Assembly (NCBI GenBank): GCA_038087875.1
Contig: CM075994.1
Location: forward strand, 9,860,001 to 9,924,000
DNA: 64,000 bases
Reading direction: 5' to 3'
From: Malacoraja senta
Lineage: Eukaryota
Part shown: in pieces, positions 1 through 64,000 of the stretch
Numbering within the stretch: position 1 is the first letter of the stretch
How the letters are laid out: every line of letters begins with the position of its first letter
Made by a program: the position numbers and the translations under genes
The notes under the pieces: model-generated
Database searches by the model: none
Told to the model about the DNA's origin: nothing
Seen by the model: only the letters and a program-made list of their open reading frames with translations

Positions 1-476
1 GTGTGTGTCTGAGAGTGTGTTGGTGTGTATATGTGTGTGTGTTTGTGCGTCTGAGAATCTGTGTGTGTGTGTTTGAGAGTCTGTGTCTGTGTGTGTCTGT
101 GTGTGTGTGTATATGTGTGTGTATATGTGTGTGTGTGAGAGTCTGTGTGTGAGCGTCTGTGTGAGTGTGTGTGTATGTGTATATGTGTGTGTGTGAGAGT
201 CTGTGTGAGTGTGAGTGTGTGTGTGTGTGTGTGTGAGTCTGTGTGTGTGAGTCTGTGTGTGTGAGTCTGTGTGTGTGAGTCTGTGTGTGTGAGTCTGTGT
301 GTGTGAGTCTGTGTGTGTGAGTCTGTGTGTGTGAGTCTGTGTGTGTGAGTCTGTGTGTGTGAGTCTGTGTGTGTGAGTCTGTGTGAGTGAGTGTGTGTGT
401 CTGTGTGTGTGTGTGAGAGTCTGTGTGTGAGTGTCTCTGTGTGCGAGTGTCTGTGTGATGTGGTGGGTGTGTGTGT
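1..476. repeat. Compound (TG)n/(GAGTCT(GT)n) microsatellite
   Basis: Directly visible. Confidence 0.95.
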
Positions 477-799
477 GATCAACAAATAACAAATAGTACA
501 ATAATATAGTATTTCGTAGTTCAGAGCTTATTTGTTGTTTAGTAATAGTAATAGTAATAGTAATTTAATTTTCAATTCACATAATGTAACGAGTAGTTAC
601 ACAGAGGATTGAAATTGCGTTTCTCCATACTCCAATGTGCAAGTAATATTTATAAAACAGACAGACAGTGTACCAATAAAAGAAGACAATGGACATATAC
701 ATTATATAAAATATTCATTAATAAAAGGTGCAATATAGCATACTGTGCAAGTAGCATACTGCAGACTGCATTTTTGTTTAATAGCCTGATGGCTGTCAC

Positions 800-2419
800 T
801 CACCGCCCCCCCCCCCCCCCCCCACTGACATCCCCACCTCAAGACGCTGCCCGCCGCCTGGCGATAGGATGCCTCCCCTCCTGAAGCTGCCCCCATCCCC
901 CGCTGCAGGACACCCCCCCTACCTCATCAGCCCACGAGAGCCCCCGCCTGAAGCCGTCACCCTTCCTCAGCTGCAGGACGCTTGCCACCCCCCAACCCAG
1001 CCCGACAGCTTCCGCCTCAAAAAAGTGTTTTCCACAAATTCTTCAGTGAGTCCAGAGGATTGAGATTTACAACAAGACAATGGAATTTTTAATTTGCCAC
1101 AACCAAGAAATGGAAGGATGCGCCTTGATGATGACAATCCAGAATTGCTGCAGGAATTGCTATAGGATAGAACTGAACAACAGCAATTTGTTGAGGTGAA
1201 TGGGTCTCTGCTGAATGCTGAGCAGAGAGCAGTGTATGCACTCAATTTAACAGAAGGTGAAGACATTCCCCTTCAGCTGATCCAATTCCCCATTCAATCA
1301 AGTTTTGCTATGACGATCCATAAAGCACAAGGACAAACAATGCAGAAGGTGTTGATCTACCTCGACAAACCGGTATTTCAGCATGGAAAACTGTATGTGT
1401 CTCTTAGCCGAGGATAGATGAAGGGAAATGTCAAAGTTTTCCTGAAGGATGGAACATCGACCAAGAATGTTGTCATTAAAAGCGTGCTTCGTTGAATGAT
1501 GACTTCTGAGATATATTCTCAGATTTTCTTTGTTAAAATTTGACTGCTGAGTCTCTCTATATTTAAATTGTCTCTTTTTTTTATCAACAGCAAAGAGACA
1601 TAAAGACGCAGTGAGCAGCAACAAGAGGCACAACAAGAAAGAACTTAATAATTCTCATCTTTAACATTTACATTTTTCTTATATTTTAAGTCATTCACAT
1701 TTTAAACTTTAATAAATCCTTTTTCCACTTTTCATGCCGGCGTGTTCTTCATCGCAATGGGAACCTAATGGGCAGGAATGCCTGGTCTGTGGGAGAGCCA
1801 CTGAGAGTGCATGGGGGGGGGTTGTGGGGAGATGGACTGAATGCGTGGCGGGGAGGGCAATGGCAAGGAGCAGAGTGGGGGGGTGGAGCAGGGTTGAGTG
1901 AGTGAACTGCCAGCGTACCAGCCGTGAGTGTCTGCACTGTCAGCCCACCAGCTGTGAGTAAGTGAACTGCCAGCCCACCAGCCGTGAGTGACTGCACTGC
2001 CAGTCCACCAGCCGTGAGTAAGTGAACTGCCAGCCCACCAGCCGTAAGTGACTGAACTGCCAGCCCAATAATCCATTCACTCTACCCTCTCCCCCTTCTC
2101 TCTCCCAGTTTTGGGCACAATTTCTGGCAGTTTCTCAGCTGCCAGCCTGCCTGGTCTGAGTGACTGTACTGCCAGGCGTCAGTGACTGAGCTGCCTGGCC
2201 TCAGTGACTGAGCTGCCAGCCCAAGAATCCATTCGGCCCACAATGTCCATACTGTCCCTCTGGAAACCAGCCCCTTCGGCCCACGACACCCATACTAGCG
2301 CAACCCCCCCCCCCCCCCACTGGCCAGCAATATTGGAATTGGTGGAGAGGTGGAATATTGCGTTGGGTGACCAGCCCTCCCGTGTGAGGCTGGGACCCAA
2401 CAGGTCCCACTTAGTCGAG
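800..2419 (+). mobile_element. Internally deleted Helitron, 3' part
   Basis: Pre-helicase segment (..[10 protein letters not shown]) joined to PIF1 helicase C-terminal motifs [27 protein letters not shown] (1196-1417). Also a 30-bp minisatellite, a subterminal hairpin GGGACCC-aac-aGGTCCC (2392-2408) and a degenerate CTAG end (CGAG|T). Confidence 0.8.
1895..2068. repeat. 30-bp minisatellite (GTGAGTGACTGCACTGCCAGCCCACCAGCC)n in the Helitron 3' region; also 11125-11388, 26830-27000, 31143-31315, 38690-38850
   Basis: Head-to-tail 30-nt units with no spacers; copy number varies between loci. Confidence 0.9.
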
Positions 2420-2494
2420 TAATCTTATATGTTTCAATAAGATGACCTCTCATCCTTCTAAACTCCAAATAGCCCGGTTACATCCACTAGTTAG

Positions 2495-2556
2495 CGACGG
2501 GTGGTGCAGCGGTAGAGTTGCTGCCTCACCGTGCTGGAGTCCCGGGTTCGATCCCC
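2495..2556 (+). mobile_element. tRNA-derived SINE head; body and tail resume at ~3555-3730 after a CR1 insertion (also ~27445 and ~31762)
   Basis: A-box TGGTGCAGCGG and B-box GGTTCGATCC, without a full cloverleaf. Confidence 0.7.
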
Positions 2557-2560
2557 AGTA

Positions 2561-3445
2561 CTGCTATGAGAATGCAGAGTGACTTGGACAGGTTGGGGGA
2601 GTGGGCAGATGCATGGCAGATGCAGTTTAATGCGGATAAATGTGAGGTTATGCACTTTGGTAGCAAAAACAGAAAGGCAGATTACTATCTAAATGGTGTC
2701 AAGTTGGGAAAAGGGGAAGTACAACGGGATCTGGGGGGTCCTTGTACATCAGTCTATGAAAGTAAGCATGCAGGTAGAGCAGGCAGTGAAGAAAGCGAAT
2801 GGCATGTTGGCCTTTATAACAAGAGGAGCAAAGAGGAATATAGGAGCAAAGAGGTCCTTCTGCAGTTGTACAGGGCCCTAGTGAGACCACACCTGGAGTA
2901 TTGTGTGCAGTTTTAGTCCCCTAATTTGAGGAAGGACATTCTTGCTATTGAGGGTGTGCAGCGTAGGTTTACAAGGATAATTCCCGGGATGGCGGGACTG
3001 TCATATGCTGAGAGAATGGAGCAGCTGGGCTTGTACACTCTGGAGTTTAGAAGGTTGAGAGGGGACCTTATTGAAACATATAAGTTTGTTAAGGGTTTGG
3101 ACATGCTAGAGGCAGGAAACATGTTCCCGATTTTGGGGGAGTCCAGAACCAGGGGCCACAATTTAAGAATAAGGAGTAAGTCATTTAGAACGGAGACGAG
3201 GAAACACTTTTTCACACAGAGAGTGGTGAGTCTGTGGAATTCTCTGCCTCAGAGGGCGGTGGAGGCAGGTTCACTGGATGCTTTCAAGAGAGAGCTAGAT
3301 AGGGCTCTTGAAGATAGCAGAGTCAGTGGATATGGGGAGAAGGCAAGAACGGGGTACTGATTGGGGATGATCAGCCATGATCACATTGAGTGGCGTTGCT
3401 GGCTCGATGGGCCGAATGGCCTACTCCTGCACCTACTCTCTACTG
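2561..3445 (+). mobile_element. CR1 LINE 3' fragment (also 27510-28370 and 31827-32710)
   Basis: ORF2 C-terminus: WQMQFNADKCEV, LVRPHLEYCVQF, RGDLIETYK, FFTQRVVSLWNSLP, followed by the CR1 3' UTR. Confidence 0.92.
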
Positions 3446-3749
3446 TCTATTGTATGTTGTCTGCTGTCTGTTGTCTGTTGTCTGTTGCCTGTGAAACGGT
3501 TTCCGCACTGTATCTCTAAATTGAACTAATCTGCCTTTTGACTCCAACTCTTCCACAGGTTTGTAGGTTAATTGGCTTCTGCAAATTGTCCCTTGTGTGT
3601 GTGTGTGTGCGTGTGTTTGTGTGTGTGTGTGTGTGTGTGCGTGTGTGTGGGATAGTGTTGGTGTGCGGGGGATCACAGGCTGGCGCGGACTCGATGGGCC
3701 TGTTTCCACGCCCGATCTCGAAAGTCTAAAGTAAGTCTCTAAAGGTCCC

Positions 3750-4040
3750 TGTCACGGTTTATTCCGTACAGCTCCGACACAGACACTGTGATTTACGGAC
3801 TGTTCCCAGGGACGCATTCAGAGACCGACATCGAGTGCTGCTGGAAGAATCATCAACTCGGTGAAAGACGCTTTTTGGTCTGCCCGAACGTTGTTCACCA
3901 CCCAGCGGAGCGAGATGTCCGTCAGGGAATGTTGCCGACTGGCCCGCTGCAGACTGCAGGAGTACGTGCTGAGGGACGCACTGAAGCTCGGTGCAGCCAA
4001 CGCCAAGGCTCGGTGGGGAAGGACCACAATCTAGGGTCCT
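3750..4040 (+). mobile_element. Tx1-like LINE ORF2 C-terminal fragment (also ~28690-28960 and ~33030-33300)
   Basis: IYGLFPGTH..CCWK, then in a shifted frame INSVKDA.WSAR..CRLA..RLQEYVLRDALKLGAANAKARWG. Confidence 0.7.
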
Positions 4041-4154
4041 TCCGCTGCTGGACATCGGGGGCAGGGTGTGGTGGAGACGCCCCCAAAATAAAGGAAGGGG
4101 GCCACATGAGTGGCAAGGGTGCTGGCTAAATTAGTGCAATGTGTGTAAACAGTA

Positions 4155-4900
4155 TTAGAAACATAGAAAATAGGTGCTGGTGGAGGCCATTCGGCCCTTT
4201 GAGCCAGCACCGCCATTCATTGTGACCATGGCTGATCGTCCCCAATCAATAACCCGTGCCTGCCTTCCCCCATATCCCTTGATTCCACTAGCCCCTAGAG
4301 CTCTATCTAACTCTCTCTTAAATCCATCCAGTGATTTGGCCTCCACAGCCCTCTGTGGCAGCGAATTCCACAAATTCACAACTCTCTGGGTGAAAAGTTT
4401 GTTCCCACCTCAGTCTTAAATGGCCTCCCCTTTACTTTAAGACTGTGGCCCCTGGTTCTGGATTCGCCCAACATTGGGAACATTTTTCCTGCATCTAGCT
4501 TGTCCAGTCCTTTTATAAATATATATGTTTCTATAAGATTCCCACTCATCCTTCTAAACTCCAGTGAATACAAGCCTAGTCTTTTCAATCTTTCCTCATA
4601 TGACAGTCCCGCCATCCCAGGGATGAATCTCGTGAACCTACGCTGCACTGCCTCAATCACAAGGGTGTCCTTCCTCAAATTAGGAGACCAAAACTGTACG
4701 CAATACTCCAGATGTGGTCTCACCAGAGCCCTAAACAACTGCAGAAGAACGTCTTCACTCCTATACTGAAATCCTCTTGTTATGAAGGCCAACATTCCAT
4801 TAGCTTTCTTCACTGCCTGCTGTACCTGCACGCCAACTTTCAGTGACCGGTGTACAAGGACACACAGGTCTCGCTGCACCTCCCCCTTACCTAACCTAAC
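4155..4900 (-). mobile_element. CR1 LINE 3' fragment (also 29080-29830 and 33420-34170)
   Basis: ORFs 4376..4879 and 4155..4379 carry CR1 motifs; (TTTCTA) tail. Confidence 0.92.
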
Positions 4901-5359
4901 CTGACCATTGAATGTATAGCCTCCGAGAATGTAGGACGAATTATTATTTTTTGCATAGTTCCTGTGTTCTATATATTGATTACTTGAATAAAGTCTATTT
5001 TGAATTATTTTTTTAAAGTAACACTATCTCCGCGGGTCTCTGTTGACAAGGGACGACACGACAGGCTGGGTGAAGAGGTTTGAACGATACCCTTGAATAT
5101 CTAACTGACAGCATCCAGGTCGATCGCCCCCCTGTCTCCGAATCCAACCCGTGAATCTCTGTCGGTGAATCCCGTATCAGCGGAAGAATCCTTCGCCAAT
5201 TGTCATCACTTCTTTTTGGTAAATTAATTTAAAAAATGAGTTGGTGAAAATCTCTCTCATTTGGTTTGGAGGCTTGAATTTCCCAGATGTGAAACCGAGT
5301 GTTTCCCCCATCAGGAGGCCAGTTAAAGCTGGGGGTATCGTGATGGTACTATGGTAGTT

Positions 5360-5755
5360 GACGTTTATACATCGACGAGACCAAGCGTAGGCTTGGCGAT
5401 CGCTTCGCCCAACACCCCCGCTCGGTTCGCATTAACCAACCTGATCTCCCGGTGGCTCATCACTTCAACTCCCCCTCCCATTCTGAATCCGACCTTTCTG
5501 TCCTGGGCCTCCTGCATGGCCAGAGTGAGCCCCACACCAAATTGGAGGAGCAACACCTCATATTTCGCTTGGAAAGTTTACACCCCAGCGGTAAGAACAT
5601 GGACTACTTCAATTTCAGGTAGTCCTTGTTTTCTCGTTCTTTCCCCTCCCCTTCCCAGCTATCCCACAGCCCACTGTCTCCGCCTCTTCCTTTCTTCTTC
5701 CCGCCGCCTCCCCCTCCACCATCAGTCTGAAGAAGCGTCTCGACCCAAAATGACA
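5360..5755 (+). mobile_element. Penelope-like element 3' fragment with GIY-YIG endonuclease remnant (also ~30280-30660 and ~34610-34990)
   Basis: LYI.ETKRRLGDRF.QH.RSV....PVA.HFNS.SH..DLSVLGL....LEEQHLIFRLG.L.P.GMN (clearest in ORF 30164..30544), then a pyrimidine-rich tail. Confidence 0.85.
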
Positions 5756-5880
5756 ATAGACAATAGACAATAGGTGCAGGAGTAGGCCAATCGACCCTTC
5801 GAGCCAGCACCACCATTCAATGTGATTATGGCTGATCACCTCCAATCAGTACCCCGCTCCTGCCTTCTCCCCATATCCCC

Positions 5881-6425
5881 TGGTCTCCTAATCTGAGGAA
5901 AGACATTCTTGCCATGGAGGGAGTACAGAGAAGGTTCACCAGACTGATTCCTGGGATGTCAGGTCTTTCATATGAAGAAAGACTGGATAGACTCGGTTTG
6001 TACTCGCTAGAATTTAGAAGATTGAGGGAGGATCTTATAGAAAAGTACAACATTCTTAAGGGGTTGGACAGGCTAGATGCAGGAAGATTGTTCCCGATGT
6101 TGGGGAAGTCCAGAACAAGGGGTCACAGTTTAAGGATAAGGGGGAAATCTTTTAGAACCGAGATGAGGAAAACATTTTTCACACAGAGAGTGGTGAATCT
6201 CTGGAATTCTCTGCCACAGAAGGTAGTTGAGGCCAGTTCATTGGCTATATTTAAGAGGGAGTTAGATGTGGCCCTTGTGGCTAAAGGGATCAGGGGGTAT
6301 GGAGAGAAAGCAGGTACATGATACTGAGTTGGATGATCAGCCGTGATCATATTGAATGGCGGTGCAGGCTCGAAGGGCCGAATTGCCTACTCCTGCACCT
6401 ATTTTCTATGTTTCTATGTTTCTAT
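5881..6425 (+). mobile_element. CR1 3' fragment inserted into an older minus-strand CR1 (5760-5880 and 6426-6915); copy A only
   Basis: ORF 5914..6321 and (TTTCTATG)n tail. The host CR1 is uninterrupted at 34990-35585. Confidence 0.9.
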
Positions 6426-7299
6426 CACCTCACTATCTTTAAGAGCCCTATCTAGCTCTCTCTTGAAAGTATCCAGCGAACCGGCCTCCACCACCCCCTG
6501 AGGCAGAGAATTCCACAGACTCGCAACTCTCTGTGTGAAAAAGTGTTTCCTTGTCTCCATTCTAAATGGCTTACCCCTTATTCTTAAAACTGTGTGGCCC
6601 CTGGTTCTGGACTCCCCCAACATCGGGAACACGCGTGTCCAAACCCTTAATAATCTTATATGTTTCAATAAGATACCCTCTCATCCTTCTAAACTCCAGA
6701 GTGTACAAGCCCAGCCGTTCCATTCTCTCAGCATATGACAGTCCCGCCATCCCGGAGATTAATCTGGTGAACCTACGCTGCACTCCCTCAATAGCAAGAA
6801 TGTCCTTCCTCAAATTAGGGGACCAAAACTGCACACAATACTCCAGGTGTGGTCTCACTAGGGGCCTGTACAACTGCAGAAGGACCTCTTTGCTCCTATA
6901 CTCAACTTCTCTTGGTATTCTTGCTTCCAAGTCGTCTTGTTGAGTCTCATTGTCTGTAACTGGTTTCACCGAGCCCGCAGCAAAAACGGCCTGTTTCCTT
7001 CATCATCCTTACTTTTCCCGGGGAGAAGGCAGGCACGGGTTATTGATTGGGGCCGATCAAGCATGATCACAATGAAGGGTGGTGCTGGCTCGAAGGTGGG
7101 TGGGGGTGGGGCTAGTACGGGCAAGGTGGGGCCGAAGGGCCTCTTTCTGAGCTGCCTCATTGCGATTTTCGTTCTGATTTATTAATCGACTGGGTGCGGT
7201 CTTACCGAGCAACACCAGAATTTATTGCCCAACCTTATTGGCCAGAAAAGTGAGGAAGAAATCTTCAACACCCCCCCCCCGGTCATAAGATCATAAGAG

Positions 7300-7940
7300 A
7301 TCGACAATAGACAATAGGTACAGGAGGATGCCATTCAGCCCTTCAAGCCAGCACCGCCATTCAATGTGATCATGGCTGATCATCCCCAATCAGTACCCAG
7401 TTCCTGCCTTCTCCCCCTATCCCCTGACTCCGCAATCTTTAAGAGCCCTATCCAGCTCTCTCTTCAAAGTATCCAGAGAACCGGCCTCCACCACCCTCTG
7501 AGGCAGAGAATTCCACAGACTCGCAACTCTCTGTGTGAAAAAGTGTTTCCTCGTCTCGGTTCTAAATGGCTTACCCCTTATTCTTAAACTGTGGCCCTGG
7601 TTCTGGACTCCCCCAACACCGGGAACATGTTTCCTGCCTCTAGCCGTTTCCACACCCTTAATAATCTTATGTGTTTCAATAAGATACCCTCTCATCCTTC
7701 TAAACTCCAGAGTGTACAAGCCCAGCCGCTCCATTCTCTCAGCAAACGTCAGTCCCGCCATCCCGGGAATTAACCTGGTGAACCGACACCATTTTGCTAC
7801 CCACAGGGCCCTAGCGGAATCAAGGGATATGGGCAGAAGGCAGGAACGGGGTACTGATTGGGGATGATCCGCCATGATCACATTGAATGGCAGTGCTAGC
7901 TTGTGTGGCCGAATGGCCTATTCCTGCACCTATTGTCTAT
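7300..7940. mobile_element. Divergently joined CR1 3' fragments (minus 7300-7785, plus ~7810-7940); copy B at ~36530-37170
   Basis: ORF 7417..7881 has CR1 motifs; CR1 3' UTR present on both strands. Confidence 0.8.
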
Positions 7941-8249
7941 TGTGACTATAAACTCAACTAAACCAGGCCTGAGCAACAAGTCAAACACAATCACATCAAT
8001 CAGCCAACAATTTACAATAGACAATAGTGGCAGGCAGCAGTGTTGGGAGAGAGCTCCAAGTATGAAGCATCGCAGGGAGATATGGCGGGGGGGGGGGGGG
8101 GAGGGGGAGGAGGGAAGTGACGGGGGAGTGAAAGAACGGAGAGAGAGAGAAGAGAGAGGGGGAGAGAAAGCAGAGAGAGGGAAGAGAGAGGGGAGAGAGA
8201 GGAGTTTTCTTTTTGCATGTAAAAACCCACTTGAGAATGATGGGCGATC

Positions 8250-8687
8250 TTAAAATTTTACAGCCAGATTTATCACTTCTGAAACTTTTTTGATGCCAAA
8301 GGAATCAAGAAAAAACACAAATATTGCCTTACTGGTGATGAAATGCAGTGAGCAAACGCGATAATTCCCAATATTGTCAATCTCGATATCTGCACGGCCA
8401 ATGTTCGCCAAGCACTTTGCCTGTTGTCCCTTCAGCTCTCGCTTCCATCTACCGTCATTTCTCCTCACTTTCGGAATTCTGAAGTAGGATAAATGTCTCT
8501 CACGCTTATCCCGATTTCCATAATTATTTACAGCGCAAAAATTGACCATTTCGGCGGGTTTTAGCGGACCCGCTACGCTGGAAGCAATGGTCAGTGCTTA
8601 CCTGCAGTTCATCGCATGTATTCCAGTTGGCGTAACGTAGCAACAGTACGGGTCATGGGTCGTGACCGCACTGCCGTGCAACCTCCC
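8250..8687 (-). mobile_element. DNA-transposon end with degenerate THAP-domain exon (PHIS/ISL2EU- or P-type, unresolved); copy B at 37433-37868
   Basis: MVNFCAVNNY..SYFRIPK..RVCSLHF is a THAP signature with the second Cys and the Trp lost, followed by a GTAAG donor-like site. About 135 bp of terminal sequence starting GGGAGGTTGCA recurs four times in the window. Confidence 0.7.
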
Positions 8688-8690
8688 TAT

Positions 8691-9473
8691 ACGTGTGTGT
8701 GTGTGTGTGTGTGAGTCTGTGAGTGAGTCTGTGTGTGTGTGTGTGTGTGTCTGTGTGTGTGTGTCTGTGTGTGTGTGTTTGTGTGAGTCTTTGTGTGTGC
8801 GTGAAAGTCTGTGTGTGTGTGAGTCTGTGTGTGTGTGAGTCTGTGTGTGTGCGTGTGTGTGTGTCTGTGTGTGTGTGAATCTGTGGGTTTGTGTGTGAGT
8901 CTGTGTGTGTGTATGTGTGTGTGTGTGAAAGTCTGTGTAAGTGTGAGTGTGTGTGTGTGTGCGTGTGTGTGTGTCTGTGTATGTGTGTCTTGGTTCTTGG
9001 TTCTTGGCTTCTTGGTCCTCCAAAATATTCCAAATGGAATTTAAACTGGAGGTGGTGGAGGGAGGACTTAAGCCAGAAAGGTTTTTTGGGAAGAAAGAGC
9101 TACCTTAAATTTAGTTGCATCTCGTTGGGTAACTATAGTAGGGTGGAGATTATTCCATGCTTTAATTGTGCGGGGGAAGAATGAATTGCTGTACACATCT
9201 GTCTTGGTAGCTGGAATCACAAATTGGATCGAATGCCCTCGTCTGCTTCTAATTGGTTTGGGTTTGGTGTAGGTCTTGTAATCTATGTCGAGCTGACCAT
9301 TTAACATTTTGTAAAAACAGGTCAAACGGTGAGCTTCACGTCTGTCTTGGAGAGGGTTCCACCCCAGAGAATTCAGAAGTTTCTGTGTGTATGTGTGTCT
9401 GTGTGTCTGTGTGAGTGAGTCTGTGTGTGTGTCTGTTTGAGAGTCTGTGTGTGAGTCTGTGTCTGTCTCTGTC

Positions 9474-9514
<41 letters not shown>

Positions 9515-9882
9515 TTGAGAGTGTGTGTGTGTATATGTGTGTGTGTGAGTCTGTGTGAGTCTATGTGTGTGTCTGTGTGTGAGTCTGTGTGTGTGTGTGT
9601 GTGTCTGAGGATCTGTGTGTGTGTGACTGAGAATCAGTATGTGTGTGTGACAGTCTGTGTGTTTGAGAGTCTGTGTGTGTGTGTGAGTGAGTATGTGTGT
9701 GTGTGTGTGTGTGTGAGTCTGTGTGTGTGAGAGTGTGAGTGTGTGTGTGTGAGTCTGTGTGTGTGTATATGTGTGTGAGTCTGTGTGTGTGTGAGTCTGT
9801 GTCTGTGTATGTGTGTGAGTCTGTGTGTGTGTTTGAGAGTCTGTGTGTGTGAGTGTCTGTGTGAGGTGGAGGATGTGTGTGT
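8691..9882. repeat. Compound TG-rich microsatellite, interrupted by a LINE fragment
   Basis: Directly visible; the homologous array at 37872-38228 is uninterrupted. Confidence 0.95.
8988..9382 (-). mobile_element. CR1-group (Crack/L2-like) LINE 3' fragment inserted in the microsatellite; copy A only
   Basis: LGWNPLQDRR..RL..FYK..SFFPRTIKAWNNL at the end of ORF 9068..9898; (CCAAGAA)n tail. Confidence 0.8.
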
Positions 9883-9950
9883 GATCAACAAATAACAAAT
9901 ATTACAAATAATATAGTTGTTCGTAGTTCAGAGCTTATTTGTTGTTTAAT

Positions 9951-10724
9951 TTTTGATTTGATTTGATTTTGATTCAATTTATTGTCATTGCACTTTTCAG
10001 TGCAACGAAATGGTTTAGCCTACAGTCATAACATAGAACAAACAACAAAAACACACACCCAACACAGTTCAACATCCACCACAGCCAGTCCACCAGGCAC
10101 CTCCTCACTGTGATGGAAGGCACAAAGTTCCAAAGTCCACGTCTCCTCCCTCCCTGCCCTCCCTCTGCGTTGAGGCGATCCAGGCCTCCGATGTTGTGAC
10201 CCCGCCGGGCGATGGTAAGCAAGTCCCGCGGCCGAACCCGAACGGGCCGGATCAAACTCCGCGGCCCGAAGCTGCCGAAGCTGCCGCCATCCAGTCCAGC
10301 GGACGCAGCTGTTGTTGCCTGTGACCTGTGAGCTCCCGACGATGTGGTCCACTGGCCCTCGCCGAGCCTCCGAGGCTCCGAAGTCGGGTCGCAACGCCAC
10401 CACAGCCCAGATGTCGGCCAGCCCCGCGCTGGCAAGTCCCGGCTGGCTCTGCCTCCCGAGCCCGAGGTCGGTCCCAGTTGGAGGCCGCCAGCTCCGCGAT
10501 AGGCCTCAGAGCAGACGGAGACAGAGACGGGGAACACGGCAAGAAAGGTCACATCCCCCCCGAAGGAAGAGCCAAAAAACATGCTTCTCCCCCCCCCCCC
10601 CACACACATACACAACTAAAATAAACCAAAACAAACCGCAACAACGGGACAAAAGAAAACAAAAAAAGAAAAGACAAACGGACTGCAGGCGAGCCGCAGC
10701 TGCAAGGCAGAGCCGCCACTTCCG
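9951..10724 (-). mobile_element. ~775-bp non-coding retroposon with target-site duplication; copy A only
   Basis: Flanked by GTTTAAT at 9944-9950 and 10725-10731; the site is empty at ~38289. 5' end CCGGAAGTGGCGGC, 3' end AATAAA followed by a (ATCAA)n tail. Confidence 0.75.
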
Positions 10725-10913
10725 GTTTAATACCATAATGGCTCTCAGGAAGCAGCTGTTCCTCAATGTGGATGTTACAGTTTTCAGTTGACAAAAGTCG
10801 GACGTGATTCCAGAAGTCGGGCATAAGTCAGTCAGTCCACAAGCCGTGATTCAGTCGTCAGTCCAGAGGCCATGAGAGAGTCAGTCACTCCAGAGACCAT
10901 GAGTTAGTCCCAA

Positions 10914-11758
10914 GAGTCATTCACATTTTAAACTTTAATAAATCCTTTTTCCACTTTTCATGCCTGCGTGTTCTTCATCACAATGGGAACATAATGGCAG
11001 GAATGGATGCTCTGTGCGAGAGCCACTAAGAGTGCATTGGGGGAGGTTGTGGGGAGATAGACTGAATGCGTGGGGGGGAGGGGAATGGAAAGGAGCAGAG
11101 TGGGTAGGGGGTGAAGGAGCACGTGTGACTGAGTGAACTGCCAGCGTACCAGGCGTGAGTGACTGCACTGCCAGCCCACCAGCCGTGAGTGACTGCACTG
11201 CCAGCCCACGAGCCGCGAGTAAGTGAACTGCCAGCCCACCAGCTGCAAGTGACTGCACTGCCAGCCCACCAGCCGTGAGAGACTGCACTGCCAGCCCACC
11301 AGCTGCAAGTGACTGAACTGCCAGCACACCAGCCGTGAGTGACTGCACTGCCAGCCCACCAGCCATGAGTGACTGCACTGCCAGCCCAATAATCCATTCA
11401 CTCCACCCTCTCCCCCTTCTCTCTCACAGAGTCTGTCACCTGTTTTGGGCAGAATTTCTGGCAGTTTCTCAGCTGCCAGCCTGCCAGGTCTGAGTGACTG
11501 TACTGCCAGGCCTCAGTGACTTCGCTGCCTGCCCTCAGTGACTGAGCTGCCAGCCCAAGAATCCATTCGGCCCACAATGTCTATACTACCCCTCTAGAAA
11601 CCGGATCCTTCGGTCCACAACACCCATACTAGCGCAACAGAAAGCCACTGCCATCCCACTGGGCAGCAATATTGGAATTGGTGGAGAGGTGGAATATTGC
11701 GTTGGGTGACCAGCCCTCCCGTGTGATGATGGGACCCAACGGATCCCACTTATTCTAG
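10914..11758 (+). mobile_element. Helitron 3' end upstream of TRIM copy A
   Basis: Same 3' region and minisatellite as 1690-2419, hairpin at 11731-11747, canonical CTAG|T at 11755-11759. Confidence 0.8.
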
Positions 11759-11769
11759 TTAGGGATATT

Positions 11770-11945
11770 TTTTACATTTACCAAGCCAATTTTTTACATT
11801 TACCAATCCTTAGAGTGTGGGAGGAAACCGAAGATTTCCGAGAACATGCAAACTCCGTACAGACAGCACCCGTAGTCAGGATCGAACCCGGGTCACCGGC
11901 GCTGCATTCGCTGTAAGGCAGTAACTCTACCGCTGTGCCACCGTG
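11770..11945 (-). mobile_element. tRNA-derived SINE between the Helitron end and the TRIM start (copy B ~41525-41722)
   Basis: Reverse strand has A-box GGTGGCACAGCGG and B-box GGTTCGATCC. Confidence 0.75.
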
Positions 11946-11946
11946 A

Positions 11947-12021
11947 CGGTCACGTGACCGCCCATATTCACCAGCTCCACTCAGTGAAAATACTTTGAAC
12001 CAGGAAGTGGCGGATTTAAAA
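11947..12021 (+). promoter_or_regulatory. Candidate TRIM copy A proximal promoter: E-box palindrome and ETS-type site
   Basis: Perfect 14-bp palindrome CGGTCACGTGACCG at 11947-11960 and CAGGAAGTG at 12001-12009, just upstream of the ATG. Both are conserved in copy B. Confidence 0.45.
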
Positions 12022-15000
12022 ATGGCTTTGAAACAGCAGGTCGAGAGTTTAACCGAGGAGGTAGTTTGTCCCGTCTGCCTGGATTTCTTCACCGATCCGG
12101 TGTCACTGGAGTGTGGGCACAACTTCTGCCGCTCCTGTATCACACAGAGTTGGGACAGGGAGGGGAGAAACTCCTGCCCGGAATGTAGAGAGGAGTTTAC
12201 AGACCGCACCCTCAGGGTGAATCGGGCCTTGGCGAGACTGTCTGAGAAAGCTCGAGCACTGAGCCTGAATCTCAAAGCGAAGGAAAGTAAACTTCACTGC
12301 GAGAAACATCAGGAAGAACTGAAGCTGTTTTGTGAAACGGACAAGAAACCGATCTGTTTGGTTTCTGCAGCTGGGCGGGAACACAAGTCTCACAACTTTA
12401 TTCCGGTAGATGAAGCTGTTGAAATCTACAAGGTAAAACAAAATGAACTTTGATCACATCATTGTGTAATCTTTTCTTTAATGTCTGATATTTTTATTCT
12501 CTGATATGAAACCCAACCCCAGGAACAGGTGAAATCTACTTTCGAATCTCTCACAGAAAATAAATCAGAGATCGAGCAAATGGAGGAGAAACAGAAAGAG
12601 AGCATTTCTGGAGTTCAGGTGAGGCTTTTTACTATCGATTTAATTATTTTGTGTAGATTTAATCCCGATGATGCGTGTAATAATGGGCACCTCTATAGAG
12701 CTCAGTAGTCGAGGACCCGAGATCTTGGGAGCGGCTGGGCAGCCAAGGACCTTACTCCCTGGAGCGCAGGAGTCTGAAGAATGGTCTATTACAGGTGTAT
12801 AATATCACGAAATGTTAGGGTGAATACTCAGTCTTTTAACCTGAGTAGGGCGTCCAGCATGCGAGGGCATAGGTTTAAGGTAAGAGGGTACATATTTAAT
12901 ACGGACATTAAGGGCAACTTTGTTAGTGGGTCTATGGAATGAGCTACCAGGGGGAGGTAGTTGACTCAGGTACCATAACAATATTTAAAAGATATTTGAA
13001 CAATTTCGTGGAGAGAAAATTTTAGCACCAGGTGGGCCAAATAGCGCAGATTGGACGGCTTGGTCGGTATCTAACACCCCTTGCTGTATGACTCCATGAA
13101 ATCTGTCATTCTAAGTGGTGCTGCTGTCTGCTAGTTCTGGTGACCTGGTTCTGTCCAGTGAGGGTTAACGGACACATGAAATTGAATAGGTTGCAGGGAA
13201 TTGTACTGGGGAAATGGGAATGATGTGATTGTACATTACTTTCACCAAATATTTCAGAATTATTAACACGAGCTCTTGAATTGCCAAGGTAATGAAAACT
13301 ATGGATTAAATACAGGTAAATGGAATTAGTGCAGATACTTACAGAGCCCAGCATGGGCATGTTGATCCGAAGGGCCTATTTCTGCACTTCAGGACTCGAG
13401 ATTCAGTAGCCAAATGTTATCATCCATGTTATGAGAAAACACAGCAGAGTGACATAATATATTGATTCTCATCTTTCATCTGACAGGAAGCGTCACGCAA
13501 CCTTCAGTCACAGACCACATCCCAGTTTGCTGAACTGCACCAGATTCTCACTGAGAAAGAGCAGCGCGCACTCGGAAATATCCGGGAAGATGAGGCGAAG
13601 ATTGTAAAAACAATGGAGAACAATCTTCTAGAGATACAAAAGAATTTAAATTCCATTCAGGAGGAACTCTCAAAGTTACAGGAACAGATAGACCACAAGG
13701 ATGGCATGATATTTCTGAAGGTGAGGGGTTACACTACAGTTTGGTGAAACGAAAGTGCACAGTCACAAAATGGCGGGTTACATTTCTGAAATAAATTCTG
13801 CATTTGAATGAATGAATGAATGAATGAATACGTTTATTGTCATTGCACAATACTGTGCAACGAAATTCCATTGCATCTCCTCCGGTTAAAAAATACAAAC
13901 ACGACAACCATTGACACATATGTACACTTATTAGTAAAAATAATAAATAAGTATTTAAAAACAATTTTAAAAGAATGTTGCATTTCTTGGAATTACATTT
14001 TGCTTCCCCAGTGTTCTCTGTTGGAATTAAGTTATTTTATCGCACATGGGTAGAAACTATTTTTTAGTCTACCTTCAGAGACCCGAATCGCCTCCCAGAG
14101 GGTAGCAGAGTGAAAAGGTGGTTGGCAGGGTGGGATGTGTCCTGCTTGATGTTTATGGCTCGGCGCAAGCATCGGGCCCTATATATATCATCCAAGAAGG
14201 GCAGTTGAGCGTTTGTGATGCTCTGTGCAGTTTTTATAACTCTCTGCAGCGCTCTCCTCTCAGCCACAGTGCAGCTAGCAAACCACACCAGGATGCCATA
14301 GGAGAGGATACTTTCCACGGCGCATCGGTAGAAGGACAGCAGCAGCGGCTGTGAGACGTTTGCTCTCCGCAGAGACCTCAGGAAATACAGCCGCTGCTGT
14401 GACTTCTTCACGAGAGTGACGGTGTTCATTTACCATTTGAGGTCCTGGGAGATGTTTATTCCCAGGAATTTAAAGCCAGTGACTCTCTCCACTATGTCTC
14501 CATTGATGTATAGAGGAGCAGGTTCCTCTCTCCTCTTCCTCCTGAAGTCAACGACCAGTTCTTTTGTCTTTGATGGGTTGAGTACCAGGTTGTTTTTGGT
14601 ACACCAGGCAGTCAGTTTTTGGACTTCATCTCTCTGGGCAGACTCGTCGTTGTTGTGTATCAGTCCCACTACATTCGTGTCGTCCGCAAACTTGATGATC
14701 CTGTTTGTACTGTGTGTTGGTGTGCAGTCATAAGTGTATATTGTATACAAGTTGGGACTCAGCACACAACCTTGTGGCGCTCCTGTGCTGAGCGTCAGGA
14801 CTGGGGAGTAATTGGACCCCATCCTGACAGTCTGTGGGCGATCTGTTAAGAGGTCCTTAATCCATCTGCATGTGTTTGTATTGACACCCAGATCAGACAG
14901 TTTGTCCACCATTCTGCTGGGGATGATTGTATTAAATGCAGAACTAAAGTCTACAAATAACATCCTCACATATGAGCCAGGACGCTCCAGATGTGTCAGT

Positions 15001-18000
15001 GCGGAATGTAGAGCTATGTTGATGGCATCTTCCGTTGACCTATTTGCTCTATATGCAAACTGATGCTGATCCAGGGTGGATGGGAGTGAGGACATAATGT
15101 GGGCCAGGACCAGCCGTTCAAAACACTTCATCACAGTTGAAGTGAGAGCAACAGGTCTGTAGTCATTCAGGCTGGTAATGGATGTTTTTTTGGGTACAGG
15201 CACGTTAGTAGCAGTCTTGAAGCATTTAGGGACAGTGCACGTTGACAGAGAGAGGTTAAAGATGTCCCTAAGAACCTCCGCTAACTGGTCTGCACAGTCC
15301 CACAATACTCTCCCTGGGATGCCATCTGGGCCAGCAGCCTTCCTGGGGTTGACCCTGCGGAGTGCTCTTCTGACATCCTCCGTACTCACAGTGAGTGCCA
15401 GGTCGTCAGTGCTGGGTGCGGCTGCAGGTGGAGACTCCGCCTCATTCAGCTCAAAACGGGCGAAAAAGTGGTTGAGCTCCTCAGCTAGCGAGTTGTTATT
15501 GCTGCTGATGGTCGGCCCCCCCCTTGCCCTTGTAGTTGGTAAGTTGCTGAATGCCCTGCCAGACACGCCGAGGGTCCCTCTCGGCGTGTCTCGGCGTGAA
15601 TTTACCAGTAATTCAGTACTGGGTCAATGTTCCGTCTGTTCCATCTACTCACCACATCCGACAATAATGGCCCAAATTCCAGGAATCCTCATGCATTTAT
15701 CCCACTTCAACTTAAATTTATCTGCAATATTGTCTTCAGGCCACCCTGTGAGTTCCACGTTCTGTTTACTGCATTTCTTGTTAAAGTTATTAAAGGCCAT
15801 CTTATACTTCAGCTTTGATTTTTGGACTCCCCACAAGTAGTGATAATATTTCCAACCCCCACCCATTTAAATCCACCGCTGATCTTAAAATATTCCATCC
15901 CATTATCTCTGACATCTTCTCCAAATAAAATCCCACGACCTGCCAGGTCTTACTCGTAAGTTGCATACTCGCAGTTATTTTCATCGACATTCCTAATGCT
16001 TTCCCCCGTGTTCGATGTATCTACGACAATATCCACTTTCTGTCTGTGTGACAGCGGCAAAGAGTTGGGAAATGGGAATTTTCAGAGGGTTTTTTGTAGC
16101 AATTTGGTGAAATACCCGCTGTCGGGATCATGATCCATCTCAGTCTATTGAGATTTGTGTTTTATTTATTTCAGGAAGAAGCTGGTCGCAAGAGGAGGTA
16201 GGACATGCTTTTGACTGAAACAATGTATGTTTTTATAGTACAGCTGAGAAAAACAGCTAATGCTCAGTTTCTAACCAGCCGTAAAATATTTGCAGGGTTA
16301 GTGATGATTCCAAATCAATGTTGGTTGTAGATGGCGCGATGCCCATTGAAAAGTATGATCGCACCTTTTTCTACTACATGGCATTGAGAGAAACATCTGA
16401 TCTCATCAACCAAGGTAAAACTAATACATTTCCCATTGTTCTTTTTTAAGACATCTTTATGCAATACTTATATGTGAAGATTAATGGTATTAATGGACCC
16501 TGGGGGAAGCATCACAGAGACAGATAGCGAAGTTTGTTTGCACTTGAACAAATCCTTGTTCCTGGGAGAATGGGTTTGCTGTGCTGGGTGAAATTGTGTA
16601 GACTAGGCCTGTGTAGTCGAGAGTTCAGGTGTATTAGCGGAGATCTCAGTGAAACACAAAGTCCTTACAGGGCTCAGTGGGCTGGATGCAGGGAGGATGT
16701 TTCCCCTGTCTGAGGGGTCTGGAGTCAGCAGAAACCCTCTCAGAATGTGGGCTGGACCATTTAGGACAGAGACATTACTGCACGCAGAGACTGGGCAACC
16801 TTTGGAATTCCCTGCACCGATGGCTGTGGATAATCAGTCATGCTGTGCTCTTGGTGCCAGAGAGCCATGGTTATACATTACAGAGTCAGGCCCTTCAGCC
16901 CATCGAGTCCATGTTCACCTTTTTTCCCAGCCACACAAATCCCATTTCCCCACATTAGATCTGTATTATTCTACACCTCGTTTGCTACATCGCAATGCCT
17001 CTTAGATGTAGTGATTACATCTGATTCCACCACCTCCTCTGGTAAAATATTCCAGGTATTAACAACTCTTTGTGTGAAGAAAACTGCGTCCTCCAGTATT
17101 GATATACCTGCATGAGAATAAGGTTTCGATGATCTATCCTGTGTCCTGCTGCAGACTTTGACAGACTTCCTTGGTATCCACAACATTACCCGTTCTACAC
17201 AAACTTACAAGTCACACCTCCTACATTCACATCCAAGCCATGAAAATATAAAATAAACAGCAAAGGTTGCAGCACCGATCTCTGCTGCACACCACCAGTC
17301 ACAGACCTCCAGGCAGCAAAATCATCCTTCTACCGCTACCTTCTACCTCCAACCACCAAGTCAATTGTAGGTCCATTTTACCAACTCGTCTTGGATCCCA
17401 CCTGCATTCGATTTCTAGACCAGCCTTACATGCAAAACATTGTCAAGTCACTCAGTGAAGTTCATATATTGCTTCACAATGACATCAGAATGTTCTTGGT
17501 TGTACCGACGCACCAATTCCACTCTCTAGTAAAGAAAGCAAGTAAACAGTAGCAGATGGCCTCGCCCGTCCAGTCCACTCCCGTTCAGTATGATCACGCA
17601 ACTCCACCCCACATGTCTACATCCTCTGTAACCACCTCTAGTTACCACTCACACCCATCTCCTCATCTTCCAATCTGCCTCTCCCTCGCCATCTACTGGC
17701 AAGATACTTAAATACCGCCTTATTTCTCCATCTCCACCCGCAATGTCTCGTTCATCCTCACTTTCCGCATTCGTTTTCCCCGTTCGCACGCCTCGCCCCC
17801 TCCCGTTCCCGATAACCCGCGGAATTCCCCCTCTCCTGGCCGGTTGACAAACTCCAGGAAAGATGCCTGTTGTCCATTCGATGTGGTTGGGGTGAAACCC
17901 CGGGTAAGGTTTCAGTTGTCCGCCCGCTTGTGCCTGTGCCCGAGTCTCCCCCCGACCCCCGGGGACTCTCTGATTCTCTGCTTCTCCCCCCCCCAGTCTC

Positions 18001-18529
18001 CGTCACGCTGGATGTGGAAACAGCGCATGCGCAGCTCGAGGTGTCTGAGGATCGGAAGAGGGTGAGACGGACCGGGACCCGGAGTAGTCTCCCTGACACC
18101 TGGAAGACGTTTACATACTGGGAGTGTGTGCTGGGATCGGAGGGATTCACATCGGGGAGACATTACTGGGAGGTGGAGGTGGCGGGGAGTCGGTACTGGA
18201 GTCTGGGAGTCGCCGCAGAGTCTGTGGAGAGGAAAGGAGAGGACGAGCTGACCCCGGAGACTGGAGTCTGGAGGATCGGGCAGGATGATGGCGAGTTTCA
18301 AGCATTCACCTCCCCTCCATTCCCTCTCCCCGCCCGTCCCATCCCCGGGAGGGTGGGAGTTTATCTCAGTTACGAGTCCGGGACAGTTTCATTTTACGAC
18401 GCGGACACCAAGTCCCATCTCCACACCTTCACTGGGAATAAGTTCACGGAGAAACTTTATCCTTTATTCGAGACTTGGGATGTAAACGAGTGGCTGAGAA
18501 TGTGCTCCGGTTCCGCTCCGGGTGTATAA
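12022..18529 (+). CDS. TRIM E3 ligase (RING, B-box2, coiled coil, PRY/SPRY B30.2; RFP/TRIM27/TRIM39-like), copy A, 6 coding exons, 471 aa
   Basis: Exons 12022-12432, 12523-12618, 13487-13720, 16175-16197, 16296-16414, 17997-18529, all with GT-AG boundaries. Lengths 411+96+234+23+119+533 = 1416 nt, in frame with no stop. RING CPVC..CGHNFC..C..CPEC, B-box CEKH..FCETD..H..H, B30.2 VTLDVETAH..GRHYWEVEV..GVYLSYESG. The 96/234/23-nt middle exons are typical of class IV TRIM genes. Confidence 0.93.
13806..15599 (-). mobile_element. Rex1/Babar-clade LINE, 5'-truncated, in TRIM copy A intron 3
   Basis: RT ORF 14430..15566 (DYRPVALTS..MKCFERLV, DFSSAFNTI, PQGCVLSP, KFADDT) plus frameshifted 14064..14429. 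(TTCA)n tail, ATTT duplicated at both ends, empty site at ~43596. Confidence 0.92.
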
Positions 18530-18667
18530 AAGGGTCGGGTCCCGGGACCGGCGTCAGGAGCGGGGCTCAGGTGCTGTGGGGCAGAAACCCGGTGGACAAC
18601 AGGTCGGCGCTGAACGGCTCCCATTTAATCCCGAAATTCCGCGGGGTGAAACCCCAGTGAGCGCGAA

Positions 18668-18710
18668 AATAAAACCAGAGGGAATGTAAATGTGGGAAGA
18701 GTGAAATAAA
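18668..18710 (+). terminator. Two candidate AATAAA polyadenylation signals of TRIM copy A
   Basis: AATAAA at 18668-18673 and 18705-18710, 140-180 nt after the stop. Both are conserved in copy B (46677-46682, 46714-46719). Confidence 0.55.
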
Positions 18711-19054
18711 CAGCAACTGAAATCAGAGCCGTCTGTCGATCCGTTCCTTTTAACGCGTTAACCGCGTCCGGCAACGGAACAGAAATTACTTTTGTGAAAA
18801 TATAAAGATTGAAACAATCGCCCTTCCCGCGGGTTCAGCAGCAACCGCGGGCGGCGGGTGCTGAGCTCCGGGCTCCCCCGTGTCCTAAAGTTCGCCGACT
18901 CTGTTAATTTACAACGTGTTTGCAGCATTTGCTCTCCACACAACAGATTCGTTTTCCTCGGAACGGATCTTGGGAAGAATGGGTTCAAACCGAATTCCCG
19001 TTTCCAGGTGGGAGCCCGTTGTGCTCAGGCTCTGCCTGTCTCTCTGTAGGATTC

Positions 19055-19214
19055 TGTTGTGTATTTGGTACTTGGAACTGACTTTAAATAACACTCAGAC
19101 ACGGGAGTAAAACTAACAAGCTTCTTAATTCCAGGACGTCACCTTGAGTCTCTCCTGCACATGCGTACCACTGCGCAAGGCATCAAATATGTTAATTACA
19201 TTACATACCTAACA
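19055..19214 (-). repeat. Putative 3' LTR (160 bp), copy A
   Basis: Begins TGTTAGG immediately after the PPT and ends ..ACACAACA, giving TGTT/AACA inverted termini. Same length in copy B (47053-47212). Confidence 0.65.
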
Positions 19215-19479
19215 CTCCTCCCCCTTTAACTTGGAGGCAGGTAACACCATTTCTATTACATACACAGCACTCCTCCCCTTTTAACTCAATTTCACCTTCA
19301 CGGTATATGCTCTTTACCTAACATATAATTGATTAATATCGGTTGCAAAATTGTATTATTACTGTCATCTTACAATACATCCTCATAACTGGAATAATCA
19401 TATCTAAACTTAGCACTTATACTTTTTTCATTCCACGCATCTTCCTTAAACAAAATATATTATCCCTTGCTTTATGTGT

Positions 19480-19960
19480 TATCCTTTTCTGTTCCCTTAT
19501 GTGTAAATTGCGCACTCTTTTTAATCGCTCCAACTCTGCCTGTATCTCTGCCTCTTCCCATTTTTAAATGTCCAAATCTAATTTTGCAGATTTTTTCCTG
19601 TTGCTGTTCATTATTTGTAGGTGGCAGCTGACACATGGCTGCAGGTTTTCGTTTTGCTAGCAGCTTCCGTTGTCGCTCAATTTCCTCGCGCTGCATATGT
19701 ATCTGCTCTTGCTGTTTAATGAGATTCTGCAATGCATAACCATTTGTCCATTGCTCAGTGAAGGAGGCTCCACACTGGACTATAGTGAAGTGCCTAGTCG
19801 CATTCTGTCCTGCATACTTTTGTCTCGACCGACAAGCCTCTCTTCTTTAGACTTTTCTATTAGCAGCTTTTTACTCATTATCACACATTTATTTAACCGT
19901 TCTTTGTATCGTTTAAGCCTTTTCTGTTGTTCATCTATTTGTCTTCTTAAGCCACATTTC
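19480..19960 (-). pseudogene. TLK2: Captured intronless Tousled-like kinase (TLK2-like) coiled-coil fragment, copy A
   Basis: [75 protein letters not shown] and, after a frameshift, [22 protein letters not shown] closely match my recollection of TLK1/2. RDKS, LIKQQ, REEI and AM.Q.PP favour TLK2. No kinase domain and no introns. Confidence 0.85.
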
Positions 19961-19964
19961 TGGT

Positions 19965-21030
19965 TCTTCATCAAGAAGTAGGATCTATATTGTCTTTGCA
20001 ATATAACTGTGGCTTTGATTTGTGCTCTGTATAGTTTTCTTGCTTCATAAGCAAGGTAGTGAGACTGCACTACAATTTCTGTATAATTCAGTTTGAGGAA
20101 GTCTTTCCTATATCTGTTAAGCCTTTTGTATCGTTTAAGCCTTTTCTGGTGTGCATCTATTTGTCTTCTTAAGTCTTTCCTATACCAACTCATACGGAGT
20201 ACTGACTGTACTTTTATAGTAGCCCCCTTTTGCTTAACCCACTGCCTAACCACCATACCCTTGTAGGCAGCCTGAATGGTAATGGTTGCATACCCATTGA
20301 CTGATATTGCACAAACTGGGAATGCCCTATTTTGCATGCTTTGTACCATCTCTGGATCGAAATGACTGCTTGTCGCATAGCTCTATAGCGTACCCTTGAT
20401 CGGTAACCACAGTATGCAGCTTGCAGCTTGCAGAGTGACTACAGCCGCCTTTTGCATCAAGAATGATTTCTTGCAATGCACATCTTTATGAATGAATTAA
20501 TATGGCGTGCTGCCTTGATTTTCTCAACCAATTCTCTGGCTTTAATCCCGCGGTAGAAGGGCTGAATACAAACCACTGCTTTTCTCAAACTATTATAATG
20601 TCGCACTTGGACATCTCTTATCTGGCAAGCTCTGTATCGTTGCTGTACCGCAATGGCAGACCAGCGTAGTTTCTTGAAATACTGACGCTGTTTATGCATC
20701 TGATAATAAGTCTGTATGACCTTGGCAGACTGCAATTGCTATCGAACACCCATTCCTCGGTAGGCAGCCTGAAGCAGCACAACATTGCTGCGTACCTTCA
20801 TGTAAGTCTTGCGATCACTTTCCATTTGAAGATGTGCCGTATAATGGGTTTGTTCTATTATAGCTGCCAATCTCATTGCCCTGTATGGACGGTATACTCT
20901 GTGCATTCTAAATGCTGCTTGTATTACCGTTGCTGCCTTCTGTTTGTTCCGGATCTCTCTCCGTACCTTCATACCCCTGAATGCAGCTTGAATAGTTATG
21001 GGTTGCCCTCTGGATGGCAATGTTCCTTTG
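19965..21030 (-). pseudogene. ASPM: Captured ASPM-like IQ-repeat fragment, copy A
   Basis: Run of ~23-aa IQ motifs ([78 protein letters not shown]) with the periodicity of the ASPM IQ array. Contains stops and frameshifts. No CH or ASH domains and no flanking exons. Confidence 0.8.
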
Positions 21031-21219
21031 CACTTGACTTTTGTCCACTTGACTTTTGTCCCTTTGCCCTTGACCTTTTTCCACTTGACTTTTGTCCCTT
21101 TGCACTTGACTTTTGTCCACTTGGCCTTTATCCACTTGACCTTTTCAGTTTGCACTTGACTTTTGTCCTTTGAGGGACTCTCTGCCCTCTTTAGTTCAGG
21201 CTCCTTGCCTCTGAGTGCC

Positions 21220-21479
21220 CTTGGAGGTTTTGGCGAGAAATGAGCCATTAATGCCTCCTTACACTCCTCGTACGTTTTATCCGTGGGCTTTGCTGGCCGC
21301 TGTAACGTACGTAAGGTGTGATAACCCTCTCTTCCTGAGCCTAATATGAACCATGCTCTCTTCTTCTCCTCTGCAGTGATATCATTGGAAATGAAAGAAG
21401 CCTCCAAGACTTCAGTCCATTTCTCAAAATTACACCCAGAATCTAACTGGGGCAACTTTCCTACAATTTGAAAAGCCAT
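21220..21479 (-). pseudogene. Ty3/Gypsy-type Gag N-terminal domain fragment (copy B 49325-49579)
   Basis: First ~86 aa of ORF 20739..21479 match the recalled pattern W..LE..F..N.I...KKRA.....G...Y..L..L..P.KP.DK.Y.E....L..HF.PK of vertebrate Gypsy Gag. Confidence 0.75.
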
Positions 21480-21654
21480 GTTACCCTGTTGCTATTCAGG
21501 TGCACTATCTTCTGTTCGCTCACTGTGTTTTCTGCCCTGAACGTAATCCTTTTACATTCTAAGAAATTATCCAGCCCACTGACTATTACTAGTTCTTATA
21601 ATAATAGATTTATACTAATAAACCAGCATTTCCTGTTAATAGCCAACTAGAACA

Positions 21655-23542
21655 TTTTTTTATTAATATTTATTTTATTAGAAGCAATTGTACAAGAATA
21701 AAGCAATCGGCATAACAATTATACAATATTCGTACAGCTTCAGTTTTAACATTTTATAAATTGATACATGAAACGGAAAAAAAAGTAAAAAAGGAAAGAA
21801 TGAAGAAAAAGAAGAAAGATACAAAAAAGAGAGAAGAAAAGAACCCTGAACTGCCAAAGTTCAGGCGGGAAGAGAAAAAAAAAAGAGAAAAGTAAAAATA
21901 CAAAAAACGGAGATATGTTCCACCATCCTTCCCTTCCCTGCTCACCCATCCCAAGCATCGTTTTTTAATTTGTGTTCAACCATTCTATTGTTGAAGAAAT
22001 TCAGTGATGAAGGAGACCATGTTTTGGAGAATTGGTCTGATTTATCAGCCAAAACAAGCCTAATTTTTTCTAAGTGTAGTGTCTCGGTCATTTCAGTAAT
22101 CCACATCTTCACTGTGGGAACTGTTATCTTTTTCCAGAATTTGAGTATAAGTTTTACGCAGTTATTAAGCCGTAGTCAAGGAAACGTATTTGGAATGTCG
22201 TTAACTTAGAACAGCCCTCTGACATTCCTAAAATTATTCGTTTTGCATCTGACTCCAGTTGAATTTTAAGAGTTTTAGAGATGATATCGAATATTCCCAT
22301 CCAGAAATTTTGTATTTTTATACAGGATGCGAAGGAATGGGTAAAGGTAGCTTCTTGGAGGTGACATTTATCACAGATAGAGGAGACAGTTGGGAAGATC
22401 TTATTCAATTTAGTCTTTGAATAGTATAGCCTGTGCAATATTTTGAATTGTATCAGGCAATGCCTGACATTTAAAGAACAGTAACGTATGGAAAGTAGGC
22501 TTTCCTCCCATATATCTTTTGAAATAGATAAACCCAACTCGTCTTCCCAAGCTCACCTATACATCTCAGAAGGTGGGTATCAGCATTTAAAAGAGTGTTA
22601 TAAATGTAAGTTATCAACTTACTTGTATCGGCATGTCTATTCAGACAATCATCTAATATATCTGGACCCATAAAAGGACAATCTTGTGTGAATGTTTTCA
22701 CATAATCTCGGATTTGAAGGTATCTAAAAAGATCGTTTGCTTTCAAATGATATTTCTCCTGTAGTTCTTGAAAAGAAAAGAGAGTCCCCTTCTTATAGAG
22801 GTCTCCCACAGTATTATTTCCTAGGTTTTTTCATTGAACAAACGCCCTATCTAAAGTAGACGGTTTAAAGGAGGGATTGTTAGCAATAGGCAGAAGGAGA
22901 GACAAATTTCTCAGTTTAAGACTTAATTTCAGCTGTTTCCAGATACGTAGGGTACTGTGTATTATCGGATTTTGCTCATACGTTGACTTATTCAGATGTA
23001 TTGGAGATAGAAGAATCGAGCCTATGTTAAAAGGCAAACAATCTTCCCTCTCCATTTTTAACCAATTTACCTGTTGTCATGTGTCGTACAACCAGAAGAT
23101 TATATTTTTAATGTTAGTCGCCCAGTAGAAGAAAAGAAAGTTAGGAAGAGCTAATCCTCCGTTTTCTTTGGATTTGCACAAATGTCTTTTATGTATTCTA
23201 TGGGTTTTGTAGCCCCAAATAAAGTTAGTGATAGTAGAATCAATTTTTTTGTTTAAACTCTTGGGGAGATATATTGATTGAAATAAATATAGGAGTTGCG
23301 GAAGGAAGATCATCTTTATGGCATTTACTCTACCTATAAGGGAAATAGGAAGTGTTTTCCAAAATTGAATGTTGGCAAATCGTTTAGTAATTAATGGTGG
23401 GAAATTTGTTTTAAATAGAGAGGAGTGTTTTCTCACGTAAACACCGAGATATCTAAACTTTCCTGTAACAATTCTGAAGGGAAATTTTTGGAATTGAGAA
23501 GGGTCTTGAGCTTTTATTGGCATAATTTCACTTTTATTCCAA
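21655..23542 (-). mobile_element. L1-clade LINE 3' portion, copy A
   Basis: ORF2 C-terminal motifs WNKSEI, F.YLG, GRVNAIKM..LP, GGLALPN, QFKILHRLY, C.KC..H; A-rich tail at 21655. Confidence 0.9.
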
Positions 23543-24070
23543 TCTATATTACTAAAACTAAGATCTTGACCACTTTCTGACTTTCTGTTTCGTGGTTTCC
23601 GAAAGAACGCCGCCACTTACGGCCGTCATTTTTGGCCACCTCGCTCAAGAGTCCCCCTCCACCGGACTGGACCAGAGGATTTTTCCCATCGGTGAAAAAT
23701 CAGAGGGTTATTAATGTTTTTTTTTTATGTCGCCATTCTCTCTGTGGCCCCCACTGGCGGCAGTGGGGAGGGACTATAACACCCGGAAGTGTCGTGCCTC
23801 ACTCAGTCTCTGTGAGATGGAGGAAGCGAGAGGATCACGGCTCTCTGAGCTGCAAATAACACTGAACGCATGTCTACTCGACGGTGAGTCCCCTCGATGT
23901 GCTTGTAAAGTGTTTGCCAAATTGTTTGTCTTGGCTTTTAAACGTTTGAATCATTCGGTTTACACACTGTATGTTTACCACGTTCTGATGTTACTTGGCA
24001 TTTTAGTATTGGTTGTGAGTGTGAGTGTGTGTGTGGGGTGGGGGGGTCCGTGTGTGTGTGTGGGGGGGGG

Positions 24071-24105
<35 letters not shown>

Positions 24106-24109
24106 TTGC

Positions 24110-24452
24110 AGAAAATGTATTGGTTGTAAAGTGCTTGACAAATTGCCTTGGTTTTAAAAAGTTTTCAGAAAATGGATTGGTTGTGAAGTGTTTGCCAAAT
24201 TGTCTGTCTTGGTTTTTAAAATCGTTTTCGGATGGATAAAGCTTGAATAAACATTATATTAGATCAGGACTGTGTTTAATTGCAAAATTGGCACTCATTC
24301 CGTGACTTCCGCCGTTCGGCGGGTTTTAACGGGCTCGCTACGCTGGAACCAATGGTAAGTGCTTACCTGCAGTTCATCGCGTGTACTCCAGTTGGCGTAG
24401 CATAGCAACAGTATGGGTCACGGGTCGTGACCCGACTGACATGCAACCTCCC
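24110..24452 (-). mobile_element. Second end-type of the same terminal repeat family (also 52130-52477, partial 53055-53250)
   Basis: Shares the GGGAGGTTGCA..GGGTCACGACCC..CCAACTGGA terminal block with 8550-8687 but has a different interior. Confidence 0.55.
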
Positions 24453-24453
24453 A

Positions 24454-24456
<3 letters not shown>

Positions 24457-24516
<60 letters not shown>

Positions 24517-25476
24517 TCTGTGTGTGTGTGTGAGTCTGTGTGTGTGTGAGTCTGTGTGTGTGTGTCTGAAAGTCTGTGTAAGTGTGAGTCTGTGTGTGTG
24601 TGTGAGTGTGAGTGAGTCAGTGTGTGTGAGTGTGTGAGTCTGTGTGTGTGTCTGTGCGTGTGTGTGTCTGTGTGTCTGTGATTGAGTCTGTGTGTGTGTG
24701 TGTGTGTGTCTGTCTGTATGTTTGAGTGTGTCAGAGTGTGTTTGTGTGTATGTCAAAGAGTGTGTGTGTGAGAGTCTGTGGCTGTGTGTGTCTGAGTCTG
24801 TGTGAGTGTGTGTGTGTCTGTGTGTGTGCGTGTCTGAGTGTGTGTGTATGTGTATGTGTGTGTGAGTCTGTGTGTGTGAGTCTGTGCATGAGTGTGTGTG
24901 TGTGTGAGTCTGTGTGTGTGCGTGAGTGTGAATGTGTGTGAGTCTGTGTGTGAGTCTGTGTGTGAGTCTGTGTGAGTGTCTGCGTGTGTGTGAGCCTGTG
25001 TGTGTGTGGGGGAGTCTGTGTGTGTGAGAGAGTCTGTGTGTGTGTGTATATGTGTTTGTGTGTGCGTATGTGTGTGTGCGTATGTGTGTGTGCGTATGTG
25101 TGTGTGCGTGAGTCTGAGTGAGTATGTGTGTGAGTCTGTGTGTCTGTGAGTGTGTGTGTGTGTGTGTGTGTGTCTGTCTGTTTGTGTGAGTGTGTCTGAG
25201 AGTGTGTTTGTGTGTGTATGTCAGAGAGTGTGTGTGTGAGTCTGTGTCTGTGTGTGTGTCTGTGTGTGTGAGTCTGTGTGCGTGTCTGAGTCTGTGTGTG
25301 CGTGTCTGAGTGTGTGTGTGTGTGTGTCTCTGTGTGTGTGTGTCTCTGTGTGTGAGTCTGTGTGCGTGTGGGTGTGTGTATGTGTGTGTGAGTTTGTGTG
25401 TGTCTGTGAGTGTGTGTGTCTGTGAGTGTGTGAGTCTGTATGTGAGTGTGTGTGTGAGGTGGAGGGTGTGTGTGTG
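24457..25476. repeat. Compound TG-rich microsatellite
   Basis: Directly visible; homologous array at 52482-53053. Confidence 0.95.
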
Positions 25477-26389
25477 ATCAACAAATAACAAATAGTACAA
25501 ATAATATAGTATTTCATAGTTCAGAGCTTATTTGTTGTTTAATAGCCTGATGGCTGTCAGGAAGAAGCTGTTCCTCAATGTAGATGTGACAGTTTTCAGT
25601 TTACAAAAGTCGGACGTCACTCCAGAATTCGGGCACAAGTCAGACAGTCCACAAGCAGTGATTCAGTCTGTCAATCCAGAGGCCATGAGTGAGTCAGTCA
25701 GTCAGTCCAGAGACCGTGAGTTAGTCCCAAGGCAGTGAGCGAGTCCAGAGGCCATGAGTAGGTTGCTCACCGCACCCCCCCCCTCCACTGACATCCCCCA
25801 CCTCAAGAAGCTGCCCTCGGCCTGGCTATAGGATGCCTCCCCTCCTGAAGCCGGCCCCATCCCCCGCTGCAGGACACCCCCCTCCCTCATCAGCCCACGA
25901 GAGCCCCCGCCTGAAGCTGTCCCCCTCCCTCAGCTGCAGGACGTTTGCCACCCTCCACCCCACCCCGACAGCCCCCGCCTCAAAAACATGTTTTGCACAA
26001 ATTCTTCAGTGAGTCCAGCGGATTGAGAATTACAACAAACCAATGGAATTCTTTAATTTGCCACAACCAAGAAATGGAAGGATGCACCTTGATGATGACA
26101 ATCCAGAATTGCTGCCGGAATTGCAATTTGTTGAGGAGAATGGGCCTCTGCTGAATGCTGAGCAGCGAGCAGTGTATGCACTCAATTTAACAGAAGGTGA
26201 AGACATTCTCCTTCAGCAGACCCAATTCCCCATTCAATCAAGTTTTGCTATGACGATCCATAAAGCACAAGGATAAACAATGCAGGTGTTGATCTACCTC
26301 GACAAACCAGTATTTCAGCATGGAAAACTCTATGTGTCTCTTAGCCGAGGAAAGATGAAAGATGAAGGGAAATGTCAACGTTTTCCTGA

Positions 26390-28517
26390 AGGATGTAACA
26401 TCGACCAAGAATGTTGTCATTAAAAGCGTGCTTCATTGAATGATGACTTCTGAGATCAATTCTCAGATTTTCTTTGTTAAAATTTGACCGCCGAATCTCT
26501 CTATATTTAAATTGTCTCTTTTTTTTATCAACAGCAAAGAGACATAAATATGCAGTGAGCAGCAACAAGAGACAACAAGAAAGAACTTAATAATTCTCAT
26601 CTTTAACATTTAAATTGTTCTTATATTTTAAGAGTCATTCACATTTTAAACTTTAATAAATTCTTTTTCCACTTTTCATGCCTGTGTTCTTCATCACAAT
26701 GCGAACCTAATGGCAGGAATGGCTGGTCTGTGGGAGAGCCACAGAGAGTGCATGGGGGGAAGTTGTGGGGAGATGGACTGAATGCGTGGCGGGGAGGGGA
26801 ATGGCAAGTAGCAGAGTGGAGCAGGGGTGACTGATTGAACTGCCAGCATACCAGCCGTGAGTGACTGCACTGCCAGCCCACCAGCCATGAGTAAGTGAAC
26901 TGCCAGCCCACCAGCCGTGAGTGACTGCACTGCCAGCCCACCAGCCATGAGTAAGTGAACTGCCAGCCCACCAGCCGTAAGTGACTGAACTGCCAGCCCA
27001 ATAATCCATTCAGGCCACCCTCTCCCCCTTCTCTCTCCCAGTCTGTCACCTGTTTTGGGCACAATTTCTGGCAGTTTCTCAGCTGCTAGCCTGCCTGGTC
27101 TGAGTGACTGTACTGCCAGGCCTCAGTGACTGAGCTGCCTTGCCTCAGTGACTGAGCTGCCAGCCCAAGAATCCATTCGGCCCACAATGTCCATACTGGC
27201 CCTCTGGAAACCAGCCCCTTCGGCCAACAACACCCATACTAGCGCAACAGTATCCTCCGCCCCCCCCACTGGCCAGCAATATTGGAATTAGTGGAGAGGT
27301 GGAATATTGCATTGGGTGACCAGCCCTCCCGTGTGATGCTGGGACCCAACAGGTCCCACTTAGTCGAGTAATCTTATATGTTTCAATAAGATACCCTCTC
27401 ATCCTTCTAAACTCCAAATAGCCCGGTTACATCCACTGGTTAGCGACGGGTGGTGCAGCGGTAGAGTTGCTGCCTCACCGTGCTGGAGTCTCGGGTTCGA
27501 TCCCCAGTACTGCTATGAGAATGCAGGGTGATTTGGACAGGTTGGGGGAGTGGGAAGATGCATGGCAGATGCAGTTTAATGCGGATAAATGTGAGGTTAT
27601 CCACTTTGGTAGCAAAAACAGGAAGGCAGATTACTATCTAAATGGTGTCAAGTTGGGAAAAAGGGAAGTACAACGGGATCTGGGTGTCCTTGTACATCAG
27701 TCTATGAAAGTAAGCATGCAGGTACAGCAGGCAGTGAAGAAAGCGAATGGCATGTTGACCTTTATAACAAGAGGAGCAACGAGGAATATAGGAACAAAGA
27801 GGTCCTTCTGCAGTTGTACAGGGCCCTAGTGAGACCACACCTGGAGTATTGTGTGCAGTTTTAGTCCCCTAATTTGAGGAAGGACATTCTTGCTATTGAG
27901 GGTTAATTCCCGGGATGGCGGGACTGTCATATGCTGAGAGAATGGAGCAGCTGGGCTTGTACACTCTGGAGTTTAGAAGGTTGAGAGGGGCCCTTATTGA
28001 AACATATAAGATTGTTAAGGGTTTGGACATGCTAGAGGCAGGAAACATGTTCCCGATTTTGGGGGAGTCCCGAACCAGGGGCCACAGTTTAAGAATAAGG
28101 AGTAAGTCATTTAGAACGGAGACGAGGAAACACTTTTTCACACAGAGAGTGGTGAGTCTGTGGAATTCTCTGCCTCAGAGGGTGGTGGAGGTAGGTTCAC
28201 TGGATGCTTTCAAGAGAGAGCTAGATAGGGCTCTTGAAGATAGCAGAGTCAGTGGATATGGGGAGAAGGCAGGAACGGGGTACTGATTGGGGATGTTCAG
28301 CCATGATCACATTGAGTGGCGGTGCTGGCTCGAAGGGTCGAATGGCCTACTCCTGCACCTACTCTCTACTGTCTATTGTATGTTGTCTGCTGTCTGTTGT
28401 CTGTTGTCTGTTGCCTGTGAAACGGTTTCCGCACTGTATCTCTAAATTGAACTAATCTGCCTTTTGACTCCAACTCTTCCACAGGTTTGTAGGTTAATTG
28501 GCTTCTGCAAATTGTCC

Positions 28518-28558
<41 letters not shown>

Positions 28559-31500
28559 GTGTAGGATAGTGTTGGTGTGCGCGGACTCGATGGGCCTGTT
28601 GGTTGGCGCGGACTCGATGGGCCTGTTTCCACGCCCGATCTCGAAAGTCTAAAGTAAGTCTCTAAAGGTCCCTGTCACGGTTTATTCCGAACAGCTCCGA
28701 CACAGACACTGTGATTTACGGACTGTTCCCAGGGACGCATTCAGAGACCGACATCGAGTGCTGCTGGAAGGATCATCAACTCGGTGAAAGACGCTCTTTG
28801 GTCTGCCCGAACGTTGTTCACCACCCAGCGGAGCGAGATGTCCGTCAGGGAATGTTGCCGACTGGCCCGCTGCAGACTGCAGGAGTACGTGCTGAGGGAC
28901 GCACTGAAGCTCGGTGCAGCCCACGCCAAGGCTCGGTGGGGCAGGACCACAATCTAGGGTCCTTCCGCTGCTGGACATCGGGGGCAGGGTGTGGTGGAGA
29001 CGCCCCCAAAATAAAGGAAGGGGGCCACATGAGTGGCAAGGGTGCGGGATAAATGAGTGCAATGTGTGTAAACAGTATTAGAAACATAGAAAATAGGTGC
29101 TGGTGGAGGCCATTCGGCCCTTTGAGCTGGCACCGCCATTCATTGTGATCATGGCTGATCGTCCCCAATCAACAACCCGTGCCTGCCTTCTCCCCAAATC
29201 CCTTGATACCACTAGCCCCTAGAGCTCCATCTAACTCTCTCTTAAATCCATCCAGTGATTTGGCCTTCACAGCCCCCTGTGGCAGGGAATTCCACTAATT
29301 CACAACTCTCTGGGTGAAAAGTTTTTTCTCACCTCAGTCTTAAATGGCTTCCCCTTTACTTTAAGACTGTGGCCCCTGGTTCTGGATTCGCCCAACATTG
29401 GGAACATTTTTCCTGCATCTAGCTTGTCGAGTCCTTTTACAATTTTATATGTTTCTATAAGATCTCCACTCATCCTAATCTCCAGTGAATACAAGCCTAG
29501 TCTTTTCAATCTTTCCACAGATGACAGTCCCGCCATCCCAGGAATCAATCTCGTGAACCTACGCTGCACTGCCTCAATCACAAGGGTGTCCTTCCTCAAA
29601 TTAGGAGACCAAAACTGTAAGCAATACTCCAGATGTGGTCTCACCAGAGCCCTAAACAACTGCAGAAGAACCTCTTCACTCCTATACTGAAATCCTCTTG
29701 TTATGAAGGCCAACATTCCATTAGCTTTCTTCACTGCCTGCTGTACCTGCACGCCAACTTTCAGTGATCAGTGTACAAGGACACACAGGTCTCGCTGCAC
29801 CTCCCCCTTACCTAACCTAACCTGACCATTGAATGTATAGCCTCCGAGAATGTAGGATGAATTATTATTTTTTGCACAGTTCCTGTGTTTTATATATTGA
29901 TTACTTGAATAAAGTCTATTTTGATTTTTTTTTTTAAAGTAACTCTATCTCCGCGGGTCTCTGTTAACATGGGACGACACGACAGGCTGGGTGAAGAAGA
30001 TTTGAACGATACCCTTGAATATCTAACTGACAACATCCAGGTCGATCGCCCCCCTGTCTCCGAATCCAACCCGTGAATCTCTGTTGGTGAATCCCGTATC
30101 AGCGGAATAATCCTTCGCCAATTTGTCATCACTTCTTTTTGGTAAATTAATTTTAAAAATGAGTTGGTGAAAATCTCTCTTATTTGGTTTGGAGGCTTGA
30201 ATTTCCCAGATCTGAAACCGAGTTTCCCCCCCACCAGGAAGCCAGTTAAAGCTGGGGGTATCTGGTGGTACTATGGTAGTAGACGTTTATACATCGACGA
30301 GACCAAGCGTAGGCTTGGCGATCGCTTCACCCAACACGTCCGCTCGGTTCGCATTAACCAACCTGATATCCCGGTGGCTCAGCACTTCAACTCCCACTCC
30401 CATTCTGAATCCGACCTTTCTGTCCTGGGCCTCCTCCATGACCAGAGTGAGTCCCACCCCAAATTGGAGGAGCAGCACCTCATATTTCGCTTGGGCAGTT
30501 TACACCCCAGCGGTATGAACATTGACTTCTCCAATTTCAGGTAGTCCTTGCTTTCTCCTACTTTCCCCTCCCCTTCCCAGCTCTCCCACAGCCCACTCTC
30601 TCCACCTCTTCCTTTCTTCTTCCCGTCGCCCCCCCCCCCCCATCAGTCTGACCCAAAACGACAATAGAACATAGGTGCAGGAGTAGGCCATTCGGCCCTT
30701 CGAGGATGTAACATCGACCAAGAATGTTGTCATTAAAAGCGTGCTTCATTGAATGATGACTTCTGACATCAATTCTCAGATTTTCTTTGTTAAAATTTGA
30801 CCGCCGAATCTCTCTATATTTAAATTGTCTCTTTTTTTTATCAACAGCAAAGAGACATAAATATGCAGTGAGCAGCAACAAGAGACAACAAGAAAGAACT
30901 TAATAATTCTCATCTTTAACATTTAAATTGTTCTTATATTTTAAGAGTCATTCACATTTTAAACTTTAATAAATCCTTTTTCCACTTTTCATGCCTGTGT
31001 GTTCTTCATCACAATGCGAACCTAATGGCAGGAATGGCTGGTCTGTGGGAGAGCCACAGAGAGTGCATGGGGGGAACTTGTGGGGAGATGGACTGAATGC
31101 GTGGCGGGGAGGGGAATGGCAAGTAGCAGAGTGGAGCAGGGGTGACTGAGTGAACTGCCAGCACACCAGCCGTGAGTGACTGCACTGCCAGCCCACCAGC
31201 CATGAGTAAGTGAACTGCCAGCCCACCAGCTGTGAGTGACTGCACTGCCAGCCCACCAGCCGTGAGTAAGTGAACTGCCAGCCCACCAGCCGTAAGTGAC
31301 TGAACTGCCAGCCCAATAATCCATTCAGGCCACCCTCTCCCCCTTCTCTCTCCCAGTCTGTCACCTGTTTTGGGCACAATTTCTGGCAGTTTCTCAGCTG
31401 CCAGCCTGCCTGGTCTGAGTGACTGTACTGCCAGGCCTCAGTGACTGAGCTGCCTTGCCTCAGTGACTGAGCTGCCAGCCCAAGAATCCATTCGGCCCAC

Positions 31501-32860
31501 AATGTCCATACTGGCCCTCTGGAAACCAGCCCCTTCGGCCAACAACACCCATACTAGAGCAACAGTATCCTCCCCCCCCCCCCCACTGGCCAGCAATATT
31601 GGAATTAGTGGAGAGGTGGAATATTGCATTGGGTGACCAGCCCTCCCGTGTGATGCTGGGACCCAACAGGTCCCACTTAGTCGAGTAATCTTATATGTTT
31701 CAATAAGATTCCCTCTCATCCTTCTAAACTCCAAATAGCCCGGTTACATCCACTGGTTAGCGACGGGTGGTGCAGCGGTAGAGTTGCTGCCTCACCGTGC
31801 TGGAGTCTCGGGTTCGATCCCCAGTACTGCTATGAGAATGCAGGGTGACCTGGACAGGTTGGGGGAGTGGGCAGATGCATGGCAGATGCAGTTTAATGCG
31901 GATAAATGTGAGGTTATCCACTTTGGTAGCAAAAACAGGAAGGCAGATTACTATCTAAATGGTGTCAAGTTGGGAAAAAGGGAAGTACAACGGGATCTGG
32001 GCGTCCTTGTACATCAGTCTATGAAAGTAAGCATGCAGGTACAGCAGGCAGTGAAGAAAGCGAATGGCATGTTGACCTTTATAACAAGAGGAGCAAAGAG
32101 GAATATAGGAACAAAGAGGTCCTTCTGCAGTTGTACAGGGCCCTAGTGAGACCACACCTGGAGTATTGTGTGCAGTTTTAGTCCCCTAATTTGAGGAAGG
32201 ACATTCTTGCTATTGAGGGTGTGCAGCGTAGGTTTACAAGGTTAATTCCCGGGATGGCGGGACTGTCATATGCTGAGAGAATGGAGCAGCTGGGCTTGTA
32301 CACTCTGGAGTTTAGAAGGTTGAGAGGGGCCCTTATTGAAACATATAAGATTGTTAAGGGTTTGGACATGCTAGAGGCAGGAAACATGTTCCCGATTTTG
32401 GGGGAGTCCCGAACCAGGGGCCACAGTTTAAGAATAAGGAGTAAGTCATTTAGAACGGAGACGAGGAAACACTTTTTCACACAGAGAGTGGTGAGTCTGT
32501 GGAATTCTCTGCCTCAGAGGGCGGTGGAGGTAGGTTCACTGGATGCTTTCAAGAGAGAGCTAGATAGGGCTCTTGAAGATAGCAGAGTCAGTGGATATGG
32601 GGAGAAGGCAGGAACGGGGTACTGATTGGGGATGTTCAGCCATGATCACATTGAGTGGCGGTGCTGGCTCGAAGGGTCGAATGGCCTACTCCTGCACCTA
32701 CTCTCTACTGTCTATTGTATGTTGTCTGCTGTCTGTTGTCTGTTGTCTGTTGCCTGTGAAACGGTTTCCGCACTGTATCTCTAAATTGAACTAATCTGCC
32801 TTTTGACTCCAACTCTTCCACAGGTTTGTAGGTTAATTGGCTTCTGCAAATTGTCCCGTG

Positions 32861-32895
<35 letters not shown>

Positions 32896-35030
32896 GCGTG
32901 TGTGTAGGATAGTGTTGGTGTGCGCGGACTCGATGGGCCTGTTGGTTGGCGCGGACTCGATGGGCCTGTTTCCACGCCCGATCTCGAAAGTCTAAAGTAA
33001 GTCTCTAAAGGTCCCTGTCACGGTTTATTCCGAACAGCTCCGACACAGACACTGTGATTTACGGACTGTTCCCAGGGACGCATTCAGAGACCGACATCGA
33101 GTGCTGCTGGAAGGATCATCAACTCGGTGAAAGACGCTCTTTGGTCTGCCCGAACGTTGTTCACCACCCAGCGGAGCGAGATGTCCGTCAGGGAATGTTG
33201 CCGACTGGCCCGCTGCAGACTGCAGGAGTACGTGCTGAGGGACGCACTGAAGCTCGGTGCAGCCAACGCCAAGGCTCGGTGGGGAAGGACCACAATCTAG
33301 GGTCCTTCCGCTGCTGGACATCGGGGGCAGGGTGTGGTGGAGACGCCCCCAAAATAAAGGAAGGGGGCCACATGAGTGGCAAGGGTGCGGGATAAATTAG
33401 TGCAATGTGTGTAAACAGTATTAGAAACATAGAAAATAGGTGCTGGTGGAGGCCATTCGGCCCTTTGAGCTGGCACCGCCATTCATTGTGATCATGGCTG
33501 ATCGTCCCCAATCAACAACCCGTGCCTGCCTTCTCCCCAAATCCCTTGATACCACTAGCCCCTAGAGCTCTATCTAACTCTCTCTTAAATCCATCCAGTG
33601 ATTTGGCCTTCACAGCCCCCTGTGGCAGGGAATTCCACTAATTCACAACTCTCTGGGTGAAAAGTTTTTTCTCACCTCAGTCTTAAATGGCTTCCCCTTT
33701 ACTTTAAGACTGTGGCCCCTGGTTCTGGATTCGCCCAACATTGGGAACATTTTTCCTGCAACTAGCTTGTCGAGTCCTTTTATAATTTTATATGTTTCTA
33801 TAAGATCTCCACATCCTAATCTCCAGTGAATACAAGCCTAGTCTTTTCAATCTTTCCACATATGACAGTCCCGCCATCCCAGGAATCAATCTCGTGAACC
33901 TACGCTGCACTGCCTCAATCACAAGGGTGTCCTTCCTCAAATTAGGAGACCAAAACTGTAAGCAATACTCCAGATGTGGTCTCACCAGAGCCCTAAACAA
34001 CTGCAGAAGAACCTCTTCACTCCTATACTGAAATCCTCTTGTTATGAAGGCCAACATTCCATTAGCTTTCTTCACTGCCTGCTGTACCTGCACGCCAACT
34101 TTCAGTGATCAGTGTACAAGGACACACAGGTCTCGCTGCACCTCCCCCTTACCTAACCTAACCTGACCATTGAATGTATAGCCTCCGAGAATGTAGGATG
34201 AATTATTATTTTTTGCACAGTTCCTGTGTTCTATATATTGATTACTTGAATAAAGTCTATTTTGATTTTTTTTTTAAAGTAACTCTATCTCCGCGGGTCC
34301 CTGTTAACAAGGGACGACACGACAGGCTGGGTGAAGAAGATTTGAACGATACCCTTGAATATCTAACTGACAACATCCAGGTCGATCGCCCCCCTGTCTC
34401 CGAATCCAACCCGTGAATCTCTGTCGGTGAATCCCGTATCAGCGGAATAATCCTTCGCCAATTTGTCATCACTTCTTTTTGGTAAATTAATTTTTAAAAT
34501 GAGTTGGTGAAAATCTCTCTTATTTGGTTTGGAGGCTTGAATTTCCCAGAGTTTCCCCCCCACCAGGAAGCCAGTTAAAACTGGGGGTATCTGGTGGTAC
34601 TATGGTAGTAGACGTTTATACATCGACGAGACCAAGCGTAGGCTTGGCGATCGCTTCACCCAACACGTCCGCTCGGTTCGCATTAACCAACCTGATATCC
34701 CGGTGGCTCAGCACTTCAACTCCCACTCCCATTCTGAATCCGACCTTTCTGTCCTGGGCCTCCTCCATGACCAGAGTGAGTCCCACCCCAAATTGGAGGA
34801 GCAGCACCTCATATTTCGCTTGGGCAGTTTACACCCCAGCGGTATGAACATTGACTTCTCCAATTTCAGGTAGTCCTTGCTTTCTCCTACTTTCCCCTCC
34901 CCTTCCCAGCTCTCCCACAGCCCACTCTCTCCACCTCTTCCTTTCTTCTTCCCGTCGCCCCCCCGCCATCAGTCTGACCCAAAACGACAATAGAACATAG
35001 GTGCAGGAGTAGACCATTCGGCCCTTCGAG
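26390..35030 (+). repeat. Tandem duplication of a ~4.3-kb block (26390-30704 and 30703-35030)
   Basis: Junction GCCCTTCG-AG-GATGTAAC joins CR1 tail sequence to Helitron sequence through a 2-nt AG overlap. The two blocks are colinear and near-identical. Confidence 0.92.
30703..31685 (+). mobile_element. Duplicated Helitron 3' part
   Basis: Near-identical to 26390-27368; produced by the 4.3-kb tandem duplication. Confidence 0.8.
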
Positions 35031-38000
35031 CCACCTCCGCCATTCACTGTGATCACGGCTGATCACCTCCAATCAGTACCCCATTCCTGCCTTCTCCCCA
35101 TATCCCCTGACCTCACTATCTTTAAGAGCCCTATCTAGCTCTCTCTTGAAAGTATCCAAAGAACCGGCCTCCACCACCCCCTGAGGCAGAGAATTCCACA
35201 GATTCGCAACTCTCTGTGTGAAAAAGTGTTTCCTCATCTCCACTCTAAATGGCTTACCCCTTATTCTTAAACTGTGTGGCCACTGGTTCTGGACTCCCCC
35301 AACATCGGGAACACGCGTGTCCAAACCCTTAATAATCGTATATGTTTCAATAAGATCTAAACTCCAGAGTGTACAAGCTCAGCCATTCCATTCTCTCGGC
35401 ATATGACAGTCCCGCCATCCCAGGGATTAACCTGGTGAACCTACGCTGCACTCCCTCAATAGCAAGAATGTCCTTCCTCAAATTAGGGGACCAAAACTGC
35501 ACACAAAAGTCCAGGTGCGGTCTCACTAGGGTCCTGTACAACTGCAGAAGGACCTCTTTGCTCCTATACTCGACTCCTCTTGTTATTCTTGCTTCAAAGT
35601 CGTCTTGTTGAGTCTCATTGTCTGTAACTGGTTTTCACCGAGCCCGCAGCAATAACGGCCTGTTTCCTTCATCATCCTTACTTTTCCCCGGGAGAAGGCA
35701 GGCACGGGTTATTGATTGGGGACGATCAGCCATGATCACAATGAAGAGTGGTGCTGGCTCGAAGGGCCGAATGGCCTCCTCCTGCACCTATTTTCTATGT
35801 TTCTACGAGGTCGTAGGTAGGTTGTAGGTAGGCCGTGACGCAAGTCGTAAGTCAAGTCAAGTCACATTTATTTATATAGCACATTTAAAAAACAACTTTC
35901 GTTGGCCAAAGTGCTTTACATTTGTTATAAGAATAGTATAAACAAACAAACTACATACATATTTACATATATGCCTCGCTCGTGGCATCGAGTAGGTGAC
36001 GCCGTTTTTTCTAGCCTGATGATAAATGTCCGCGAGTAAAAAAGGTCGTGAATTCGGTCGTGAAAGCGGGACATGCCCTAGTCGTTTAATCGAACCTCTC
36101 TGTGGAAATTGTCCCCCAGGATTTTTGGGAGTGGATGAGAAAGTGGGATCACATAGAACGAGTGAGAACGGAGAGGGAGGGGGGGGTGCGATCGCTGGTC
36201 TTGGCGGACTCGATGGGTCGAAGGGCCTGTGTCCGCGCTGTATCTCTCGACCAAACTAAAGGCTGGCTGATTAATAGGATTTATCTTCAAACGGGGAACG
36301 GGCAACGACTAAGAAAAAGTGTGAAGGCTCTGCCGGTGGGTGGGGTAGGGCTAGTACGGGGAAGGTGGGGCCGAAGGGCCTCTTTCTGAGCTGCGTCATT
36401 GCGATTTTCGTTCTGATTTATTAATCGACGGTGCGGTCGTACCGAGCAACACCAGAATTTATTGCCCAACCTTATTGGCCAGTAAAGTGAGGAAGAAATC
36501 TTCAACCCCCCCCCCAGTCATAAGATCATAAGAGATAGACAATAGGTGCAGGAGTAGACCATTCAGCCCTTCGAACCAGCACCGCCATTCAATGTGATCA
36601 TGGCTGATCATCCCCAATCAGTACCCCGTTCCTGCCTTCTCCCCATATCCCCTTACTCCGCAATCTTTAAGAGCCCTATCCAGCTCTCTCTTGAAAGTAT
36701 CCAGAGAACCGGCCTCCACCACCCTCTGAGTCAGAGAATTCCACAGACTCACAACTCTCTGTGTGAAAAAGTGTTTCCTCGTCTCCGTTCGAAATAGCTT
36801 ATTCCCTTATTCTTAAACTGTGGCCCCTGGTTCTGGACTCCCCCAACGTCGGGAACATGTTTCCTACCTCTTGCCTGTCCACGCCCTTAATAATCTTATG
36901 TGTTTCAATAAGATGCCCTCTCATCCTTCTAAACTCCAGAGTGTACAAGCCCAGCCGCTCCATTCTCTCAGCAAACGTCAGTCCTGCCATCCCGGGAATT
37001 AACCTGGTGAACCTATACCATTTTGCTACCCACAGGGCCCTAGTGGAATCAAGGAATATGGGGAGAAGGCAGGAACGGGGTACTGATTGGGGATGATCCG
37101 CCATGATCACATTGAATGGCAGTGCTGGCTTGAAGGGCCGAATGGCCTATTCCTGCACCTATTGTCTATTGTGACTATAAACTCAATTAAACCAGGCCAG
37201 AGCAACAAGTCAAACACAATCACATCAACCAGCCAACAGTTTACAATAGACAATAGTGGCAGGCAGCAGTGTTGGGAGAGAGCTCCAAGTACACAGCCCC
37301 CTGTATGAAGCATCGCAGGGAGATAGGGCGGGGGGGAAGGGGGAGGAGGGAAGTGACGGGGGGAGAGAGAGAGGGGGCAGAGAGGCTTTTTCTGTTTGCA
37401 TTTAAAAACCCACTTGAGAACCATGGGCGATTTTAAAATTTTACAGCCAGATTTATCACTTCTGAAACTTTTTTGATGCCAAAGGAATCTAGAAAAAACA
37501 CAAATAATGCCTTACTGGTGATGAAATGCAGTGAGCAAACGCGATAATTCCCAATATTTTCAATCTCGATAACTGCACGGCCAATGTTCGCCAAGCACTT
37601 TGCCTGTTGTCCCTTCAGCTCTCGCTTCCATCTACCGTCATTTCTCCTCACTTTCTGAATTCTGGTAGGATAAATGTCTCTCACGCTTATCCCGATTTCC
37701 ATAATTATTTACAGCGCAAAAATTGATCATTTCGGCGGGGTTTAACGGGCCCGCTACGCTGGAAACAATGTTCAGTGCTTACGTGCAGTTCATTGCGTGT
37801 ACTCCAGTTGGCGTAGCGTAGCAACAGCACGGGTCATGGGTCGTGACCCGACTGCCGTGCAACCTCCCTATACGTGTGTGTGTGTGTGTGTGTGAGTCTG
37901 TGTGTGTGTGTTTGTGTGAGTCTTTGTGTGTGAGTGTGATTGAGAGTGTGTGTGTGTGTGTATGTGTGTGTGAGAGTCTGTGTGAGTGTGTGTGAGTCTG

Positions 38001-38475
38001 TGTGAGTCTGTGTGTGTGTCTGTGTGCGAGTGTGTCTGAGGATCTGTGTGTGACTGAGAGTCAGTCTGTTTGTGCGACAGTCTGTGTGTTTGAGAGTCTG
38101 CGTGTGTGTGTGAGAGTCTCTCTGTGTGTGTGTGAGTGTCTGTGTGAGAGTCTGTGTGTGTGTGTGAGAGTCTGTGTGTGTGAGAGTCTGTGTGTGAGTG
38201 TCTGTGTGAGGTGGAGGGTGTGTGTGTGATCAACAAATAACAAATATTACAAATAATATAGTTGTTCGTAGTTCAGAGCTTATTTGTTGTTTAATACCCT
38301 TATGGCTATCATGAAGAAGCTGTTCCTCAATGTGGATGTTACAGTTTTCAGTTGACAAAAGTCGGACGTGATTCCAGAAGTCGGGCATAATCAGACAGTC
38401 CACAAGCCGTGATTCAGTCGTCAGTCCAGAGGCCATGAGTTAGTCAGTCAGTCCAGAGACCATGAGTTAGTCCCA

Positions 38476-41400
38476 AGAGTCATTCACATTTTAAACTTTA
38501 ATAAATCCTTTTTCCACATTTCATGCCTGCGTGTTCTTCATCACAATGGGAACCTAATGGCAGGAATGCATGCTCTGTGGGAGAGCCACTAAGAGTGCAT
38601 GGGGGGAGGTTGTGGGGAGATAGACTGAATGCGTGGGGGGGAGGGGAATGGCAAGGAGCAGAGTGGGGGGGGGGTGAAGGGAGCAGGGGTGACTGAGTGA
38701 TAGCCAGCCCACCAGCCGTGAGTGACTGCACTGCCAGCCCACGAGTCGCGAGTAAGTGAACTGCCAGCCCACCAGCTGCAAGTGACTGAACTGCCCGCCC
38801 ACCAGCCATGAGTGACTGAACTGCCAGCCCACCAGCCGTGAGTGACTGAACAGGAAATTAGAAATGCGTGCAACAAAGGCAAAACAGTTATAATGGGTGA
38901 CTTCAATCTACATATAGATTGAGTGAATCAAATTGGCAGGGGTGCTGAGGAAGAGGATTTCTTGGAATGTATGCGGGATAGTTATCTAAACCAACATGTA
39001 GAGGAACCAACGAGAGAGCAGGCTATTCTAGACTGGGTATTGAGTAATGAGGAAGGGTTAGTTAGCAGTCTTGTTGTGCGTGGCCCCTTGGGCAAGAGTG
39101 ACCATAATATGGTTGAGTTCTTCATTAGGATGGAGAGTGACATTGTTAATTCAGAAACAACGGTTCTGAACTTAAACAAAGGTAACTTTGAGGGTATGAG
39201 ACGTGAATTGGCCAAGATTGACTGGCGATTAGTTCTAAAAGGGTTGACGGTGGATATGCAATGGAAGGCATTTAAAGACTGCATGGATGAACTACAAAAA
39301 TTGTTCATCCCAGTTTGGCAAAAGAATAAATCAGGGAAGGTAGTGCATCCGTGGATAACAAGGGAAATCAGGGATAGTATCAAAGCAAAAGATGATGCGT
39401 ACAAATTAGCCAGAAAAAGCAGCATACCAGAGGACTGGAAGAAATTCAGAGACCAGCAGAGGAGGAAAAAGGGCTTAATTAGGAAAGGGAAAATAGATTA
39501 TGAAAGGAAACTGGCAGGGAACATAAAAACTGACTGCAAAAGTTTTTATAGATATGTGAAGAGAAAGAGATTAGTTAAAAACAAATGTAGGTCCCTTGCA
39601 GCCAGAAACAGGTGAATTGATCATGGGGAACAAGGATATGGCGGACCAATTGAATAACTACTTTGGTTCCGTCTTCACTAAGGAAGACATAAATAATCTG
39701 CCGGAAATAGCAGGGGGCCGCGGGTCAAAGGAGATGGAGGTACTGAGTGAAATCCAGGTTAGTCGGGAAGTGGTGTTGGGTAAATTGAATGGATTAAAGG
39801 CCGATAAATCACCAGGGCCAGATAGGCTGCATCCCAGAGTACTTAAGGAAGTAGCTCCAGAAATAGTGGATGCATTACTGATAATTTTTCAAAACTCTTT
39901 AGATTCTGGAGTAGTTCCTGAGGATTGGAGGGTAGCAAACGTAACCCCACTTTTTAAGAAGGGAGGGAGAGAGAAAACGGGGAATTACAGACCAGATAGT
40001 CTTACATCGGTAGTGGGGAAACTGCTAGAGTCAGTTATTAAAAATGGGATAGCAGCACATTTGGAAAGTGGTGAAATCATTGGACAAAGTCAGCATGGAT
40101 TTACGAAAGGTAAATCGTATCTGACGAATCTTATAGAATTTTTCGAGCATGTAACGAGTAGAGTGGATAGGGGCGAACCAGTGGATGTGTTGTATATGGA
40201 CTTTCAGAAGGCTTTCGACAAGGTACCACATAAGAGATTAGGATACAAACTTAAATCACACGGTATTGGGTGTTCAGTATTGATGTGGATAGAGAACTGG
40301 CTGGCAAACAGGAAGCAAAGAGTAGGAGTAAACGGGTCCTTTTCACAATGGCAGGCAGTGACTAGTGGGGTACCGCAAGGCTCAGTGCTGGGACCCCAGC
40401 TATTTACAATTTATATTAATGAACTGGATGAGGGAATTGAAAGCAACATCTCCAAGTTTGCGGATGACACTAAGCTGGGGGGGCAGTGTTAGCTGTGAGG
40501 AGGATGCTAGGAGACTGCAAGGTGACTTGGATAGGCTGGGTGAGTGGGCAAATGTTTGGCAGATGCAGTATAATGTGGATAACTGTGAGGTTATCCACTT
40601 TGGTGGCAAAAACGGGAAGGCAGACTATTATCTAAATGGTGGCCGATTAGGAAATGGGGAGATGCAGCGAGACCTGGGTGTCATGGTACACCAGTCATTG
40701 AAAGTAGGCATGCAGGTGCAGCAGGCAGTGAAGAAAGCGAATGGTATGTTGGCTTTCATAGCAAGAGGATTTGAGTATAGGAGCAGAGAGGTTCTACTGC
40801 AGTTGTACAGGGTCTTGGTGAGACCACACCTGGAGTATTGCGTACAGTTTTAGTCTCCAAATCTGAGGAAGGACATTATAGCCATAGAGGGAGTGCAGAG
40901 AAGGTTCACCAGACTGATTCCTGGGATGTCAGGACTTTCATATGAAGAAAGACTGGATAGACTTGGCTTATACTCGCTAGAATTTAGGAGATTGAGAGGG
41001 GATCTTATAGAAACGTACAAAATTCTTATGGGGTTGGACAGGCTAGATGCAGGAAGATTGTTCCCGATGTTGGGGAAGTCCAGGACAAGGGGTCACAGCT
41101 TAAGGATGAGGGGGAAATCCTTTAAGACCGAGATGAGGAAAAACTTTTTCACACAGAGAGTGGTGAATCTCTGGAACTCTCTGCCACAGAGGGTAGTTGA
41201 GGCCAGTTCATTGGCTATATTTAAGAGGGAGTTAGATGTGGCCCTTGTGGCTAAGGGGATCAGGGGGTATGGAGAGAAGGCAGGTACGGGATACTGAGTT
41301 GGATGATCAGCCATGATCATATTGAATGGCGGTGCAGGCTTGAAGGGCCGAATGGCCTACTCCTGCACCTATTTTCTATGTATCTATGTAACAGAAAGCC

Positions 41401-41512
41401 ACTGCCATCCCACTGGCCAGCAATATTGGAATTGGTGGAGAGGTGGATTATTGCGTTGGAAGACCAGCCCTCCCGTGTGATGCTGGGACCCAACGGGTCC
41501 CACTTAGTCTAG
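38476..41512 (+). mobile_element. Helitron 3' end upstream of TRIM copy B, interrupted by a CR1
   Basis: Minisatellite at 38690-38850, perfect hairpin GGGACCC-aac-GGGTCCC at 41485-41501, CTAG|T at 41509-41513. Confidence 0.8.
38851..41389 (+). mobile_element. CR1 LINE, 5'-truncated (endonuclease C-terminus, RT, 3' UTR); copy B only
   Basis: ORFs 38923..39615, 39596..40492 ([26 protein letters not shown]), 40365..40853 and 40893..41297, broken by frameshifts and stops. Confidence 0.95.
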
Positions 41513-41723
41513 TTAGGGATCTTTTTTTACATTTACCAAGCCAATATTTTACATTTACCAAGCCTTGGAGTGTGGGAGGAAACCGAAGATTTCCGAGAAT
41601 ACCCACGATATCACGGGGAGAACATGCAAACTCCGTACAGACAGCACCCGTAGTCAGGATCGAACCCGAGTCTCGGGCAGCAATTCGCTGTAAGGCAGCA
41701 ACTCTACCGCTGCGCCACCGTGA

Positions 41724-41798
41724 CGGTCACGTGACCGCCCATATTCAGCAGATCCACGTCAGTGAAAACACTTTGAACCAGGAAGTGGCGGATTTACA
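41724..41798 (+). promoter_or_regulatory. Candidate TRIM copy B proximal promoter: E-box palindrome and ETS-type site
   Basis: CGGTCACGTGACCG at 41724-41737 and CAGGAAGTG just upstream of ATG 41799. Confidence 0.45.
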
Positions 41799-44700
41799 AT
41801 GGCTGCGAAACAGCAGGTCGAGAGTTGGACCGAGGAGGTAGTTTGTCCCATCTGCCTGGATTTCTTCACCGATCCGATTATACTGGAGTGTGGGCACAAC
41901 TTCTGCCGCTCCTGCATCACACAGAGTTGGGACAGGGAGGCGAGAAACTCCTGCCCGGAATGTAGAGAGGAGTTTGTAGACCGCACCCTCAGGGTGAACC
42001 GGGCCTTGGTTAGACTGGCTGAGAAAGCGCGAACACTGACCCTGAATCTCAAAGAAAAGGAAAGTAAATTTCACTGTGAGAAACATCAGGAAGAACTGAA
42101 GCTGTTTTGTGAAACGGACAAGAATCTGATCTGTTTGATTTGTGCAGCTGGGCGGGAACACAAGTCTCACAGCTTCATGCCGGTAGATGAAGCAATTGAA
42201 ATCTACAAGGTAAAAGCAAATCAATTTTGATAATTTCATTGTTTAATCTTTTCTTTATTTTCTGACATTTTTATTCTCTGATCTGAAACCCAACCCCAGG
42301 AACAGGTGAAATCTTCTTTCGAATCGCTCACAGAAAAGAAATCAGAGATCGAGCAAATGGAGCAGAAACAGAAAGAGAGCATTTCTGGAGTTCAGGTGAG
42401 GCTTTACACTATCGATTTAATTATATTGTGTAGCTTTTATCCCTTTTACGCGTGTAATAAGTGGGCACCTCTATAGAGCGCAATCGTCGAGGACACGAGA
42501 TTTTGGTAGCGGCTGGGCAGCCAAGGACTTTACTCCCTGGAGCGCAGCTGTCTGAAGAATGATCTATTTATTGCAAGTGCATAATATCACGAAATGTTAG
42601 GGTGAATACTCAGTCTTTTACCCTGAGTGGGGCGTCGAGCATGCGAGGGCATAAGTTTAAGGTGAGAGGGTACAGATTTAATACGAACATTAAGGGCAAC
42701 TTTGTTAGTGGGTATATGGAATGAGCTACCAGGGGGAGGTAGTTGATTCAGTTACCATAACAATATTTAAATGATATTTGAACAAATTCGTGGAGAGAAC
42801 ATTTTAGCACCAGGTGGGTCAAATGCGGACAGGTGGAAATAGCGCAGATGGGGCGTCTTGGTCGGTATCTAACACCCCTTGCTGTATGACTCTATGAAGT
42901 CTGTCATTCTGAGTGGTGCTGCTGTCTGCTAGTTCTGGTGACCTGGTTCTGTCCAGTGAGAATTAACGGACACATGAAATGGAATAGGTTGCAGGGAATT
43001 GTACTGGGGAAATGGGAATGATGTGCTTGTACATTACTTTCACCAAACATTTCAGAATTATTAACACGATCTCTTGAATTGCCAAGGTAATGAAAGCTAT
43101 GGATTAAATACAGGTAAATGGAATTAGTGCAGAAACGTACAGAGCCCAGCATGGGCATGTTGATCCGAGGGGCCTATTTCTGCACTTCAGGACTCGAGAT
43201 TCAGTAGCCAAATGTTATCATCCATGTCATGAGAAAACACAGCAGAGTGACATAATATATTGATTCTTATCTTTCATCTGACAGGAAGCGTCACGCAACC
43301 TTCAGTCACAGACCATATCCCAGTTTGCTGAACTGCACCAGATTCTCACTGAAAAAGAGCAGCGCGCACTCGGAGATATCCGGGAAGATGAGGCGAAGAT
43401 TGTAAAAACAATGGAGAACAATCTTCAAGAGATACAAAAGAATTTAAATTCCATTCAGGTGGAACTCTCAAAGTTACAGGAACAGATAGACCACAAGGAT
43501 GGCGTGATATTTCTGAGGTGAGGGGTTACACTACAGTTTGGTGAAACGAAAGTGCAGTCACAAAATGGCGGGTTAAATTTCTGAATAAATTCTGCATTTA
43601 CCAGTAATTCAGTACTGGATCAATGACCCGTCTGTTCCATCTACCCACCACATCCGACAATAATGGCCCAAATTCCAGGAATCCTCATGCATTTATCCCA
43701 CTTCAACTTAAATTTATCTGCAATATTGTCTTCAGGCCACCCTGTGAGTTCCACGTTCTGTTTACTGCATTTCTTGGGAAAGTTATTAATGGCCATCTTA
43801 TATTTCAGCTTTGATTTTTGGTCTCCCCACAAGTAGTGATAATATTTCCAACCCCCACCCATTTAAATCCACCGCTGATCTTAAAATATTCCATCCCATT
43901 ATCTCTGACATCTTCTCAGATAAAATCCCACGACCTGCCCGGTCTTACTCGTAACTTGCATACTCACAGTTATTTTCATCGACATTCCTAATGCTTTCCC
44001 TCGTGTTCGATGTCTCTAGGACAATATCCACTTACTGTCTGTGTGACAGCGGCAACGACTTGGGAAATGGGAATTTTCAGAAGGTTTTTTGTAGCAATTT
44101 GGTGAAATACCCGCTGTCGGGATCATGACGATCCATCTCAGTCTATTGAGATTTGTGTTTTATTTATTTCAGGAGGAAGCTGGTCGCAAGAGGAGGTAGG
44201 ATATGCTTTTGACTGAAACAATGTATGTTTTTATAGTACAGCTCAGAAAAACAGCTAATGCTTAGTTTCTAACCAGCTGTTAAATATTTGCAGCGTTATT
44301 GATGAATCCAAATCAATGTTGGTTGTAGATGGCGCGGTGCCCATTGAAAAGTATGATCGTACTTTTTTCTACAACATGGCATTGAGAGAAACATCTGATA
44401 TCATCAACCGAGGTAAAACTGATACCTTTCCCATTGTTCTTTTTTAAGACATCTTTATGCAATACTTATATGTGAAGATTAATGGTATTAATGGACCCTG
44501 GGGGGAGCATCACAGAAACAGAGAGCGAAGTTTGTTTGCACTTGAACAAATCCTGGTTCCTGGGAGAATGGGTTTGCTGTGCTGGGTGAAATTGCGTAGA
44601 CTAGGCCTGTGTAGTCGAGAGTTCAGGTATATTAAAGGAGATCTCAGTGAAACACAAAGTCCTTACAGGGCTCAGTGGGCTGGATGCAGGGAGGATGTTT

Positions 44701-46534
44701 CCCCTGTCTGTGGGGTCTGGAGTCAGCGGACACACTCTCAGAATGTGGGCTGGACCATTCAGGACAGAGACAAGGAGGCATGACGGCACGCAGAGACTGG
44801 GCAACCTTTGGAATTCCCTGCAACCGTGGCTGGGGATAATCAGTCATTCAGTGCTCTTGGAGCCAGAGAGCCATGGTTGTACATTACAGAGTCAGGCCCT
44901 TCAGCCCATCGCGTTCATGTTCACCTTTTTCCCAGCCACACAAATCCCATTTGCCCACATTAGAACCGTATTATTCTACACCTCATTTGCTAAATCGCAA
45001 TGCCTCTTACATGTAGTGATTACATCTGATTCCACCACCTCCTTTGGCAAAATATTCCAGGTATTAACAACTCTTTGTGTGAAGAAAACTGCGTCCTCCA
45101 GTATTGATATCCCTGCATGACAATAAGGTTTTGATGATCCAGCCTCTATGCAGCTGCGGACTTTGACTGACTACCTTGGTATCCACAACATTACCCGTTC
45201 TGCACAAACTTAGTAGTCACACCTCCTACATTCACATCCAAGCCATGAAAACATAAAATAAACAGCAAAGGTTGCAGCACCGATCCCTGCTGCACACCAC
45301 CAGTCACAGACCTCCAGGCAGCAAAATCATCCTTCTAGCGCTACCTTCTACCTCCAACCACCAAGCCAATTGTCGGTCCATTTTACCAACCCGTCTTGGA
45401 ACCCACCTGCCTTCGCTTTCTGGATCAGCCTTACATGCAAAACATTGTCAGGTCACTCAGTGAAGTTCATATATTGCTTCACAATGAGATTAGAATGTTC
45501 TTGGTGGTACAGACGCATCAAACCCACCCTCCACTAAAGAAAGTAAGGAAACAGTAGTAGATTGCCTCGCCCGTCCAGTCCACTCCCGTTCAGTATGGTC
45601 ACGGCAACTCCATCCCACATCTCTACATCCTCTTTAACCACCTCTAGTTACCACTTATATCCGTCTCCTCATCTTCCAATCTGCCTCTCCCTCGCCATCT
45701 ACTGGCAAGATATTTGAATACCCGGCTTATTTCTCCATCCCCACCCGCAATCTTTCGTTCATCCTCACTTTCCGCATTCGTTTTCCCCGTCCGCACGCCT
45801 CGCCCCCTCCCGTTCCCGATAACCCGCGGAATTCCACCTCTCCTGCCCGGTTTACAAACTCTCGGAAAGATGCCTGTTGTCCATCCGATGTTGTTGTGGG
45901 TGAAACCCCGGGCAAGGTGGTCTGTTGTCCGCCCGCCTGTGGCCGAGTCTCCCCCACACCGACCCCCGGGGACTGACTCTCTGATTCTCTGCTTCTCCCC
46001 CCAGTCTCCGTCACCCTGGATGTGGAAACAGCGCATGCGCGGCTCGAGGTGTCTGAGGATCGGAAGAGGGTGAGACGGACCGGGACCGAGAGGAGTCTCC
46101 CTGACACCGGGAAGACGTTTACAGTGTATGGGTGTGTGCTGGGATCGGAGGGATTCACATCGGGGAGACATTACTGGGAGGTGGAGGTGGCGGGGAGTCT
46201 GTACTGGAGTCTGGGAGTCGCCGCAGAGTCTGTGGATAGGAATGGAGAGGACGACCTGACCCCGGAGACTGGAGTCTGGAGCATCGAGTGGGAGGATGAC
46301 GTGTTTGTTGCATTCACCTCCCCTCCATCCCTTCTCCCCGCCCGTCCCATCCCCGGGAGGGTGGGAGTTTATCTCAGTTACGAGTCCGGGACAGTTTCAT
46401 TTTACGACGCGGACACCAAGTCCCATCTCCACACCTTCACTGGGAATAAATTCACGGATAAACTTTATCCTTTCTTCGGGCCTTGGGATAAAGACTGGCT
46501 GAGAATCTGCTCCGGTTCCGCTCCGGGTGTGTAA
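41799..46534 (+). pseudogene. TRIM RING/B-box/CC/B30.2 paralogue, copy B; 1-nt deletion at the end of exon 3 (pseudogene, truncated product, or assembly indel)
   Basis: Exons 41799-42209, 42300-42395, 43285-43517 (233 nt versus 234 in copy A: CTGAG|GTGAG versus CTGAAG|GTGAG), 44173-44195, 44294-44412, 46005-46534. Each exon is individually open, but splicing at the homologous donor shifts frame to a TAG at 44326-44328. Confidence 0.8.
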
Positions 46535-47477
46535 AAGGGTCGGGTCCCGGGACCGGCGTCAGGAGCGGGGTTCAGGGGCTGTGGGGCAGAAACCCGGTGG
46601 ACAACAGGTCGGCGCTGAACGAACGGATACCATTTAATCCCCAAATTCCGCGTCGTGAAACCACAGTGAGCGGGGAAATAAAACCAGGGGGAATGTAAAT
46701 GTGGGAAGAGTGAAATAAACAGCAACTGAAATCAGAGCTGTCTGTCGATCCGTTCATTTTAAAGCGTTAACCGCGACCGGCAACGGAACAGAAATTACTT
46801 TTGTGAAAATATAAAGATTGAGACAATCGCCCTTCCCGCGGGTTCAGCAGGAGCCGCGGGCGTCGGGTCCTGAGCCCCGGGTCCTAAAGTCCGCCGACTC
46901 TGCAAATTCATATCGTGTTTGCAGCATTTGCTCTCCACAAACAGATTTGTTTTCCTCCGAACGGATCTTTGGAAGAATGGGTTCAAACCGGATTACCGGT
47001 TCCAGGTGGGAGCCCGTTGTCCTCAGGCTCTGCCTGTCTCTCTGTAGGATACTGTTGTGTATTTGGTACTTGGAACTGACTTTAAATAACACTCAGACAC
47101 GGGAGTAGAACTAACAAGCTTCTTAATTCCAGGACGCCATCTTGAATCTCTCCTGCACATGCGTACCATTGCGCAAGACATCAAGTATATTAATTACATT
47201 ACATACCTAACACTCCTCCCCCTTTAACTTGGAGGCAGGTAACACCATTTCTATTACATACACAGCACTCCTCCCCTTTTAACTCAATTTCACCTGCATG
47301 GTATATGCGCTTTACCTAACATATAATTGATTAATATCGGTTGCAAAATTGTATTATTACAGTCATCTTACAATACATCCTCATATCTGTAATAATCATA
47401 TCTAAACTTAGCACTTATACTTTTTTCATTCCACTCATCTTCCTTAAACAAAATACATTATCCCTTGCTTTATGTGT

Positions 47478-47955
47478 TATCCTTTTCCGTTCCCTTATGT
47501 GTAAATTGCGCATTCTTTCGAATTGCTCTATCTCTGCCTGTATCTCTGCCTCTTCCCATTTTTAAATGTCCTAATCTAATTTTGCAGATTTTTTCCTGTT
47601 CCTGTTCATTATTTGTAGGTGGCAGCTGACACATGGCTGCAGGTTTTCGTTTTGCTAGCAGCTTCCGTTGTCACTCAATTTCCTCGCGCTGCGTATATAT
47701 CTGCTCTTGCTGTTTAATGAGATTCCGCAATGCATAACCATTTGTCAATTGCTCAGTGAAGGAGGCTCCATACTGGACTGTAGTGAAGTGTCCTAGTCGC
47801 AATCGGTGCTGCATACTTTTGTCTCGACCGACAAGCCTCTCTTCTTTAGACATTTCTATTAGCAGCTTTTTACTCATTATCACACATTTATTTAACCGTT
47901 CTTTGTATCGTTTAAGTCTTTTCTATTGTTCATCTATTTGTCTTAAGTCACATTT
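47478..47955 (-). pseudogene. TLK2: Captured TLK2-like coiled-coil fragment, copy B
   Basis: [48 protein letters not shown] (ORF 47671..47883) with premature stops. Confidence 0.85.
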
Positions 47956-47959
47956 CTGG

Positions 47960-49050
47960 TACTTCTTCAAGAAGTAGGATCTATATTGTCTTTGCATTAC
48001 AACAGTGACTTTGATTTGTGCTCTATATAGTTTTCTTGCTTCATAAGCAAGGTAGTGAGACTGCACAAAAATTGCTGTATAATTCAGTTTGAGGAAGTCT
48101 TTCCTATATCTTTTAACCCTTTTGTATCCTTTAAGCCTTTTCTGTTGTGCATCTATTTGTCTTCTTAAGTCATTCCTATACCAACTAATACGGAATACTG
48201 ACTGCACTTTTATAGTAGCCCTCTTTTGCTTAGCCCACTGCCTAACCACCATACCCTTGTAGGCAGCCTGAATGGTAATGGTTGCATAACCCATTGACTG
48301 ATATTGCACTAACTGGGAATGCCCTATTTTGCATGCTTTGTACCATCTTTGGATCAAAATGACTGCTTGTCACATAGCTCTGTAGCGTACCCTTGATCGG
48401 TAACCACAGTACGCAGCTTGCAGAGTGACTACAGCCGCCGTTTGCATCAAGAATGATTTCTTGTAATGCACATCTTTATGAATGAATTAATATGGCATGC
48501 TACCTTGATTTTCTCAACCAATTCTCTGTCTTTAATCCCGCGGTAGAAGGCCTGAATACAAACTACTGCTTTTCTCACTATTATAATGTCGCACTTGGAC
48601 ATCTCTTATCTGGCAAGCTCTGTATCGTTGCTGTACAGCAATGGCAGACCTGCGTAGTTTCTTGAAATACTGACGCTGTTTATGCATCTGATAATAAGTC
48701 TGTATGACCTTGGCAGATTTGTGCATGCACCGCAATTGCTTTCGAACACCCATTCCTCGGTAGGCAGCCTGAAGCAGCACAACACTGCTGCGTACCCTCA
48801 TGTAAGTCTTGCGATCACTTTCCATTTGACATTTGACATGGAATTTCCACTTCCATGTGCCCTATAATGGGTTTGTACTATTATAGCTGCCAATCTCATT
48901 GCCCTGTATGGACGGTATACTCTGTGTATTCTAAATGCTGCTTGTATTACCGTTGATGCCTTCTGTTTGTTCCGGATCTCTCGCCGTACCTTCATACACC
49001 TGAATGCAGCTGAATAGTTAGGGTTGCCCTCTGGATGGCAATGTTCCTTT
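47960..49050 (-). pseudogene. ASPM: Captured ASPM-like IQ-repeat fragment, copy B
   Basis: ORFs 48798..48995, 48532..48825 and 47923..48357 carry the same IQ motifs as copy A. Confidence 0.8.
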
Positions 49051-49754
49051 GCACTTGACTTTTGTCCACTTGACTTCTGTCCCTTTGCACTTGACCTTTG
49101 TCCACTTGACTTGTGTCCACTTGACTTGTGTCCACTTGACTTTTGTCCACTTGACTTTTGTCCCTTTGCCCTTGACCTTTTTCCACTTGACTTTTGTCCC
49201 TTTGCACTTGACTTTTGTCCACTTGACCTTTTTCCACTTGACTTTTGTCACTTTCCACTTGACTTTTGTCCTTTGAGGGACTCTCTGCCCTCTTTAGTTC
49301 AGGCTCCTTGCCTCTGGATGCCCTTGGAGGTTTTGGCGAGAAATGAGCCATTAATGCCTCCTTACACTCCTCGTACGTTTTATCCGTGGGCTTTGCTGGC
49401 CGCAGCAACGTACGTAAGGTGTGATAACCCTCTCTTCCTGAGCCTAATATGAACCATGCTCTCTTCTCCTCTAGAGTGATATCATTGGAAATGAAAGAAC
49501 CCTCCAAGACTTCAGTCCATTTCTCAAAATTACACCCAGAATCTAACTGGGGCAACTTTCCTACAATTTGAAAAGCCACGTTACCCTGTTGCTATTCAGG
49601 TGCACTATATTCTGTTCGCTCACTGTGTTTTCTGCCCTGAACGTAATCCTTTTACATTCTTAGAAATTATCCAGCCCACTGACTATTACTAATTCTTATA
49701 ATAATAGATTTATACTAATAAACCAACATTTCATGTTAATAGCCAACTAGAACA

Positions 49755-51628
49755 TTTTTTTTAAATATTTATTTTATTAGAAGCAATTGTACAAGAATAA
49801 AGCAATCGGCATAACAATTATACAATTTTCGTACAGCTTCAGTTTTAACATTTTATAAATTGATACATGAAACGGAAAAAAAAGTTAACAGGAAAGAATG
49901 AAGAAAAAGAAGAAAGATACAAAAAAGAGAGAAGAAAAGACCCCTGAACTGCCAAAGTTCAGGCGAGAAGAGAAAAACAAAGAGAAAAGGAAAAAAACAA
50001 AAAAAGGAGATATGTTGCACTATCCTTCCCTTCCCTGCTCACCCATCTCAAGCATCGGTTTTTAATTTGTGTTCAACCATTCTATTGTTGAAGAAATTCA
50101 GTGAAAGGAGACCATGTTTTGGAGAATTGGTCTGATTTATCAGCCAAAACAAGCCTATTTTTTTTCTAAATGTAGTGTCTAGGTCATTTCAGTAATCCAC
50201 ATCTTCACTGTGGGAACTGTTATCTTTGTCCAGAATTTGAGTATAAGTTTTTCGCAGTTATTAAGCCGTAGTCAAGGAAACGTCTTTGGAATGTCGTTAA
50301 CTTAGAACAGCCCTCTGACATTCCTAAGATTATTAGTTTTGCATCTGACTCCAGTTGAATTTTAAGTGTTTTAGAGATGATATCGAATATTCCCATCCAG
50401 AAATGTTGTATTTTTATACAGGATGCGAAGGAATGGGTTAAGGTAGCTTCTTGGAGGTGACATTTATCACAGATAGAGGAGACAGTTGGGAAGATCTTAT
50501 TCGATTTAGTCTTTGAATAGTATAGCCTGTGCAATATTTTGAATTGTATCAGGCAATGCCTGACATTTAAAGAACAGTAATGTATGTAAAGTAGGCTTTC
50601 CTCCCATATATCTTTTGAAATAGATAAACCCAACTAGTCTTCCCAAGTTCGCCTATACATCTCAGAAGGTGGGTATCAGCATTTAAAAGAGTGTTATAAA
50701 AGTAAGATATCAACTTACTTGTATCGGCATGTCTATTCAGACAATCGTCTAATCTATCTGGACCCATAAAAGGACAATCTTGTGTGTATGTTTTCACATA
50801 ATCTCGGATTTGAAGGTATCTAAAAAGATTGTTTGCTTTCAAATGATATTTCTCCTGTAGTTCTTGAAAATAAAAGAGAGTCCCCTTCTTATAGAGGTCT
50901 CCCACAGTATTAATTCCTAGGTTTTTCCATTGAACAAACACTCTATCTAAAGTAGACGGTTTAAACGAGGGATTGTTAGCAATAGGCAGAAGGAGAGACA
51001 AATTTCTCAGTTTAAGACTTAATTTCAGCTGTTTCCAGATACGCAGGGTACTGTGTATTATCGGATTTAGCTCATAAGTTGATTTATTCAGATGTATTGG
51101 AGATAGAAGAATCGAGCCTATGTTAAAAGGCAAACAATCTTCCCTCTCCATTTGTAACCAATTTACCTGTTGTCATGTGTCGTACAACCAGAAGATTATA
51201 TTTTTAATGTTAGTCGCCCCGTAGTAGAAAAGAAAATTAGGAAGAGCTAATCCTCCGTTTTCTTTGGATTTGCACAAATGTCTTTTATGTATTCTATGGG
51301 TTTTGTAGTCCCAAATGAAATTAATGATAGTAGAATCACATTTTTTTTTTAAACTTTTGGGGAGATATATCGGTATTGATTGAAATAAATATAGGAGTTG
51401 CGGAAGGAAGATCATCTTTACGGCATTTACTCTACCTATAAGGGAAATAGGAAGTGTTTTCCAAAATTGAATGTTGGCATATAGTTTAGTAATTAATGGT
51501 GGGAAATTTGTTTTAAATAGAGAGTGTTTCCTAGTCACGTAAACTCCGAGATATCTAAACTTTCTGAAGGGAAATTTTTGGAATTGAGGTCTTGAGCTTT
51601 TATTGGCATAATTTCACTTTTATTCCAA
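49755..51628 (-). mobile_element. L1-clade LINE 3' portion, copy B
   Basis: Colinear with 21655-23542 and has the same two end points. Confidence 0.9.
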
Positions 51629-52080
51629 TCTATATTACTAAAACTAAGATCTTGAGCACTTTCTGACTTTCTGTTTCGTGGTTTCCGAAAGAACGCCGCC
51701 ACTTACGGCCGTCAAGAGCACCCCTCCGCCGGACTGGACCAGAGGATTTTTCCCATCGATGAAAAATCAGAGGGTTATTAATGTTTTTTTTTAATGTCGC
51801 CATTCTCTATGTGGCCCCCACTGGCGGCAGTGGGGAGGGACTATAAAACCCGGAAGTGTCGTGCCTCACTCAGTCTCTGTGAGATGGAGGAAGCGAGAGG
51901 ATCACGGCTCTCTGAGCTGCAAATAACACTGAACGCATGTCTACTCGACGGTGAGTCTCCTCGATGTGCTTGTAAAGTGTTTGCCAAATTGTCTTGGCTT
52001 TTAAACGTTTGAATCATTCGGTTTACACACTGTATGTTTACCACGTTCTGATGTTACTTGGCATTTTAGTATTGGTTGTG
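51629..52080 (+). mobile_element. Putative Helitron 5' end, copy B
   Basis: A|TCTATATTACTAAAAC at 51629, colinear with 23543 onward. Confidence 0.55.
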
Positions 52081-53003
52081 AGTGTGTATGAGTGTGAGTG
52101 TGTGTGTGTGTGTGTGTATGTGTGTGTGTTTGCAGAAAATGTATTGGTTGTAAAGTGTTTGACAAATTCCCTTGGCTTTTAAAAAGTTTTCAGAAAATGT
52201 ATTGGTTGTGATGTGTTTGCCAAATTGTCTGTCTTGGTTTTTTTAATCGTTTTTGGATGGATAAAGATTGAATAAACATTATATTAGATCAGGACTGTGT
52301 TTAATTGCAAAATTGTTTCTCATCCCGTGACTTCCGCCGTTCGGCGGGTTTCAACGGGCTCGCTAAGCTGGAACCAATGGTAAGTGCTTACCTGCAGTTC
52401 ATCGCGTGTACTCCAGTTGGCGTAGCATAGCAACAGTATGGGTCACGGGTCGTGACCCGACTGCCATGCAACCTCCCTATATGTGAGTGTGTGTGAGTGT
52501 GAGTGTGAGTGTGTGTGTGTGTGTGTGCGAGTCAGTGTGAGTGTGTGTGTCTGTGAATGTGTCTGTGTAAGTGTGAGTGTGAGTGAGTCTGTGTGAGTGA
52601 GTCTGTGTGTGTGAGTCTGTGTGTGTGTCTGTGCGTGTGTGTGTGCGTGTGTGTGTGCGTGTCTGTGTGTGCGTGAGTCTGAGTGAGTCTGTGTCTGTGA
52701 ATGAGTCTGTGTGTGTGTGTCTGTCTGTATGTGCGAGTGTGTCTGAGCGTGTGTGTGTGTGAGAGTCTGTGTCTGTGTGTCTGTGTGTGTGTGCGTGTCT
52801 GAGTCTGTGTGTGTATATGTGTGTGTGTGTGTGTATGTGTGTGAGTCCTTGTGTGAGTGTGTGTGTGTCTGTGTGTGTGTGAGTCTGTGTTCATGAGTGT
52901 GTGTGCGTGAGTGTGAGTCTATCTGTGTGCATCTGTGTGTGTGAGTCTGTGTGTGAGTGTCTGTGTGAGTGTCTGCGTGTGTGTGAGACTGTGTGTGGGA
53001 GAG

Positions 53004-53043
<40 letters not shown>

Positions 53044-53418
53044 CGTGCGTGTGCCTTGGCTTTTAAAAAGTTTTCAGAAAATGGATTGGTTGTAAAGTGT
53101 TTGCCAAATTTCCTGTCTTGGTTTTTTAAATCGTTTTCGGATGGATAAAGTGTGATTAAACATTTTATTAGATCAGGCCTGTGTTTAATTGCAAAATTGG
53201 CCTCATTCCGTGACTTCCGCCTTTCGGCGGGTTTTAACGCTGGAAACAATTATTTTTTTTTTATTTTTATTTTTTTTATTTTTATTTATTAGTACATTAC
53301 ATTACAACCAATTACATTAGTACTCATCACGTGTATCTTATTACAGTTAATGTACTCCGTCATTTTTTACACATAAAAAGGAAAGGTTGAGATTAAGAAA
53401 AAAGAGAAAGTGAAGGAA

Positions 53419-56400
53419 TTTTTTTTTTTTAATTTTTATTTATTAGAAGTACATTACATTACAACCAATTACATTAGTACTCATCACGTGTATCTTATTA
53501 CAGTTAATGTACTCCGTCATTTTTTACACATAAAAAGGAAAGGTTGAGATTAAGAAAAAAGAGAAAGTGAAGGAAAATAGTGAAGGTGTAAAAACGTGAC
53601 AAGAAAGAACAGAGACCCTGCAGAAAAGAAATTAAAAAGAAAGGATTAAGAGATAGACCCTAAAGAAGAAAAAAAAGAGAAAGAGGAAAAAAGAGAAAAA
53701 CAAATAATTTGTTATAAGCATCACGCAAATGGGATATACCAACTCTCCAGCTTTCATCCCCCTTTACCTGACCTCAGTTTTTTTTTAAAGTACTTTTGCA
53801 CCCTATACTTGTAATAATTCTATAAATGCAGACCACGTCAGGTGGAAGTGATCTGGTTTACCTGCCAGGAGGAGTCTTATCTCTTCTAGGTGTAATGTTT
53901 CAAGCATATTTGAAATCCACATGTTTATAGTTGGTATTGGAGCTGTTTTCCAGGATTTTAGGATTAACTTTTTTCCAGTTATTAACCCGTAATCTATTAA
54001 TTTCTTTTGAAACACATTTAGTTCAGGACTATCTTCCGTTGTTCCGAAGATAACCCATTCTGCTTTTGGTATCAGTTTTATTTTAAATAATTTTGTAAAG
54101 ATTTCAAAAATTTCAATCCAAAGTTTTTGAATTTTTGTACAAAAAACAAATGAGTGCGCTATAGTAGCTTCTTGAGATTGACATTTATGACAAATGGATG
54201 ATACATTGGGGAAAATTCTATTAATTTTGTTTTTGAATAATATAATCTATGTAAAATTTTAAATTGTATTAAAGTGTTTCTTACATTAATCGAACATTTA
54301 TGCACGTTTAATAAATGTTCATTCCACCTTTCCTTTGAGATTTTAATAGCTAATTCTTGTTCCCAGTCTCTTCTAATACCTTCCGTAGATGGTATTTCTA
54401 CATTTAAGATAATATTATACAAATATGATATTAAGTTTGCTGATTCAGCTTTTATCTGCATTGCTTCATCCAATACATCTGCTGGGATATTATAATGATC
54501 TTTTGTATATTTTTTCAAATAGTCACATATTTGAAAATATTTAAAATATTGAATATTTCCCAGTTTATATTTTATTTGTAATTGTTGGAATGATAGTAAT
54601 TTTCCAGTTTCATACAATTCACCGAACGTTTTAATTCCTAGTCTATCCCATTGTGTAAAAGATTTGTCTGTAATAGAGGGATTAAACGAAGGGTTATTAA
54701 CTATTGGAGATAAAAGCGATAGATTTCTTAATTTTTAATTTTGTTTTATTTGTTTCCAAGTTCTAATTGTACTATGTATAATTGGGTTTTTGTTATAATT
54801 TATGTTATTCAGTTTCATTGGTGAGAGGAAGATCGCTCCAATATTACCAGAGGAGCAGTCCTCTCTCTCCATTACAATCCAGTCCACTTAATGGGCAGAG
54901 TTGTCCATCAGTTGGATCATATTTTTAATATTTACTGACCAATAATAATACATGAAGTTAGGGAGTGCTAAGCCCCCTAATACTTTAGCTTTGTTCAAGT
55001 GTGTTCTTTGTATTCTATGGAATTTATAATCCCATATAAAATTAATAATGTCTGAGTCCAATTTTTTTTTAAACTTCTTTGGTAGGTATATAGGAATCGA
55101 TTGAAATAGGTATAAAATTTGTGGTAAGAAGATCATTTTTATTGCATATATTCGGCCTATTAAAGACATCGGAAGCGTTTTCCAAAATTTAATTAACGTA
55201 TTTAATTTATTAAGTAGAGGATCATAATTTGCTTTGAACATGCCTTGATATGTTCTGGTGATTTCAATACCCAAGTATTTAAATTTTTCTGTAGCTATTT
55301 TAAAAGGGAATTTTAAAAGATGTGTTGAGTCTTTCGGTTTTATTGACATAATTTCACTTTTATTCCAATTTATTCTGTATCCTGAAAAGGATCCAAAGTC
55401 CTCAATTAGATTTAGTATGGTTGGTATAGTAATTTGAGGTTTTGTAATGTACAATAATATATCATCCGCATATAAAGATATTTTATTATTTGAGTATTTA
55501 GTATTATACCCAAGGATGTGTTCTAATTTGTTCTGCTAAAGGTTCAATTATGAGAGAAAACAACTGTGGTGATAATGAGCATCCTTGTCTGTTTACCCTT
55601 GATAGTTGAAATTTCGAGGATAATATGTTATTAGTTAGTATTCTAGCTGTAGGTTTATTATATAATAATTGAATCCATAAAATAAAATTCTCTCCCAGTT
55701 GGAATTTTTGTAATACTTTATCCATATAATTCCATTCTACTTGGTCAAATGCTTTTTCAGCGTCCAGCGAAATAATTGATAATTCTTGTTCTTCAATTTT
55801 GTGTGAGTGCATTATATTGAGTAGACGTCTCATATTATTAGATGAATATCTCTTAGGGATAAACCCCGTCTGATCTGGGTTTATTAATTTACTAATATAT
55901 TTACTTAATCTTCTAGCTAATGTTTTCGCTAATATTTTTTGATCTGTATTTAACAATGCTATAGCTCTATATGAACCCGGTTCTTCTATATCTTTGTCTT
56001 TTTTAAGTATTAGTGTGATCGTTGATTCAGCTAATGTATCAGGTAATATTTGTTTTTTAAAAGCATATTGATACATTTTTTGTAACCGTGGTATAATTTT
56101 GTCATAAAATCTTTTATAAAATTCATTAGTAAATCCATCAGGACCTGGAGTTTTTCCATTCTTTAATGAATTTATTGTGTCTTCTAATTCCTTGATTGAA
56201 ATTTGTGCACCCAATTCATCTTGTTCCTTCAACTCTAACTTTGGAAGATTACAATTATCCAAGAACTCTGTAATTTTATTGGAGTCCGTTGTCGTTTTAG
56301 ATGTGTACAAATTCTCATAAAATTGCGCAAATCTTTTATTAATATCCTTCGGTATGGTTAGTAATTCCCCTCGATCTGATTTAATCTTTTGGATCGTATG

Positions 56401-56660
56401 TTCTTTTTCTCATTTTTTTTAGCTGACGAGCCAAAAGTTTATGTGGTTTATCCCCAAATTCAAAGTGTTCCTGTTTTGTAATTTGGAAAAGTCTTATAAG
56501 TTTGGCTGATAATAGTTTATTTAATTTAAATTTCAAAATTATTATTTGATTATGTTTATCTATTGATGGATCTTTAGCATTATCTTTATCCATTTGTCTA
56601 ATAAGTTCTTCTAACTGTCTTTGTTCATTCTTATTCTTTTTATTTTGAAAAGCTTGGTAT
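53419..56660 (-). mobile_element. L1-clade LINE a (RT to tail); resumes at 60181-60215 after the nested CR1. A ~170-bp duplicate of its tail lies at 53251-53418
   Basis: ORFs 55504..56310 (PGPDGF, SLDAEKAFD, RQGCSLSP), 54888..55454, 54159..54617 and 53803..54015. Confidence 0.92.
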
Positions 56661-59600
56661 AACCATATAACCATATAACCATAACAGCACGGAAACAGGC
56701 CATCTCGGCCCTTCAAGTCCGTGCCGAACACTTTTTTTAATTTTTTAATTTTATTATTTTTCATTTTATTTTTAATTTACTTCCCCCTAGTCCCATCGAC
56801 CTGCACTCAGACCATAACCCTCCATTCCTTTCCCGTCCATATACCAATCCAATCTATTTTTAAAGGATAACATCGAACCTGCCTCCACCACTTCCACTGG
56901 AAGCTCATTCCACACAGCTACCACTCTCTGAGTAAAGAAGTTCCCCCTAAAGTTACCCCTAAACTTCTGTCCCTTAATTCTCAAGTCATGTCCCCTTGTT
57001 TGAATCTTCCCTACTCTCAATGGGAAAAGCTTATCCACGTCCACTCTGTCTAACCCGCTCATAATTTTAAAGACCTCTATCAAGTCCCCTCTTAACATTC
57101 TGCACTCCAAAGAATAAAGACCTAACTTGTTCAACCTTTCTCTGTAACTTAGTTGCTGAAACCCAAGCAACATTCTAGTAAATCTCCTCTGTACTCTCTC
57201 TATTTTGTTGACATCCTTCCTATAATTAGGCAACCAAAATTGTACTCCATACTCCAGAATTGGCCTCACCAATGCCTTGTACAATTTTAACATTACATCC
57301 CAACTTCTCTATTCAATGCTCTGATTTATAAAGGCCAGCACACCAAAAGCTTTCTTTACCACCCTATCTACATGAGATTCCACCTTCAGGGAACTATGCA
57401 CAGTTATTCCTCGATCCCTCTGTTCAACTGCATTCCTTAATTCGCTACCATTTACCATGTACGTCCTATTTTGATTTGTCCTGCCGAGATGTAGCACCTC
57501 ACATTTTTCAGCATTAAACTCCATCTGCCATCTTTCAGCCCACTCTTCCAAATGGCCTGAATCCCTCTGTAGACTTTGAAAATCTACTTCATTATCCACA
57601 ACACCACCTATCTTAGTATCATCTGCATACTTACTAATCCAATTTTCCACACCATCATCCAGATCATTGATGTACATGCCAAACAATAGTGGACCCAACA
57701 CAGACCCCTGAGGCACCCCACTAGTCACCGGCCTCCAACCTGACAAACAGCCATCCACCATTACTCTCTGGCATCTCCCATTCAGCCACTGTTGAATCCA
57801 TCTTGCCACTCCACCATTAATACCCAACAATTGAATCTTCTTAACCAACCTTCCATGAGGAACCTTGTCAAAGACCTTACTGAAGTCCATATAGACAACA
57901 TCCACTGCTTTACCCTCATCAATTTCCCTAGTAACCTCTTCAAAAAATTCAAGAAGATTAGTCAAGCATGACCTTCCAGGCACAAATCCATGTTGACTGT
58001 TCCTAATCAGACCCTGCTTATCCACATGCTTATATATATTATCTTTAAATATCCTTTCCATTAATTTGCCCACCACTGACGTCAAACCAACAGGCCTATA
58101 ATTGCTAGGTTTACTCTTAGAACCCTTTTTAAACAACGGAACAACATGCGCAGTACGCCAATCCTCCGGCACTATTCCCGTTTCTTTAATTTTTTTTATT
58201 TTTTTTTATTTTTTATTTATTAGAAGTGCATTACATTACAACCAATTACATTAGTACTCGTCACGTATCTCTTATTACAATTAATGTACTCTGTCATTGT
58301 TTACACTAATAAAGGGAAAGGATGAGATTGAGAGAAAGGAGAAAGTGAAGGAAAATAGTGAAAGTGTAAAAAACGTGACAACAAAAGAGAACAAAGTCCC
58401 TATAAGAAAGACATATTTAAAAAAAGAATTAAGAAATAGACCCTAAAAAAGAAGAAAAAAGAGAAAGAGGGAAAACAGAAAAACAAATACTTTGTTAAAA
58501 GCATCACTCAAATGGGATATACCAACTCTCCAGCTTTCATCCCCCCTTACCTGATCTCAGTTTTATTTTTTTAAAGTACTTTTGCACCCTATACTTGTAA
58601 TAATTCTATAAACGCAGACCACGTCAGGTGGAAGTGATCTGGTTTACCTGCCAGGAGGAGTCTTATCTCTTCTAGGTGTAATGTTTCGAACATATTTGAA
58701 ATCCACATGTATATAGTTGGTATTGGAGCGTTTTTGCAGAATTTTAGGATTAACTTTTTCCAGTTATTAACCCATAGTCTATTAATTTCTTTTGGAACAC
58801 ATTTAGTTCTGGACTATCTTCCGTTGTTCCGAAGATAATCCATTCTGCTTTGGGTATCAGTTTTATTTTAAATAATTTTGTAAAGATTTCAAAAATTTCA
58901 ATGCAAAATTTTTGAATTTTTGTACAGAAAACAAATGAATGCGCTATAGTAGCTTCTTGAGATTGGCATTGATCACAAATGGCTATTTCCGTTCTAATGA
59001 CATTTGAACTATTTCTGTCATAGCCCCTGCTATTTCTACACTAACTTCCCTCAATGTCCTAGGGAATATCCTGTCAGGACCTGGAGACTTATCCGTTTTC
59101 ATATTTTTCAAAAGTGTCCGCACCTCCTCTTCTTTGAATCTCATAGTTTCCATTGCTACTCTGCTTGTTTCTCTTACCTCACATAATTCCATATCCTTCC
59201 CCTTGGTGAATACCGAAGAAAAGAAATTGTTCAATATCTCCCCCATCTCTTTTGGCTCTGCAGATAGCTGTCCATTCTGACTCTCTAATGGACCAATTTT
59301 ATTCCTTGTTATCCTTTTGCTATTAATATAGCTGTAGAAACCCTTTGGATTTACTTTCACCTTACTTGCCAAAGCAACCTCATATCTTCTTTTAGCTTTT
59401 CTAATTTCTTTCTTAATATTCTTTTTACATTCTTTATACTCCTCAAGCACCTCATTCACTCCATGCTGCCTATAATAATTGTAGATCTCTCTCTTTTTCC
59501 AAACCAACTGTCCAATTTCCCTTGAAAACCATGGCTCTTTCCAATTTTTACTATTTCCTTTCAACCGAACAGGGACATAAACATTCTGTACTCTTAAAAT

Positions 59601-60180
59601 ATCACCCTTAAATGTCCTCCATTTCTCTTCTACATCCTTCCCATAAAACAACATGTCCCAATTCACTCCTTTTAAATCCTTTCGCATCTCCTCAAAGTTA
59701 GCCTTTCTCCAATCAAAAATCTCAACCCTAGGTCCAGTTCTGACCCTCTCCATAATTATATTGAAACTAATGGTATTGTGATCACTGGACCCGAAGTGCT
59801 CCCCGACGCATACCTCCGCCATCTGCCCTGACTCATTTCCTAACAGGAGGTCCAGCACTGCCCCTTCTCTAGTAGGCACCTCTATGTATTGCTGCAAAAA
59901 ACTATCCTGCACACATTTTACAAACTCCAAACCATCCAGCCCTTTTACAGAATGTGTTTCCCAGTCTATGTGTGGAAAATTGAAATCTCCCACAATCACT
60001 ACCTTGTGCTTACTACTAATATCTGCTATCTCCTTACATATTTGCTCTTCCAATTCTCGCTCCCCATTTGGCGGTCTATAATACACCCCTATAAGTGTTG
60101 CTACACCTTTCCCATTTCTCAGTTCCACCCAAATAGCCTCCCTAGACGAGCCCTCTGATCTATCCTGCCAAAACACTGCT
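56661..60180 (-). mobile_element. CR1 LINE inserted in L1 a and itself split by L1 b
   Basis: ORFs 58983..60287 (VYYRPP, VGDFNFP, SSDHN), 57309..58172 (KYADDTK) and 56787..57293; (ATATGGTT)n tail. Confidence 0.93.
58186..58981 (-). mobile_element. L1 b, short 3' fragment inserted in the CR1
   Basis: Similar to 53419-54200. Flanked by imperfect repeats CTATTCCCGTTTCT and CTATTTCCGTTCT of CR1 sequence. Confidence 0.85.
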
Positions 60181-60234
60181 GAGATTATAACACCTCTACT
60201 AAATGCCTTTACCAAGTCCTGACATCGGTACCTT

Positions 60235-63200
60235 TTTAAAGTACTTTTGCACCTTATGCTTGTAATAGTTCTATAAATGAAGACCACGTCAGATGGAAGT
60301 GATCTGATTTGCCTGCCAGGAGGAGTCTTATCTCTTCCAGGTGTAATGTTTCAAACATGTTTGAAATCCACATGTTTATAGTTGGTATTGGAGCATTTTT
60401 CCAAAATTTTAGGACAAGCTTTTTTCCAGTTATTAACCCGTAATCAAATAGGTTCTTTTGAAACACATTTAGTTCAGGACTATCTTCCGTTGTTCCGAAG
60501 ATAATCCATTCTGCTTTTGGTGTCAGTTTTATTTCAAAAATTTCAATCCAAAATTTTTGAATTTTTGTACAAAAAACAAATGAGTGCGCTATAGTAGCTT
60601 CTTGAGACTGACATTTATCGCAAATAGGTGATACATTATGGAAAATTTTACTAATTTTGGTTTTTGAATAATATAATCTGTGTAAAATTTTGAAGTATTA
60701 AAGTGTGTCTTACATTAATCGAGCATTTATGCACATTTAATAAATGTTCATTCCACCTCTCCTTTGAAATTTTAATAGCTAGTTTTTGTTCCCAGTCTCT
60801 TCTAATACCTTCCGTAGTTGGTATTTCTACATTTAAGATAATATTATACAAATTCGATATTAAGTTTGCTGATTCAGCTTTTATCTGCATTGCTTCGTCC
60901 AATACATCTGGATTATAATTTGCTTTGAACATGCCTTGATATGTTCTGGTAATTTCAATACCCAAGTATTTAAATTTTTCTGTAGCTATTTTAAAAGGGA
61001 ATTTTAAGAGATGTGTTGAGTCTTTCAGTTTTATTGACATAATTTCACTTTTATTCCAATTTATTCTGTATCCAGAAAAGGATCCAAAATCCTCAATTAG
61101 ATTTAATATGTTTTGTATAGTAATTTGTGGTTTTGTGATGTACAATAATATATCATCTGCATATAAAGATATTTTATTATTTGAATATTTAGTGTTATAG
61201 CCATGGATATCTGGATATGTTCTAATTTTTTCCGCTAAAGGTTCAATTATAAGAGCAAATAATGAGCATCCTTGTCTGTTACCCCTTGATAATTGGAATT
61301 TCGAAGATAATATGTTATTAATTAATATTCTAGATGTAGGATTATTATATAATAATTTAATCCATAGAATGAAATTCTCTCCCAATTGGAATTTTTGTAA
61401 TACTTTAACCATATAATTCCATTCTACTTGATCAAATGCTTTTTCAGCATCCAACGAAATAATTGATAATTCTTGTTCTTCGGTTTTGTGTGAGTGCATT
61501 ATATTGAGTAGCCGTCTCATATTATTAGATGAATGTCTCTTAGGGATAAACCCCGTTTGATCTGGGTTTATTAATTTACTAATATATTTACTTAATCTTC
61601 AAGCTAATGTTTTCGCTAATATTTTTTTATCTGTATTTGACAATGCTAAAGCTCTATATGAACCCGGTTCTTCTATATCTTTGTCTTTTTTGAGTATTAA
61701 TGTGATCGTTGATTCAGCTAGTGTATCAGGTAATGTTTGTTCTTTAAAGGCATATTTATACATTTTATTAAACGTTGTATAATTTTGTCATGAAAACTTT
61801 TATAAAATTCATTATTAAATCCGTCAGGACCTGGAGTTTTTCCATTCTTTAATGAATTTATTGAGATTTGTGCACCCAATTCCTCTTGTTCCTTCAACTC
61901 TAACTTTGGAAGATTACAGTTATCCAAGAACTCTGTAATTTTATTGGTGTCCATTGTCATTTTGGATGTGTACAAATTCTCATAAAATTGCGCAAATCTT
62001 TTATTAATATCATTCGGTAAAGTTAATGAATCCCCTCTATCTGATTTAATCTTTTGAATCGTGTGTTCTTTTTCTCGTTTTTTTAGCTGACGAGCCAAAA
62101 GGTTGTGTGGTTTATCCCCAAATTCAAAGTGTTCCTGTCTTGTAATTTGGAAAAGTCCTATAAGTTTGGCTGATAATAATTTATTTAATTTAAATTTCGG
62201 AATTATTATTTTATTATGTTTATCCATAGATGGATCTTTAGCATTATCTATATCCAGTTGCCTAATTTGTTCTTCTAACTGTCTTTGTTCATTCTTATTC
62301 TTTTTATTTTGAAAAGCTTGGTATGAGATTATAACAACTCTAATAAATGCTTTAAAAGATTCCCATAACAAAGTAGGCGATATATCTGGAGTGTCATTTA
62401 TTTCAAACAAGACGTCCATTTGTTTTTTTTAGATATATACTGCCTTGCGGGTCTTTTAGGATTTGAGGATTGAACCTCCAAAACGATTTGTTCTTAGACA
62501 TTCCTTCCAGTTTTAAAAAGAAAGTTAGCTGTGAATGGTCTGAAATCGAGTTGGTATGGTATATTGGGTTCACAGTGTAAGGGATTAATTTTGTATCCAC
62601 CAGGAAATAATCTATACGTGAGTATTTTTTGTGTACCATTGAATAAAACGAGTATTCCCTGCCAGTCGGATTAGCAATTCTCCAAACATCTGTTATATTG
62701 GTATTATTTATGTAAGTAGTTAAAATTCACTAGTTTTAGATTTCGTATTACCTCTCTGTTTTTGACTAGATTTATCTAAATACGGATCTAAAACACAGTT
62801 AAAGTCTGCTCCTATTATAACATTCTGGTAATTAGATTCTGCGATTATGTTCAGGATTTTATTGAAAAAATGAGGATTATCAAAGTTAGGCGCGTATATA
62901 TTTACCAAGGTAATTGGGGTAGCGTGAATCTCTCCAGTAACTATCAAATATCTCCCTTCCTTATCTGTTATGGTATTCTTTGCTTTGAATGGAATGCCTT
63001 TTCGAATAATGATTGACGTACCTCTAGATTTCGAAGTATATGAAGAATGATATATTTGACCTATCCAATTCGCCCTCAATCTAGCCTGATCCTGGGATTT
63101 GAGATGGGTTTCTTGTAGAAAGATGATGTCAGTATTGTACAATTTCAGCTGAGCTAATATCTTACCCCTTTTAATAGGTTCATTAACACCTATTATATTC

Positions 63201-63235
63201 CAACTGCAGAATGTGACTCCTCCTAGGTTCTATTA
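60235..63235 (-). mobile_element. L1 c: nearly whole ORF2 (endonuclease and RT) with an internal deletion near 60910
   Basis: Endonuclease motifs SWNI.G, FLQETHL, NIYAPN, DFN, SRIDY, SDH (62403-63230); RT motif LYADD in ORF 60651..61520; many frameshifts. Confidence 0.92.
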
Positions 63236-63554
63236 TTTAACGTCTTGCATTTTGAATAGTTATAATACCTTTAAATCTTACGGTGCATCCATACCTCAGG
63301 TCTTTAGGTATTGGGGGAACCTTTGCATTACTAAGTTCTGTTGGCATATCCCTTTTACGCTTATCACTAAACAAAAAACACGAACATGTGACTTGATGTG
63401 ATAGTAAAAAAAAAATTGAAAAAGTGAAAATACAGTGTCTAAAATTGTCGACACTGTAACAAGTGGCCCACCTGTAGGTGGGAGAAAACCTTGTATCGAC
63501 TTCCATTGTCGATGTTAAACAATTAGCTCCGCTCCCTTGATTACTCATAACATA

Positions 63555-63835
63555 ATGGGTGAAACCGAATGCAGAACTGATCATTTTTGGAACAATCGAA
63601 GCCAGTTTGGAGCTGACTTTGTTTCAAAGGAGCTTTCTTAATTATGGCTTAATAATGGTAAAAAAACTTATACTGAAATTCTGGAAAAACGCTCCCACGC
63701 CAATAACAAAAATGTGGATTTCTAATATGGCGGAACTGTTACACCTAGAAGATATGAGATTCCTCTTAGCAGGTAAACCAGACCAATTCCAAAAGATTTG
63801 GTCTCCATTTATCGACTTATTACAAATATATGATG
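63555..63835 (+). mobile_element. L1 ORF2 3' fragment, opposite orientation
   Basis: LIIFG..KKLILKFWK..P....WIS..LHLE..F.KIWSPFI (ORF 63559..63978). Confidence 0.8.
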
Positions 63836-64000
63836 TCCTGACCCACCTCATAACATATCATATTATATCATATTATATTGTCTCCTTGGCCTTTGCAATT
63901 TACAATGCAATCGACACTTTTATATGGGGTTTGTGTAATTTACAATGCTCTTCACTTCCCCTTTATATAGGGTTTTAGGCACTTTCTTTATTTCTTTCTT

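Follow-up and report, generated by a model that had tools for sequence, protein, structure and literature searches.

Acutely transforming retroviruses are defective and helper dependent, and carry gag-onc fusions in which host coding sequence replaces viral genes. Several LTR elements resemble the case described here. In the sections of Tan et al. 2016 (PMC5131818) drawn on here, partial mRNAs take the place of the internal ORFs that two LTRs enclose, the joints show microsimilarity, and at least two parental genes can join one chimera that is re-mobilised as a non-autonomous element. Maize Bs1, as covered in parts of PMC5131818 and PMC13317346, is an LTR element in which pieces of several host genes form one chimeric translated ORF, with secondary retroposition. 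Among vertebrate LTR elements, crocodilian ERVs captured KIT-ligand or nectin3 mRNA, multiplied and came under purifying selection, according to portions of PMC4299795 that also mention v-kit and src.

The family described here carries pieces of ASPM and TLK2 fused to the gag of a Gypsy element. It shares with the cases of Tan et al. the pattern of template switching, the replacement of ORFs and the microsimilarity at joints. However, the re-mobilised cases in the cited sections of PMC5131818 occupy few insertion sites, whereas the present family has more than 100 copies in successive subfamilies, is fused in frame to gag and shows signs of selection in its source lineage. Bs1 differs in belonging to a plant, in having three donors, one of them represented by an out-of-frame piece, and in its 1 to 5 copies per genome (PMC5131818, PMC13317346, both in part). 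The crocodilian ERVs are retroviruses rather than Gypsy elements, hold one whole gene each, either between pol and env or in place of env, and number nine and six copies in the portions of PMC4299795 cited; they are not two-gene gag fusions. Compared with gag-onc retroviruses, the skate family has no env or infection, has captured no catalytic domain and comes with no evidence of an effect on growth. The mechanism is thus already known (Bs1; Tan et al. 2016), and we did not find the scale and the history of this family in print; our literature search, with subscription journals and Repbase/Dfam outside its range, returned no report of it. What sets the family apart from Bs1 and the crocodilian ERVs is a two-gene, in-frame gag fusion in a large vertebrate family with a readable history. 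One protein model belongs to it: XP_055489032.1 of the little skate, titled "ASPM homolog isoform X1," has the gag N-terminus, the repeat linker and the IQ piece at 83 to 86% identity and ends within the IQ part, and its annotation speaks of an ASPM homolog without mention of gag. The homolog search with gag returned only this protein.

The window, by which we mean the whole 64,000-nucleotide stretch analyzed (G000:C18:9860001-9924000 of a 1.94-Gb genome), comes from a skate-like host, as the TLK2 exons of the genome mostly match skate TLK2 protein at 88 to 98%. A cluster of TRIM genes (RING/B-box and PRY-SPRY exons) fills the window, in tandem at 11947-18529 and 41766-46534, and LINE remnants are abundant. 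LINE pieces and 30-nt minisatellites make up a unit of about 4.3 to 4.9 kb that is present three times (812-5882 and 25775-35109), the last two in tandem at 98% identity. The window holds a 5′-truncated family copy, copy A, and a segmental duplicate of it, copy B. Copy A stands tail to tail with the PRY-SPRY exon of a TRIM gene (17816..18529, plus strand), about 0.5 kb behind it. Copy B (47053..49758, minus strand) was duplicated along with its TRIM unit; it is not an independent insertion, because 92 to 94% identity extends over the element and both flanks. The same insertion is found in at least six other TRIM units, cut there at 20599 by a different LINE-like piece (L025-L030), and it is thus older than part of the expansion of the TRIM cluster.

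Copy A runs on the minus strand over 19055..21658, as do all its parts given below, and has a sharp 3′ end at 19055 that is common to the family. Dispersed copies continue past 21658, and full two-LTR copies mostly measure 3.7 to 4.8 kb; the 5′ LTR and the long leader are missing here, with 21480..21658 as the remnant of a leader that spans about 1 to 2 kb in full copies. An ORF extends from stop to stop over 20739..21491, with its ATG at 21479. The first 85 codons (21225..21479) share 66% identity with gag from a parent family that carries pol, in agreement with the Gag N-terminus read in the preliminary description. Atlas assigned this piece to DUF7041/Retrotrans_gag at 0.90 to 0.96; Pfam alone gave a weak match (DUF7083, E 0.12) and none to PF23309 anywhere, and the predicted structure had a pLDDT of 65.5 and drew no clear match in a fold search. 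It is probably the N-terminal capsid domain. A gag spacer follows (21173..21224), which in the parent precedes the zinc knuckles; the 348 nt of gag before the spacer and both knuckles behind it are missing from the window copy. Next comes a tandem array of 15/21/36-nt repeats (21021..21172), previously described as a repeat linker, which is amplified ASPM sequence: the ASPM piece opens with a 21-nt stretch from which the array grew.

The first part of the ASPM piece (20176..21020) corresponds to about residues 2600-2880 of stingray ASPM. Its IQ motifs match Pfam PF00612 (E 7e-11 and 5e-9), it is 63% identical to stingray ASPM over residues 2601-2841 (E 1e-96), and it is very basic, with a pI of 11.5. 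In a 72-nt internal insertion (20104..20175) that marks later subfamilies, the beginning of the TLK2 piece is present a second time, as a short TLK2 piece at 20125-20175. The second part of the ASPM piece (19960..20103) reaches about residue 2930; across copies, the piece covers about residues 2580-2930. The TLK2 piece proper (19475..19959) consists of five host exons from the coiled-coil region, with no kinase domain. It is 87 to 95% identical in nucleotides to the host exons at G000:C10:14380646-14388588, it matches PDB 5o0y (E 5e-28), and its best matches are chondrichthyan TLK2 proteins. It begins at residue 194 of skate TLK2 (P0002), which by our reading falls inside the first coiled coil. 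The ASPM-like and TLK2-like assignments of the preliminary description were thus both borne out, as was the in-frame joint between them, which lies within a second ORF, 19780..20382. The Gypsy 3′ untranslated region (19283..19474) starts at the parent's pol stop and is followed by a first polypurine tract (19270..19282). The tract and the TG..CA unit of 19055-19214 had been noticed before; a second tract (19215..19227), inside a long LTR form, adds to the 160-bp short form (19055..19214) a 215-bp form (19055..19269). These purine-tract units, two in number and in some copies three, are 55 nt apart (19215-19282 in the window). The occurrence of paired purine tracts with LTRs of about 160 and 216 bp in one family suggests alternative plus-strand priming.

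The family is found at more than 100 places, given 49 matches in a DNA search of the genome (from 40 of 908 candidates) and 126 with an IQ query (from 150 of 460 candidates, about a dozen being a second match within one copy); this count is a lower bound and includes segmental and assembly duplicates. We examined 83 copies, picked from the best-scoring matches rather than at random. Sixty of them cover gag, ASPM and TLK2, 13 are without gag, 9 without TLK2 and 1 without both. Two LTRs in direct orientation, bounded by TG..CA, were present within the stretch fetched for 39 of the 83, and 30 of these 39 have an exact 5-bp target duplication together with the TG. Three LTR lengths predominate, about 160, 178 and 216 bp, and the shortest and longest of these fit the two purine tracts. 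A genomic tRNA has the complement of the primer site; ARAGORN called this tRNA as tRNA-Ser(GCT) at two of four loci, as Thr at one and not at all at one, and the match is shorter in one subfamily. On the features tested, the element is a non-autonomous member of Ty3/Gypsy. At L048/L077 (G000:C10:31742453), the 3′ LTR is followed by a primer site, a short leader start and then an ORF that we take to be tyrosine-recombinase-like, an arrangement that may be a tandem or nested insertion.

Distances between paired LTRs (K2P) range from 0.011 to 0.099, with means of 0.035 to 0.037 in the three larger groups; the ages of the subfamilies therefore overlap, and none seems very recent. If the rate is taken as 0.5 to 1 × 10^-9 per site per year, these means correspond to roughly 18 to 36 million years. 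Between 25 and 37% of the window's words are present in runs of seven organism labels, and these runs, together with the RefSeq model from Leucoraja erinacea (P0140 in our set), a gag-linker-IQ copy, indicate that the family is common to several species. Contigs of three runs that we guess to be RNA cover the element, but as these runs may hold DNA, they speak neither for nor against transcription.

A parent with pol is preserved in the same genome. In six basal copies, the gag N-terminus is separated from ASPM by two CCHC knuckles that the window copy lacks (Pfam zf-CCHC E 0.002, just short of the cutoff). A genome search with this stretch gave 92 matches; when 25 of these loci were read, 6 continued into ASPM, and the other 19 ran on into sequence of the parent type, in most cases with a protease motif. 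Parent and cargo-bearing family have matching LTR, leader and gag. The parent gag has an extra 348 nt relative to that of the window, Retrotrans_gag-like, and the parent pol is in Gypsy order (protease, reverse transcriptase, RNase H, integrase), while pol is missing from the family with the cargo. Six parent copies were read downstream and all are broken; no current helper was identified. Three neighboring Gypsy-like stretches considered as the parent were rejected. A near-identical fragment of knuckle-bearing parent gag also recurs in one fixed context on many small unplaced contigs (L145-L148 and similar), perhaps as part of a large tandem unit.

The cargo, ASPM IQ piece and then TLK2 piece, stands in place of pol: it starts immediately after the zinc knuckles of gag and extends as far as the pol stop, and both pieces are in sense orientation and in frame with gag. 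The five exons of the TLK2 piece are joined precisely at AG/GT sites, with four exon joints crossed, which traces the piece to a spliced mRNA. Short similarities lie at all three joints: a 7-nt CCA(A/G)CAG just behind the second knuckle is common to parent gag and host-type ASPM, ASPM and TLK2 have TGTG in common where one gives way to the other, and the joint between TLK2 and the end of pol has an imperfect match of 12 to 13 nt at the parent's pol stop. The ASPM sides were read by eye on loose contig ends from runs of organisms B and I, in which host-type ASPM is present, because host ASPM was not found in the assembly with the Pfam ASH domain, fish ASPM, the lizard N-terminal part, the stingray IQ part or a short host-type pattern. 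Its lack is probably an assembly gap and does not amount to absence from the genome. Neither of two TLK2-less copies inspected resumes at the Gypsy 3′ end.

On these features, the family is also an LTR-mediated retrocopy, with internal ORFs replaced, microsimilarity at the joints and no L1 hallmarks. By the known model, a particle formed by the parent would have copackaged both mRNAs, with reverse transcriptase switching template three times at short similarities, from gag to ASPM, from ASPM to TLK2 and from TLK2 to the end of pol. Helper enzymes would then have copied the chimera in trans to more than 100 places, as they could have done because LTRs, primer site and purine tracts were retained. 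LINEs are plentiful in the window, and one could suppose instead that LINE-made processed copies of ASPM and TLK2 landed independently in an existing Gypsy copy. We give this next to no credence: the cargo is flanked by no poly(A) or separate target duplication, each piece is truncated on either side, pol is replaced rather than interrupted, and every one of the three joints shows microsimilarity. The core of the preliminary description, that a non-autonomous Ty3/Gypsy element took up two different mRNAs, survived the tests proposed there: the TLK2 piece crosses exon junctions, the LTRs are paired around the cargo in dispersed copies with 5-bp duplications, and neither cargo piece brought poly(A) or duplications of its own. 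We are in little doubt that a two-gene cargo was captured and spread.

A tree of the copies resolves successive subfamilies. Basal copies diverge from host TLK2 by 6.1% (n = 9), compared with 9.0% and 10.8% in others, and this closeness of the basal copies favors a single capture of TLK2 with serial divergence over repeated recapture. After the capture, 348 nt of mid-gag would have been lost, followed by the loss of both knuckles and tandem growth of the 21-nt ASPM unit into the linker. The 72-nt insertion carrying a copy of the element's own TLK2 start would have come third, and fourth several sets of distal TLK2 frameshifts relative to the host, with an earlier stop. This distal stop is common to 30 of 53 copies, 25 of which belong to a subfamily with a longer distal deletion. 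The large structural changes preserve the frame (348, 156 and 72 nt, and 21-nt units); some common in-frame indels are slippage at triplet or 21-nt repeats. Several copies (L059, L075, L096 and L105) form a sublineage in which the TLK2 match ends at nt 259 of the host mRNA and covers only the proximal coil region. Further internal duplications occur in the ASPM/TLK2 joint region, of 222 nt in L109 and of about 130 to 150 nt in L059, L060 and L111. The leader of later subfamilies (L034, oriented 3072-5040) is longer and GC rich; it has 18- and 34-nt repeats, long antisense stop-free frames and, about 350 nt past the primer site, another motif that resembles it.

The single-copy view of the reading frame required some revision. 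The frame from Gag to IQ in copy A is indeed free of stops, as the preliminary description stated, but two breaks that offset each other put the linker between them into a shifted frame, which makes the openness partly accidental. The frameshifts near 20460 and 19560, noted before as shared, are not family-wide: among the 83 copies, they proved common only to the window insertion and its segmental duplicates. To ask about the frame across the family, variants were tallied in gag, ASPM and the first 300 nt of TLK2 in 79 copies, with CpG-type changes removed and the duplicates winB, L003, L036 and L099 left out. Variants present in at least three copies comprised 76 silent, 145 missense and 1 stop change, compared with 181, 609 and 57 among singletons. 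Common variants were thus enriched for silent changes (p 1e-4) and depleted of stops (p <1e-4; 1 of 222, against 57 of 847 singletons), and two shifted frames, serving as the null, showed no effect (p 0.78 to 1.0). By segment, p was 0.002 for ASPM, 0.07 for TLK2 and 0.21, not significant, for gag. A stricter test confined to clade-marking variants, using tree tips only (69 copies, without the same four duplicates), pointed in the same direction, with a relative ratio of 0.67, but did not reach significance (p 0.11, and likewise p 0.11 for stops). It belongs to the first codon tests, in which distal TLK2 columns are read in other frames in some lineages and which the 79-copy test superseded; an early tally of TLK2 indels likewise gave way to a later one.

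Upstream of the common distal TLK2 stop, no stop codon marks a subfamily, and most recurrent stops there reflect CpG decay in scattered parts of the tree. Of 51 copies compared in distal TLK2, 33 have a net frame that is kept and 18 one that is lost; 27 of the 33 are stop-free, with amino acids that differ from those of TLK2. One off-frame host stop is changed to sense in all 35 copies that read it, but also in 10 of the 12 that leave it unread, and may thus be older than the frameshift. Stop-free frames in the 83 copies have a median of 281 and a maximum of 504 codons, so that none attains 600. Because common variants are silent enriched and nearly stop-free, the source copies quite probably kept a translated fusion frame, on moderate evidence of this kind, while inserted copies decay. 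Taken jointly, capture and selection on the fused frame are a likely combination.

Why would the frame have been kept? RNAs of gag with early stops are subject to decay. We tentatively favor, at something near an even chance, a need of the RNA for translation along the cargo, for its stability or for routing to assembly sites, with mild constraint on the product. Translation of the cargo would stabilize the element RNA or route it to assembly sites, and individual inserted copies would then decay neutrally. Offsetting frameshifts fit this model. In Ty1, RNA localization is coupled to translation; the same portions of PMC3945221 report no cis preference for Ty1 and HIV-1 Gag, which weakens a version based on packaging in cis. 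The product does not seem fully free, since missense changes are depleted too among common variants (145:76 against 609:181, about 1.8-fold, z about 3.5 by hand), which gives a role for the protein some weight. The fusion protein, predicted to combine a Gag N-terminus, a very basic IQ array that would bind calmodulin or RNA and part of the dimerizing coil of TLK, might be useful to element or host as a decoy, a substitute nucleocapsid or a germ cell growth factor like a transduced oncogene. Such a use would suit the high pI of the IQ part and the loss of the knuckles after ASPM was gained, as well as the first 300 nt of TLK2, where no frameshift is widely common. CC1 is required for TLK dimerization (PMC6023931, in the part cited), and purifying selection on captured genes is known from the crocodilian ERVs (PMC4299795, in part). 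However, the first coil is captured only in part, from residue 194 of P0002 by our placing of the boundary. Many amino acid changes relative to host TLK2 have spread through subfamilies, the distal coils are off-frame or deleted in later ones, and the 83 copies include no intact one and no single conserved locus, so that we regard a useful protein as a minority possibility; the decoy function put forward in the preliminary description is not supported so far. A bolder form of the idea, which we think doubtful, is that a Gypsy lineage assembled a novel gag-like protein out of host pieces, and that this protein actively promoted the spread of the family in the germ line of skates over millions of years. 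The IQ array and the part of the TLK2 coil would then have replaced the lost nucleocapsid and the C-terminal region of capsid, and spread would have gone through packaging of the element's own RNA or through calmodulin/TLK signaling.

The cargo could also be a neutral passenger, its in-frame joints owed to chance or to codon-periodic microsimilarity and the apparent constraint to slippage, recombination or sampling. The clade-restricted test and the choice of copies by best score leave room for this, and young LTR-made retrocopies in flies are often in frame, 14 of 17 in the sections of PMC5131818 cited. Against it, the effect is confined to the true frame, stops are far rarer among common than among singleton variants, and several independent large indels are multiples of three; we judge a passenger rather unlikely. 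Camouflage at the RNA level, in which small RNAs against the cargo would also strike ASPM and TLK2 and the family would be silenced less than its parent, seems more improbable still. Both donors are cell-cycle genes, as might suit such protection, and camouflage is proposed in the cited portion of PMC13317346 for plant elements with pieces of essential genes, but it does not predict a frame-specific depletion of stops and missense changes.

The capture of genes by LTR elements is commonly regarded as a matter of one or a few copies. In the present case, the parent, the first chimera and the later subfamilies are all preserved in one vertebrate genome. One practical caution is that RefSeq calls these copies an "ASPM homolog" and that they crowd searches for the real gene. 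The number of copies permits selection on a newly fused frame to be measured during its phase as a mobile parasite, and whether captured host coding sequence helps a defective retroelement, through its RNA or through its protein, can now be tested.
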